From Macrostomum hystrix (taxonomy: Eukaryota; Animalia; Platyhelminthes): a stretch of DNA of 64,000 bases. The stretch is from assembly GCA_950097015.1 (NCBI GenBank), contig CATNEN010000002.1, forward strand, positions 6,138,001 to 6,202,000. The letters are read 5' to 3'. How positions within the stretch are numbered: the first letter of the stretch is position 1; every line of letters begins with the position of its first letter. The notes beneath the pieces were generated by a model. It had not been told where the DNA came from. It did not search any database and saw only the letters and a list, made by a program, of their open reading frames with translations. Below are positions 1 to 64,000 of the stretch, one piece after another. The translations under genes and the position numbers were made by a program.

Positions 1-84
1 TACTGTAAGTAACTACACATGTGAAGAAAACTTTAATGTGACTAAGTCCAGTCCACGGACAGGAGGGACGCAACAACCAACCAA

Positions 85-212
85 AATCATCCCAGCTAAT
101 GCTGGTTCACATTTAACAACTGGCAGAACTGAAGCAATTAGAGTAGAAATAGTCTTGCTGAAAAGAATCGAACCCCGGACCTTCAAGTCGTGAGTCCGAC
201 GCTCAAACCTCC
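85..212 (-). mobile_element. tRNA-derived SINE (family B) remnant
   Basis: gaatcgaaccccggaccttcaagtcgtgagtccgacgctc is the reverse complement of a tRNA-like head with a B-box; near-identical to the copy at about 20610-20670. Confidence 0.65.
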
Positions 213-447
213 AAACACATGGACAATCGGACAACCTCTTGTCCGACGATAAGTAGGAATATGAAAAACTACCTCTAAATGGCTAGCATCTGCGGCAGGT
301 GTTAGAATTAGAAATAAGTAGAGGGAACGGAGACTAATTTCATAGTTAAAAGTAATTAAAAGGATGCTATGCAAATGGTACTCATATAGATAAGCTTTAG
401 TAACATATAGATTTATTTGCCTTGAACCTTCTTAAAACAGGGGGTTT

Positions 448-710
448 GCAGCCTGGTGTTTAAGGCGACGTGCTTAACATTTAAAGGTCGGGGGTTCGAT
501 TCCTGACTATACTGAAAAAATAGTCTGTTACTTTAGCGAGACTATTGACAATGAATTGGCTTAGTCTGGCCAGCTGGTAAATGGGTACCAGCATTAGCTG
601 GTTTATAAAGGGTGGACGGTTATAGAAATCATAGTGTGGTTTGTTTTGTGTCATGATGACCCGAGTCCATGGACTGAATAGTTTGTAGCCCTATGGCAGC
701 TTCCATAAAA
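448..710 (+). mobile_element. tRNA-derived SINE (family B)
   Basis: Head gcctggtgtttaaggcg...ggtcgggggttcgattcc (A/B boxes); body ccagctggtaaatgggtaccagcattagctgg and gtccatggactg shared with other copies. Confidence 0.65.
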
Positions 711-864
711 TCTAACATTGATTTGAATTCACTTTAAGTAGACCTTAACTGCATAACAGACGAAAGAAAATACACAAAAATTAGCATTGGAAACGTAGTA
801 TTTACAGCTGCACAATTGTCATATTTTATTTACTAATATTAACAGCTTTAATTGATAAACCAAT

Positions 865-1197
865 TTAGGACAAAACTGTCACAGACTGTACAATGGCTGT
901 GATTCTAGCATCGCGCACTGTTGAGCACAGTGTGAGACAGGTGACCAGCTTAGTAAGCAGCTGTTTGTGAACGATAACATTGAAGGTCAACTTGTCCAAA
1001 GTTGCACCAGGTGAAACTGATTCAACATTGAGTGGGAAAATTCCCAGCTCGCCAAAAAAATCTTTGCAGGCGAGCAAAATGAGAGATTTGAGGGCTGATC
1101 GACTGCGCAGACTAGGTGTGTAAGCAGGCTTGTCGCACTGCAGTTCAACAGTGCAGCTGTACTTCTGCTCAGTCAAGTTGCCATCAGTGTCTGACAT
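865..1197 (-). CDS. RPP14: RNase P/MRP subunit RPP14/POP8-like, 110 aa, single coding exon
   Basis: LILLACKDFFGELGIFPLNV and LLTKLVTCLTL resemble RPP14 LLISAVKDLFGEVDAALPLDI and GLVKLWSSLTL; a tttcag acceptor lies 2 nt before the ATG. Confidence 0.7.
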   Translation of the reverse strand: MSDTDGNLTEQKYSCTVELQCDKPAYTPSLRSRSALKSLILLACKDFFGELGIFPLNVESVSPGATLDKLTFNVIVHKQLLTKLVTCLTLCSTVRDARITAIVQSVTVLS

Positions 1198-1284
1198 TTC
1201 TGAAATTAATTCATCTTAGGTAGATGTATAAAGCAGTAGGGCATAATATATAAAAATAAATTGATGGCTTCTCTCTTTTTGATA

Positions 1285-1500
1285 ATTAATAATAATAATG
1301 ATGATGAGCACACAGGTACTCAGATACTGTACACAGGCATGCACTCAAACAAGTATATAAATCTGCCCTTTCTAATTGTCAGGCAGTGTACACTCTCACT
1401 GTGCCTAGGAGGTGGGCCCTCAATGGTGTAAATTGCACGACAAGCCCACAAGCTTTCTCTCCATGGCTGCAATCCAATTTAATGTGGCGTCACTGCTAAA
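1285..1500 (-). mobile_element. SINE family A, 3' part with (ATT)n tail
   Basis: Close match to 34705-34830 and to the reverse complement of 9540-9680 (tgtcaggcagtgtacac...gtaaattgcacgacaagccc). Confidence 0.65.
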
Positions 1501-2565
1501 TTGAGCTTAGGGACATTAGAGTGATAGGCAAATGCTTTACAACTCAGCCACTGACCCCCAATTTTCAAAAAATTTGTCTATAATTTTAAAGTTTTTAATC
1601 CCTTTTAAAAGTTAGTCAATTAGAGCTCAGCCGATTAAAATAAACAAATGCTCAAACAATATGTTAAGATAGGCCAACTAATATAAATCCAACTAAGAAC
1701 AAATTATAGGGTATAGCATAGTAAAGGCACATTAAAGGCACTAGATTATTTTAAGTGAGCTAAGCCTTTTGTCATTGTAATGTCTATCTTCTTATCTGTC
1801 CTCTTTACTCCCTCCTTTCTGTTGTCCATTTCTTTTTATTCTCTCTCCCTCTTCTTTTCACTTTGCTATGCTGTTATTTTGTTCCCTTTCTGCTTTCTTT
1901 CTCTTTCCTTTTTTTGTCTAGTCCCATGTGTTATTTTCTCATTTTTATTACTATTTTTTATTATTTTATATTATATTATTTTTTATTTAGCAAAATGTAT
2001 TATGTTCAATTAATTTTTTCTATAATAGCCTAGTGGCTCTTTAATTACAATTTTGTCAATATAGCTCCATTGATATGAAATATTGCTTGCTGAGTTTTAA
2101 AATGAATCTGAAACAATTGCTATTCTATATTAGGCCTAAGCTAAATATATATATTATACTTGTTTTTATATACATTACTATTGTAGAGCTCATTGTTAGT
2201 AAAAGCACAACCAGAAGCATTATGTTGCACTAGCTAGGCCTACGCCCTATGCTAACATAGAACCATTTTGTGCTATACTACAAAATTTCTGTATGTATTA
2301 AGGCCTCATGGGTGCTAAAAATAACTGCTTTGCATGCCACTAAACTTGTCCTACTATAGGAGACAACCTAAACAAATGTTGAAATGGTTGCGATTGGAAC
2401 TAATTAAACAAGCAACCAATTAAACCAAAAACATTCTGTATAATAAGGAAATAGGAATCATACCATTAAGTATGACCTCTATTTGGATAAGCTTTTAGTA
2501 AAAAAAACTTAAGTCTTTATCTCTGTGTAAAAAAATTGTTAGCCTGGCCATGGGCTATGGGTTAT

Positions 2566-3004
2566 GATCACTTGGGCAACAAATCACTTTGGCTACAGTC
2601 ATTTTGGCAATAAATCATTTTGGCGAATTGACTTTGGGAACAAGTTTTGATCACTTAGGTGACAAAATGATCACTTGTTGACCATTTAATTACCAGCATG
2701 AATCAGGTGAACGGTCAACACACTTGCTCCTAGAGTTTTAGCATCATCTGAAACTTTGTGCATGATCAACTATGAAAATAGGTTTAGGCCTAAGATATAA
2801 CTTTTAACATAGGAAATAAATTATAAAAAGCAAATATTTTATTGACAGTGTTTTATGATCGAGTCAGGTATAATTACGCCTATTACCTGTAATTAATTGT
2901 TGCCTAAGTGATCAAAACTTGTCACCAAAGTCAATTCACCGAAATGATTTGTCGCCAAAATGACTGTCACCGAAGGCCAAAGTGACTTGTCACCAAAGTG
3001 ATCG
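2566..3004. mobile_element. MITE-like element with about 105-bp imperfect terminal inverted repeats
   Basis: gatcacttgggcaacaaatcactttgg...gatcacttaggtgacaa (2566-2670) is the reverse complement of ttgttgcctaagtgatc...caccaaagtgatc (2897-3004). Confidence 0.7.
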
Positions 3005-3946
3005 GTAGGGGCCTACCCATGGGCTATGCCTAATCTGTTTAGTAATTCTAGGGCCTAGTGTACATAGCCTAATCATGTTGATGATAGCCTACGGTAAGGT
3101 AACCCTCTTACCCTGTAAAAAGTTTCAAAATCATGTTTTATACACAGATGAATTAGGCTCCTACTTATGGCTTATGCAGCAATGGCAAGTCCTAACTATT
3201 ACCTGTCCATGTCTACATATAAAAAGGCTGTAGGTCTAACTTGTAAGAATAAGATGAAGACTAAGAGTAAAAAGTAGGGGCCTAATTGTATTAACTATCT
3301 TCATTTCATAACAATGTATCATTTTGACTCAGTGGTTGATACCACTTGATATAGGCCTACTGGATATATATATATACATTACAAATACAAAAAACAACTT
3401 AATAGTTGACTTGACAATAGATGTAGCTACTCGCCTATAGACTAGTCATAACGATATCGTTATCGTTTCATTTCATCTATTAAATCGATCATAGCAGACT
3501 AAGCAATCAAGCTTAAGGCACGATTAGATCAACGCGCATTAGAGAAAAATGTACCTCATTTACCATTTTTAGTACCGCGCATTTTTAGTACCTCAAAAAA
3601 TAGATAATGTTAATGAACGTAACTTTTGAAATATAAGTGGATGAAAAAAATTCTCAAGCAGAAAAAACACTAAATAATAAAACTTTATTAGACTGAAGTT
3701 AGAAATTTCAAAGAAATATCAAAGATATACTTTTCAAAGAAATTCGTCCAACGGCAAGTAAATAATTTAAAAGTTTTTTTTTAATCTGGTTTCAATAATT
3801 TTATTGCTGTTAAAGACCTGCGAACTATTTAGGTTCGTTGGCTACTTATCCAAACGTCCTTTAGTTTAAATTACGGAAGACTTTTATTTTATCTAGCATA
3901 CATAGCATAGAAAAAGTCAAGAAAATTACTTCAAATCAACAAGAAA

Positions 3947-6900
3947 ATGACACTATTTCACTTTGTCAACTGTTTGGCTCTTGGGGCTGCGCCACACTTT
4001 ATTATTTACAAGTTTAGTGGCCTGTAAGTTTGATATATTTTTTAATTTTACATAATTTGTAAATGTAGGACATTTTTATCTATTTTTATCTATTAGCTAA
4101 GCTCATCTCAACTTCTGTGAAAAATTTAATGAAATCTTGGAGAGCTTGTCATAACATAGGCCTATTATTTTTTTTATTCTAAAAAACTACTATAAATCAT
4201 TTTGCCTCTTGCACCTCAATACCTGAGCTTTGCAATGCCATGGAGAGAGCTACAACCCATTTTGTCAAAGTAAACTTTGGCCTAATCTTATGTCTAAGAC
4301 TGGATTATGCTGGCAGCTGAGTGCTTGACAAAAAATGTTAAAAGCCTAGAGTGCACACAAAATAGTAAACATGCTTAGGCCCTTAAAGTTGACAGAAGTT
4401 TATTGTATATAGATATGCAAAATATTTCCCTTTATTACTATCAATGTCCTTTTATTGTAAAAAATTCAAACTAAAATACATTTGTGCTCTAAAGCATATA
4501 CAAAAAAATCTGGTGAATGGGCAATTAAACAATATTTTGTTTAATCAATATTAAAGTGAACAAATTTAATTAAACTTGAATGTTTAATCAAGTTTAATCA
4601 ATGTCAATATTTTCTCTTGGCAACAACCAAACTTGTTAGTGACTATTAGTTATTAGTGTAATGCAATGCATTACCAACCTTGAAGACAAAATTTCTGGGC
4701 ATAGAATACATGATTTGGACTATGTTTTTAAAAACAACATGACTAGGGACATGGTGGCCGTGCCTCTAACTCTATATCTAAGGACACAGCCGTGTCCCTA
4801 GCTACTTTGTGCCTAGCTACCATGCTACTCTGTGCCTAGAGCCATGGCAGCTGTGTCTTTAGCTGTGTGAACTTGTGGCACATCCGCCATGTCCCTAGCT
4901 CTGTGTATGGGGACACGGCGGCTGTGTTCCTAGTAATCTACCACTCACATGGTACACGGCGGTTGTCTCTGAACAATGGGCTTTAAATGCAACATGGTTC
5001 GATACATGTATGTAAGGTAGCTCGAACATCGCTGGTAGTGTCCATAAGGACGGTCAAATATTGTGTCAATCCAATATACTAAAACTCCTTTTAAATTATA
5101 CTACTATATTGCACAAGTATACTGTGTCGTGGAACGCGCAAACTTGTTCATTTTTTGTTTTCTTTATTATTGCTTTTTTTGATGCGTACATATCTTGAGC
5201 ATTTTTGTTTAAATTGACTGTTTGCTGGAATATAATTTAAGAATTAAACTTCTTACCTACCATGCCTAGAGACAAGTACCTTACAAAAATACATGTAGCG
5301 CCGTGCAATTACTTTATATACATGTATGTTAGCGCATCCAACATATAGACAAACTCAGATCCATGACACAGTATATACTTGTGAGTTTTAGTACTTCTTT
5401 TAGTATGATTGACACAATATTTGACCATCTTTACACTACCAGTGACGTTTGAGCTACCTACTTACATGTATCGAATCATGTTGCATTTAAAGCCCATTGT
5501 TCATAGACAACCGCCGTGCCCCCAGGCATGTTAGTGGTAGATTACTAGGAACATGGCCGCCGTGTCCCCATACACAGAGCTAGGGACACAGCGGCCGTGC
5601 TGCGAGTTCACGCAGCTAAGATACGGCCGCCATGGCTCTAGGCACAGAGTAGTGTGGTAGCTAGGGACACGGCGGCTGTGTCCTTAGACATAGAGTTAGA
5701 GGCACGGCCGCCATGTCCCTAGTCATGGCGTTTTAGAAATCAGCTTTGGGCTGTTGTGGTGTTAAAATGGTCACAAAATTTTGCTGCCCATTTTTTAAAT
5801 AAATTGAAAAAAGTTGAAATACTTACTTGTGGCTGAATTTACAATGGCAAAGTCAGCTAGAAAATCTAGGATTGATTTTCTGGATCCAAAATCTAGAAAT
5901 TGTTTAGAAGCATTCTTTTACAGAAGTTTTTTCTTATAAAGAATAAATTTTAAATAATATATCCTTTCAGAAAAAAATCCTGCCTAAAGAATAGTGACTG
6001 AGTGCAATGAGACCAATAAAAAGTCTTAAGGAGTAAACTGCTTATGCTGAGTGACATGCTACCACCAGGGTTAATAAATTATTGTAACTAGGCTTATCAA
6101 TCTGTTTTTCTCTCTATTTGTAGAGAGAATTCTTCTGGCCAATTCAACTCTTTCCTTTGCATAAGAATTCTTTATATATTTCCCTATACTTGGACTGGTG
6201 GGCCTGAAAAGGGCCGTATTTGCCTTTTAGTACTCCAATATTCTTATCTCTAAGAGCTTAACACTCTAATGGTAGCACTCATATATACAGCGCCTGTATT
6301 AGGCGTTGATTATTGGCTTATTTGCTTCACAGGTGGGATGGTTTTATTTGGTCATACTGCAAGGTATTTTTACTGCTAAAATATGTTCTAAAAGTGATAA
6401 TATTCTAAATATTTAAAGTATTATAATGTGCATAAAAATATGTTAAAAATTAAAAAATATAGAAAAATACGAATTAAGCCTTACCAAACCATTAAGTTAA
6501 GATGTGGAGCAGATTGTAGGTAAAACAAGGAAAACGGTCGTTTTCAAGGCCACCAAAAATACAATGTAAAATTACATGGGCAAGTTAAAGCAGTACTGAT
6601 AATAGTAAAGGTGCAGTTCCTGCGAAATAAAGAAGTCTATCAAAGAAAGAATATTCAAGTGATTTTCTCCACTATAAAAGTCAACTGAATTTAGATTTGA
6701 ATTTCCGCAGGCACGAGTACAGCGCGCTGTGGAAGTGCGGCCAGGTTGCTGGGGCCTATGTGCTCACCCAGCTGTGCAAAATGCTGCTCTTGGCTACATT
6801 CTTTCCTCAGTGGACTGGTGGCCTGGCCGATTTTCTGCGCTCAACCTGCGACCTGTTCGATTTGATTGGCCTGTTCCTTGTGTTCCAGCGGGTGTCTGGC

Positions 6901-8509
6901 AAGGGCAGCATCAAGATCCTGACGGTAGGAGCTGGCTGGGCGGCCGCCCACTTCCTGCTGACTAAAGTGCTGCCACTGTGGGTTGGCGCCAGCGGCCCCC
7001 AGTTTAGTTGGGCCTTTGTCAGGCTGAGCTATGAGTCCAACCTGGAGCTGGCCCAGCACCTGTGCCTAGCCCTGCTGCTGTGGCTGTACTGCAGATTCGA
7101 TCTGAGCAAAGCCCACCTGCCTGCTGTCACTGCCGGTATTCTGCTCATTAACTACCGGCCCTTCCTGTTCCAGTGAGATTCTAATAATTTATTTACCCGT
7201 GTCGCTCTGTTAATATTTGCGTGAGCAAAAAAAACAAAATTACTTTAGTTCGTCCAGTTATAAAAATCAGTCTCTTGTGATGGCTCCGTCTGTCCATGGA
7301 CTGGACAGTTGTACAGCTCATCGGATCTAATTGTTCCGCGGAAAGTTTTAAGTCAGCGAGAAAATAATTTTCTTCATTTCATTTCAGGCCAACTCCCAAG
7401 AGTCAACGAAAGTGTACACTGCCTGACGATGAGAAAGTCAAGGCAGATGTTCACACACATGTTTGATTTTGCGCTCAGGAGTCAGTGGAATAGACAGAAT
7501 TGCCTTCGCTGGCTGAGGCTGCTGTCACCAAACAGCACGAGGGTAGTGCGAGATGCCAGTGCCCACGGCCAGAATTATTATAACATACATTTAGTTAGTT
7601 AGGCACCAGAGTCGCCTGTTAGACACCAGAGTCGCCTGTTAGACACCAGAGTCACCTGTTCGACACCAGAGTCGCCTGTTAGACTCCAGAATCACCTGTC
7701 AGACACCAGAGTCACCTGTCAGACACCAGAGTCACCTGTTAGGCACCAGAGTCGCCTGTTAGGCACCAGAGTCAAATGTTAGACGCCAGAGTCGCCTGTT
7801 AGGCACCAGAGTCGCCTGTTAGACACCAGAGTCACCTGTTAGGCACCAGAGTCACCTGTTAGACACCAGAGTCACCTGTTCGAGACAAAAAATGATAATG
7901 AACTTGTGATTACACCTACCCCGATTGGGTCAGGTGTGCAGCCGACAGCACAGCCGCAGGTAAATGCGCGGCGCATTTCAAGGCTGCATACGGCTGTTCA
8001 GTCCATGGACTGGGGGGACGCCACATCCACCCTCAATTACCCCAGCTGTTGCTTGTACCCATTTAACAGCTGGCTGGGTGAACTGAAGCAATACAGAGTT
8101 AAGTGTCTTTCTAAAAGTCACAAAATTTTCCTGTTCGACTTTTCGGGAATCGAACTCCCGATCTTCATGTCAGGAGACCGAAGCCCTAACCACTAGGCTA
8201 CAACCCCTGCCTAGAGGTTAGACACTAAAGTCACCTGATAGACACCAGTTTCACCTGCAGTTAGTAGATGTAAAATAAATTATGAATCTACTATAGCTCA
8301 AACGCAAATCATTGCCTAATGAGATGCTTGCAATCGCTTTGTCGCTACACAGATCTCTTGGCCACCTAATGTCGGCTGGGTGGCAGCTGGCCGCTCACAC
8401 GGGTCTCACAGCTCTAGTCGGCCTGATGTCCCTGGCTGTTTATCAATTGTGGAGCGAGGAAATCACCGGAGCCCAGGCTAATGGCAAAACTGCTCATCAC
8501 CTGTACTGA
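3947..8509 (+). CDS. TMEM147: Transmembrane protein 147 (BOS/Nicalin-NOMO complex), 231 aa; exons 3947-4023, 6711-7172, 8353-8509
   Basis: MTLFHFVNCLALGAAPHFIIYKFSGL|HEYSALWKC...QLCKMLLLATFFP...LPLWVGA matches TMEM147; GT-AG introns with consistent phases, total 696 nt. Confidence 0.93.
4738..5727. mobile_element. Foldback/MITE with about 390-bp inverted arms in TMEM147 intron 1
   Basis: Left arm about 4738-5135 (catgactagggacatgg...) pairs with right arm about 5360-5727 (...ccatgtccctagtcatg); internal subrepeat gctagggacacggcgg. Confidence 0.8.
7598..7885. repeat. 20-bp minisatellite (agacaccagagtcacctgtt), about 14 copies, TMEM147 intron 2
   Basis: Direct tandem repeats visible; two more degenerate units at about 8215-8260. 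Confidence 0.9.
7906..8205 (-). mobile_element. SINE family B
   Basis: gggaatcgaactcccgatc...aaccactagg head (reverse); body acagccgcag...cggctgttcagtccatggactgg shared with 42320-42500. Confidence 0.7.
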
Positions 8510-8719
8510 TTGTCGCCTGTATTTTACCTTAATGTCTGGGAATACAAATTTTCTGGCTACATTTAATTTTCAGTGTCATTTTATGTGAATTGTTTAGAGT
8601 AGGTCATGCTCGACTAAATCAGATCGCGAAAAAAATAATGTTACATCTCATTACTTTTCGATCTTATTTGAATCACTTTTTAAATCACATTTTGTTCCGA
8701 AGTTTGATCCCACTTTCAC

Positions 8720-8822
8720 CCTGTTTTAGATCCCACTTTGATCCTGTGTTAGATCCCACTTTGATCGAATGGTAGATCCCACTTAGATCCCATGTTAGAT
8801 CCCACTTGGATCCCACTTCGAA
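8720..8822. repeat. Short degenerate tandem repeat (agatcccactt core)
   Basis: About 7 copies of the gatcccactt core. Confidence 0.75.
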
Positions 8823-9439
8823 CCTACGTGGGATTATGGTTTTCCATTTTTAGTTAAATATTTTTTGTTCTAATTACAAGCGGAATAAAATAAATATTGC
8901 TTACTTTTTCTTAAAGTTTGCTTTAATGTAAGTAGCTACTATAAGTAGTATATAAACTAATTCGCCTAGAAACCTTAAAATGGCTTTATTCTTTTTGTTC
9001 TGATATTGACGCTTAGTTGAATGAAACTAGTCGTTCTAAAATACAGTTTTTAGTTCCACTATTGTTACTATCTGCCAGGCTGGATGCAATCAATTTCAAT
9101 TGTCTGTTAGTCATCACTGTCTGTCCCCCGTGCGTCACTTACATCCGGTTTCGGGCCACCTCGTCTTGATATCCTAAAAAAGACGACCCGCTTTATCTAC
9201 CGTTGTCATTAATCATTATCCGATGTGTTTTTAGTGATTGACAAATAAATCAACAACTTATTGCTCTTGACACGACAGTTGTTGTTAAGTCACTGTGTCT
9301 GCATGATAACAATACCATAATGTGTTCACTATTTCATTTTTTATTTATCATTCGTAATTGTTAATGCGCTCACGTGATCTGTAGCGTTGACTTAAGTTTA
9401 AACTTTCTCTTAACAGTATGAAGACCACGATGAGGGGGG

Positions 9440-9810
9440 TCGGTGGCAGAGCGGTTATCGCGTTTGCCTCTCGCACCAAGGTCCCTAAGTTCGATTCCAC
9501 GGCGAGACGACATTCATTTGGGGCGCAGCCGCGGAGAGAAGGCTTGAGGGCTTGTCGTGCAATTTACGCCCTTGAGGGCTAACCTCCAAGGCACAGTGAC
9601 ATGTACTCTGCCTGACGATGAGAAAGTCAGGGCAGATGTACACACCTGTGTGAGCGTGTGCCTGCGTACAGTATCTGTGTGCGTGTGTGCTTTGGAGTCA
9701 GCGAAATGGGCAGAATTGCCTCCTCGCTGGCTGCGGGTCTAGTGTCACTAAGTGATGTGCCACTGCCCGCAGCCCTCCTGAATTATTATTATTATTATTA
9801 CTATTATGAA
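9440..9810 (+). mobile_element. tRNA-derived SINE family A, near full length
   Basis: A-box tggcagagcgg, B-box gttcgattcc, body shared with 1325-1450 and 34705-34830, (ATT)n tail at 9781-9808. Confidence 0.75.
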
Positions 9811-11177
9811 GACCACGATGATGTTAAAAATATCCACATTTTAAGGGCGGTCTTTCAACTGTTAAAGCTAATTGTTTAAATCGTATAAAACACTCGTTGA
9901 CTTTGTGATTCACCGAAAACGACAGACAGGCTGCCCATGTCGGTTATGCTTTCGAAAAGTAAGTAGATAAATCATTAATGAAGTGTGGTGTCTCCCTTTA
10001 TTTATTATACAGGTCCCTAAGCTTTAGACCGAATAAAACTGAAGACAATGCTCCTGAAATAAACACTCGAATAAACGGGATGATTTTTGGTCTTGCATGT
10101 GTCTCGTATTTATAGCCTATTTGAACCCCTATCAGCCTGCCAGCGCTCGCTATTGGCTGAAGCGCCGTGGAGCTTTCTCATTGGCTGAAAAGATTTTAGC
10201 TGGCGGAAAAACCGTGGGCGCGCATAAACTGCCATGGAAAAACCTTGCGAAAAACTGGCCATAGTTCTGCACACAGACACTTGAAGACTCCAGCTCACTA
10301 ATTGTTACTAACAGAGGCATATCTAGACCATACAGCTCCGATGGCTAAATAGTCTTGTAGTTGAACTAGATGCTAAGCCTAGAATATTTATCGACTACAG
10401 AAGCTATATTGATCAGGATTCAAAACTTTTTTGTCCCTCACGCACCTCTTGTTGATGTACATACAATACAGGGCGCAGACATCACCCAACTGGTGATTGC
10501 CAACAGAGCAACACCTTGACAACTAATTCGACAGGATTGGCTGTCTATTGAACGAAAGGCTTTTTGCGTTCCAAAATTTTTTTAAATGGCTTGAACAAAA
10601 AATCACTTCTAATATGCAATACACAAAATTATTTTTTTTATTCCAAATAAGCCCGAAGAAACGGCATTTCAATGAAAGAGGTCTAGGGCAGATAAGAATG
10701 AAAATCCTACGGAAAAATATATCTACATGCTTTGGAGTGTTGCCTGGCTGCAAAATCTGGCTCCAAAGCAATTGTGTGTATCGTATTGCTTGCTTATCAC
10801 AGCTGCTATGGATAAACTAATGCGTACAGTCTGCTTCAGGAATGAAACAAATGGTATCGCGCAGTCCGCAGAAAATGCACTTGCTTACTTTACCCTCATT
10901 TATTTCTCTCTCTGAGCTAATTTTGAATACATTTGCTGATAGCTTTAAGTTAAGAAATGTACATTGGTAATCGCGCTATTTTTTGTTCTATAGAACAGAG
11001 AATTGCTTTAGGTGAAATCGTATCAGGAAACCGTCGCTTTGCAGAAGAATTCAGTGTACAGTCTTCCATCGCGATCCGCTAAAAAGCACATTGTCATTCT
11101 GTCTCCACAAGTAAATTTTGAGTGTCGCTGCTGAACCCTGAAGACTAATTGTTGAAGGTCCGCAGTTTGCTGCTAAA

Positions 11178-14100
11178 ATGGCCTTTAATTTCGTTTTTCA
11201 AGCTTTAAGAATGATAGTGACTATATTAATGCAAGCTTTTAGTCTGACGCAAAAAATCGACAGCTGCCAAGTAACTGATCAACAACTGCTTCAGGCTATC
11301 GTCACAGACGATGCAGAGATCATCGAACGTTACCTACAGAATCCTAGAAATCAAAACAGGCGGATTTCAGTTCAAGGGCGCACATTTTCCCCCATTCATC
11401 TGGCGAGTTTCCTCGGGAAAGCTACTTTTGTCGACTTATTTATAAACAGCCTTGCTCCAATAGACATGCGAGAAAACGGCTGTACACCTCTGTGGATCGC
11501 ATCACAAAATGGTCAACTGGAAATTGTTAGATCACTAGCTAAGGCGCATGGCGACATCGAATTTCAAGGAAAACGACGCGCGTCCCCAATTTATATCGCT
11601 TCATTCGTAGGTCACCCAGCAGTCGTGGATTTTCTCATCCAGGCCCAAGCTGACGTGAATCTTCAAGAAGCTGATGGCTGCTCACCTCTCTACATTGCAT
11701 CACAGCAGGGTTATCAGCGTATTGTGGACTCACTAATCAAAGCTCAAGCCGACGTGAATCTTCAAGAAGCTGGGGGCTGCTCACCTCTCTACATTGCATC
11801 ACAAGAGGGTCATCAGCTTATTGTGGACTCTCTAATCAAAGCTCAAGCCGACGTAAATCTTCAAGAAGCTGATGGCTGCTCACCTCTCTACATTGCATCA
11901 CAAAATGGCCACCAGAAAGTTGTGCTATCACTCATTGAGGCTAAAGCAGATGCAAATCTTCAAAGAAACGCTGGCTCGTCACCCATTTACATAGCAGCTC
12001 AAAATGGTCATCTAAAAATAACGAAGCTGCTGATCAAAGCACAGGCCGATATCAACCTTCAAAGAAAAGAGACAGGCGAATCCCCTATCTACATCGCATC
12101 TCAGAATGGACATGAGAAAGTGATCGAATCACTTATCAAAGCACAGGCCGACGTCAATCTCCGAACAAATAAAGGCATGTCACCTCTCTATATTGCTTCA
12201 CAAAACGGCCATTACCGAATCGTTGATGCTCTAATCAAAGCAAATGCAAATGTTAATCTTGAAGAAGCAGATGGCTGCTCGCCTCTCTACATTGCATCCC
12301 AATGTGGTCATGAGCGAGTCGTGGATTTCCTTCTTAATGCGCAAGCTGATGTCAATCAGAAGACAAAGTCGGGTTCGTCACCGATTTGCATTGCAGCCAG
12401 AAATAATCACTGGCGAGTTGTTGAAAAACTGATTCAAGCACAAGCCGATGTCAATCTCCAAGAAGCCAACGGATGGTCGCCTCTCTACGATGCGTCACTG
12501 TTTGATCATAAAAAAGTCGTTGAGTCACTCACAAAAGCGCAAGCTGACCTCAATCTTCAAAAAGTCAACTTTTGGTCGCCTCCTTACGCTGCGTTGCAAG
12601 TCCTTAAGTCACAAACCGACCTTGGCAGTCTAGAAATGGTGCCAAAAGCATCAGGCAAAAGTTCATTCCGGTGAGTTTCGAAACACAAGTTTTAATCTTA
12701 CTCTTTTAAATAGTTCTACAAATGTCTGCATTTTAAAGTAATATTATCAATTATTGAGTTAAAAATGCATGTGGATTTCAGAGGACTCAACGACCTGGAA
12801 TTGAGCATCCAGCTGCACTCAGCGCTTAACAAATCTGGATTTTTGGAGTCTCGAGCTGCCCTTCAGAGTGCTGTGTCCGATGTCTTGTCTGAGATTCTCA
12901 GGAAGAGAAAGAATTACGATGGCGTTTTTGTGGCTGGCAGCTACTCAGAAGGCTGGGGCAACAGTCTGCTCACATTGGACGGCAGAACTGACATTGACTC
13001 CGATATTGGCGTGTTGTATCTGATTCCTGGCAGATTGTATCACATAGCGGACCAGTGTAAATGTGTTGGAGAGCGCAGTACAGGACAGAATCAGTACAGG
13101 AATGGCCACATACTCTGTGCTGGATTTGGTGAGACTTTTATAATTAAGTGCCTATAATCAATAACTCATATAAGCGTATTGAGCGAAAAAAACTCAAATT
13201 TCACTTTTCAGCATCAAATCCCAGTCTGCCATCTTCTGGGTCCTCCGTAAGACCGGCTGTTGACAGTGTCTCCGCCAGCCGTCTTTGCAGCTACCCTCAA
13301 CTGGCGCTGCTCCATCCAAACCGAGTCAAATATTCCAATATCCCAGAGTCCGTGCTGGAGAATCTACGACGTGATCTCAACTCCGCCTCATCGCCCTGTT
13401 ATGTGGTTCACGCGGCTTCTCCCGGACGAGCAGGCTTAGAGCTCCGCGTGAGCACCAGCTTCCTGGAAAAGCGGTTGCTGAGAAGTCTCAACACCCTACA
13501 AGGCCAGCTGTTCGTCACTCTCAAGTACCTGGTGAAGAAGGTCGTCTGTCCCGCAGGCGGTAGTTTTCAAGGTCTGAAGTCATATCACGCGAAGACCATC
13601 ATGTTCAGAATGCTGGATGAGACACCAGCCGAGCAGTGGAAGCCGGAAAACCTTCTGAATCTAGTGAGACGATCTCTGCAGATGCTACTGGACTGCGTGG
13701 ACAGCAACCGAACACCTGATAATGCTGATGGTCGCATCATGGAGCATTTTTTCCTGACCGATGCTCAACTGTACCTCAAAGGCTATGATCGAGGGATCCT
13801 GGACAGAATCGCAGATAGATTGAGAGCAGAGATTGAGCTGCTGCCTGAGTCTCTGGTGCGGTTTGCGAACAGCCTCAAGCCCGTGAGTGAGTCGGGCAGA
13901 TTCTACTTTCACCCGTTCCTAATTCTGCCGGATTTGAGACCAATGAGCCTGCCACGGACCAGCAGCGGACTGGAATACTATGAGATCTACGATGTAGTGA
14001 GAGAGTGTGTTCTGCGTCTATCGCATGGAGACTGCGGCGAGCAGTCTCAGGTGTCTCTCACGGAGCTAATTGACAGACTGCCAGACTGCGCCTTCACGAC

Positions 14101-14644
14101 ACGGGAGGCTCTCAGAGTGCTCAATTGCCTCAAGTTCGGCAGTCAAAGTACCGCAGAGTACATTTTGAACAAGTGCAGCGCACACGAGGTGAGCAGAGGC
14201 ATCGATTGGCCCGTTGAGAAGTCGGCGGCGCCTGAAGCGACTGCTGGCTATGTTTGGTGGCACATGAGCAGTCAGGACTCAGCTTGGAAGTTCTGCTTTC
14301 AGTTTGACGAGCAACCAAAGTTCAAATTTCTGACAGCAGCGGTAGCTGAGACCTTTCCAATGGAGGCAGGCAACAGTTTTGGAATTTTCTTTATCAACTT
14401 CGACGCTCTCATGTGGGCTCTGCGTCTTCAGCTGCAGACAGAGCCGTACGGTATCACTGGGAGATGGATTAGTGACGTAGCCAGGCGCGAAGAATCGGAT
14501 GCGCAAGAGCTGCTGGTCGCCATCCTATTTTCGAAGAATTTCGAAGAGACACATAGCCTCTTCGTGAAGCTGACGTCACTGTCAGCTCACTCGCTCTCCG
14601 CTTATCTTTGGAAAGAGATCGACAAAAAGTTGCAGCATCCATAA
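11178..14644 (+). CDS. Ankyrin-repeat + Mab-21/cGAS-like nucleotidyltransferase (cGLR-like) fusion, about 1090 aa; exons 11178-12670, 12782-13128, 13212-14644
   Basis: 12-13 ankyrin repeats (SPLYIASQxGH); intron 12671-12781 (cg|gtgag...tttcag|a) and intron 13129-13211 (g|gtgag...ttttcag|ca) join three ORFs in frame (3273 nt); Mab-21 motifs GSYSEG..SDIG, VDSV, LRVSTSFLEK, LKSYHAKT, W..ENL, EHFFL; AATAAA at 14681. Confidence 0.88.
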
Positions 14645-17600
14645 ATTGCGCAATTCAGAAGTACCGCCAAATAGAAGTCAAATAAAAGTTTTCCTGACTT
14701 TACGAGTACATAGTCTCTCTTAGAATCCATCGTCGCATGTGAAGTACAACGTACTACGTACTACCTACTAATACATTGTAGGTTAAAGGACAATGACTTC
14801 TGCAGAAGACGTATTTTTGCAGCTCTTACGTAGTTCACAAACAGAACTGTGTCGGCCATCTAAGCGGGGTCGTCACATTCTGATAACACTAGCCATGTAG
14901 TGTGGAGAGACGCGAATCAATCAGAGGCAGTATTTTTGCAGCCAAAGGTATTGGGGTCGCATTGTAGAGCACCAAATTAAGGGCAAAAAGTTACTTTTTA
15001 TCTCCACCCCCTCCTGTGACTACGTTTTTGTCTATGGCACAAGATAGATTGGTGAACGATGCCCAGAAACTATGGTACTTGAATTTTTACTTTTACACGC
15101 GCGAGACAGTTTTCTGTTTGACCTGGTAAAAAACATGATATTATTTTGCCTTTTACTGATAAAACATAAAGGCTACTCCTATTTTGATGTTCGTTGTCAC
15201 TAAAACTGTGTGAATTAAATTTCACTCGTAATTTTTATGAATGTACCTTTTCTTCATGACACAGAAGTCGTTTAGTAGGTAGAGATGAATCTTTGATTAT
15301 ACGAGCTAGTATTGTATTCTTTTTTAATTGTATTTTTCTCACACTTGTTTTTAGTGCTACGAGTATTACTGGTTATTAGTAGCAGACTTACTGCTCTCTA
15401 GGCTTAGACTAATCCTTTGCCCTTCACAGGTACCCTCCCTCCCTCCCTCCCCTTGCACGATGACTCACACTGCGCGACCTTGAGATGTCAAATCCACTCC
15501 CGGTCTTAAATTTTTTTCCTTTCTGTCAATTAACTGCACCCACCACTCACATTTCCATTTCGCACATTGCCATAAATCTATTCCTCTTTTTCAGTCCCAC
15601 GACCACCTCCCTCCCTTCCTTTGTTCTCCCAATCAAATTTCATAGTATGTAATCATGCGTTAAAAAAGATATTTTTCACAGTCGCGCACCCCCCACCCTA
15701 TATAGTAACAACCAATCACCAAAAGGCTGGCGAAGCACCACAGATCTGGGTGCAGTGCAGCAAACAGGTCAAGGTCGGGTTGATCACGCGATCACGTCGT
15801 CCGACCTGCTCTATTTAGGCAAGCGGTGCGGAGCGCTGTTCTGATCAAAATTTGCCTTTTCCGGTTCCGTAGCCTGTTGTACTTGCCTTTCGTCGTCGTG
15901 AGTCTTTGTCGCAGGTCGGACGAAGACCTTCCATTTTGCCCGTTCGTAATCCTTGGTTACAATCCCGGACCACGGACTCTTCCTGACCGTTATCTTCACC
16001 CGTCACCTTTCTGAGAGGTGATCGTCGGTGTTCCGTTGCTACCGACGTTGAGCGGTTCCCGACGCCTTCGCCATCATAAGCGAGTAGGAAACGTCCAACT
16101 TACCGGCCGCACCATTTCTGCCCATAGCCGCCCTACCTGCCTGCAGCCAGTGCTTCGCCGCCGCATTTGTGGCCTCTAGGCCTCATGCGTTGGAATAACT
16201 CCTAATTGCGCCATTTTTCTCGGTTAGATCTCTCTCTCTCTCTATCTTTCCCAGTCCAGCTCTTAATTTATGTGATTTTTGCTTCTGAAGTAAGCAACGA
16301 ATAGAACATCGGACTCTTATCTGGGATTTCAATTACAAAGACAGATTTCAATTTCACGACAGTAGATAGATACGAGCTCTATTTCACAGTCACGACTATA
16401 TAAAACTATGAGCTTCTTATGTACTCATATAGGATTAGTTTAGGTCTTGCTCACGAGACACGAGAATACATGGAAGCCGAACATTGCCCTATCTGTATTG
16501 TTGGGGCCTGGTGATTCGGAGTAAGCCTTAACCGGTGAAACTGTAGACATGGTTTATGCATGTGCATGGTGCATGGTTTAAGCAGGACTTAGTCGATTAA
16601 TTAATTAGCATTCCTATCGAGTGTCACATTTTAAATGTCAAATTTGAAAAATAAAACAATTGATTCACCGATGAACCTGGGACAGTACAAGTAATTGAAA
16701 AACTAAGTTTCGTGAAGAAAATGATCTTATTATAAATATAATTATGTATTAATATACTTTAATTTTTGCTACATACTGTTCTGCTCAAGCCAGCTTGAAG
16801 CATCTGAAGTTTAAAAAGTTGAACTATTCCATCGTGAATACTGCGCACAAGCATGTGTATAATTGCTACTCGCAGTATGTAAATGCTCTTATATTTTAAA
16901 GTGCCGAATGCAATACTCTGTGTTCATAAAAGGATATAATAATGGTAAATTGCCAAGTTTGCATGATTATATTCAGTTTAATATCAATAATTCAATTAAT
17001 TAAATGCAATAATGATTATATTATAACAATATTTACAATGAATCACTTAAAATGACAGAATCTCAAAAAGTTGGTGTTGACACTTTCCTCCAGGCTATGG
17101 TATTTGCTTATCTAGTGGGTTTGCTGTAGCACACATTCACTAGAATGGAAACAGTTGGTATGTTAGATGAGATATGCATTAGAAAAATGCTTCTCTAAGC
17201 CTAAGGCTCATTAGCTAAATTAGTAGCTAGTAAGTTATAGTAGGCCTATATGTATATAATTTAGTAATTATAGTATATAATTTACTAGCTAGCTAGGTAT
17301 GTCAAAGCAATAGACAACTTGGTAACTTGCCAAAATGGTAAATCTTTATGTCATTTTGTATCTAGAAAAAGTATTAAACAGTTTGATATTAAATAAACAA
17401 ATAATTAGTTTTCCCATGTTTGTTAAAACAAGGTAATATTAACTGTAAATACATTTAGGTGTTATGCTAGCTAGGCCCTTATTGTATTTGTGTTATTAAG
17501 AAGATAACAAATTAAATCTTTTTAATAGGTGTTAAATTGCCATAGAATACATTCAAGAGAGAGAAGAAATTTATAATGCATGTGATGTGGTCTAGGAAAG

Positions 17601-18185
17601 TATATTGCCTATGTAATAGATGTGTCAACCTAGGGCATATAATGAAGATAAAAAGTTAAAAGAAACAAAAACTATATTGTGAATTTATTAGACAATAAAG
17701 GAGCATGTAGAAAGTATAATAGACAATTAATATTATTTAATAAATACAAAGTGTATACAAACATTTTATTGTAAAGTTTAACTACTTTTTATAGCAGAAA
17801 GTATTACAGTAGATTGGCTTTTTTATATGTTTAATATAATTAATTAATCTAAATATAAAATATGAAACTTTTTTTAATTAGAAACTATATATGTGTGCTA
17901 AATAAGACAAAGAATTGTAGTTTCTTCCTATTTTCACATTGTCTACAGCATACAATAATATCTATTTTGATTGATGTGAAGTTTTTGCTCTATAAAGTAT
18001 TTACTATTGTTATATATTTATATGTAATTTTGTTCTTTTGCTAAATATGACAAAGCAGTAGACATTATTGATAAAATTCTTGGTGCTTCCACATTTGTGA
18101 TTTTTTTACTTCAGATTTTCAGATTTTTTTGTTTAAATATTTTATATAACTATTTCAGCTACTATCAGCATTCCATTATTAAGTA

Positions 18186-21100
18186 ATGTCATCAGCCAAA
18201 GATGATTGCCTGGTCTTGCTAAGCCGGGGTGTCCTGAAGAAAATGCGGCTTGGAGAGAAGCCAGACATCAGTCCAATTGTTCTGCAAGTGGTCGACTGCA
18301 AACCATTCGCTGGCAGCGGCCGCTACCGCCTGACCCTCACAGATGGCGAGCCACGTAGTGAAATTCTAGCCATGCTGGACCCCAGCATGAATTTCTATGT
18401 AACAGACGGAGCTCTGCAGCGTGGCACTGCGCTCCAGATCAATGACTACAACCTGACTGGCCCGGCGGTCACTGCTGCCGCTCTGCCAGTCATTTTCACC
18501 ATCCTTGATCTCTGGCCAATCGGCTGCTTCAAATTGCCGCAAACTGGCGATGGATTGCTGCAGCAGCCAGCGGCGGCTGCTTCTGCGCCATCCAACACGG
18601 CCACTGGCAACGTCATTGACAATGGCGAAGTACTCGACGTCAGCTGCCCGAAGCCCATATCGGCGCTGAATCCTTACCAGCTGCGCTGGACTATTCTCGG
18701 CCGGGTTATGCGGAAGAGCCGGGTCAGTCGTTTTCCCCCTTTTCCCATCAGCCGAATTTCTAATCACTAAACTCTAACCCTAGCTATCAAATATCATACA
18801 TGATATAGCCTCGGTGCTCAAAGCATTTAGAGGCAACAGACCCACAGCCGGCGAGAAGGCAGTTTTGTCCAATCCGCTGACTCGTGGCGCGCACACGGGT
18901 ACCGTACGTAGGCATATCGTCAGGCAGTTTACACGTTCACGGTTCCTTGGTGTGGGGGTTAGCCCTCAGGGCGTAAATTGCACAGGAAGCCTCCGATCCT
19001 TCTCCCCATACCTGCGCCCCAGATTAACGTGGCATTGCCGCGTAATCGGGGGGGACCTTGATTGCCGGAGTCGTACGCATTTGTCACTCACCTTCTCGGT
19101 GCAACCAACCGATTTCAAGCGCACAAACCGCCTCGAACTCACAGCTGCGAGCATACAAAGCACGCGGCCGCGAGGGCCAGCTGTTTAATTTTCTCCTCGC
19201 CGATGGCAGTTCGGCGATCAGAGCGGTGGCTTTCAGAGACCAGGCGGAACAGTTTTATCCCCTGGTGGAGGTCGGCAGGGCTATCTATCTCAGCACTGGC
19301 CGGCTGCAGCTCAAGGACGAGCGATACGATAATGGCAGTGGTGAGCCTCAAAATTATTTCATCTGATATTCTCCTGTCTTTATTAAATTTGTCCAATCTT
19401 TATCGGAGCGAATTAAAAAGGCGAGGCAGTAGGACAGACGATACACGGGAGAGACGCAATTGTTTTCACGGGAGAAATGAGACACGGGAGAGATGATACA
19501 CGGGAGAGATGGTACACGGGAGAGATGATACACGGGACAGATGGTACACGGGAGAGATTAGACATGGGAGAGATGAGACACAGGAGAGATGAGACAAATG
19601 GAGAGTTCCGACGCGAGAGACATGAGACACAGGAGAGATGAGACAAATGGAAGAGACGAAGCACGCGAGAGATCATGCAGGGTAGGGGCAAGACAGGGTA
19701 GAGATGAGACACGGGAGAGACGAGACATGGCAGAGATATCCAACTAGCATTTAGTTGCTCGTGACTGAACGTCGTCGCCTTCGCCCCTGCAGCTCAATCT
19801 TCCTCATCGGCAGGATGCACTTCCGCCGCGGCTTCGGACTTACTGACCGCCAAAGCCGACTGCTGCCCATACGAGCTGGTGCTGACTGCCGAAACTCGCC
19901 TTCAGCCGCTGACGGAGGACGGCTCGGCTGCTGCGACTGCTGCCTGCTCATTTGCCGGCCTGCCGGAGCTGCAGTTCAACTTTGTGGCCATCGACAAGCT
20001 GGCCGGGGTTAAGCCCAATACGTGAGTTGTGAGCTGTTTGGAAAAATGTCCCATTTTCCGGACCCATGCTGACTTTGTGTCCCTCGATATTGGAAATAGA
20101 ATAGAAATTATACTATTCTATATACTGTACAGTCGCAGCCATGTACAACTGTTTTGTCCATAGACTGAGGTGGCCGCCACACCCACTACCCCTGCCGATG
20201 CTGATACCAACTTTTGTGCTGGTAAACTGTATTAATAAAGAATACAGCGTCTTATTCCAGAATCAATTTTCAAACAAAATTTAAAAGCAAATGTGTAAAG
20301 TAGCAAAATTTCAATAAAAGCTTAAAACTGTCTGTAAACTATTCTATGTCCGAGACTCCGAGCTTGACCCGATTTCGGCCCAAGCCGTCGGGAATGGCCC
20401 AAAATGACCCATGCCACCGAACTCTACCCCGAAAAGACGGTCTCTTACTGGAAAGACTCAATTAACAAATAAGAAATCATGAATACCAGCTGGTACCGTT
20501 TAATTAACGTTATAACTGTTATTAATGTTGTAACAGCTGACTGAACTGCAGCAATACAGAGAGAATTAAGTGTCTTGCTAAAAAAGGACACGAACTGTTT
20601 CAGTGGATTTGAGAATCGAACCCCCGACCTTCAAGTCGTGAGTCCGACGCTCTAACCACTAGGTTATATCCCCTATCAAATATATCAAACGATAGCAAGA
20701 AAATAAATTAAGTTTCATTAGTTCCAGTAAACCTCAGTTCCCAGGTGAAGAAATAGAGTTTTCTCATTGTATTTTAAGCCTCATCGTGTATTTAGTCAGA
20801 TTGCCCAGCTCAGAGCTCTGATCTCAAATCAACCGCCCCTCCGCCTCAGGCTAGTGGACGTGTGCGCCGTTGTTCACGAGACGCGCGACTGCCAGCAGTT
20901 CGTTCCGGGTAGCAGCGGCGGCCGGCAACGCCGACGGGAGACGGTCAAGCGGGACCTGATCCTGGTGGACGCCTCGGGCTGGTCGGTTCGCTGCACCCTT
21001 TGGGGCGAGGAGGCGACCGCATTTGGCGATCAGGGACTCGACCAGCACCCAGTTGTAGCCATCCGCTCCGCGAAAGTGTCCGACTATGCCGGTCGCTCCC

Positions 21101-22435
21101 TCAGCGCGTCAACCGGAATCTGCCAGCTGCTGACTGAGCCGCATGGCGTGGCCGAGGCCCGAAGACTGCGCAGCTGGTACCAGACGGAGGGCTGCCGACT
21201 TGCCGAGTTTCACAGCTTCGCGCCTAATGGCAACAGCGGAGGCGGCGGCGCTCGCGGCAGCGGTGGCAGCCGGGATGGTGGTTTGCGCAGCCTCCGCGAT
21301 ATCATCAGCGGCCAGTCCGGCCAGTGGGATCGGCGAAGCATCGGTGGTGGCGGCGCATTCTCCTGCCTGGCCCACGTGACCTGCCTGCGTAGGGAGAACT
21401 GCGTGTACAAGGTTCGTCACCTCAAACTGTATGATGCTTAAAAACTTTTTCGCAACATATCGGCAAAAATTTTCGTTAGCTCAGTTTGAGATTAGCCTTT
21501 GTCTAATCTCAGTATCTAATCTTAGTGACTAATCCCATTGTTGTCTAATATCAGTGTCTAATCACATTGTCTGATCTTTGTGTCTAATCTCATTGTCTGA
21601 TCTATGATTCTATGATTTTTAGGCTTGCCCCCTGCCCAGCTGCAACAAGAAGCTGGTTCAGTGCGAAGGCAATTATCGTTGCGACAAGTGCCAGGCCGTG
21701 CACTCTGAGTTCAAATGGCGCTTCATTTTGAGCGTCAACCTGGCCGACTACACGTGCGCCAAGTGGGCCACCTGCTTTGATGTGAGTCCAAGGCAAAGTA
21801 CGACAATCTGCCCCTTATCTATTTCCTCATTTTTTAAATCCTTTCTTTAGCTAATCCCCACTTTCGCCGATCTCCACTTTTCTAATCCGCTATTTATCGA
21901 ATCAGCTCTTTATCCAAATAAATTTTTATCCTATATCCGCCATTTTTCAAATCCGCTCTTTATCAAATCCGCTCTTTATCCAATCCGCTCTTTATCCAAT
22001 TCGCTCTTCATCCAAATTCTGCTCTTTATCCGATCCGCTATTTATCCAATTCGCTCTTTATCCAAAATCTGTTCTTTATCCGATCCGCTCTTTATCTAAT
22101 CCGATATTTATCCAATATTTTTCTTTTCGTCCTCTTTGCATCCGTCATTCATTATCCGCACCAACCCGCAGGCTCCAGCTGAGAAGCTACTCGGAGTCAC
22201 CGCAGCTCAGCTTGGCGGCCTACTCGAAGGCGGCGAGGACGGACTCAACCGGGCCAAGGCTGTGTTCGCAGCCGCTGCGGACGGACAGATTTTAGAGTTC
22301 TCGTTGCGCTCCAGAATGGACACCTATCAAGACGAGCTGCGCCAGCGCCTTGTGGTTCTTGACGTGCGGCCTCCTGATTGGCTGGTAGCTAGTACGGCGC
22401 TGATTGGCCAGCTTAAAAGCAGTACGGCGCGCTGA
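18186..22435 (+). CDS. RPA1: Replication protein A 70-kDa subunit, 648 aa; exons 18186-18722, 19145-19340, 19793-20021, 20850-21411, 21623-21781, 22172-22435
   Basis: ISALNPYQLRWTI, EGQLF..IRAVAF, VRCTLWGEEA, VSDYAGRSLS, YKACP..CNKKL..YRCDKC zinc finger, RMDTYQDELR; frames consistent across 5 introns (1947 nt). Confidence 0.92.
19430..19735. repeat. Degenerate minisatellite (ggagagatgagacacg) in RPA1 intron 2
   Basis: Same unit as the arrays at 39300-39960 (reverse) and 44200-44400. Confidence 0.85.
20429..20463 (+). ncRNA. Spliced-leader (SL) RNA-like 5' fragment, probable pseudogene, in RPA1 intron 3
   Basis: ccgaaaagacggtctcttactggaaagactcaatt matches 32/35 positions of the Macrostomum lignano SL exon as I recall it (ccgtaaagacggtctcttactgcgaagactcaatt-tattgcatg); lacks the terminal ATG, GT donor and Sm site. 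Confidence 0.6.
20480..20672 (-). mobile_element. SINE family B
   Basis: gagaatcgaacccccgaccttcaagtcgtgagtccgacgctctaaccactagg is the reverse tRNA-like head. Confidence 0.75.
21890..22115. repeat. Degenerate tandem repeat (atccgctctttatcc) in RPA1 intron 5
   Basis: About 12 visible copies. Confidence 0.8.
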
Positions 22436-22811
22436 GTGATATGGATTTTAAAGACAGTTTTGGAGCTTATAAACCTAAGACTCTACTTAAAGTTGAATAG
22501 TTCAGCATCGAAAAATGTTTTGCAACTTTTTTCTACCGTTTCTTGTTTAATTGTCTCCCGGTTTTGCCTTTTCTACTTCTTTTTACAGTTTTTTTTGTTG
22601 CATCAAATAGCATTCTAATTTTTTAAGCTTTTTACGTTATATTAAGCATTGTCAGCATCTTTTGGTGCTTTTTAAGACAAAGCAATTTCAGTTTTAATAA
22701 AAAACAATAAAAACAAATTCCATTCCGTTTAATTTGCGAAGAAAACATTTAGCCATTCTGCTTAAGCATTACCGTGGTTCGTAATTTCTGACGGAGCTAG
22801 TGAACAAAGTC

Positions 22812-24560
22812 TGGGATCAGGGAGTGAATAGCAACTGAGGCAGTGAGGATCAGGGAGTGGATTGCAACTGAGGCAGTGGAGGGTCAGGGAGTGGATAGCA
22901 ACTGAGGCAGTGAGGATCAGGGAGTGGATTGCAACTGAGGCAGTGGAGGGTCAGGGAGTGGATAGCAACTGAGGCAGTGAGGATCAGGGAGTGGATAGCA
23001 ACTGAGGCAATGGAGGGTCAGGGAGTGGATAGCAACTGAGGCAGTGGAGGGTCAGGGAGTGGATAGCAACTGAGGCAGTGAGGATCAGGGAGTGGATAGC
23101 AACTGAGGCAGTGAGGATCAGGGAGTGGATAGCAACTGAGGCAGTGGAGGGTCAGGGAGTGGATAGCAACTGAGGCAGTGAGGATCAGGGAGTGGACAGC
23201 AACTGAGGCAGTGGAGGGTCAGGGAGTGGATAGCAACTGAGGCAGTGGAGGATCAGGGAGTGGATAGCAACTGAGGCAGTGAGGATCAGGGAGTGGACAG
23301 CAACTGAGGCAGTGGAGGGTCAGGGAGAGGATAGCAACTGAGGCAGTGAGGATCAGGGAGTGGATAGCAACTGAGGTAGTGAGGATCAGGGAGTGGATAG
23401 CAACTGAGGCAATGGAGGGTCAGGGAGTGGATAGCAACTGAGGCAGTGGAGGGTCAGGGAGTGGATAGCAACTGAGGCAGTGGAGGGTCAGGGAGTGGAT
23501 AGCAACTGAGGCAGTGAGGATCAGGGAGTGGATAGCAACTGAGGTAGTGGAGGATCAGGGAGTGGATAGCAACTGAGGTAGTGGAGGATCAGGGAGTGGA
23601 TAGCAACTGAGGCAGTGGAGGATCAGGGAGTGGATAGCAACTGAGGCAGTGAGGATCAGGGAGTGGATAGCAACTGAGGCAGTGAGGATCAGGGAGTGGA
23701 TAGCAACTGAGGCAGTGAGGATCAGGGAGTGGATAGCAACTGAGGCAGTGAGGATCAGGGAGTGGATAGCAACTGAGGCAGTGAGGATCAGGGAGTGGAT
23801 AGCAACTGAGGCAGTGGAGGATCAGGGAGTGGATAGCAACTGAGGCAGTGGAGGATCAGGGAGTGGATAGCAACTGAGGCAGTGAGGATCAGGGAGTGGA
23901 TAGCAACTGAGGCAGTGAGGATCAGGGAGTGGATAGCAACTGAGGCAGTGAGGATCAGGGAGTGGATAGCAACTGAGGCAGTGAGGATCAGGGAGTGGAT
24001 AGCAACTGAGGCAGTGAGGATCAGGGAGTGGATAGCAACTGAGGCAGTGAGGATCAGGGAGTGGATAGCAACTGAGGCAGTGAGGATCAGGGAGTGGATA
24101 GCAACTGAGGCAGTGAGGATCAGGGAGTGGATAGCAACTGAGGCAGTGGAGGATCAGGGAGTGGATAGCAACTGAGGCAGTGGAGGATCAGGGAGTGGAT
24201 AGCAACTGAGGCAGTGGAGGATCAGGGAGTGGATAGCAACTGAGGCAGTGGAGGGTCAGGGAGTGGATAGCAACTGAGGCAGTGAGGATCAGGGAGTGGA
24301 TAGCAACTGAGGCAGTGGAGGATCAGGGAGTGGATAGCAACTGAGGCAGTGAGGATCAGGGAGTAGATAGCAACTGAGGCAGTGAGGATCAGGGAGTGGA
24401 TAGCAACTGAGGCAGTGAGGATCAGGGAGTGGATAGCAACTGAGGCAGTGGAGGATCAGGGAGTGGATAGCAACTGAGGCAGTGAGGGTCAGGGAGTGGA
24501 TAGCAACTGAGGCAGTGAGGATCAGGGAGTGGATAGCAACTGAGGTAGTGGAGGATCAGG
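22812..24560. repeat. 27/28-bp minisatellite (gaggatcagggagtggatagcaactgaggcagt[g]), about 1.75 kb
   Basis: Near-perfect head-to-tail units with no spacers. Confidence 0.97.
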
Positions 24561-24582
24561 AAGTTGAATGTTATTAAAGCAG

Positions 24583-24666
24583 TGGATGGGAATACATGTG
24601 ATGGGATCAGTGGATGGGAATACATGTGATGGGATCAGTGGATGGGAATACATGGTATGGGATCAG
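24583..24666. repeat. 28-bp tandem repeat x3 (gtggatgggaatacatgtgatgggatca)
   Basis: Adjacent to the large array and shares its gggatcag/gtggat words. Confidence 0.8.
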
Positions 24667-24982
24667 TTTACAGGTTTCGATGTCTCAAGTGCTTGTGCTT
24701 TATTAAGAAAGACATGCAGAACGGGCACGGCTAAATAGCGATTAGCGATATATTCATACATGCATAATATATTCACTGATTTCCGATCGCAGCAGATAAT
24801 ATTCAATATGCGAACAATATTTATTGACAAATAACAGTAAGACATTGAATACATTATTATGCCTTTATCGAGTGAAAGCTTGACTAAAGGCTAAAGTATT
24901 TTTAGCAAAAACTAAAAATAGGTCGCAAGCCAGGTACGAGTATTTGCTGTTTATATAGGCGGCTAAGCACTTCCAGGAATCA

Positions 24983-25064
24983 GACGAGGTGGCCGAGTGG
25001 TTATGGCGATGGACTGCTAATCCATTGGGGTTTCCCCGCGTGGGTTCGAATCCCATCCTCGTCG
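24983..25064 (+). tRNA. tRNA-Ser (anticodon GCT), 82 nt, long variable arm
   Basis: GACGAGG acceptor stem pairs with CCTCGTC; anticodon arm gatgg-actGCTaa-tccat; GGTTCGAATCC T-arm; T-run terminator shortly downstream. Confidence 0.96.
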
Positions 25065-26628
25065 AGAATAGTTTTTGCCGAAAAAGTTCGTGGCGAAGGT
25101 CAATTAATTTTGGCGAGCTTAGAAATTTGTCTCATAATTAATCGAAGCGTGAGTCCCGTCAGATGCTGTGAGCGCACTTAATTTAGCGATTCTAGTAAAA
25201 TCGTTTGCATTTTTCGAAACATATCGGTTAATAAAATTATGAATTCATTTCATATATTTTATGTTTTAATAACTACGACGCGCTGTTCAATGCCAGTTGC
25301 AGCCTGTAGTTTTAAATATTCTCAAAAAGGCAAAGCCTGGAACCAATTAAATACACGAATTAAATATTTTTTGGTGAAACAATGGAATATTTTAAAGGTC
25401 TTTTTTATTTGGACTAATCGCCTGTATAGCCAGAAGAGAACAAAAAAAGTATTAAAAAACAAACATGTTGCTCCTTGGACTGATGCAACAATAGCGACCG
25501 GGATTGAAAAATAATAATAAACTTGCCTAATTAGCGATGCTGAACAGTTACAATTAAAAAAATGACCGGGCTAGTAGCAGAAGTCAAAGAGCTGTAGAAC
25601 GCGAATCGATTGTTGAATAGAAATTTCTTTAAGGTCAGACTTAGGAATCCGCTACTAGGATTACAAGGCTCTACTTTAACTCTCGGTTCAGTCAAAACGT
25701 GGCTCTAATTTTGTTTGCTATCCTAAACTAATCAGAAAAACGCTATACTGTCTACTCAAGCTAGGTAGTTAAAGACAATAGCGCATATTGCTGCTTAAAT
25801 TAGGGTTGACTGGCAAAGCTGTAAAACAAAATCTGCCTTATCTCTTCCGCATACTGGCTAAAACAAGCGACTTCGTGTGTCAAAGCGATAAATAAAAATA
25901 AACTTATAGCTTCAAATATATTAATCGTGTCAACGAAACTATATAAAAATGATTTGATTGCAATTGAATTCGAAGTAAGCGTAAAACAGAGGGAGACAGA
26001 CACAACAGCTAGGTGACAAAACGAAAACAAGCGTTTACTAGAAAAGCTGATAATCGAATTAGAATAAAAACAAAGACAGAAACAAGACGCAATCTAAAGC
26101 TAATTTTATTCTTGTTTAACTGCAGAATGGCGAAATGGGACCAAAGAGATGTAAAACAAAAAGCCACTGCTTCGCTCTAATGCTACTGAATAGGAAACTG
26201 AAGATTTTAAATAGAAAAATACGCATGGAGACAGCTGAAATTAATACCCCATTCTCTACGACGGAGTCGAAAATTCCCTAAAAACTGAAGCTAAAGTTGC
26301 AAATGTACTTTTCGACACATATCGGCTGAAATACCAAAAGATGACTAAAAATGTATAGTTGTAATTAAGAGTTAGACCGAATAGGTGTGCTTTAGAAAAA
26401 ATAATAAGACAGAGAGTGACGCGATTGTGAGAGTAGCATATGACGGACATACTATAAATAGGTGTTTCAAGTAGATGCTTTTATTAGTAGCTAAACAGTT
26501 GAATAGGACCAGGCCAACAAGACAGACTGGTTAGAGGCATAGAGATGAGACAGAAGAGCAAAGGGGGCACGGACAGACAGAAAAAGGGGGAAATTAAAGA
26601 GTTTATAGAGGCCAGTAACTCAGTTGAA

Positions 26629-29600
26629 TTACTTCGAAGCGTTCGCCTTGGCCCCGCTGCCGCCGCCTTCCTTCTTGTTGACAGCGTAGGACAGTTTTAG
26701 GCGGGCCGACTCGCCCACAATGGCATGGTTGGCCAGGCAGATGGCGTCCGTGGCGTCCTGGGGTGTCTCGAAGGTGATCCAGCCAGTTGTGCACTTCTCG
26801 CTCTGCATGACCACCTCAACGGGGGCGGGGGCGCCGGCCTCCTTCAGGGCTTCGCGCACCGTTTCATCGTCGCTACCGTCAGGACAGCCCCAGAAGTACA
26901 GCACCTTGCCAGTCTTGCCCAGGGAGGCCTGATTTTTGGAGGCCGACTCCGGCGTCATGAAGCGGTTGAACTTCAGCGTATCGTAAGACTTTTCAGCCAG
27001 GGTGCCGTCGGACAGGGTGAAGTCCTTGGTGTTGCGCTTCACATTGTCCTGCGGTGTGGTTGAATTTTTTCGGGGGGGCGGAGAGTAGGATGAGCTTGGG
27101 GCGAAGTTGACTGACAGGGTTTCACAGGGAATTACACACGAAAGACGGAATTTCAGACGAAAAACAGAAAACGACACAATAGACCTGGAAAAACAGACAA
27201 AAGACAAGGAAATTACAGAAAAAGGACAGGGAAATGCAGAAAAAAACTTACGAAACTTTGAAGAAAGCAACTCACCTGGTCAGAAAGCGACACCCTGATG
27301 GTGCTGCCAAGGATGCGCTGGTTGTTGAGATGCTGCAGCGCCTGCTGAGCAGATCCGGAGTCGCACATCTCAACAAGGGCGAAGCCCTCCTTGGTGGTGA
27401 GGAACTTGATCCGGCTGACATTGCCGTACAGCACCAGCACGTTGAACAGCCGGTCGCAGTTCATCTGGCTGCTGAGGCCGCGGATCACGATGATGTTCTG
27501 GCCGGGGTGCGCGTAGGCGGCGGCGTAGCCGGCGGAGGCGGGGTTGGCGGCGGCCGCGGCCGCGGCCACTCGCGACACCAGATTCATGGCGCTCTGGGCC
27601 AGCAGCTCGTTGCCGGAGGCGCCAACTCCGACGCCGCCGCCGGCCGAGCCGACGATGCCGCCGGTGGCTTGGCCGGTCAGCTGGCCGGGCCGGCCCACCA
27701 TGCCCATCGAGTGCCCGATGCCGCCGGCGCCGACGAGGCCCTGTAGGCGGGTGCCGAGTAGGCCGACCTCGTCGTTAGGATTGCCGAGCAGGCCGCCGCC
27801 GCCGCCGCCACCTCCGGGTACAACGCGGGCTCGCTTGTGCATGCCGGCGGAAGCTGCGGCCGCGCCGCCGCCAAAGACAGCCATGGCCTCGGCGTCGCCT
27901 TCGTAGCGGTACTCTTCGAGCACGGTCTCTCTGGAGAGATTCGGCAGCGTAAGCTTTGTGCTTTGCTCAAACTTATTATCAGCATAATTTATAGTGCACT
28001 GCTCAAAGTAATTCTGATTTGTACTTCAATACAAACTGTACTGAGTCTGACCTGGACATAAAGTACTCAAATGCGTTAGCCCTGGCGTAGTCGCAGCGAA
28101 TGGCATTGCAGTTGGTGTACATGTTGGCACCGTTTAGAAACGGCTTGGCCAGAGCGGCGTCTTCCAGTCGCTCAAATTCCACAATGGCCCGGTGCAGGCC
28201 GTCCTGTGTGGGAGAGGCAACCAACCAGGTTTGGAAGAAGTGAATATGAACAGCTGGGATAGGCACAGATTTGAGATCGATGGCTATTGGGAAGAGATGG
28301 GAAATAGATGAGATAAAGAAATGGAAGACAATGAAGAAGAAGGGGAAGGAAAATAAGGAAAGGGAATAAATAGGAGAGGAAAAGACAGGGAAGGGAGAGG
28401 AAAAGAAGGGGAAGGGGGAGAAAAAGAAGGGGAAGGGGGAGAAAAAGGAGGGGAAGAGGGAGGAAAAGAAGGGGAAGGGGAGGAAAAGAAGGGGAAGAGG
28501 GAGGAAAAGAAGGGGAAGAGGGAGGAAAAGAAGGGGAAGGGGAGAAAAAGAAGGGGAAGGGGAGAAAAAGAAGGGGAAGAGGGAGGAAAAGAAGGGGAAA
28601 GAAAGAGGAAAAGAAGGGGAAGAGGGAGGAAAAGAAGGGGAAGAGGGAGGAAAAGAAGGGGAAGGGGAGAAAAAGAAGGGGAAGGGGAGAAAAAGGAGGG
28701 GAAGAGGGAGGAAAAGAAGGGGAAGGGGAGAAAAAGAAGGGGAAGGGGAGAAAAAGAAGGGGAAGGGGAGGAAAAGAAGGGGAAGGGGAGAAAAAGAAGG
28801 GGAAGAGGGAGGAAAAGAAGGGGAAGGGGAGGAAAAGAAGGGGAAGAGGGAGGAAAAGAAGGGGAAGGGGAGGAAAAGAAGGGGAAGGGGAGGAAAAGAA
28901 GGGGAAGGGGAGGAAAAGAAGGGGAAGGGGAGAAAAAGAAGGGGAAGAGGGAGGAAAAGAAGAGGAAGGGGGAGAAAAAGAAGGGGAAGGGGGAGAAAAA
29001 GAAGGGGAAGAGGGAGGAAAAGAAGGGGAAGGGGGAGAAAAAGAAGGGGAAGGGGGAGAAAATGAAGGGGAAGAGGGAGGTAAACAGATCGAGGTAGGGG
29101 AGAAGCAAGAGACTAGGTAAGAAAGTAGGCCAGCAGCATGCGCTCACCTGCTGTCGGATGATGACGCATCTCTCGATGATGGCGTAGGGGCTGCAGATCT
29201 GGCGCACATCGGTGCAGTTGAAGTCCATCTTCATGTTGTAGATGGTGAGCAGTAGGCAGTTCTGAGCTCCCACGGACAGGTAGGGCTCCTGGCTGAGGTC
29301 GATACGGGAGCGGTTAGAGAAGCTGATGATGACGCTGGAGCCTTTGAAATTGACGCCCGGGCCGGAGTGGTGATAGGCGATGAGGCGCTCGGCGTCGCTG
29401 AGTCGCAGGTACTCAATGAGGGCCTGGTGCTTGGCCGGCATGGGGAAGATCAGCTGGATCTTGCCGAACTCCTACGGAACAAGTCGTTACTTTTAGCGTT
29501 AATATAAATCCTTATCAAATCCTTAATTAATCCAATTCTTATTCGTGTGTGGATACCCTTATGCAGGCAGGCACACACTCACACAGGTGGGTACACTCTC

Positions 29601-29875
29601 ACATCTAATCCAGAGAGAGACAAAGAGCCGCAGCTCACCTGGAACGCGCGGCGCAGCTCCAGTTCGCAGGTGTTTCCAGGAATTTCGCCGACAAAGACCA
29701 CACAGCTTGGCGGATTCTGCTGCGCCGACTGTTGGCCGTTGAATTTGCGCTTCCGTTCAACAGCGGCTGCTGCGGCCGCGTTGCCAACCTGCACCGGTGC
29801 ATACTGCTGCTGCATAGGCATGGCCTGCATCTGGTGCATCTGCTGCATGTGCTGCATGTGCTGCATTGACTGCAT
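26629..29875 (-). CDS. HNRNPL: Heterogeneous nuclear ribonucleoprotein L-like (4 RRM), 595 aa; exons 29875-29639, 29471-29148, 28203-28052, 27930-27276, 27048-26629
   Basis: [88 protein letters not shown] are hnRNP L RRM motifs; phases consistent (1788 nt). Confidence 0.9.
28300..29085. repeat. Polypurine/polypyrimidine low-complexity minisatellite (gaaaagaaggggaagggga) in hnRNP L intron 2
   Basis: 28387-29062 appears to contain only A and G on the + strand. Confidence 0.92.
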
Positions 29876-30519
29876 GTTCAACTAATTACTCACTTCCTTG
29901 CTTTCGAATAAGAGTTAGGAATTGTTTTTAGGGGAAATTATAGTATAGAAGGCTGGAAAGAATTTGGGAAATTCCGCTTTAATCCAGACAATTTCAAAGC
30001 AAAGAAGTAAGTTCGAAACAAAGACTTTGATTGCGTTACTTTCGAGGACCTCTAAAAATTACTTTTTGAAGTGCTATTTTCAGAGGTCCGTGCAAACGAT
30101 TCGTCAAAGCGTTGACTTCTTAAGGCAGAAAAAAGAATTAAGAAACAAGACGCGAGGCCTCAGTAAAAGACAGTCTGAATCTGCAGCTATCTTTCCTAGA
30201 ATCTGCAAATTTGCTTTTCTTTGTTGAAAGCAATGAACAAGAAATAGAACAAGCAAAGTGCACAGATTTGTACAAAGACTGCTAAGTGAGACACGGGAAT
30301 TGATTTAATTCATAACAAATCACTTGTACATAGGCCGGAAAAAGATAAAGACAAAGACTGCTGTCAAGTAAGAATAAAGAGCAAATTAAGATTATTTGGA
30401 CTAGACAAACTTTCTATGAAAGAACCGATCGATAAGCAGGTTAAAATGCAGCAAAGTAAATGCAATAAAGAGTACTTTAGAATTGAATGCCATGGAATTT
30501 CAAGAACAGGCAGACACGA

Positions 30520-30720
30520 GGCAGCCGGACAGTTTGAAGGACAGCGGAGAGAGCTCCCGATTTCTGACGGAGAGGTCGGGAGTTCGATTCTCATCACAAG
30601 GGAATTCCTGTCCCTAAGCAAGCTGAGCTGGGGAGGGAAAGAAGTTTGGGTGCGTGTCCACGGACTAAATAGCTGTACACAGCGTTAATTTGAATACAGC
30701 AAGTAATAGCTGCGGCTGCG
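30520..30720 (+). mobile_element. SINE family B-like remnant
   Basis: ggtcgggagttcgattctc B-box, then gtccacggact body word. Confidence 0.55.
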
Positions 30721-31277
30721 ACACTGACTGTACGCCTGGGCTATGAGCAGTTCAATCTATACTGTAACCCCTGACACATTGTTGAACTCAGATAATGCTC
30801 CTCTTAAACCCACAGTATATTTTATCGGCCCTAGAAATCTAACAAATTAGATCTAACAATAAGAGAAACATGAAGACAAAAGACTGCATAATTAACAGAC
30901 GAACAAAGACTATAGCGGAGCACAACAAGAATTAGGACTGAAAACAAATCCAATACAAAAATGAAGTTCAACTGCGGACACTCAATCCAAGTTTAAGACC
31001 AGAGCAGTTCAGCAATAGAAAGGCCTAGAGATCTATTTAGAAGAATTGTTACTGAAGCCAGCGAAGAAGCTGAAGCTGTTAGATCGATATGATTGACAGT
31101 ACCTGGAACTGGATTGGGAAGCTCGCACCGCCATACCGCCTGCGGGAATTCTGGAAGGAAGAGTTTGAATTCGATTGACAAAGCGAATTATGTAGCATCT
31201 CCTCTGTATTCCTGACTCGACTTTCAAATATCCTCCGACTTTTTTACCTCTGTCTGAACTCCGATGCGGAATGGTCG

Positions 31278-32185
31278 TCTCATCTCTCCCCTGTCCCATT
31301 TCCCTTATCTTATCTCTCCCCTGTCTCATTTCCCTTATCTTATCTCTCCCCTGTCTCATTTCCCTTATCTTATCTCTCCCCTGTCTTATTTCCCTTATCT
31401 TATCTCTCCCCTGTCTCATTTCCCTTATCTTATCTCTCCCCTGTCTCATTTCCCTTATCTTATCTCTCCCCTGTCTCATTTCCCTTATCTTATCTCTCCC
31501 CTGTCTTATTTCCCTTATCTTATCTCTCCCCTGTCTCATTTCCCTTATCTTATCTCTCCCCTGTCTTATTTCCCTTATCTTATCTCTCCCCTGTCTCATT
31601 TCCCTTATCTTATCTCTCCCCTGTCTCATTTCCCTTATCTTATCTCTCCCCTGTCTTATTTCCCTTATCTTATCTCTCCCCTGTCTCATTTCCCTTATCT
31701 TATCTCTCCCCTGTCTCATTTCCCTTATCTTATCTCTCCCCTGTCTTATTTCCCTTATCTTATCTCTCCCCTGTCTCATTTCCCTTATCTTATCTCTCCC
31801 CTGTCTCATTTCCCTTATCTTATCTCTCCCCTGTCTCATTTCCCTTATCTTATCTCTCCCCTGTCTCATTTCCCTTATCTTATCTATCCCCTGTCTCATT
31901 TCCCTTATCTTATCTCTCCCCTGTCTCATTTCCCTTATCTTATCTCTCCCCTGTCTCATTTCCCTTATCTTATCTCTCCCCTGTCTCATTTCCCTTATCT
32001 TATCTCTCCCCTGTCTTATTTCCCTTATCTTATCTCTCCCCTGTCTCATTTCCCTTATCTTATCTCTCCCCTGTCTCATTTCCCTTATCTCATATCTTCC
32101 CTGTCACATCTCACTTATCTCATCTCTTCCCTGTCTCATCTACCTTATCTCATCTCTTCCCTGTCTCATCTTACTTATTTTCTCT
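31278..32185. repeat. 30-bp minisatellite (ctgtctcatttcccttatcttatctctccc), about 30 copies
   Basis: Highly homogeneous tandem units between HEATR1 and hnRNP L. Confidence 0.97.
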
Positions 32186-32858
32186 CTCTTTAGTCTGCCT
32201 TTACTTCTCCCTGTTTCTGAATTTCAGAATAAAAAAGAACAATGACCAACAACAAAGACAAAAGAATAAAGTCCAGACAAAATGCTTTTATTTTCACAAT
32301 CAGTCAACAGTCATTAAATAGTCCAACAGGTAACGAGGGTACAACAGTTCACGATAGCAGTACCGGAGCACAATGAGTTGAAAGTGTTTAATCGCATGCA
32401 TATCGATTAGGAAGTAACAAAAATGCCAATTAAGCACAATAACTGCCTTCAATAACTATGATTTTACCAATCAGAGAATTTCGAAGAAGAATAAGTCAAA
32501 CACCACTTTCATAACCAGCGACTCAAACTTAAGATTGCCGTTGTTCGTATCAGTTGTTGTATTTATCTAACAGTTTTTTTCATTGTCTAACAGGTTTTGT
32601 GTCCTTGCGCAATACACTTTACCCAACTGCAACCAGCTGTAACTGTAACCAGCGTCAGGTAGGGTTGTGCCAACGGCTGTACATAGGGCCTGTACTTTAT
32701 ATATATTATTCTATTCTATTCTGCAGATGTTGTATTCCAGTGGTTAGAAGGTCGGGAGTTCGAATCCCGACTCCACTGGAACAATTTTTCCCATTTAGCA
32801 ACCACTTCCCTGCACCCTGCAGCCCGAATCCCTGCACCTTGCTGGTCTTCGCATCAGC

Positions 32859-35800
32859 CTACAAGTCCAAGGAGCCGACCGCCCGCCGTTCGATCTCGGT
32901 CAGCAGCCGCTGAGCCAGGCGCTCCACCTCCTCGGAGTCGTCTTCGGCCAGCTCGGCCAGGGCTGGCACGCAGTCGGCTGCGACGCTGTCGATAAAATCA
33001 TCACCGAGGCAGTCCAAAAGGCGTTGAATCGCCTGCAGGGACGTCAGCCGGACAGTCCTGGAGTTGGCGTGACGGCAGCCGCGGTCGCAGAGCCGTCTGA
33101 TCAGCGGCTTCAGGAGAGCCTCGTCACCGGAAGCTGCCTGAGCGTAGGCGACCAGGCAGGGCAGCAGGTGCTTTGCCGGATCCGCCGATGCCACCAGGCG
33201 GTCAACCAGCAGGGAGCCCAGGCTGTCCATCAGGTCCAGGCTCAGGCTGGAGGCGGCAGCCGGGAACAGCGCCTCCAGGTAGGCCAGCAGCCATCGGGCT
33301 AGTCGACGCTGTTGAGCTGATCCACCGCTAGAGCCGACATCAGATTCAAGACTGAGCAGTGCAGCTGCGTGCTGGGGAGCGTCCAGCTCGAAGAGCAGGC
33401 CGGGCAGGCCGGGCACCGCCGGCGCTGTCAGGGCCTTCGCTAGCAGACGGTGGTAGGCGGCTTCGCGAGTGGCGTTGTCCGAGGACCAGTCCTGGAGGAG
33501 GTGCGGGTTAGTGGAAGGGTTGGTATGATCGACTTTCTAGCAATGAGAATAGAATATCACATTACCAACAATGAGAATAGAGTATCCCATTCCAACAATG
33601 ACAATAGAATATCCCATGGCAAACAATGAGAATAGAATATCCCATTCCTAACAATGACAATATAATATCCCATTGCAAACAATGAGAATAGAATATCCCA
33701 TTCTCAACAAAGAGAGCATAAGATTTCCTTTACTCTAAGACTCACCTGCAAACTCTGTAGCAGCATCGCCCTGCTAGCAGGAGGCAGCGGGATGAGACAG
33801 GCTCCCAGCTGTGCCACCAGGCGGCTCTGAGCTTTCTCGTCCTGCTCATCGTCACCTTCCAGATCCTCATCGTCTCCCGAATCCGAATCCGCATTGTCGT
33901 TGTCCGAATCGTGCTCAAATACCGAGTCCAGCAGGCGGCCGAACAGGTCTGCCAGTTCAGCTTCGTAGTCGGCCAGGGACTCACCACCTTCAGCCAGCTC
34001 GTCGTCATCGTCCTCGTCGGTGTCATTGTTGTATTTATCAGCCGAGCTGGTCAAGACTGTCGTCTCGAGGTTGAGTCGCAACAGTCGGGCCCACTGCTCC
34101 GCTGGTTGCCATGGTCGATGCTTGTTGCCAAGCGACTGCAGCTGGCTTAGGCATCTCTGCATAGTTGGCAACAGCTGCGAAGGATGAATGCCGCGCGCCA
34201 CTGTGCTCAGCACGATGCGCAGCTTCGGCTTTAGCTGCGAGTCAGAGGCTGGAAATGAGCGAGCGAGGGGGAAATTGCTGATCGCGACTTATAACAAATG
34301 GCGGCCAATAGTCACGGGGTAATTGAACGATGATGTCCTTGTCTATGACTGTCTACTCGGCAACTGAACTGTAACCGGTGACACCGATGATATAACAGGT
34401 GATCTAACAGGTTAAATGTAATTGTCTAACAGGTGACACCCGAATCTCTAACAGGTGAAGGCCGTATCTCTAACAGGTGAAGGCCGTATCTCTAACAGGT
34501 GAAGGCCGTATCTCTAACAGGTGAAGGGCGTATCTCTAACAGGTGAAGGCCGTATATCTAACAGGTGAAGGCCGTATCTCTAACACGTGAAGGACGTATC
34601 TTAAACGCATGTGAAGGCCGTATCTCTAACAGGTGAGACCCGTGTCATAAACTGCTGAAATCTGTATCTAATAACAGGTGAAATCCGAGTCTTCTACACA
34701 CACAGATACTGTACACAGGCATACGCTCACGCAGGTGTGTACATCTGCCCCGACTTTCTCATTGTCAGGCAGTGTACACTTTCACTGTGCTTTGGAGGTG
34801 GCCCTCAAGGGCGTAAATTGCACGACAAGCCCCCAAGCCTTGTCTCCGCGGCCGCAAATGTGGCCTCGCCGCGGAATCGAGCTCAGGGTCCTTGGTGCGA
34901 GAGGCTAACGAGTTAACCGCTCTGCCATCTAATTTAATTTTAGTGAGAGGAGCATGTCTATCAGAAAGACGAACTCTAATTGAACTCACTCAACATCAGG
35001 TCGATGGTGACAGGCAGCAGCTCAGCCAAGTATGGCACCATCAGGTCCACCATGGAGACGCAGCACTGCTGGAGGAAGGCAAACGAGGCCAGCAGGACAA
35101 CAGTGGGAGTTTGCGATTGCCGCTGCAGACACGGCAGCAGGCGGGGCATTAGCCTAGCAACTAACGGCAGAGACTCGATGCCGAGCTGTTTGACAGCTTC
35201 AGCAAAGACAAGCAGTGCGCAACCGAACGATTCCCAGCTGCTGCTGCTGTTGCTGTTGCTGTCAGCAGCGCCGACCGCACACTCAGCGGCAGAGGCGGGA
35301 GAGACGGTGTTTGGCATACAGCAGGCATCGGAGCTCGCAACGCCAAGGCAGAAGTTCATAACCAGCTTGGGCTCTGATTGGCCGAGCAGGCGGACCAGCT
35401 CGCGGCCGCAGATCAGGGCCACCTGCACAATGGGACAGAGTGAGGAATTTAACAGACGCAGAAAATCTGCCGAGTTCGGCTGATTCCCACATGGAATCGA
35501 ACGAAAACAATATCGATGAGCAAATAGGACTCACCTGGCTACCCGACCAATTCTTCTCAACACCTGCCAGACAATCTAGCAGAGACTGTTTGAGCACGGG
35601 CAGGGCAGCCGATCTGTCCAGGCCAGTCAGCTTGCTGAGCATCAAGTCGAGAGCCTTCCGCCTCACCGCCAGCTCCTGTCTGGCCAGCAGGCCGCAGACC
35701 ACGCGCAAAAATTGAGCACCCGGAACCGCCTGCTCGGCCCGCTCGATGGTGCGAACGCACAGAGCCGCCAGGTGGCGCTGCTGCTGCTGCTGCTGAGCAC

Positions 35801-38800
35801 TCGTAGCCCACAAAAGTACATTCACAAGAGCGCCCAGTAGCTGCGTCATAGCAGTAGCCGTCTGATCGGCCCGATCCGTTGAGCTGGCATCAGCTATGGC
35901 GGAGAGGAGGTCCCGCCGGCCCAGATGAGCGGCGATGAGGGCCAGGCCGGCTTCCAGCTGTCCGGGCACGTCGGCAGCCGCAGCAGGCAGCAGGACGGCT
36001 TCGGCTTCGTCGTCAAGCTCGTCGAAGCCGAAATAGTCGTCGGCGCCGAGCTCATCCTCCAGCTGATCGTGCTTCTCCAACTCTAGAAATGAAATGGCAG
36101 CGGCTGCGGCTGCGGCAGCAGCGGCTGACGGGTCGATGCGCCGCAGCAGGTAGCGCAGCTGTCCGGCGCAGGCCAGCAGTTGCTCATGCGCAGGAAAGGC
36201 AGCCAGCACGCTGGAGCCCAGGCTGTCGAATGCCGCGCCGGAGACTGCGGGAGCGTCCGGCTCAGACAGCGACACCGACTCCGACAGGCGTCGACGACGA
36301 ATCGGCGGTTGCTTGGAGTCCGCATCCTCGGCAGGATTCGGATCCGTGGCGCCGTTGTCAGCCGCATCGGGAGCTGCCAGCTGCTGATGACGCCGCTTGG
36401 CTCGGCGATACTGCAGAGTCCTGCAGCGCCGGTTGAGCAGCAGTAGAAGGGCCCACAGATGGCATCCGGGACCCACCGCCGTCACTAGCTGGGCGAAGAT
36501 CTCCGGGCGTCTACTAGGCGACATGACCTCATAGGCCACGAGCAGCTGAACCAGCAGCGGCACGCCAGACGGATTGCATCTGAAAGGGTGAAGCAAATGG
36601 GGAGAGTGAGGTAGGCTAACCGCAGAACCGCAGTGTGAAAGGGAATAGCTATATTAACTGGGAACAAAAATGAGTTACTAAGGAATTTAAGAAACAGATG
36701 TAAACAACTGAAGTCTGATTAAATTAATAGAAGGAGCTGAAGCCTGAATGAACTGATGGGGACAGCTGAAGCCCTGAAGGAACTGATAGGAAGAGCTGAA
36801 GCCTTGAATAAACTGATGGGAACAGCTGAAGCCCTGAAGGAACTGATAGGAAGAGCTGAAGCCCTGAATGAACTGATGGGAACAGCTGAAGCTCTGAAGG
36901 AACTGATAGGAAGAGCTGAAGCCCTGAATGAACTGATGGGAACAGCTGAAGCCCTGAAGGAACTGGTGGGAACAGCTGAAGCCATGAATAAACTGATGGG
37001 AACAGCTGAAGCCTTGAATAAACTGATGGGAACAGCTGAAGCCCTGAAGGAACTGATAGGAAGAGCTGAAGCCCTGAATGAACTGATGGGAACAGCTGAA
37101 GCCCTGAAGGAACTGGTGGGAACAGCTGAAGCCCTGAATGAACTGATGGGAACAGATGAAGCCCTGAATGAACTGAAGGGAACAGTTGAAGCCCTGAAGG
37201 AACTGATAGGAGCATCCAAAAGAGCAGAAGATTTCTCACTTGGCGTAGGCGGGCAGCACGGAGCCCACCAAGCCCAGCCAGAGCTCCTCGCTGTGCCGAT
37301 CAGCGCGGCCAAAGAAGCCGCCACCGGCTAGGAAGTCGAGCAGGCCGCGACAGCAGGCTGCGGCGCTGGCAGGAGCCAGACGGCACAGTCGGCACAGAAG
37401 GCCCACAGCGGCGTACTGGCACTGCCGATCGCTGATGGATCTGGCGCAGTCAAGCACCGCCTGCAGCGGAATGAGATCGGCCAGGCCGCTGACTTTGCCA
37501 TCGGCATCCGGGGTGCGCTGGGCAGCCCTGTCCGTTGCCACCAGACACAGACCGATGTCGGACACGATGACGGAGGCTGCGGCTGCCGAGGTCTGGCGAA
37601 GCTGATCCTGATCGTGATCGTCGGTTGAATTCGGCAGGGATTCTTCTGTCAGCTGAATGCTGATGCGGAAATGCGCCTGCACCAAACTGAACGGAAGGAT
37701 GACATATTAGATTTTAGCATTTCTAAAAGTACGAAGTGCAATTGCAGTAAAATTAAAATGACATAAGTTTGTGCTGTGCTGACTACTTTAAGTAGCAGCA
37801 TCACAAATTAATTTATCCTTCATAAATCCAAGCAGTCTCACATTTGCAGCACCTCCAACAGTCGGATCACCAGTTGAAGGCCGCCGTCCAGTTGGTCTGA
37901 CCGGCCATCGCAGCCCACCAGACGGAGGAGCAGCCGAGCCTGACGCCTGTCAGCTTCGGGCATGTCGGCATAGACATTGCCCTGCTGGGAGATGCTTTTG
38001 CGCCTAGACAGGTGATAATTGAAAATTAGGTAAGACGGCTGAGGAAAGGTCAGACAGTGTGAGGGTCAGACAGGTGATTATTTAGACAGGGTGAGGGAGG
38101 GTCAGACAGTGTGAGGGAGGGTCAGACAGGGTGAGGGAGGGTCAGACAGGGTGAGGGAGGGTCAGACAGGGTGAGGGAGGGTCAGACAGGGTGAGGGAGG
38201 GTCAGACAGGGTGGGGGAGGGTCAGACAGGGTGGGGGAGGGTCAGACAGGTTGAGTATGACAGATAGGGATGAGCAATGATCAATGGCACTCACTTGGCA
38301 GACAGGTTCTGTATGGAAGCCCTGGTGGGCACTAGGCCAAACAGATTGGCCATGGCATCCAAATAGACGACAGTCTCCACATTGTAGCCGGAGGCGATGG
38401 TCAGCACATCCGAATCTTCTGTCAGCGGAGTCGAACCCAGGCCCTCAGTTAGATAGACCAGTTTCATTGGCTTGCTTAGTCGATTGAACACTGCCGGAGT
38501 CACCTTGAATAGTAAGAGAAAGCAGCAAAATATAAATGTAAACCACGCTAGACCGCTCCGCCACTCACCCCCACTCACGTCAGTGCTCACATCCCCCTGC
38601 GGTTATTGTTATTGAATCCATGGGTTGGAAAAAGGCCTATCGGCGCTAACCTTCATAGCAACGGCCTTAGCAACGCTGGAGTCAGATAGCCGGATCGCTT
38701 GCAGCAGCAATCGAGCGCCTGTCTCGGCTGCTTTGTCGTCTCCGGCGCCACCGCCGCCAACCAGACTGGCCAGCTGAGCCTCTGGCAGAAAGTCCAGCTG

Positions 38801-41800
38801 ACCCAGCAGGCACTGGCGCTGGATGGGTGTCAACGGGCCGACCAGACCGCCGACTAGTTCAGCCATAGACATAAACACAAGGCGGGAGCAGAAGGGCGCC
38901 AGCTGCTGCCGCATCACCCACAGCCGGTCGTGCTCGATGGCCTTGGAATCGGTCAGGACAGCCTCGGCTGTGTCCCAGACCAGCGCATCCTCTTCTGACT
39001 CATCCGATGGACCGGAATCGGCGCTGTCTGCGGGCCGAGCGGCTGTTAGAAAATTGCGCAATGCCGACAGAGACTGGCGACGAATAGACTGCACTGGAGA
39101 GGCCAGCAAGCGTATTAGGGATCCAACGACTAGCAGAGAGGATACTGGAGCCTCCGCCGCCTGCTTGGGATTTAAGAATCAGATGAAATAGGGATCAGCA
39201 AACTCCGGTCCGCGGACCAGATGCGGCCCTAGAAGCTCCTAAATCCGGCCCGTTGCCCCTACCGACAACTACATTTTCCTGTTTTATCTTTCCCCTGTCT
39301 TGTCTCTCCCGTGTCTTATCTCTCCTGTGTCTAATCTCTCCTGTGTCTAATCTCTCCTGTGTCTAATCTCTCCCGTGTCTCATCTCTCCCGTGTCCCATC
39401 TCTCCCGAGTCTCATCACTCCTGTGTCTCATCACTCCTGTGTCTCATCACTCCTGTGTCTTATCTCTCCCGTGTCTCATCTCTCCTGTGTCTAATCTCTC
39501 CTGTGTCTCATCTCTCCCGTATCCCATCTCTCTCCCGAGTCTCATCACTCCTGTGTCTTATCTCTCCTGTGTCTAATCTCTCCTGTGTCTAATCTCTCCT
39601 GTGTCTTATCTCTCCCGTGTCTCATCTCTCCCGAGTCTCATCACTCCTGTGTCTCATCACTCCTGTGTCTCATCTTCGTGTGTCTCATCTCTCCCGAGTC
39701 TCATCACTCCTGTGTCTCATCTCTCCCGTGTCCCATCTCTCCCGTGTCTCATCTTTCCCGTGTCCCATCTCTCTCGTGTCTCATCACTCCTGTGTCTCAT
39801 CTTTCCCGTGTCCCATCTCTCCCGTGTCCCATCTCTCCCGTATCTCATCTCTCCCGTGTCCCATCTCTCCTGTGTCTCATATCTCTTGTGTCTCATCCCT
39901 CCGCTGTCTCATCTCTACCCTGTGTAATCTCTCCCGTGTCCCATTTAACCCGTGTCTCATTAGGTTTTCTCTTTGGCCCGCAAGCTAATGAGTTTGCCGA
40001 ACCCTGCGACAAATTTAACAGGAATAATTGAAAAAACAGGACCATGTACAATGCCTACAGCACTGCTTACCTCAGCTTTCTGTTCTTCCTGTATCTGCAC
40101 GTCGTTGCCAACTTCAGAGGCGGAGGATGACTTTGATGCCGCCGCCGACGCAGGCTGCACAGGCAACTCAAGCAGCTTGATGAACTCAGCCTCAGCTGCA
40201 AGTTGAGCAGCAGATTTCTCTTCAATAACAGCTTTCACACTGCGCTTGTTGGCCTTGGCTGTCGACTGTTTTGCATTGTCCTCTTCCATTGGCTCCACCG
40301 TGGCTGTGTCAATGTCGACAGTCTTGCCTTCTTGAACCGTCGCCTGGTCGTCGAACATAATATCGACAGTCTCGGTGCTGCGACACACAATCTCAGGGAA
40401 GTCATTTAAGACCTCTGAATTGCAGTCGGCGCATGCGGCCAGAAATGTTTCAGTGAATTCGTCTGGCAGCTTGCACTTTTGTGTCTTGCATAGCAGCGCT
40501 ATGAGTAGGCACACCTGAGCTGGGTCGCGCTTGTAGGATGACTGCGTAAGGTGAGGATGGAGACGAAATGGATTAGCCCCCACTGCCGCGAGGCCACATT
40601 AATTGTGGTTAAGAGCAAGTTGTCCAGGTAACACCCAGGAGCGCCAACCACCAAGGTACACAGAGTGCAGTATGTGCACATGTGTGTGCTCAGGAGTCAG
40701 CGGAATGAACAGAATAACAGTCTGATTTATAAGCACCGACTTGAGATTATCCAGGAACTGGAAGACGATCACCGACTTGGGATTATCAAGGGACTGGAAG
40801 ATGATCACCGACTTGGGATTATCTAGGAACTGGAAGATGATCACCGACTTTGGATTATCAAGGAACTGGTAGATGATAATCGACTTGGGGTTATCAAGGG
40901 ACTGGTAGATGATCACCGACTTGGGATTATCTAGGAACTGGTAGATGATCACCGACTTTGGATTATCAAGGAACTGGTAGATGATAATCGACTTGGGGTT
41001 ATCAAGGGACTGGTAGATGATCACCGACTTGGGATTATCTAGGAACTGGTAGATGATCAACGACTTGGGATTATCTAGGAACTGGTAGATGATCAACGAC
41101 TTGGGATTATCTAGGAACTGGAAGATGATCACCGACTTTGGATTATCAAGGAACTGGTAGATGATAATCGACTTGGGGTTATCAAGGGACTGGTAGATGA
41201 TCACCGACTTGGGATTATCTAGGAACTGGTAGATGATCAACGACTTGGAATTATCTAGCAACTGGTAGATGATCAACGACTTGGAATTATCTAGGAACTG
41301 GAAGATGATCACCGACTTTGGATTATCTAGGAACTGGTAGATGATCAACGACTTAGGATTATCTTGGAACTGGATGATGATAATCGACTTGGGATTATCT
41401 AGGAACTGTTTGATGACTATCTGTTTGGGATTATCTAGGAACTGGTAGACGATCACCGATTTGGGATTATCTAGGTACTGGTTGATGACTATCTGTTTGG
41501 GATTATCGAGCGCGTACAGTTACGACGATCGACATCCGATCATCAATATTTATGACCACTGATTATTATTACCAAGTGGTGATCCTGAATGACATTTTTT
41601 TCGATACAAATTCATCAGTGCTTTGTTTAAGACACGAGACTTACCTTCAGCAGCCGCTTAATCCACATGTGCAGCACTGGGCCGTTCAGCCTGTGTTTAA
41701 CAGCCAGCAGTTGCACAATCTGATAAGCCGAGTGTCGATAGCAGTCAGAAGCTGACCGCATGCCCTTCAGCAGGTAGAAGTTCAGGCAGTTGACGCATTT

Positions 41801-43560
41801 GCTCAGCCGAACTTCATCCAGGGGCTTCATGAGGACTCCCAGGGTCACTTGGGCGTACAGGTTCACAAACAGACGCAGCCTAGATTCATCAGCGGCGCCG
41901 AATGCTTTGAAGGCTCGCTGCACCAGCTGGCAGATGAAGGCCAGGAGGGACTCGTCACGGCTGGCCATGCGGACTAGATCTGTGCGGCTTAGCGGCGAGC
42001 CCTGATTGGCTAGCGGCTTCAGCCAATGCCAGCGCCGATTGTGCGCGGTGAAGTCAAACAGTTGCAGGAATCTGTGCGGCGAGATAGGGGTTTTACCATA
42101 GAGTATTGAAGAAAAACACAAAAATGAAGAAAGTGTTTCATTAATAAAGTGCACACCTAATGATCTAAGAATATCAGATAACAATCTCTAAGTTTAAGGT
42201 CTAAGCAATGAGTCATTACCTTCACACTTATTTATTTGTGCTGTAAGTCGTAATTCTTAGTTTTAATTCTTATATCTATATTCAGGAGCGCTTACTTTTA
42301 TAATCATAATTATATTAACTGATTACACCTGACCTAACAGATGTGCAGTCGACAGCACAGCCGCAGATATTGCGCGGCGCATCTGAATGCTGCTTACGGC
42401 TGTTCAGTCCATGGACTGGGGGACACCTAAATTTTAACGACTAAAATTTATCCAACGGAGTTAAGAATCGAACCCCCGACCTTCTGTGCGGTGATTCTGA
42501 ACCCATGCTTACTTTGGAAACAAGTTAGTGGCGTGATAGGGCAGCACAGCCTGCAGCATGGCCTCCATATTGTACAGGTGAGTCTGGAATCGATAAACAA
42601 GCCACTCCAACGCATCCAATGTGATGCCTAGCAACAGGTGCTGGGACACGCGCAGGTAAAAGTGCTCAATAATCTGGTCCAGGGCGGCTTTCTGATCCGG
42701 CGTCTGCATCGACGGCTCGAAATTGATTCGCTCCTCGGAGAAGAAGCAGTCTCGAAACTCTTGGAGACTCGGGTCCACGTTTAGCAGGTGTAGGAAGGCC
42801 TTCTGGGCTGCGGAGTTTTATTGCAGGATTGTAGGGGACATTGTGCAGTAGCATGCTAACATAGGCCAACACTTATTGTAGATTTGAACAACACGCATTT
42901 GAAAGCCACTAATAATTAAACGGATTAACTAAGGAAACTACGGGATAACATTGGAAACTGAGGGGATAACTTTAGAAACTGTGGGGATAACTTTAGAAAC
43001 TGAGGGGATAACTTTAGAAACTGAGGGGATAACTTTAGAAACTGAGGGGATAACTTTGGAAACTGAGGGGATAACTTTAGAAACTGAGGGGATAACTTTG
43101 GAAACTGAGGGGGATATCTTGGGAAACTGAGGGGGTTAATTTTGGAAACTGAGGGGATAACTTTAGAAACTGAGGGGATAACTTTAGAAACTGAGGGGAT
43201 AACTTTAGAAACTGAGGGGGATAACTTTGAAATTTATCTGAAAAATGAGGGGATACTTTACTCAGTCTAGAAACTACGGGAAACAATGAAAATTAAAGGA
43301 TAATGTAGAATTCAAGGAAATTATTTATAAATTAAAGGTATAGCTAATCGATCTAAAAAGTAAGATTACTTTGCAGATAGTCCATGACAACAAAGAAAAG
43401 AAACAATAGTCTCACCTCTTTCTAGGTGTGCTGCCGCATCAATTTTATTTAATTCTATGGCGGAATGGATTAACGATTTGCGTCTGCGATAATCTGCGGC
43501 GCCAGTTTGACCCTCGGGAACTCGCAGCTTGTTGAGCTGCGTTGCCAACAGAGAAGTCAT
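32859..43560 (-). CDS. HEATR1: HEAT repeat-containing protein 1 / UTP10 (SSU processome), 1750 aa; exons 43560-43416, 42807-42513, 42071-41645, 40514-40071, 39160-38651, 38503-38295, 38003-37842, 37686-37240, 36579-35535, 35422-34990, 34248-33746, 33491-32859
   Basis: MTSLLATQLNKL, LEWLVYRFQTHLYN..AVLPYHAT, and C-terminal VADCVPALAELAEDDSEEVE are UTP10 hallmarks; all 11 introns are GT-AG with consistent phases (5253 nt). Confidence 0.92.
33541..33708. repeat. About 28-bp tandem repeat x6 (caatgagaatagaatatcccatt) in HEATR1 last intron
   Basis: Visible tandem units. Confidence 0.85.
34400..34640. repeat. 22-bp minisatellite (tatctctaacaggtgaaggccg) in a HEATR1 intron
   Basis: About 9 units. 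Confidence 0.88.
34700..34930 (-). mobile_element. SINE family A
   Basis: Reverse complement of the 9440-9680 head and body (gcggaatcgagctcagggtccttggtgcgagagg...ccgctctgcca). Confidence 0.75.
36735..37215. repeat. 30-bp minisatellite (gaactgatgggaacagctgaagccctgaa[t/g]) in a HEATR1 intron
   Basis: About 16 units filling most of intron 36580-37239. Confidence 0.93.
38050..38250. repeat. 20-bp minisatellite (gggtcagacagggtgaggga) in a HEATR1 intron
   Basis: About 9 units. Confidence 0.9.
39189..40006 (-). mobile_element. Non-autonomous hAT-type MITE containing an about 660-bp minisatellite
   Basis: Ends tagggatcagcaaactccggtccgcggaccagatgcggccc and ggcccgc...agtttgccgaaccctg match the ends of the 44118-44503 element in reverse. 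Confidence 0.72.
40700..41505. repeat. 36-bp minisatellite (gatcaccgacttgggattatctaggaactggtagat) in a HEATR1 intron
   Basis: About 22 units. Confidence 0.95.
42320..42500 (-). mobile_element. SINE family B remnant
   Basis: Matches 7906-8030 and carries the gaatcgaacccccgacc head. Confidence 0.65.
42940..43290. repeat. 21-bp minisatellite (gataactttagaaactgaggg) in HEATR1 intron 1
   Basis: About 15 units. Confidence 0.92.
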
Positions 43561-44117
43561 GCTGCTGCTGCTGCCAAAACTATGGCTGAAAAATAAGTTA
43601 GTTAAAAAAATAATAATAAAAAAGGGTGAGTGCTGAGATAGACAGATATGACACCTATAGTTGAGGACAGAGACGCCTACCTATTTCAAAGCTTGTTGAG
43701 CTGGAGCACTGGGGAGTTCAGTGTCTTTCTAAAAAACACAATTTTTCCGGGACTGAGATTCGAGCTCTAGACCTCTACGTCATAATTCTCTATAATCAAT
43801 GAGCGAAAATAATACAGAAAGAACAAATCCTGAGCTCAGTCTGCTGGATAGAAATTTCTCTTAGCGATTGTTGAATAATGTATTAACACATCTGGGCAGG
43901 CACGTCTAGTGTCAAGCAATCAAGCAATACCTCGTATTGCACAACGCTAAGTAAGCAGAATCGGAATTAAGCAACAGGAATGTGTAGCCAGTTGGATAGA
44001 ATCTACCAACTCACTAGACTTGAACTACTCGATTTTTTAAATTCGCTTATTTTCTACTATTTTACAATACTACTTACAATAGTAATCGCTTGCATTATTA
44101 GTACACTGCCACTAGTG

Positions 44118-44503
44118 CAGGGGTGGGAAAACTAATTTGTTAGCGGGCCGAAGGGAATCCAATAAACGACAGTGGGCCGTATTGACTGTAAAAATGAGAT
44201 AGGGGAGAGTTAAGACAAAGAAGAGATAACAGGGGAGACGAGACCGAGGAGAGATGAGACACGGGAGAGATGGAACAAAGTATAGATCAGACTGAGGAGA
44301 GATGAGACACAGGAGAGACGAGACACAGGAGAGATGAGACACAGGAGAGATGAGACAGGGGAGAGGAGACTGGGGAGTGATAAGATATGGGAGTGATGAG
44401 ACAGCGGAGTCATGATACTGTAGGTGTCGGAAGGGGTAAAGGGCCGGATTTGTGAACTTCGAGGGCCGCATCTGGCTCGCGGGCCGGAGTTTGCTGACTC
44501 ATG
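44118..44503 (+). mobile_element. Non-autonomous hAT-type MITE with an internal ggagagatgagacac minisatellite
   Basis: Left end caggggtgggaaaact...gcgggccg; right end gggccgcatctggctcgcgggccggagtttgctgactcatg; GGGCC-rich subterminal boxes typical of hAT MITEs. Confidence 0.72.
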
Positions 44504-44852
44504 GATTAGCGGATAGTCAGCGATGATTCATTAACTATTGAGACAAAGTTACCAAACTAATTCTTTTAATAGATTGCCTTTGATTATTATACCAGCTAGA
44601 CTATTACAAAAGGAATCTGCACACACTAACTTGTCTACTCATAGTAAGCAAAAATATTTTTTTAGAAATAAGTACAATACAATTTACAGACCACAAAATA
44701 TTTGTGAAATGTTTGTGTGTAATAATTGTGTCAAGGTTTCTAAGAAAGCACACCTAAACACGATTTACCGGATTCACGCACTTTATAGAACACAGGTGAA
44801 ACGCTTGGGCTGAAGGCATTATATGAAAAAAAGTTAAATTTACAACTATTTA

Positions 44853-47800
44853 TTAGGCAAACATTGTCTGATGGCACATTGGACAGTCCATGCTGACTGT
44901 TATCCAGCGACGAATGCAGGCAGAGTGGAACACGTGCCGACAGGGCGTGACGCGGCAGTCCCGATGAAGCAGATCGCTGTAGCAGATGGCGCACACGTCG
45001 CGCATAGCAACTAACAGTTCCTCGCTAGCCGGGGCCAAACTGTTTACTCTGGCCATGGAGAGCCAGCGATTCCGCAGGACCTTCGATGTGAGAGACATTA
45101 GCCAGGCGTTTGTGAGCCGCCGCAAACTGTTTCACAAGTCACTCCTCATTGGTCAGGATAGGATTGGTTAGGATACTCTATCCCAATTGGTTAGTCGGGT
45201 GTGATTTTCTATTCTGATTGGTCAGTCGGGAGTGATGCTTGATTTTGATTGGATAGTGATGTGGGATACTTAATCCTGATTGTTCAGTCGGATGTGATAC
45301 TTGGTTAGTCAATCTGATACTCTTTCGATTGGTCAGTCGGGTGTGATACTCTTTCCTTATTGGTCAATCGGGTGTGATAATAAACCTGATTGGTCAAAAT
45401 CTCAGAAGAGAACCTGATTGGTCAGTTAAGTATTGCTCTCTTCTGATTGGTCAGGAAAGTATTGCTCTCTTCTGATTGGTCAGTCAAGTATTAATAATCA
45501 AGAATTGGTTCATCAATACCGGAAAACCCCAAACCAACCTGAAGGCCGCTAACAGCCTGCTGCCAGATGTTGAAGTAGGCGTGAATGAGCAGCATGATAC
45601 CTCGAATGATGCCGCCAGACTCGAAAATAAAAATATAGCCACCGTTGAAGAATAGAAAGATGCCGAACACAAACTCCACAACGCTGCTAGCGCCGCGAAT
45701 ATAATAGAGGGTTTCGTCCAGATCTTCAAATGTACCCTGTCGCCAGGCCTCCAGCATTGATGCGGCATAGAGCATCAAGGTAAAAAAGACCTTGAATAGG
45801 ACCTCAACGGAGAAGGCTGTGACAGCCAGTATCCATGCGCCTGGCTCATAGCTTGTCCACAGCACATAAAGGAAGGCCATTGGGCTGAGCAGTAGGAACA
45901 CGCACAGGCTAAGCACTCGCAGGTGAATGCCAAGAGGGACGCCGCCTGGGGCTGAAGCTACGCGTTGCATCACCTGAGATTGGGCAAATCATTAGGAATA
46001 TTTGCACCTGAACCACTAATCGATTGACACTTCAGACAGATTTTGAAGATTTTGCCCAACATTTTGTTGAGCATCTTTTGAAACAAGAATCAAGTCGCCA
46101 GCTCTGCAGACCGTTCTAACCGAAGATCAGTTTTTCCCATAAGCGCTAGTGCTTTTTCATACACCCCTATACACATATTAGCACTGCGCCACAGTGCGGC
46201 CTTTCCAGACCTTGAAAATTTATCTGCATGTCACCCAAATGTGCCTGCATCATCTCCGTCTTCGGCGGTCGCCTACCTTTATCTAGACGGAGCTGCTGGA
46301 CCTTCAAGAAGCTACAACTGGTGGAAATAGGCCTCTATGGACACCCTGACGCGAATTTCTCCAATTTCACTGATCAAGCCTAACTATTAGGCGAAGCTCA
46401 ACCACAGGACACCCTCGACTAGTCTGTCAACCAATCAGTCACCACCAAACGCTTTTAGCATTTAGACGCAACCAAAAAAACTTCAGGGTGGGGGAAATCC
46501 CTCCCACATGGGATAAAAACGGCTTGTTAGTTCTACTAATAATGATTATAGTAAATTTCAAAAAAGGAAAGGGTATTCCAGAAGGTTCAGAAAGCCCACC
46601 TGCTGACACATGCTGTGTACAAAGTGCAGCAGCGCAGAAATCATGAGGCAAAGGTTGCGATACAGTCGGCCGATTCTCTCGTCAGATGGCAGGCCGGTGA
46701 TGCCAGCCTGAAGGGCCAGCAAGAAAAACAGCATAGCGGACACAGTGCCGTATTGGAGCTCAATGTGATCGTGCAGGCTGATAAATCTTGCGAAGCAGAG
46801 CACAATGAACTGGGATAGCCAGCTAATGACCGAGGTCATACCCAGCAGGGAGAGAAGATTCTCGGAGCCGCGGCCCAGCGTGGCAGTTTGGAGTATACTC
46901 AGAAATCCTGACGAAGATGACGACGAAGCTGAGCCTGCGCCCACTGACTGGCTGTCAGCGGATGCGGCAGTGGGTAGCAACAGCATAGAAACCAGATAGT
47001 AAATGGCTTTGATTGACCAGAAAACACGCAGCAGCAGAGGCACCCGCAGCCTGTCCCAGTGCTCCTCGATGACGTTCTGTTTGAGGAAGAGACTCAAAAG
47101 CATGTAGCCTTATTTTAAAATTTCGACAGAAGCTAGGAAATGACTTCATAGGATCTATTTGATTCCTAATATCCTACATTAGTGTTATTCGATTAGGCTA
47201 ACAAATAACTACCGACCTTCTGATTAGATACTCATTTTTTACTATCGCCTAAATTTGTATATCGGCGGTGACTTTCTTCTGACTAGCTAATCAGTCATCA
47301 CACCTGATTGGTCAGTCAGTTACGACACTCCCTTCTGATTGGTCAGTAATTTGTGTCACTCCCTTCTGATTGGTCGGTCAGTTGTGCCGCTCTCTTCTGT
47401 GGTTAGTCGCTCGTGACAGCCCCTTCTAATTGCTCAGTCATTTGTGTCACCCCATTTTGATTTTTCGGTGAGTTGTGACGCTCTCTTTTGATTCGTTGGT
47501 CGTTTGTGACAGTCCCTTTTGATTGGTCAGGTCACTCATTTGTGTCAGTCCGTTCTAATTCGTCTGTCATCTGTGGCGCTTTCTTCTGATTCGTCTGTCA
47601 TCTGTGGCGCTTTCTTCTGATTCGTCTGTCATTTGTGACGCTCTCTTCTGATTCGTCCGTCATTTGTGGCGCTCCTTTCTGATTCGTTAGTCGTTTCGTT
47701 TGTGACAGTCTCTTCTGATTGGTCAGTAGTTTTGACAGCCCACGATTATAATAAAATTTTTGAACCAAGGAGTCCGCAAACTCACCTCGATGCCCTGCGC

Positions 47801-50800
47801 CCTAACCTGCCAGCACAGTTTTCGCACAACTCGCACAGCCGAACGAATGAGATTGTCCGAATTATATAACAGTCTGGCATTTATAAGGCAGGCAGCCGGG
47901 CATATGGAAAGCATTGGACTGCGGATCAGCAGAGCATTTGGCACCCCAGCGCAGCTCAGCACTAGAGGCAGCTGCAGCGAGGCGAACATCAGAACCCGAA
48001 GCCACCTTTGAACCCAGTTGCTGGCTGTGTCCGTTAGCAAGCAGCGCGATAACAGCAGAGAGGTCAACAGCTGACTATTGCTGTACAACAGCAGGGCTAA
48101 GGTTCCATTGCGGCTAGAAGATGCAGCGCGGACTAGTTCGCTGCTGCTCCGATAGGAATAGTAGGCCATGAGTACAGACACAAAGCTAGCACAGGAATCA
48201 CGCAGGTATTCTGAGTCAAGCACTGAAGCTAGACCAGCCACAGCTATTACTGTCAACAATGAGAATGAAGAGCAAATTGGGCATTATCTTGCTATTTAAT
48301 TGGACATTGTTGGCTTGGCTTAGATGTTCATCAAGGTTTGAAACTTAAGTTGAGTCAGTCAAAAATAAACATAATTAAGTTAAATTAACTGAATCTTGAA
48401 TGCAGTACAGTTACACAAAATACTTATCAATACCATTGTGCAGCGAATAAAAAAGCAGCTCTAAATTCCTGTTTATGAGGCTATAGTTATATCTTTGTAG
48501 TTGCTTAATTTGATATTTAAAAGATAAGAAACGAAAAAAAATCTTTTTTTGTTTTTTTTTGAATAAACTGTTAGAGAATTAATGAAATTTTTTTCTGTGA
48601 CCATATCTTAGTTAGATACCATAGAACTGTTAGCATTTTTTCTAGTAAAAATGATATAAACATATTTAAATACATTTATTTGGCAGATTATATAATAGCA
48701 ATAACATAACAGTAAAAAATAATATGCATATTTTTGCACATAGTCTAATTTTGCTGGCAAAAAGAAGCAGCTTAAATTATATATTTGCTTTGCTATCTAA
48801 ACAGCTATGTATGCCCAGAAGTATAATTTGATATACTTAATCAATTAAACTGTACTTGTCAATGGAAAATAGCATATTGGTGAATAGAATATTTTGAAAT
48901 TATAATACTTAAAATGTATATATATAGAAGTAGTTCTGTGTAAACATTAAAGACCATAACAAGCATCATGTGCAACCTCCCAAATCTTAGCTGGCCGTGC
49001 GACTTAGTTTTTGCTCTATTTACGACTTAGTTTGCTCTCATTTGCTCTATTTTTCTCTCCCCTTTTTCCTCTTCTTCACGCCTTCCTTTTTTGTCCCTTG
49101 GTCCCCCCTTTGTTTTTTTGCGCTTGGTCAATTGCTTTTTGCGACTTACCTTGCTTGGCCCTCGTTTCACCCCACCGGTTCGGCCGGGTCAGCCCGGTTT
49201 TGCGCATGTATGTGCATATGTATGATAATAAGACTCTAACAAGACCATTGTAGATTAAAATGGATTGCAACTCAAAATTTATATAGGGTCTCAAGAAAGA
49301 TAACATTAGTTAAGATATTAACAAAATGTTCTTGATCTGCAATCTGTACTTAAAAACCCAAAGGAGCCAAGCTACAATAACTTTTGGTGATGCCTTATAG
49401 ATGTATAAATTGTCTTAAAGTTATTTTTTTGACAAGGATTAAATAACTTAAATAGCTGAATATAGCTGTAAGAATTCTTACAATAATTAAAATTAATGGA
49501 TAATTTGAATATTATGTGACCAATTGGGTTGTTAAGATTATTCAATGAAGATAATAAGAAGACTTTAGGCAGTAAGGCAGTCTTACTATAAAGAGTAACA
49601 ACTATTTTAATAGAAATTAATTTTTCACTTTATCTAACTCTTTAAGCAATGTATAATAAAATTTTTATTATATTTATAGATTTATTGAAATTATTTATAT
49701 TGCTGTATGATTTGGCTTATTGCAATAATTAACAATCTAGGTAAAATAAACTAGATCTCAGTTTTGACATGAACTATTTTAAATTCTGATTTTAAGCATT
49801 TTAGCATACAAGTTTATTTATACCCTTATGTGAAAACAATCAACATGTGGCTATTATCATACTCACCAAGTTATAGCATGTACTAGTTGGATTCCCGAAT
49901 CCTTCCATCTGCTATAACAAAGTACGCAATATTCATATATTCATTTATATTAAGTCTGCTCCAATTCTCATTTGCTATGTTTGAACCATAGACATCTCCA
50001 AGCTTCCACTGTACTCTATAACTCATATTATCAATAAAGCAAGCACAGGGCTTTGCCCCAAAGAGAAACTTTCTACCTTACCACAGCAGCATATCCATTT
50101 ATTGTCACTGCCTGACACTACTAATGGTACTACGAAAAGTTTAATACTAGTCAAGATGAAATATTGAAAATCAGACTTCAAAATACTTTTTATCAAATAA
50201 GAGTTCTGTATCTTTCTCTTCAACTTTAGTAGTCATTTGTTCATTGTTGTCTGTTGCATAATTGCAAATTTAGACTAAGGATAAAAACTGCATTGTTATG
50301 CCAAAGCATTACAATGCAACTTAAAATGAGGATGCAATGGCAACTTTATTACATTAAACTGAAAATATAATATCAAGCTAATTATATGTGGGATTTAATG
50401 TATTTTGTTCAACAGAACAATGCCTTGAAGTTAGTGGCTTTTATTGAATAGTAGTATCAACCTACTGACAGTCCAAGAATATTATATTCAATCTAACCTT
50501 GAATAAAACATTAATTTTGATGCTAAAACATTACATGCAATCTAGCATTTAATGCAACATCCAATTTTAAATAAAATTGGAGTCAGACACTAGTGAAATA
50601 GGTTTTTATGATGAGACTTTTACAAACATGACAAACATAAACATTGAAAGTATTTTCATCTGAAAAAAAAATATTCTAAGTCTATATAAAATAATGTGGC
50701 ATATATAGGCAAATTTAATTTTTGTAATGATAAAATGTAATAACCATATATAATAATATCCAGCTACTCATATGTGAAGGACTAAGACTGCCACAGCTAA

Positions 50801-51557
50801 GGTGGGGATCAGTGAGAAATAACTTGCTTTTCTATTTGAAAGCTTAGGTGGGTAGATGTGAGGTTAATAGCAGCTAGGGATTTATTGGCACTTAGGCAAT
50901 TCCTTTTTAAATCTAAAGCTAAAGCTAAAAATTAGTTTTTTCTGATTTTTAGACCTACTTTAAATGGGCAACAAAAAAAACTATTGTCAGCAATGCACTT
51001 TGTATTCCAATTAAGAAAGAGAGTTATGTGGTGACTTTCTTTTATATGTGAAGCTAGTCAGAGATTTCATGGTATGCACTGGTCTTAGTCATGTGCATAA
51101 TCAGAATATTCTAGTTGAATATTTGATAAAACCTTTTAGCAAGATGATTGTATAAAAATGTATTAAAATTTAATTATAAATAATATAAAGTTCTCTATTA
51201 AAAATATTGCTTACCTGTTGACTTTATTATAAAACTGATCAAGGGAATGATAATAACTAAAAATATAAGTAAAGACTGTGGGGGACAGTCATCAATGTTA
51301 ACTGTACTTTCAAAAAATCTATCAAACAATGAAAGTGTCTCCTTGCCAATGTCTTTAAGCAAACAAAGCTTATACTGTTCTTTATTCAATTTAGTTCCAT
51401 TAACAGATAGCCTATCAACTGATTCAACTGCTTCTACATGTTGTGTCCTAATAATTGAAGGAAGCTCAGTATTAAGAGTGTTATCAATTATAAAAAGAAA
51501 TGGCAAACGCAGCAAAATGTCTATGGTAGTGGGGGGAATTATTTGAAGCAAATTCAT
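44853..51557 (-). CDS. RNF139: TRC8-family sterol-sensing RING-H2 E3 ligase (RNF139/RNF145-like), 648 aa; exons 51557-51215, 48249-47786, 47076-46600, 45973-45539, 45080-44853
   Basis: IDILLRLPFLFIID (TRC8 N-terminus), HWDRLRVPLLLRVFW, FFLLALQAGITGL, VEFVFGIFLFFNG, CAICY..CRVTPCRHVFHSACIRRW..CPMCH; phases consistent (1947 nt); RNF139 versus RNF145 not resolved. Confidence 0.87.
45145..45490. repeat. Degenerate about 30-bp repeat with a tgattggtcag core (RNF139 intron 4)
   Basis: More than 10 ATTGG cores. Confidence 0.75.
47270..47730. repeat. Degenerate about 30-bp repeat with a ttctgattggtcag / ttctgattcgt core (RNF139 intron 2)
   Basis: Same core family as 45145-45490. Confidence 0.75.
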
Positions 51558-54277
51558 TTTAAGTACTCTAAGTCTGAGAGTAGACAATAAAATAGGGACA
51601 GCTTAAATTATAACCTATTTTATGGGATTTGAAGAGAACCATACCTAGCCTCAATTGTTTTAAGATAAGTAGGCCTAGCTGCCAGGTCGGGCCAATTTCA
51701 GAATTAATATTTATAGGATAATTATTGTTAAATTATACTACTTTACTTTACTTATCACCTAGTACTGGGTACTTGGTCAAACTTGGTCAATCTTTGGTCC
51801 AGGGCTGTGGCTTAGAAGGCAATACTAAATTATAAAATCTAGCTAACGAACAGAACCGCTAAGCTAATTACAAATGAAATTAAATATATTAACAAGGAAG
51901 ATGAACGTTTGCATCAACGGTGAAATGCGTTCAAAATTTATCGAAAAGCTATACAATTGTCTCGCCAAAAAACCAAGGGCTTGACTTCAAGTCAAACAAG
52001 TGAAATTAATGAATTTAAACAAATAGTGTATTTAGTCATGCTATTTATGCTAAATCTAAACATAGTGTTTTTCTAATTCTTGACTGTAGCAAAAAATAAA
52101 AAAATGTAGATAATTAGCAAAAATGTGTAAATCGTTTGTTTAATTAATTTTTTTCGGGTTGCACAAAGACCGCGTCTTTTTAAAAGAGAAATAATATTTA
52201 ATTTATTTCAGTATTTGCACAGTGGGGCCTATAGGCGAACCAGGCTACTTGCTTGAGCCCAATCGACTACTGCAACTAAACCTGGACAAAAAATGGCATA
52301 CCACATCTAATGTTATGCCTCGTTTGATCTTACTAATCCTCACGTTAAATAGGCCTACGTAGCTGTAGAAAAGCATTTCCAATTTTTTATATTGACACAT
52401 TCGATATGTATTTTAAATCATTGATATTTAAAAGCAAAATATTAGTATATTTTTTACCTTTAGCCTTTTTAATATCAAAATAATGCGGGTGTGCTATAAA
52501 AAAACTAATAATGTTAGCTCAGTATAAGCTAAAGTCCTGACTTCTAGCTAACAGGGCAATGAGTGGTTTTTTAATTGTCTTTCAATTTCATAATAATAGT
52601 AGTCATACAATCACAATGTAATACAATACCTTGCTGGGTTGCTACAAATGTTGTCACTGCGACAGTAGGCCCTAACTCTAAATTATTAGGGCTAGGGCTG
52701 GGCCTTCCACATTAATTATGAGATAATCAGTTTACATTTTTCAGTTAGGCCTGCCCTAAGCTATATGTATAAGTGACAGAAAAAGCAGTTCCAACATCTG
52801 GCCAAGAACTTGACCATACCTTCTAAAATCTAAATGTACTTAGGCCTACTTGACAATTGACAACTGAATTTCATGTCCTAGTTTGTTATCTTAAAATTTT
52901 AAATTGCTTATTATTTTTATAGTGGAATTGCTTAGGCCTATCCCATGGTCACGTGCCGATAATTTTCTGCTTGTCCACATGGCAGCTTGTAGGCTATGAT
53001 TAGTCTACTTTCAAGTCCCTACCTATTCTTCTCTGAGCATAAGGCTTTTCCTTCAAAGTAAAGTGTATAGTGTGTAGTGTAGTGGAGCGAATTTAAAAAA
53101 GCTGTGGACACTCCTGCTAGATGCATAGATGTGCAGTTGTTTTCAAGAAAAAGAGCGCAAATCCGCAATTGCTATATATCTTTAGTCTGACTCAATATAG
53201 TAATTGATTTGATTTCACGAAAAAATGTCGAAAGACCTTTTTTTGATCTCCGTAGGCGTAGTGTAGGCTATTTCTAAAAATAGAACAAGTATGTGGTGAT
53301 TTCGCAAAAATGTGGACATATATACCAAATGATCTTTTTTTGATTACTGTAGTGTATTTCTATATTTAGAACAGCTAAGGTTGTCTTTTCGCACTCAGGC
53401 ACTGCGGAGCATGTATTCTTGTAGGGGCACAAGGGGGCACTGTTTGTTATACATCTATATACTTACAACAACTTTACACATACAAGACCCAGGCCATGCG
53501 GACAGGAATTTTTGTCTGTGCAGCCGCACAGGCAATTTTTCACAAGAGCGCCAGATGCTGTCCACAAAAACCCCTGTTGGCTCCAATAGGGCACTATCAA
53601 TGTTTAGTGTAAAATAATAACAATGATGTGTGATAATATGTGACTAGAGTTTGGTGCTGACTAGAATTCTGCTGGTTGACTCGTATGATTTTCTTTGATG
53701 GACTTCTTACTTTTTAAGTCAATACAATTCAAATGAAAACATGTAACTATGACAAAAGATTTAGTAAGTTGTTTTTACAATAATTAAAAAAGGATGACAT
53801 TAATGTCGGTTAATAAATGTGTAGGTCGAAATGTAGAACACTGTTGTAACATACTGGCAACTTTGTCAATCTATTGGCTCAAGGGTTCAACAAAATGTTC
53901 AAACCTGAAAGGGCCTCGTTACAAAAAACAGAACCATGTGGATAAAATTGAAATTAATGGCATGGCATATTTATATAAAGAGTTTTAGACCTATTCATAT
54001 AAGCTGCTGTGTGGATAAGCAGAAAATTATCGGCATGGATCCATGTGGATAAAATTGAAATTATCAACATGGGACAGTGGGTAAAAAAAAGACTTTTATA
54101 GCAAACTTTTTGGCTATGATTATTCAGTTCAGTAACATAAGTAATTCAGTAAATTAGATTCAGTAAAGGCAATGCTTATTGACATAGTCAGGCTATATGA
54201 TTTATGCCAACTTTTTTCACATAAATATAGGACAAATTGGTAATAGACAATCTGGTAACAGAGTTCAGTAACAAGTA

Positions 54278-54699
54278 GGGGTCAGACTAGATCCTGATCC
54301 TGACTCTTAGAAAGTCAGGAATCAGGATAGGCTCATCTCATTCCCCTAATATATGAATAGCTTAACAAAAATCAAGAAACTGCTTTAAACAATTCAAAAT
54401 TAGTCTCAAATTCTGACTCACCACTTAGTTTAGGCATAGGCTCCTCATCCTGAATCCTGCCCAGAAATATTAGTCTTAAAAGTAGTGTTACTATTACTTG
54501 GTGTAGACATGGAAAGTTGAGATTGCATAAGTTTGGTGTCATTTTAAAGCAGCAAGTCTTTTCGTTCAAATGACACCAATTGTAAGAGATTTGAATATGT
54601 GCTTCAAGAGATATGGACAATTAAGTAGTTCCTACTAGTTCTGGACACCCCTTGTAAATGAAGATCCCAATCCTAAAAATCTTGATCCTGTCTGACCCT
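54278..54699. mobile_element. Short-TIR MITE with TA target duplication (Tc1/mariner-like)
   Basis: TA|ggggtcagactagatc ... gatcctgtctgaccct|TA. Confidence 0.55.
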
Positions 54700-55201
54700 T
54701 AGTATCAAGGCATAGTGAATTTAGTAAGAATCATTGGATGGACAGCAATAGTAATAGTATATAGATAGTGATTTACTATATTGGTAAAGCTAGTTTGCTA
54801 GTTTAAGATTAAAAAAAAACTGGAAAAGCCCATTCAGCAGGCACTAATAAAAGAAATATTTTTTCAAATCAACTTGCAACTATTGAAAATAATTATCAGT
54901 TTTGATGCAAAATAAAAAAAGTAGTAGTAGTTGCATTTAATAACCTTTTATTTAATAAACATAAACAAATTAGTACCAACAGTATATAAAGGCAAATGTG
55001 AATCTGTGCATTCTTTTTATACCAACAACTGGAGTATTAAATAGATCACAATTTAAAGATTTAAATGTACTAAAAAACTCATTTCAGCAATCAAAGCAAC
55101 TCCTGGCAGCTGCAGCCAGTCAAGTCAAGCCAGTCTAGCATTTGATAACACTGAGATTTCACTGCCTCTAAAATCTATTATAAAACTAAAAATTCAAAGA
55201 C

Positions 55202-58200
55202 ATGGCCTGCGACCTCTTAATGCCATCGCAGTCGATTGGCAACCCTGCCTTCTCCCCACTGACTCTGTTTGAATGCACCATCACCAATGCCCAGATGCTC
55301 ATCGATTCCATGGGCGACCGAGACCTGATGCAGGCTCTGAAGATTGCTGGCAGCCTGCACACCCACATTGTTGGCGTCATCGAGCCTCGCTATGATCGCG
55401 CCTGTCAGCGCAGCGACGATCACGAAGCCTGCTGTCAGCAACAACAGACTGCCACTGGCGTTGAAGCCACGGCAGCTGCCACGCCGTCCAAACCGATTCC
55501 GTCAACCATTGTCGACCAGAGCGAGAATGGCTGTAAACAGGCCGCTGTAAAGTTGGCGGCGGCTTCAACTTTTAAATCGGAGACTTCAATGGTGGGTGTC
55601 AATGTCAAATCCGAGCTGCTGGACTCTTTCGTGGAGGAGGAGGAGGAAGACTGTCTGATCCTGGAGGAGGAGGACTCATTTGCCGTGGCGGCGGCGGGCG
55701 GGCCGCCGTTGTCGCCGTCAGCTTCTTCTTCTTCGCAGCTTCCCGGCGCCAGCTTCGGCAGTAGAAAGCGTAGCCGCCAAATCTCGCCGCATCGTGCTTC
55801 TCCGGCCAGCGTTGCCGCCGCCGCCGCTGCTGCAGCCTCGGCCGCATCTGGCACTTTTCCAGGCAGCTCTCAGCAGCTGGCAGAATGTAAGAACGCCCTG
55901 CGACAGGCCTACAAGGATATCAAAGGCAATGGACCGCACCTCTTCGATTTCTCACTGGCGTGAGTGTATAAAGCAATTGTATTATATGCCTTATTTAGAA
56001 AGTGGTTTTCACACGTTCAATTACACAAGGTTTCACCGTTTTAAATTATCATAACTCCCTGTTTGATGGTTAAAGATAGATGAAAAATTGCCATATTTTA
56101 CTATTGGGTTTCAACTTCTATTTCAAACTAAATAGCTTCTATTTTGCCCGGCGGCTCTCCGGCTGGCGTTAGTTACTTCAATTTCGCCCGCGGGGAGGGG
56201 TTGCTCGTGTGTACCCGATTAGTAACTTCAATTTCGTCCGCGATACCGGCCCGCCCAAGTTAGGGTAAATCTATTTCGCAAAAAGTAACTTCTATTTCGT
56301 CTTGCATTTTTTCATCCGGCTTCAAACATAAATATAGGCCATGATGGGCCTGTACTTTCAATATTAATATTATTAAATATATTTTAATAAGATTGGAGCT
56401 TCAAGAGCGGCTGGATGTGAAAGTGTCTGCCCTATCCAATTAGCTGAATTTATTGTGATTCTGTGCGATAGGGTCAAAAATTCACAAGGCCATAAATCTC
56501 TCGACACTCGAAAGAAAATTATTATAATTCCACTGCGGCAGAGTCGGTGGTGGCGTCGGCGAAGATCAAAGGCAGGGACAAAGTCCGTATTTCACAGAGC
56601 GGACGCAAACACAAATCGCTGTGCTGAAGAGACGATATAGATGTTACTTTTTGTGAAATTGATTTACCCTAACTTGGGCAGGCCGGTCTCGCGGACGAAA
56701 TTGAAGTTACTAACGCCAGCCGGAGAGCCGCCGGGCGAAATAGAAGCTATTTAGTTTGAAATTGAAGTTGAAAACCAATATCACTTTGCCATTGAACATT
56801 AAAAGTACGATAGATGCCTGAGATAGAATGTGACCTTGTTCCGCTGCAAAACAGCCTTACTTCTAATGCACTATATATATATATATGCAACTAATTCTAG
56901 ATTTAATGATCCGGCCAATCAGCGAGTCTCTGAGCAGATAATCCAGCTAGCCAAGCAGCTCACGGTTCATTTTCGATTATCCAACGACGCCTGGTGGAGT
57001 GAGTTTTATTTTTTAGCAGTTTAATTAAGTCATGCTAGTGTAAAATAGATTTATAGCATTTATAGATTTAAACAAATAATAATAAGTTGTATATTTAAAC
57101 AATGGCCCTCTCCTTGCATTTGGTGACCTCGCACTGTGAAAGTTTGATTGCCAGCTTAAGAAACTATGCATAAAAACATTACTCTAAGAATCAATTGGCC
57201 TATTTTTATAAATTTGCACTAAAATATTTGATGGTGGATTTCACTATCGTCACCGACTCCAAGCTATTATGAACTAATCAACTCATTACCTATCAGTGAT
57301 TAAAAGAGTTTGTTCACATTGTTCAATTGTTCTCATGTACCGAGTGCAGGGTTGTTGGGTTCAGTTTATTCCGTTCTAACAAATCAGCCACCGATGCCCA
57401 CTGATGCCAGGCAACACAGAACTGTTTAGCCGAATCAAGGCGGACCTGAATATTGGCAAACTGCGGAAGAGGCACTTCCGATCCAGGCTAAAGGTGTTGA
57501 TTGACGATATTCGTTTGATTTTGTTGTGCTTAACAGTAACAGTTGGACTGTCTTGTGTCTCACGATTAGAGCTCACTGTGCAAGGGGGGCTGTCAATCAA
57601 GCATGCCGCTAAATTCAACTCAAATTGATATACGTTTTTAGAAGCCCTGAGCACTAGCGGAGTGTTCAGCCAGGCCAGGCACAATTATTTGGCCAAATTT
57701 CGTATGCTGAAAATTAAACGCAAAGCCAGTGTACGTACCACATTATCGATTACATTTTAATTGTAATAATCCCTGCAAGTGTGAAGCGTTGTGTCTCCTG
57801 AAGTCCAACTCCTGCTCAGAACCGTATTTTTTAAACTAAAATAGCGTTGGCCTACTTCAGTCCTGAACTGGAATTTTCAGATAATTCACCTGATTTAAAG
57901 GTCACATGTTACATTAACATCGTTTGAGTTGGACTGATTGAATTCGTGCGATAGGAGTTTTATCCCCTCTTCTTTCCAACTCCTCTTTCTTAAACTAAAG
58001 CTTAAAGCGAGGCAACTAAACTACCTGTGCGCAACCTCAATGCTTAGTTAATAAGGCTGAGGATAAATATCCCAAACAGTTGCTATACTGTGCCGGCGCG
58101 CGTATTGTTACAGACCAGAAGCTGGCACGGGCATTCTTTGCCGAAGAGAAAAATCGAGCATTTACACGCATCCGCATGCGTCGAGTAGCGTGCCAAAAAG

Positions 58201-60108
58201 CTGTAAGAAATCGCTAGCAGCTGAGATCTGAGTCAGGTGCTGCTGCATCTTTGCTGCCTTTTATTATCGCTTTCGATTTTCCCACTTTCGGGAAGTTTAT
58301 TACATTTTGGCGATCAAAACACTTCCAAACCGCGAGAGATCCAAGCAATCAATCAGTCGGCCTTTGAATTTGATTAAAAGACTAAACCTATGAATTTGAT
58401 TTTATTTCTTGTAGACATTTGCTTTCCGTCAGTCTATAGGGACCTAGCCAAATATGACAAGCATAGGGAGCGAATGAAACACCGAATGCGAGCCAGGAGA
58501 CACATGAGCAGTGTACGCCTCTTCTCATAACTCAATTAACTCAATTCCTGAGCTTGCCAATTACTGATTTAGATTTGTTTTAATTCGATCCTTTCACAAC
58601 CAAAGCAAGGCGTGTGGCTAAATAGTTTTCCGTGAATTTGAGAATCATGCCTTGAATTGCGGCATAATTCTTATTCAATTGGTGCTTCTGGCAATGCAGT
58701 CAATGCACTTACATGAGCAAGTATTTGCACTGGTTTACTGCGCAATGGATCCGTGTTTTTGCTCCAAATCTCAACAGAATCCGCTGTGTTATTTAACAAA
58801 TATTCAGCTTAGTATCGAAGTCAATATTACAATAGATTCTGAATAGCAAAACTTGTGCATGATTTACAGCAGATTCCGATTCGTGGAATCAACTTGGGAA
58901 TCTTACGAAGAGATCTGATAATAGTTTAGAACAGGCTAACATCCATTGTGCACTAACTGGGCATCTACTGCTCTGTGAAATGTTAGTCAAGCTAAATTTA
59001 GTGGACAACTGCAATGTGCGGCAATATTTCAGGCCTATTAAATTCTGTATATGCCGAGCTAAAGGACACAATATTGGAGCGGCGGCATTATACTAAACAT
59101 TCTGTGCGAAAATTTCGCAGCAAAGTCAAGGTAACGAAATGATAACTGAATAGCATCTGAGAGAGTTGGTTAATAAAAGAGACCACAATTAGTCATTTAC
59201 TCGTTCATCAAAGCAAGGCCTGGGCAATTTTTCTGTTTATTTTGAGCGTGCATTTTCAACGCTGTTTAACGCTAGCTGACTTTAATCCCGTTAATTTTAG
59301 GCTCATCCGGGCACCTGTTTCACCTGTTAAAGAAGGAGGTGTCTCATAAGCGCGAACGGGATGTGTTCTATCAGCGAAAGGGGCGGCAAAAGAATAAAGT
59401 AAAATAAATCAATATAAAGAGAAAGAAGAGATTTGCGACATTCATTGTGTCCGAGTTAGGAATATTTGGCGGGCTTAAGTCTAATAGTTTAGCTGTTGTT
59501 ATGCAGCCGGAAACCCAATTAGTAAATCAGTGTGTATTGATTGGCACTGGTAGATAGCTAGATAGCCTTGCTCATACTGATTCCCATTTTGCATCTGTGA
59601 AGCGGTAGGAATGCAGTGCCTTTCTTAAGGACACAATTAGTTTTACTTGGGTTGAAAATCGGGATAAATATGTAGGATATAAAAAAAATCGGCCGTTTCG
59701 CTACATATCGGGTGGATAGTAGACATCCTCTATCCTACTACTATTCTGCCACTTCAGAAGCTAGCTAGACGACAGAAAAGCTTCGAACTACTGGCCACCA
59801 GCTTGTCCACGGACAAATTCGACAAGTACCGCATCATCCTGTCACGTGACTACACCTCGTCCGATGAAGAGGCCGACATCGGCGGCGGTGGCGATGAAGG
59901 CGGCGCGCTGCGGGTCCGCGAATTGCCCTGGGAGTCGGCCGAGCTGCGCGAGATGAAGCATCAGCTGGACTCGATCTTCCTGGAGAACTGCGCCAGTCAG
60001 AAGCAGGCGCAACAGTTGCGCAACACTGTGCGGGACCCCGCCTGCGTCAGCGGCAGAACTCCCCCTGCGAACTGTCCCAGCTGGGCCCTGTCAGCCGAGT
60101 ACCGCTAG
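55202..60108 (+). CDS. C14orf93/DUF4616-like protein, paralog 1, about 434 aa; exons 55202-55959, 56901-56998, 58415-58512, 59758-60108
   Basis: FDFSLAFNDPANQRV / RARRHMSSKLARRQK / YTSSDEE / LRVRELPWESAEL..LD / SGRTPPANCPSWA parallels the C14orf93-type C-terminus; phases consistent (1305 nt); exon 2 length and phases are mirrored by paralog 2. Confidence 0.7.
56102..56780. mobile_element. MITE with about 190-bp inverted arms in intron 1 of paralog 1
   Basis: tattgggtttcaacttctatttcaaactaaatagcttc...aaaagtaac pairs with gttactttttg...gaagctatttagtttgaaattgaagttgaaaaccaata; TA at both ends. Confidence 0.82.
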
Positions 60109-60967
60109 GCCGGGCCTTCAAACGCCACCCTGAGTACTGCCAGTAGCAATGCTGTTTTTTATTATGCGTGTTTTCTGCTTGGTCAGCATTTTTAACGCTT
60201 AGTTGCTAGGCGGTAACTAAGGTGTTGTGTATTTTACGAGCCAGGCCAAGGTATACTGTAGGGAAAATTATATGCAAAACTGGAATCATCCAAATGCATA
60301 ACCGATGTATCCGAGTGCATAACCGATTTATGTATGCTAGAAGTCTTTGTTCTTTGTTGTAAGAGTGTTTTTATACAAGTCTAAAAACTTCTAAATCGAT
60401 AACTGCTAAATATGTAGGCTGGCATTGGCTGACTGGACTGTTTGATTATATCCATCATGCTCTTATCTGTCAGTTAGTAACCAGGTTCGGCCACTCGAAA
60501 TTCGCTCCAGGAGTAGAACTCCGGCATTTAGTTATTACGGGCGGTTGCTTGCAAAACTGCAGACAAACTGACTGTTTTTTGTATTATTTCTTTGCTGTAA
60601 TCGCATTAAATATTCACAAACAGGCAATTCTGTTATTATAATTATACTATCACCTAAAATAATTGTTTCATTCATATTCAAGCTAAACAATGATTATTAG
60701 TATATTAATAAAATAGTTTATAATTGGCTTTCTCCGGTAATCTTATTCGTGTTCTCATTGCTTCGACACAAAGTTGTAATACTGAATATTGTAAAAACGC
60801 CAGTTACTTTTAACGTTTTAAATACAGTAGGATTTATTTCAACTCTCTGTCCACAGATTGCAGGATTGCTAAGCAAGCCTGGGATTCGAATGACCTTCTG
60901 TATGCTATTCGGTTGAATGCAATTGGCTTGTTTATTTACTTCGTAATTTTATAGTGTAAAAAGTGCG

Positions 60968-61985
60968 TTTCAGTATTCAGGGTGTGGATTCCAGTATTCA
61001 GAGTGTGAATTCCAGTATTCAGGGTGTGAATTCCAGTATTCAGGGTGTGGGTTCCAGTATTCAGGGTATGGGTTCCCGTATTCAGGGTGTGGGTTCCAGT
61101 ATTTAGGGTGTGATTTTTAGTATTCAGGGTGTGGGTTCCAGTATTCGGGGTGTAGGTTCCAGTTTTCAGGGTGTGGGTTCCAGTATTCAGGGTGTGAATT
61201 CCAGTATTCAGGGTGTACGTTCCAGTATTCAGGGTATGGGTTCCAGTATTCAGGGTATGGATTCCAGTATTCATGGTGTGGATTCCAGTATTCAGAGTGT
61301 GAATTCCAGTATTCAGGGTGTGAATTCCAGTATTCAGGGTGTGGGTTCCAGTATTCAGGGTATGGGTTCCCGTATTCAGGGTGTGGGTTCCAGTATTTAG
61401 GGTGTGATTTTTAGTATTCAGGGTGTGGGTTCCAGTATTCGGGGTGTAGGTTCCAGTTTTCAGGGTGTGGGTTCCAGTATTCAGGGTGTGAATTCCAGTA
61501 TTCAGGGTGTACGTTCCAGTATTCAGGGTATGGGTTCCAGTATTCAGGGTATGGGTTCCCGTATTCAGGGTGTGGGTTCCAGTATTCAGGGTGTGGGTTC
61601 CAGTATTCAGGGTGTGAATTCCAGTATTCAGGGTGTACGTTCCAGTATTCAGGGTATGGGTTCCAGTATTCAGGGTATGGGTTCCCGTATTCAGGGTGTG
61701 GGTTCCAGTATTCAGGGTATGGGTTCCCGTATTCAGGGTGTGGGTTCCAGTATTTAGGGTGTGAGTTTCAGTATTCAGGGTGTGAGTTCCAGTATTCGGG
61801 GTGTAGGTTCCAGTATTCGGGGTGTTGGTTCCAGTATTCAGGGTGTGGGTTCCAGTATTCAGGGTGTGGGTTCCAGTATTCGGGGTGCTGGTTCCAGTAT
61901 TCAGGGTGTGGGTTCCAGTATTCAGGGTGTGGGTTCCAGTATTCGGGGTGTTGGTTCCAGTATTCAGGGCGTAGGTTTCAGTATC
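60968..61985. repeat. 21-bp minisatellite (ccagtattcagggtgtgggtt) with higher-order block duplication
   Basis: About 48 units; blocks starting at 61110 and 61404 are near-identical. Confidence 0.95.
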
Positions 61986-62014
61986 AAGGATCTGAATCTC
62001 TTTCCAGCATCAAT

Positions 62015-63488
62015 ATGACGGACATCCTGCCCAGCCACTCCATCACTGGTGGAGTGTTTTCTCCGCTGACTTTGTTTGAGTCCACCATCACCAATGCCCA
62101 GATGCTGGTTGAGTCCATGGCTGAGCGTGAGCTGTTCTCAGCTCTGCGCATCATCGGCAGCCTCCACAGTCACGTGGTACACGTCATGGAGCCCCGCTAC
62201 GGCCGGCTGTGCGAGCGAAGCGACCACCTCGCCGAGCTGGAAGCCTCCGGCATGGCCCAGACTGCCGCAGCCGCTGCTGAAGCGGCCGCTTCGTCTGCCA
62301 CTGTTAGCGGCGCCAGGCGTGTTGCTAAGGAGGAGAAGATCATGTCCAATTCACCACTGGCTGCTCAGCAGTCTTCTGTGCTCCACTCGGCACTGGGCAC
62401 CATAAAGGTTTGTTTGAGCTCACGCTTAGCATCTGAAGCAAATGTACACGTTTTTAGGCCATTTTCAATATTAGATTACTAATTTCTTGAGTAATTTATT
62501 AAATAATTAGAGGCTAGGCTAAACTCTTCTCCCCCACAACAACAGATGGAGAACTTTGAGTCGGCGGCGGCAGACTACGGTGAGCAGCACCTGCTGGAGG
62601 AGCCACCAACGGAGATCCTTGAAGAAGACGCCGACGATGAGATTGACGACGAAGATGATTGTGTCATCACCGACTATTTCGACGACAGCAGCTTCGGTGG
62701 CGGCGGGGTCGGCGGAATTGGAGGCTTCGGCCCGACCCCGTCCAAGATGCCGCGCTACGGCGGCGGTGGCGGAGGTGGCGGCGACAGTTCGATGCCCGCC
62801 GAGTGCAAGACCATCATGAGAAGAGCTTACAAGGCGTTGAAAGGGAATGGGCCGCATCTGTTTGACTTTAGCCTGCCGTGAGTTGCACTGAGTTTTAGTT
62901 TAACAATTCCTAGAATTCCGGTTAAATTGGGTTTTTCTTAGATTTGAGTGATGGAGTGGGATTTTAAGGACTGTGATGTTTTGGTTTTGAGTAAAGCAGT
63001 AGCATTTAGGTTAAGGAGTTGTTTGTGGGATTTGGGTTAAGGACTGGGATTTTTATGCTAGTGGGATTTCTAGAGAACTTTTATTAATGAGTCTGGGACT
63101 TATTCAGTTTTTAGTGAAATAAGTGTGACTTATTCGGATTTGTGGATAAAGAGTTGGATTTTGGCCACTGGGTTGAGTTGCTATAAATTTTTGGTCATGT
63201 AGTGGAAATTTAAAGGCTATTTGATTGAGAATTCAAGTAATGATTTTTAGGTAAAATTCGAGAACTATATTTAATCTAGAATAATGTAGACTTCTTAACT
63301 TGCTAGTGGACATTTCCATCATGAAGATAGGCATTGCCTAGCGCTTAGAAACAATCTGACTCTGTATTCCCGCTGTGCACCTGCCCCCAGTTTCTCCTCG
63401 GATCAGAACCAACGCGTTGCCGCACGAGTGACCGCAAAGGCCAAGGAGATGGCCCACGGCAAGGGCTGGCCTGAAGACATCTGGCAGA
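62015..63488 (+). CDS. C14orf93/DUF4616-like protein, paralog 2 (3' partial); exons 62015-62407, 62546-62877, 63391-63488, continues beyond the window
   Basis: FSPLTLFE.TITNAQML...EPRY and ECK...AYK..KGNGPHLFDFSL shared with paralog 1; 98-nt exon (FSSDQNQRVAARV..AKEM..W) with identical intron phases. Confidence 0.75.
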
Positions 63489-64000
63489 GTGAGTGGGCAG
63501 GTCTTTCCTCTGATATTTCTTTCATTCACCTTGAAAATAAGTTGCATTGACCAGTGTATTATGGGATCTGAGATATTTAAAACAGTCGGACAGACTGTAG
63601 AAATATTAATAGCACACAACGCAGTAGCAGCTTCCAAGAAGGCTGTGTCCTGCTGTCCATGGACTGTAGGGTAGGGATGGTCGCCAATCAAACCTAAATT
63701 TCCCCACCATTTGTTAATGGGCACCAATTTAGTTCCTTGAGAATGATGATTCAAACTACCGACAAAATTATAAGTCTATAATTTAGGAGTGTCGACATTT
63801 TATGTACTACTTAGGAATTTAGTAGTAATTGCTGTATTTGCTATTTTTTTATTATCTATCTGTGTATTTTTGCTTCCATACAAATTTTGTCAAGTCTGGA
63901 AACGTCGCAAGTGAAATGTGGATGTCTGAGATTACAAATCAAATAAAAAAAGCTGATAATTTACAATTCAGCAAATGCTTCACTATGCATTAATTAACTA

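What the first reader, a model, noticed from the sequence alone, without database searches (positions are those of the whole stretch)
11178..14644. Ankyrin-repeat array fused in frame to a cGAS-like (Mab-21/cGLR) nucleotidyltransferase: candidate flatworm innate-immune sensor
Seen: three ORFs that the ORF track lists separately splice into one 1090-aa protein through two short GT-AG introns with matching phases. It has 12-13 ankyrin repeats, then an NTase core (GSYSEG, SDIG, VDSV) and a Mab-21 helical lobe (SYHAKT, W..ENL, HFFL), then an extra about 230-aa helical C-tail. Established: cGAS/cGLR enzymes make cyclic dinucleotide second messengers after ligand sensing and signal through STING; ankyrin arrays are protein-binding modules. 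Inference: this may be a receptor in which a variable ankyrin array recognises a protein ligand and gates nucleotide-signal synthesis, unlike nucleic-acid-sensing cGAS. Ankyrin-Mab21 architectures do occur in some invertebrates, so novelty is not guaranteed; I know of no characterised flatworm example. No STING or other partner is in this window.
Basis: partly seen in the sequence, partly recalled or inferred. Interest (0 to 1): 0.88.

Follow-up and report, generated by a model that had tools for sequence, protein, structure and literature searches.

The report
Ankyrin-cGAS-like flatworm gene, degenerate active site
This is a real, expressed three-exon flatworm (Macrostomum-type) gene that joins 12-13 ankyrin repeats to a cGAS-like enzyme domain and a family-specific tail, but the gene family was catalogued in 2023 and this copy lacks one of the three acidic residues the enzyme needs, so it probably cannot make a nucleotide signal.

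Summary
Three ORFs (11178-12670, 12782-13128, 13212-14644) join through two GT..AG introns into a 1090-aa protein, and both joints are present in transcript contigs of four public runs.

- **Architecture:** 12 full ankyrin repeats plus a degenerate 13th, then a cGAS-type nucleotidyltransferase domain, then a tail of about 250 aa with no known fold.
- **Relatives:** all close relatives that carry a species name are Macrostomum lignano proteins with the same layout, about 50% identical over the full length.
- **Prior knowledge:** Li et al. 2023 already list ankyrin-cGLR fusions. They cloned five M. lignano family members, and none is marked active.
- **Earlier scan hits:** this scan has already reported the same family at other places in this genome (s1-332673, s1-268083, s1-300413, s1-084972).

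100 of 110 family domains carry GS..DxD..D. This copy alone has D-I-G, with Gly574 (GGC, 13008-13010) in place of the second metal-binding Asp. The transcripts carry the same letters.

The copy therefore fails the published active-site criterion. It is most likely an inactive paralog, either a non-catalytic sensor or regulator, or a gene at the first step of decay. It is a new member of a known kind, of modest interest.

The parts
11037..11177 (+). 5' untranslated region (at least this much is transcribed)
   Evidence: Transcript contigs begin at 11037 and 11103. Two in-frame stops lie upstream of the ATG.
11178..12670 (+). Exon 1: start codon, short N-terminal segment and the ankyrin array (aa 1-497 plus two bases of codon 498)
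   Evidence: ORF. Pfam Ank E 1.5e-79 and Ank_2 E 5.4e-81. The paralog P0003 aligns only from aa 18, so Met12 or Met18 could be the real start.
11382..12632 (+). 12 ankyrin repeats of 32-34 aa (aa 69-465) and a degenerate 13th capping repeat
   Evidence: The repeat register is anchored on the [ST]P[ILP] motif. The spacings are 32, 33 (x5), 34 and 33 (x5) aa. The most variable positions are 2, 11, 14, 15, 18-19 and 31-33.
12671..12781 (+). Intron 1 (111 nt, GT..AG, falls after the second base of a codon)
   Evidence: Sequence. The stretch is skipped in contigs of all four runs.
12782..13128 (+). Exon 2: N-terminal helix and first strands of the nucleotidyltransferase core (aa 498-614)
   Evidence: It aligns with the family's N-lobe. 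The cGAS-like domain of the paralog model starts here.
12936..12941 (+). G550-S551, the G[S/G] activation-loop motif (present)
13002..13010 (+). Catalytic pair position: D572-I573-G574. Codon GGC (13008-13010) stands where the family has Asp, one transition away from GAC.
   Evidence: codons; all 24 paralogs have S-D-[ILV]-D; 100 of 110 domains have DxD, and this is the only DxG. Transcript contigs show no differing letter here.
13129..13211 (+). Intron 2 (83 nt, GT..AG, falls after the first base of a codon)
   Evidence: Sequence. The stretch is skipped in contigs of all four runs.
13212..14644 (+). Exon 3: rest of the NTase core, C-terminal helical lobe, family-specific tail and stop codon
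13262..13264 (+). D631, the third catalytic acid (P-A-V-D-S-V), present
   Evidence: The column is invariant in the 24 aligned paralogs. It lies 54 residues after the D-I-G-V strand, within the published X50-90 spacing.
13514..13822 (+). Mab-21_C (HhH/H2TH-like) helical lobe
   Evidence: Pfam PF20266, E 1.5e-7, 32 bits against a cut-off of 24.1. The family profile aligns here with Cv-cGLR1 and mouse cGAS, E 2e-6 to 4e-6.
13895..14641 (+). Family-specific C-terminal domain (aa 842-1090; ten helices and two short strand pairs)
   Evidence: AlphaFold model of this window's own sequence: pLDDT 87, pTM 0.87. There is no PDB match (best E 0.16) and no ESM Atlas match (TM 0.42 or less). The domain is conserved in the paralogs.
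14645..14900 (+). 3' untranslated region (transcribed at least to here)
   Evidence: Contigs run past 14900.

Best explanation
The locus is one expressed gene of the Macrostomum-type family with the layout ankyrin array, cGAS-like receptor domain and C-terminal tail. The 1090-aa product has an N-terminal solenoid of 12-13 ankyrin repeats, a domain with the cGAS/cGLR fold, and a tail of about 250 aa found only in this family.

In most members the fold carries the full GS..DxD..D site. By analogy with cGAS and cGLRs, those members would make a nucleotide second messenger once an unknown ligand is sensed (inferred, never shown for this family). In this copy the second metal-binding Asp is Gly574, so the two-metal site is incomplete. 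Nucleotide synthesis is therefore most likely lost or severely reduced (inferred from the motif).

The rest of the protein looks as conserved as its paralogs. It is either kept for a non-catalytic role (binding a ligand or partner through the ankyrin array, scaffolding or damping active paralogs) or it is an intact-looking gene at the first step of decay. The data cannot separate these two.
For: Shown:
- Both joints lie in frame and the fusion is a single transcript.
- Ank and Mab-21_C domains are present.
- The protein aligns collinearly over its full length with M. lignano proteins such as PAA88786.1: aa 18-1083 against 1-1160, 50% identity.
- D-I-G stands where all 24 aligned paralogs and 100 of 110 family domains have D-x-D.
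- The same letters are in transcript contigs of four runs.
- Li et al. call the motif h[QT]GS X8-20 [DE]h[DE]h X50-90 h[DE]h essential for second-messenger synthesis, and confirmed by mutagenesis that four enzymes depend on the active-site motif.
- The copy keeps 26 of 28 family-invariant columns. Its 7 departures in 106 columns that are invariant among close paralogs lie within the paralogs' own range of 0-10.
- A non-catalytic role has a precedent in the family. The M. lignano proteins P0055 and P0205 combine a family domain with a degenerate site (DxN..S in P0055; P0205 is its 90% cluster-mate), ankyrin repeats and a caspase domain.
Against: - No enzyme assay exists for any member of this family. 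The five M. lignano members in the 2023 screen carry no activity note although their sites are intact, so the family's chemistry is unknown.
- An acidic residue two positions before the first catalytic Asp (D-I-D-S-D-I-G) might partly substitute as a metal ligand. Many paralogs also have Asp or Glu there, so it is not a specific compensation.
- The effect of losing only this one carboxylate is taken from the motif definition and from my memory of cGAS single mutants. It was not tested here, and the paper read here uses only the double mutant E225A/D227A.
- The four runs come from one study and may be the same laboratory line as the assembly, so Gly574 could be a private allele.
Confidence: 0.66

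Rival explanations
1. This is the first reader's reading: the protein is an active cGLR enzyme whose ankyrin array senses a protein ligand and switches on cyclic-nucleotide synthesis.
For: - The protein has the cGAS fold, and GS, the first Asp and the third Asp are in place.
- The gene is intact, spliced and expressed.
- Overall conservation is like that of the paralogs.
- A nearby Asp (D570) gives a D-x-D pattern shifted by two residues.
- The variable ankyrin positions are the usual binding-surface positions.
Against: - The second metal ligand is Gly, and this is the only such case among 110 family domains.
- The shifted D-I-D-S does not fit [DE]h[DE]h, because Ser takes the hydrophobic place. 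In the paralog model it lies in the loop before the strand.
- No family member has shown activity.
- No ligand or receptor is known.
Confidence: 0.17
2. Gly574 is a private or polymorphic allele of the sequenced laboratory line, or an assembly-plus-line artefact. In that case the species' normal gene is an ordinary intact-site family member.
For: - The change is a single A-to-G transition, GAC to GGC.
- Everything else in the gene is conserved.
- The four supporting runs belong to one study and may be the same line as the assembly.
Against: - The genome and contigs from four samples agree, with no differing letter reported at the 10% threshold.
- About 9% of family domains show other active-site departures, so degenerate sites do occur in this family.
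Confidence: 0.12
3. The two halves are separate genes, and the apparent fusion comes only from assembly of overlapping or neighbouring transcripts.
For: The tool warns that a contig across two genes does not prove a single transcript. The contigs also break inside the ankyrin array at 11702-11884.
Against: - Both introns are removed exactly and keep the reading frame.
- No clustered transcript starts or ends are reported.
- Dozens of M. lignano proteins have the same collinear layout.
- The contig break coincides with near-identical repeat units whose word depth exceeds 1000, which points to an assembly problem rather than a transcript end.
Confidence: 0.03

Closest known systems
Macrostomum lignano ankyrin-Mab21 proteins (for example PAA88786.1 BOX15_Mlig029835g1 = P0003, and BOX15_Mlig016300g1 = P0182), named 'ANK_REP_REGION' or 'Mab-21-like HhH/H2TH-like domain-containing' in UniProt
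   Same: They share the same collinear layout of ankyrin array, cGAS-like domain and tail of about 250 aa. Identity is 45-50% over the full length for the best full-length matches and 54-62% in the NTase plus tail for the closest paralogs. They also share invariant columns including SYHAK, W..N-L and HFF.
   Different: - No member is more than 62% identical in the NTase plus tail, although the neighbouring TMEM147 is 97% identical in protein. There is thus no evident one-to-one ortholog among annotated M. lignano proteins.
- This copy has D-I-G where they have D-x-D.
- The M. lignano TMEM147 locus that was read has no such gene within 10 kb downstream; its upstream side is cut at 715 bases by the contig end.
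Animal cGAS-like receptors as defined and catalogued by Li et al. 2023 (PMC9980059), including ankyrin-cGLR fusions such as those of Stylophora pistillata and five cloned M. lignano members (PAA86972.1, PAA45980.1, PAA57558.1, PAA93208.1, PAA68676.1)
   Same: - The NTase core plus helix bundle and the predicted structural homology to cGAS are shared.
- The ankyrin-repeat fusion is an architecture the paper lists.
- The cloned M. lignano constructs show this family's motifs, including the tail: GS..G-W-G-N, S-D-I-D, F-H-P-F..L-P and L-P-D-C-A.
   Different: - This copy does not meet the paper's active-site criterion.
[quoted passage not shown]
- No M. lignano entry carries an activity note in Table S3.
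Human and mouse cGAS (for example PDB 4k9b, 6ct9)
- The GS loop and the strand E-F-D-V-M of cGAS correspond to D-I-D-V-M of the family.
- The C-lobe aligns by sequence profile, E 4e-6.
   Different: - Identity is only about 15-18%.
- The spacer between GS and the catalytic pair is 20 residues.
- Ankyrin N-terminus and an extra C-terminal domain are present.
- Pfam's Mab-21 NTase model (PF03281) is not detected.
- This copy lacks the equivalent of human D227.
MB21D2 and Mab21L1 (orphan or non-enzymatic members of the Mab21 superfamily)
   Different: The sequence profile matches cGAS and Cv-cGLR1 much better than Mab21L1 (E 2e-6 against 0.17). Those proteins have no ankyrin array or tail.

Membership tests
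cGLR as defined by Li et al. 2023 | Active-site motif h[QT]GS X8-20 [DE]h[DE]h X50-90 h[DE]h | tested here: not met
   G550-S551 are present (preceded by V-A, not Q/T). The spacer is 20 residues. Then comes D572-I-G574-V, so the second acid is missing. After 54 residues comes V-D631-S. 100 of 110 family domains meet the pattern, and this is the only DxG.
cGLR as defined by Li et al. 2023 | [quoted passage not shown] | tested here: met
   Mab-21_C scores above Pfam's cut-off in the window's exon 3. The family profile hits Cv-cGLR1 and cGAS C-lobes at E 2e-6. Exon 2 and the start of exon 3 align with the family's N-lobe.
cGLR as defined by Li et al. 2023 | Predicted structural homology to known cGLR/CD-NTase enzymes | tested here: met
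cGLR as defined by Li et al. 2023 | Ligand-dependent synthesis of a nucleotide second messenger | not testable with these tools
   This needs biochemistry. The five M. lignano members in the 2023 screen have an empty Note column.
cGLR-STING pathway | A STING or other cyclic-nucleotide receptor in the same genome | not tested
   No STING query sequence was available by reference. None was found among the ten neighbouring ORFs of at least 150 aa that I scanned in the window. No scan note on this genome mentions STING. Macrostomum is absent from Table S5 of Li et al..
Macrostomum ANK-cGLR-tail family | Collinear ankyrin array, cGAS-like domain and conserved C-terminal domain of about 250 aa | tested here: met
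   The protein aligns over its full length with P0003, P0012, P0009 and P0007. The tail aligns with 24 paralogs, with invariant N168 and D202. 83 cluster representatives match at E below 1e-10.
Pfam Mab-21 NTase domain (PF03281) | Match to the Pfam model of the N-terminal NTase part | tested here: not met
   There is no hit in the window's pieces at E up to 1, although the domain is split by intron 2. There is also none in full-length paralogs or their NTase parts at E up to 10. Only weak generic NTase hits appear at the GS strand.
Ankyrin repeat proteins | Tandem 33-aa ankyrin repeats | tested here: met
   Pfam Ank E 1.5e-79 with 11 stretches. 12 regular repeats plus a degenerate cap.

The most novel reading that the evidence does not exclude
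This copy may be a naturally retained, catalytically dead ankyrin-cGLR. It would act as a decoy, a dominant regulator or a ligand-binding scaffold for its active paralogs. More broadly, the Macrostomum family, with its unmatched C-terminal domain and its caspase-fused relatives, may signal through protein-protein contacts rather than, or as well as, a STING-type nucleotide pathway.
Probability: 0.2. Interest if true: 0.55.

Novelty: new member of a known kind. Interest (0 to 1): 0.3.

Why it matters
Flatworms are usually described as lacking cGLR immunity, and Macrostomum is the exception, with a large expansion fused to ankyrin repeats. This copy adds little to that known picture. Its value is as a natural single-residue active-site variant in an otherwise conserved, expressed gene. 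It gives a ready-made comparison for asking whether these proteins act as enzymes at all. It also marks the birth-and-death turnover expected of an immune receptor family. The tail domain shared by the family has no structural match and remains an open question.

Tried and rejected
- I could not submit the spliced protein itself to Pfam, structure prediction or the database searches, because no reference exists for a sequence joined across introns. I worked with the three exon pieces, with paralogs from the database, and with scripts.
- I looked for the window's own protein in the 5.8-billion-protein collection using paralog P0003 as bait. That gave 44 hits, all M. lignano, and none closer than 62% in the NTase plus tail.
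- I looked for a syntenic copy beside M. lignano TMEM147. The coding DNA is only 85.5% identical and there is no ANK-cGLR within 10 kb downstream. The window is therefore not that haplotype, and the exact species or subgenome stays open.
- Fold searches of the tail in the PDB and the ESM Atlas gave only generic helical-repeat noise.
- A findings search by sequence was blank.
- Paper searches for cGLR, cGAS or STING together with Macrostomum found no study of this family beyond the supplementary table of Li et al..
- I considered RNA editing as a rescue of Gly574 and rejected it. The genome has G where Asp needs A, and A-to-I editing reads as G, not as A.
- I considered H-to-Y at the family's C-H-V-V strand as a second lesion and rejected it, because cGAS itself has Tyr there in F-Y-L-V.
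Full report
**Observation**

The ORF list shows 11178-12674, 12765-13157 and 13148-14644 on the + strand. Reading the sequence gives the gene structure:
- Exon 1 ends at 12670, two bases into a codon.
- Intron 1 is GT..AG, 12671-12781 (111 nt).
- Exon 2 (12782-13128) ends one base into a codon.
- Intron 2 is GT..AG, 13129-13211 (83 nt).
- Exon 3 runs to the stop at 14642-14644.

The joined CDS is 3273 nt and translates to 1090 aa with a single terminal stop. Two in-frame stops precede the ATG within the transcribed leader.

**Expression**

Four public runs from one 2020 study hold 81-86% of the sampled words. Laid on 11000-14900, their contigs skip exactly 12669/12781 and 13127/13211 (GT..AG, 'cut +1') in all four runs. 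A 2961-nt contig runs from 11884, inside the ankyrin array, through both joints to past 14900 without a differing letter.

Contigs break only at 11702-11884. There the word depth rises above 1000, because near-identical ankyrin units are shared with paralogs. No clustered transcript ends were reported. The runs' kind is given as '?', and I take them as RNA-derived because they lack both introns.

**Domains**

- Exon 1 gives Pfam Ank E 1.5e-79. Exon 3 gives Mab-21_C E 1.5e-7, at 32 bits against a gathering score of 24.1.
- There are 12 regular repeats (aa 69-465) and a degenerate 13th. Variability is concentrated at the usual surface positions.
- Exon 2 alone has no Pfam hit. The Pfam Mab-21 NTase model is also not found in full-length paralogs, so the N-lobe is very divergent.

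**Relatives**

An exhaustive HMMER search with exon 3 found 317 cluster representatives at E 0.001 or better and 83 at E 1e-10 or better. Most of the best hits are proteins of about 1100 aa matched at their C-terminal halves.
- Every named member of this closer set that I looked up is from Macrostomum lignano, and three are unnamed metagenome contigs.
- The spliced protein aligns end to end with, for example, PAA88786.1 at 50% identity. The best identity in the NTase plus tail is 62%.
- Among the weaker hits whose source I looked up, the named ones are bivalve cGAS-like proteins, and these hits match only the C-lobe.

The neighbouring TMEM147 exon is 97% identical in protein but only 85.5% in DNA to an M. 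lignano copy. That copy's locus has no ANK-cGLR within 10 kb downstream. The window is thus a Macrostomum-type genome but not that haplotype. The family turns over far faster than the housekeeping neighbour.

**Fold**

An AlphaFold model was made of the paralog P0182:540-1148, which is 59% identical to the window's NTase plus tail, using 24 family sequences. It reached pLDDT 89.9 and pTM 0.91.
- Foldseek's top hits are human, mouse and pig cGAS and Cv-cGLR1, at probability 1.0.
- The family profile matches Cv-cGLR1 and mouse cGAS C-lobes at E 2e-6 to 4e-6, and Mab21L1 only at 0.17.

The tail was modelled from the window's own sequence (13895-14641) at pLDDT 87 and pTM 0.87. It has no match in the PDB (best E 0.16) or the ESM Atlas (TM 0.42 or less).

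**The active site**

In the family alignment the columns G-S, S-D-[ILV]-D and P-A-x-D are invariant or nearly so. With the window's protein added, it reads G550-S551, then T-D-I-D-S-D572-I-G574-V, then P-A-V-D631.
- The Gly codon is GGC at 13008-13010, one transition from GAC.
- Across 110 family domains that cover this region, 100 have GS..DxD..D. Nine show other departures, and the window is the only DxG.
- In the paralog model the D-I-D-V-M segment is the strand that corresponds to E-F-D-V-M of cGAS.

Li et al. require h[QT]GS X8-20 [DE]h[DE]h X50-90 h[DE]h. They call this motif essential for second-messenger synthesis and confirmed by mutagenesis that four enzymes depend on the active-site motif. 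The window meets the spacings (20 and 54 residues) but not the second acid.

Otherwise the copy is not degenerate. It keeps 26 of 28 family-invariant columns. The second departure, H to Y, is the residue cGAS has at that place. Its 7 departures in 106 columns that are invariant among close paralogs fall within the paralogs' own range of 0-10.

**What is known**

Li et al. [quoted passage not shown] Their Table S3 lists five M. lignano proteins cloned for the screen (rows 89-93). The constructs show this family's N-lobe and tail motifs.

Follow-ups of this scan reached the same view for other copies in this genome. I checked the catalogue claim in the paper itself. The architecture and the family are therefore known. 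Their ligand, product and receptor are not.

**Mechanism**

The steps shown are a single spliced mRNA, the ankyrin array, the cGAS fold (on a paralog) and the missing Asp. The inferred step is that loss of one of three metal-binding carboxylates abolishes or cripples nucleotide synthesis. The basis for that inference is the published motif definition, the common use of E225A/D227A as a dead cGAS, and my memory of single-mutant data, which I did not check here.

The protein could still bind partners through the ankyrin array and the tail. M. lignano proteins that combine a family domain with a degenerate site (DxN..S in P0055), ankyrin repeats and a caspase domain (P0055 and P0205) show that non-catalytic use of this domain is plausible in the family. 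Equally, the change may be a recent first step toward pseudogenisation, or a private allele of the sequenced line.

**Surroundings**

The neighbours are ordinary genes: TMEM147 at 6697-7176, RPA1 exons at 18186 and 20767, and an RRM protein at 27213-27920 on the minus strand. No second copy of the gene lies in the window. No STING-like gene was found among the ten large ORFs scanned.

**Verdict**

This is a new member of a known kind, and it probably has an inactive catalytic site.

Noticed in passing
P0055 (PAA59752.1) and P0205 (PAA80948.1), Macrostomum lignano proteins, not in the window: These proteins carry a family cGAS-like domain, ankyrin repeats and a C-terminal caspase (Peptidase_C14) domain. 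In P0055 the catalytic site is degenerate (DxN..S). This possibly links the family directly to a cell-death effector.
   Followed up: partly
window 22814-24564: A 33-bp satellite with 52 copies, 96% alike (GGATCAGGGAGTGGATAGCAACTGAGGCAGTGA). It accounts for the strong GC skew of this stretch.
   Followed up: no
window 28376-29084 and 31278-32188: A purine-rich 21-bp array (34 copies) lies inside a 385-aa ORF on the minus strand that has no Pfam hit. A 30-bp array (30 copies, 96% alike) overlaps ORFs on both strands, one of which has a sub-threshold 'Decapeptide repeat' hit.
   Followed up: no
window 6697-7176 (+) compared with L001:715-1184: The TMEM147 exon is 97% identical in protein but only 85.5% in DNA to the M. 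lignano copy BOX15_Mlig025570g2, and the downstream DNA is not collinear. The window is either a different subgenome copy or a sister Macrostomum species.
   Followed up: partly
window 18186-18770 and 20767-21441 (+): These are exons of a replication protein A large-subunit gene (Rep-A_N, E 5e-8; REPA_OB_2, E 7e-21), just downstream of the finding.
   Followed up: no
window 11655-11916: Word depth in the transcript contigs jumps from about 8 to between 100 and 1200, and the contigs break here. The loose ends read like other ankyrin units, so many expressed paralogs share near-identical repeat units.
   Followed up: no
P0028, P0051, P0083 (JGI/IMG metagenome contigs of 1-3 kb): These unnamed environmental proteins are 31-42% identical to the window's C-lobe plus tail, or to the tail alone (P0083). 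The tail domain therefore exists outside the annotated M. lignano proteome, in organisms not identified.
   Followed up: no
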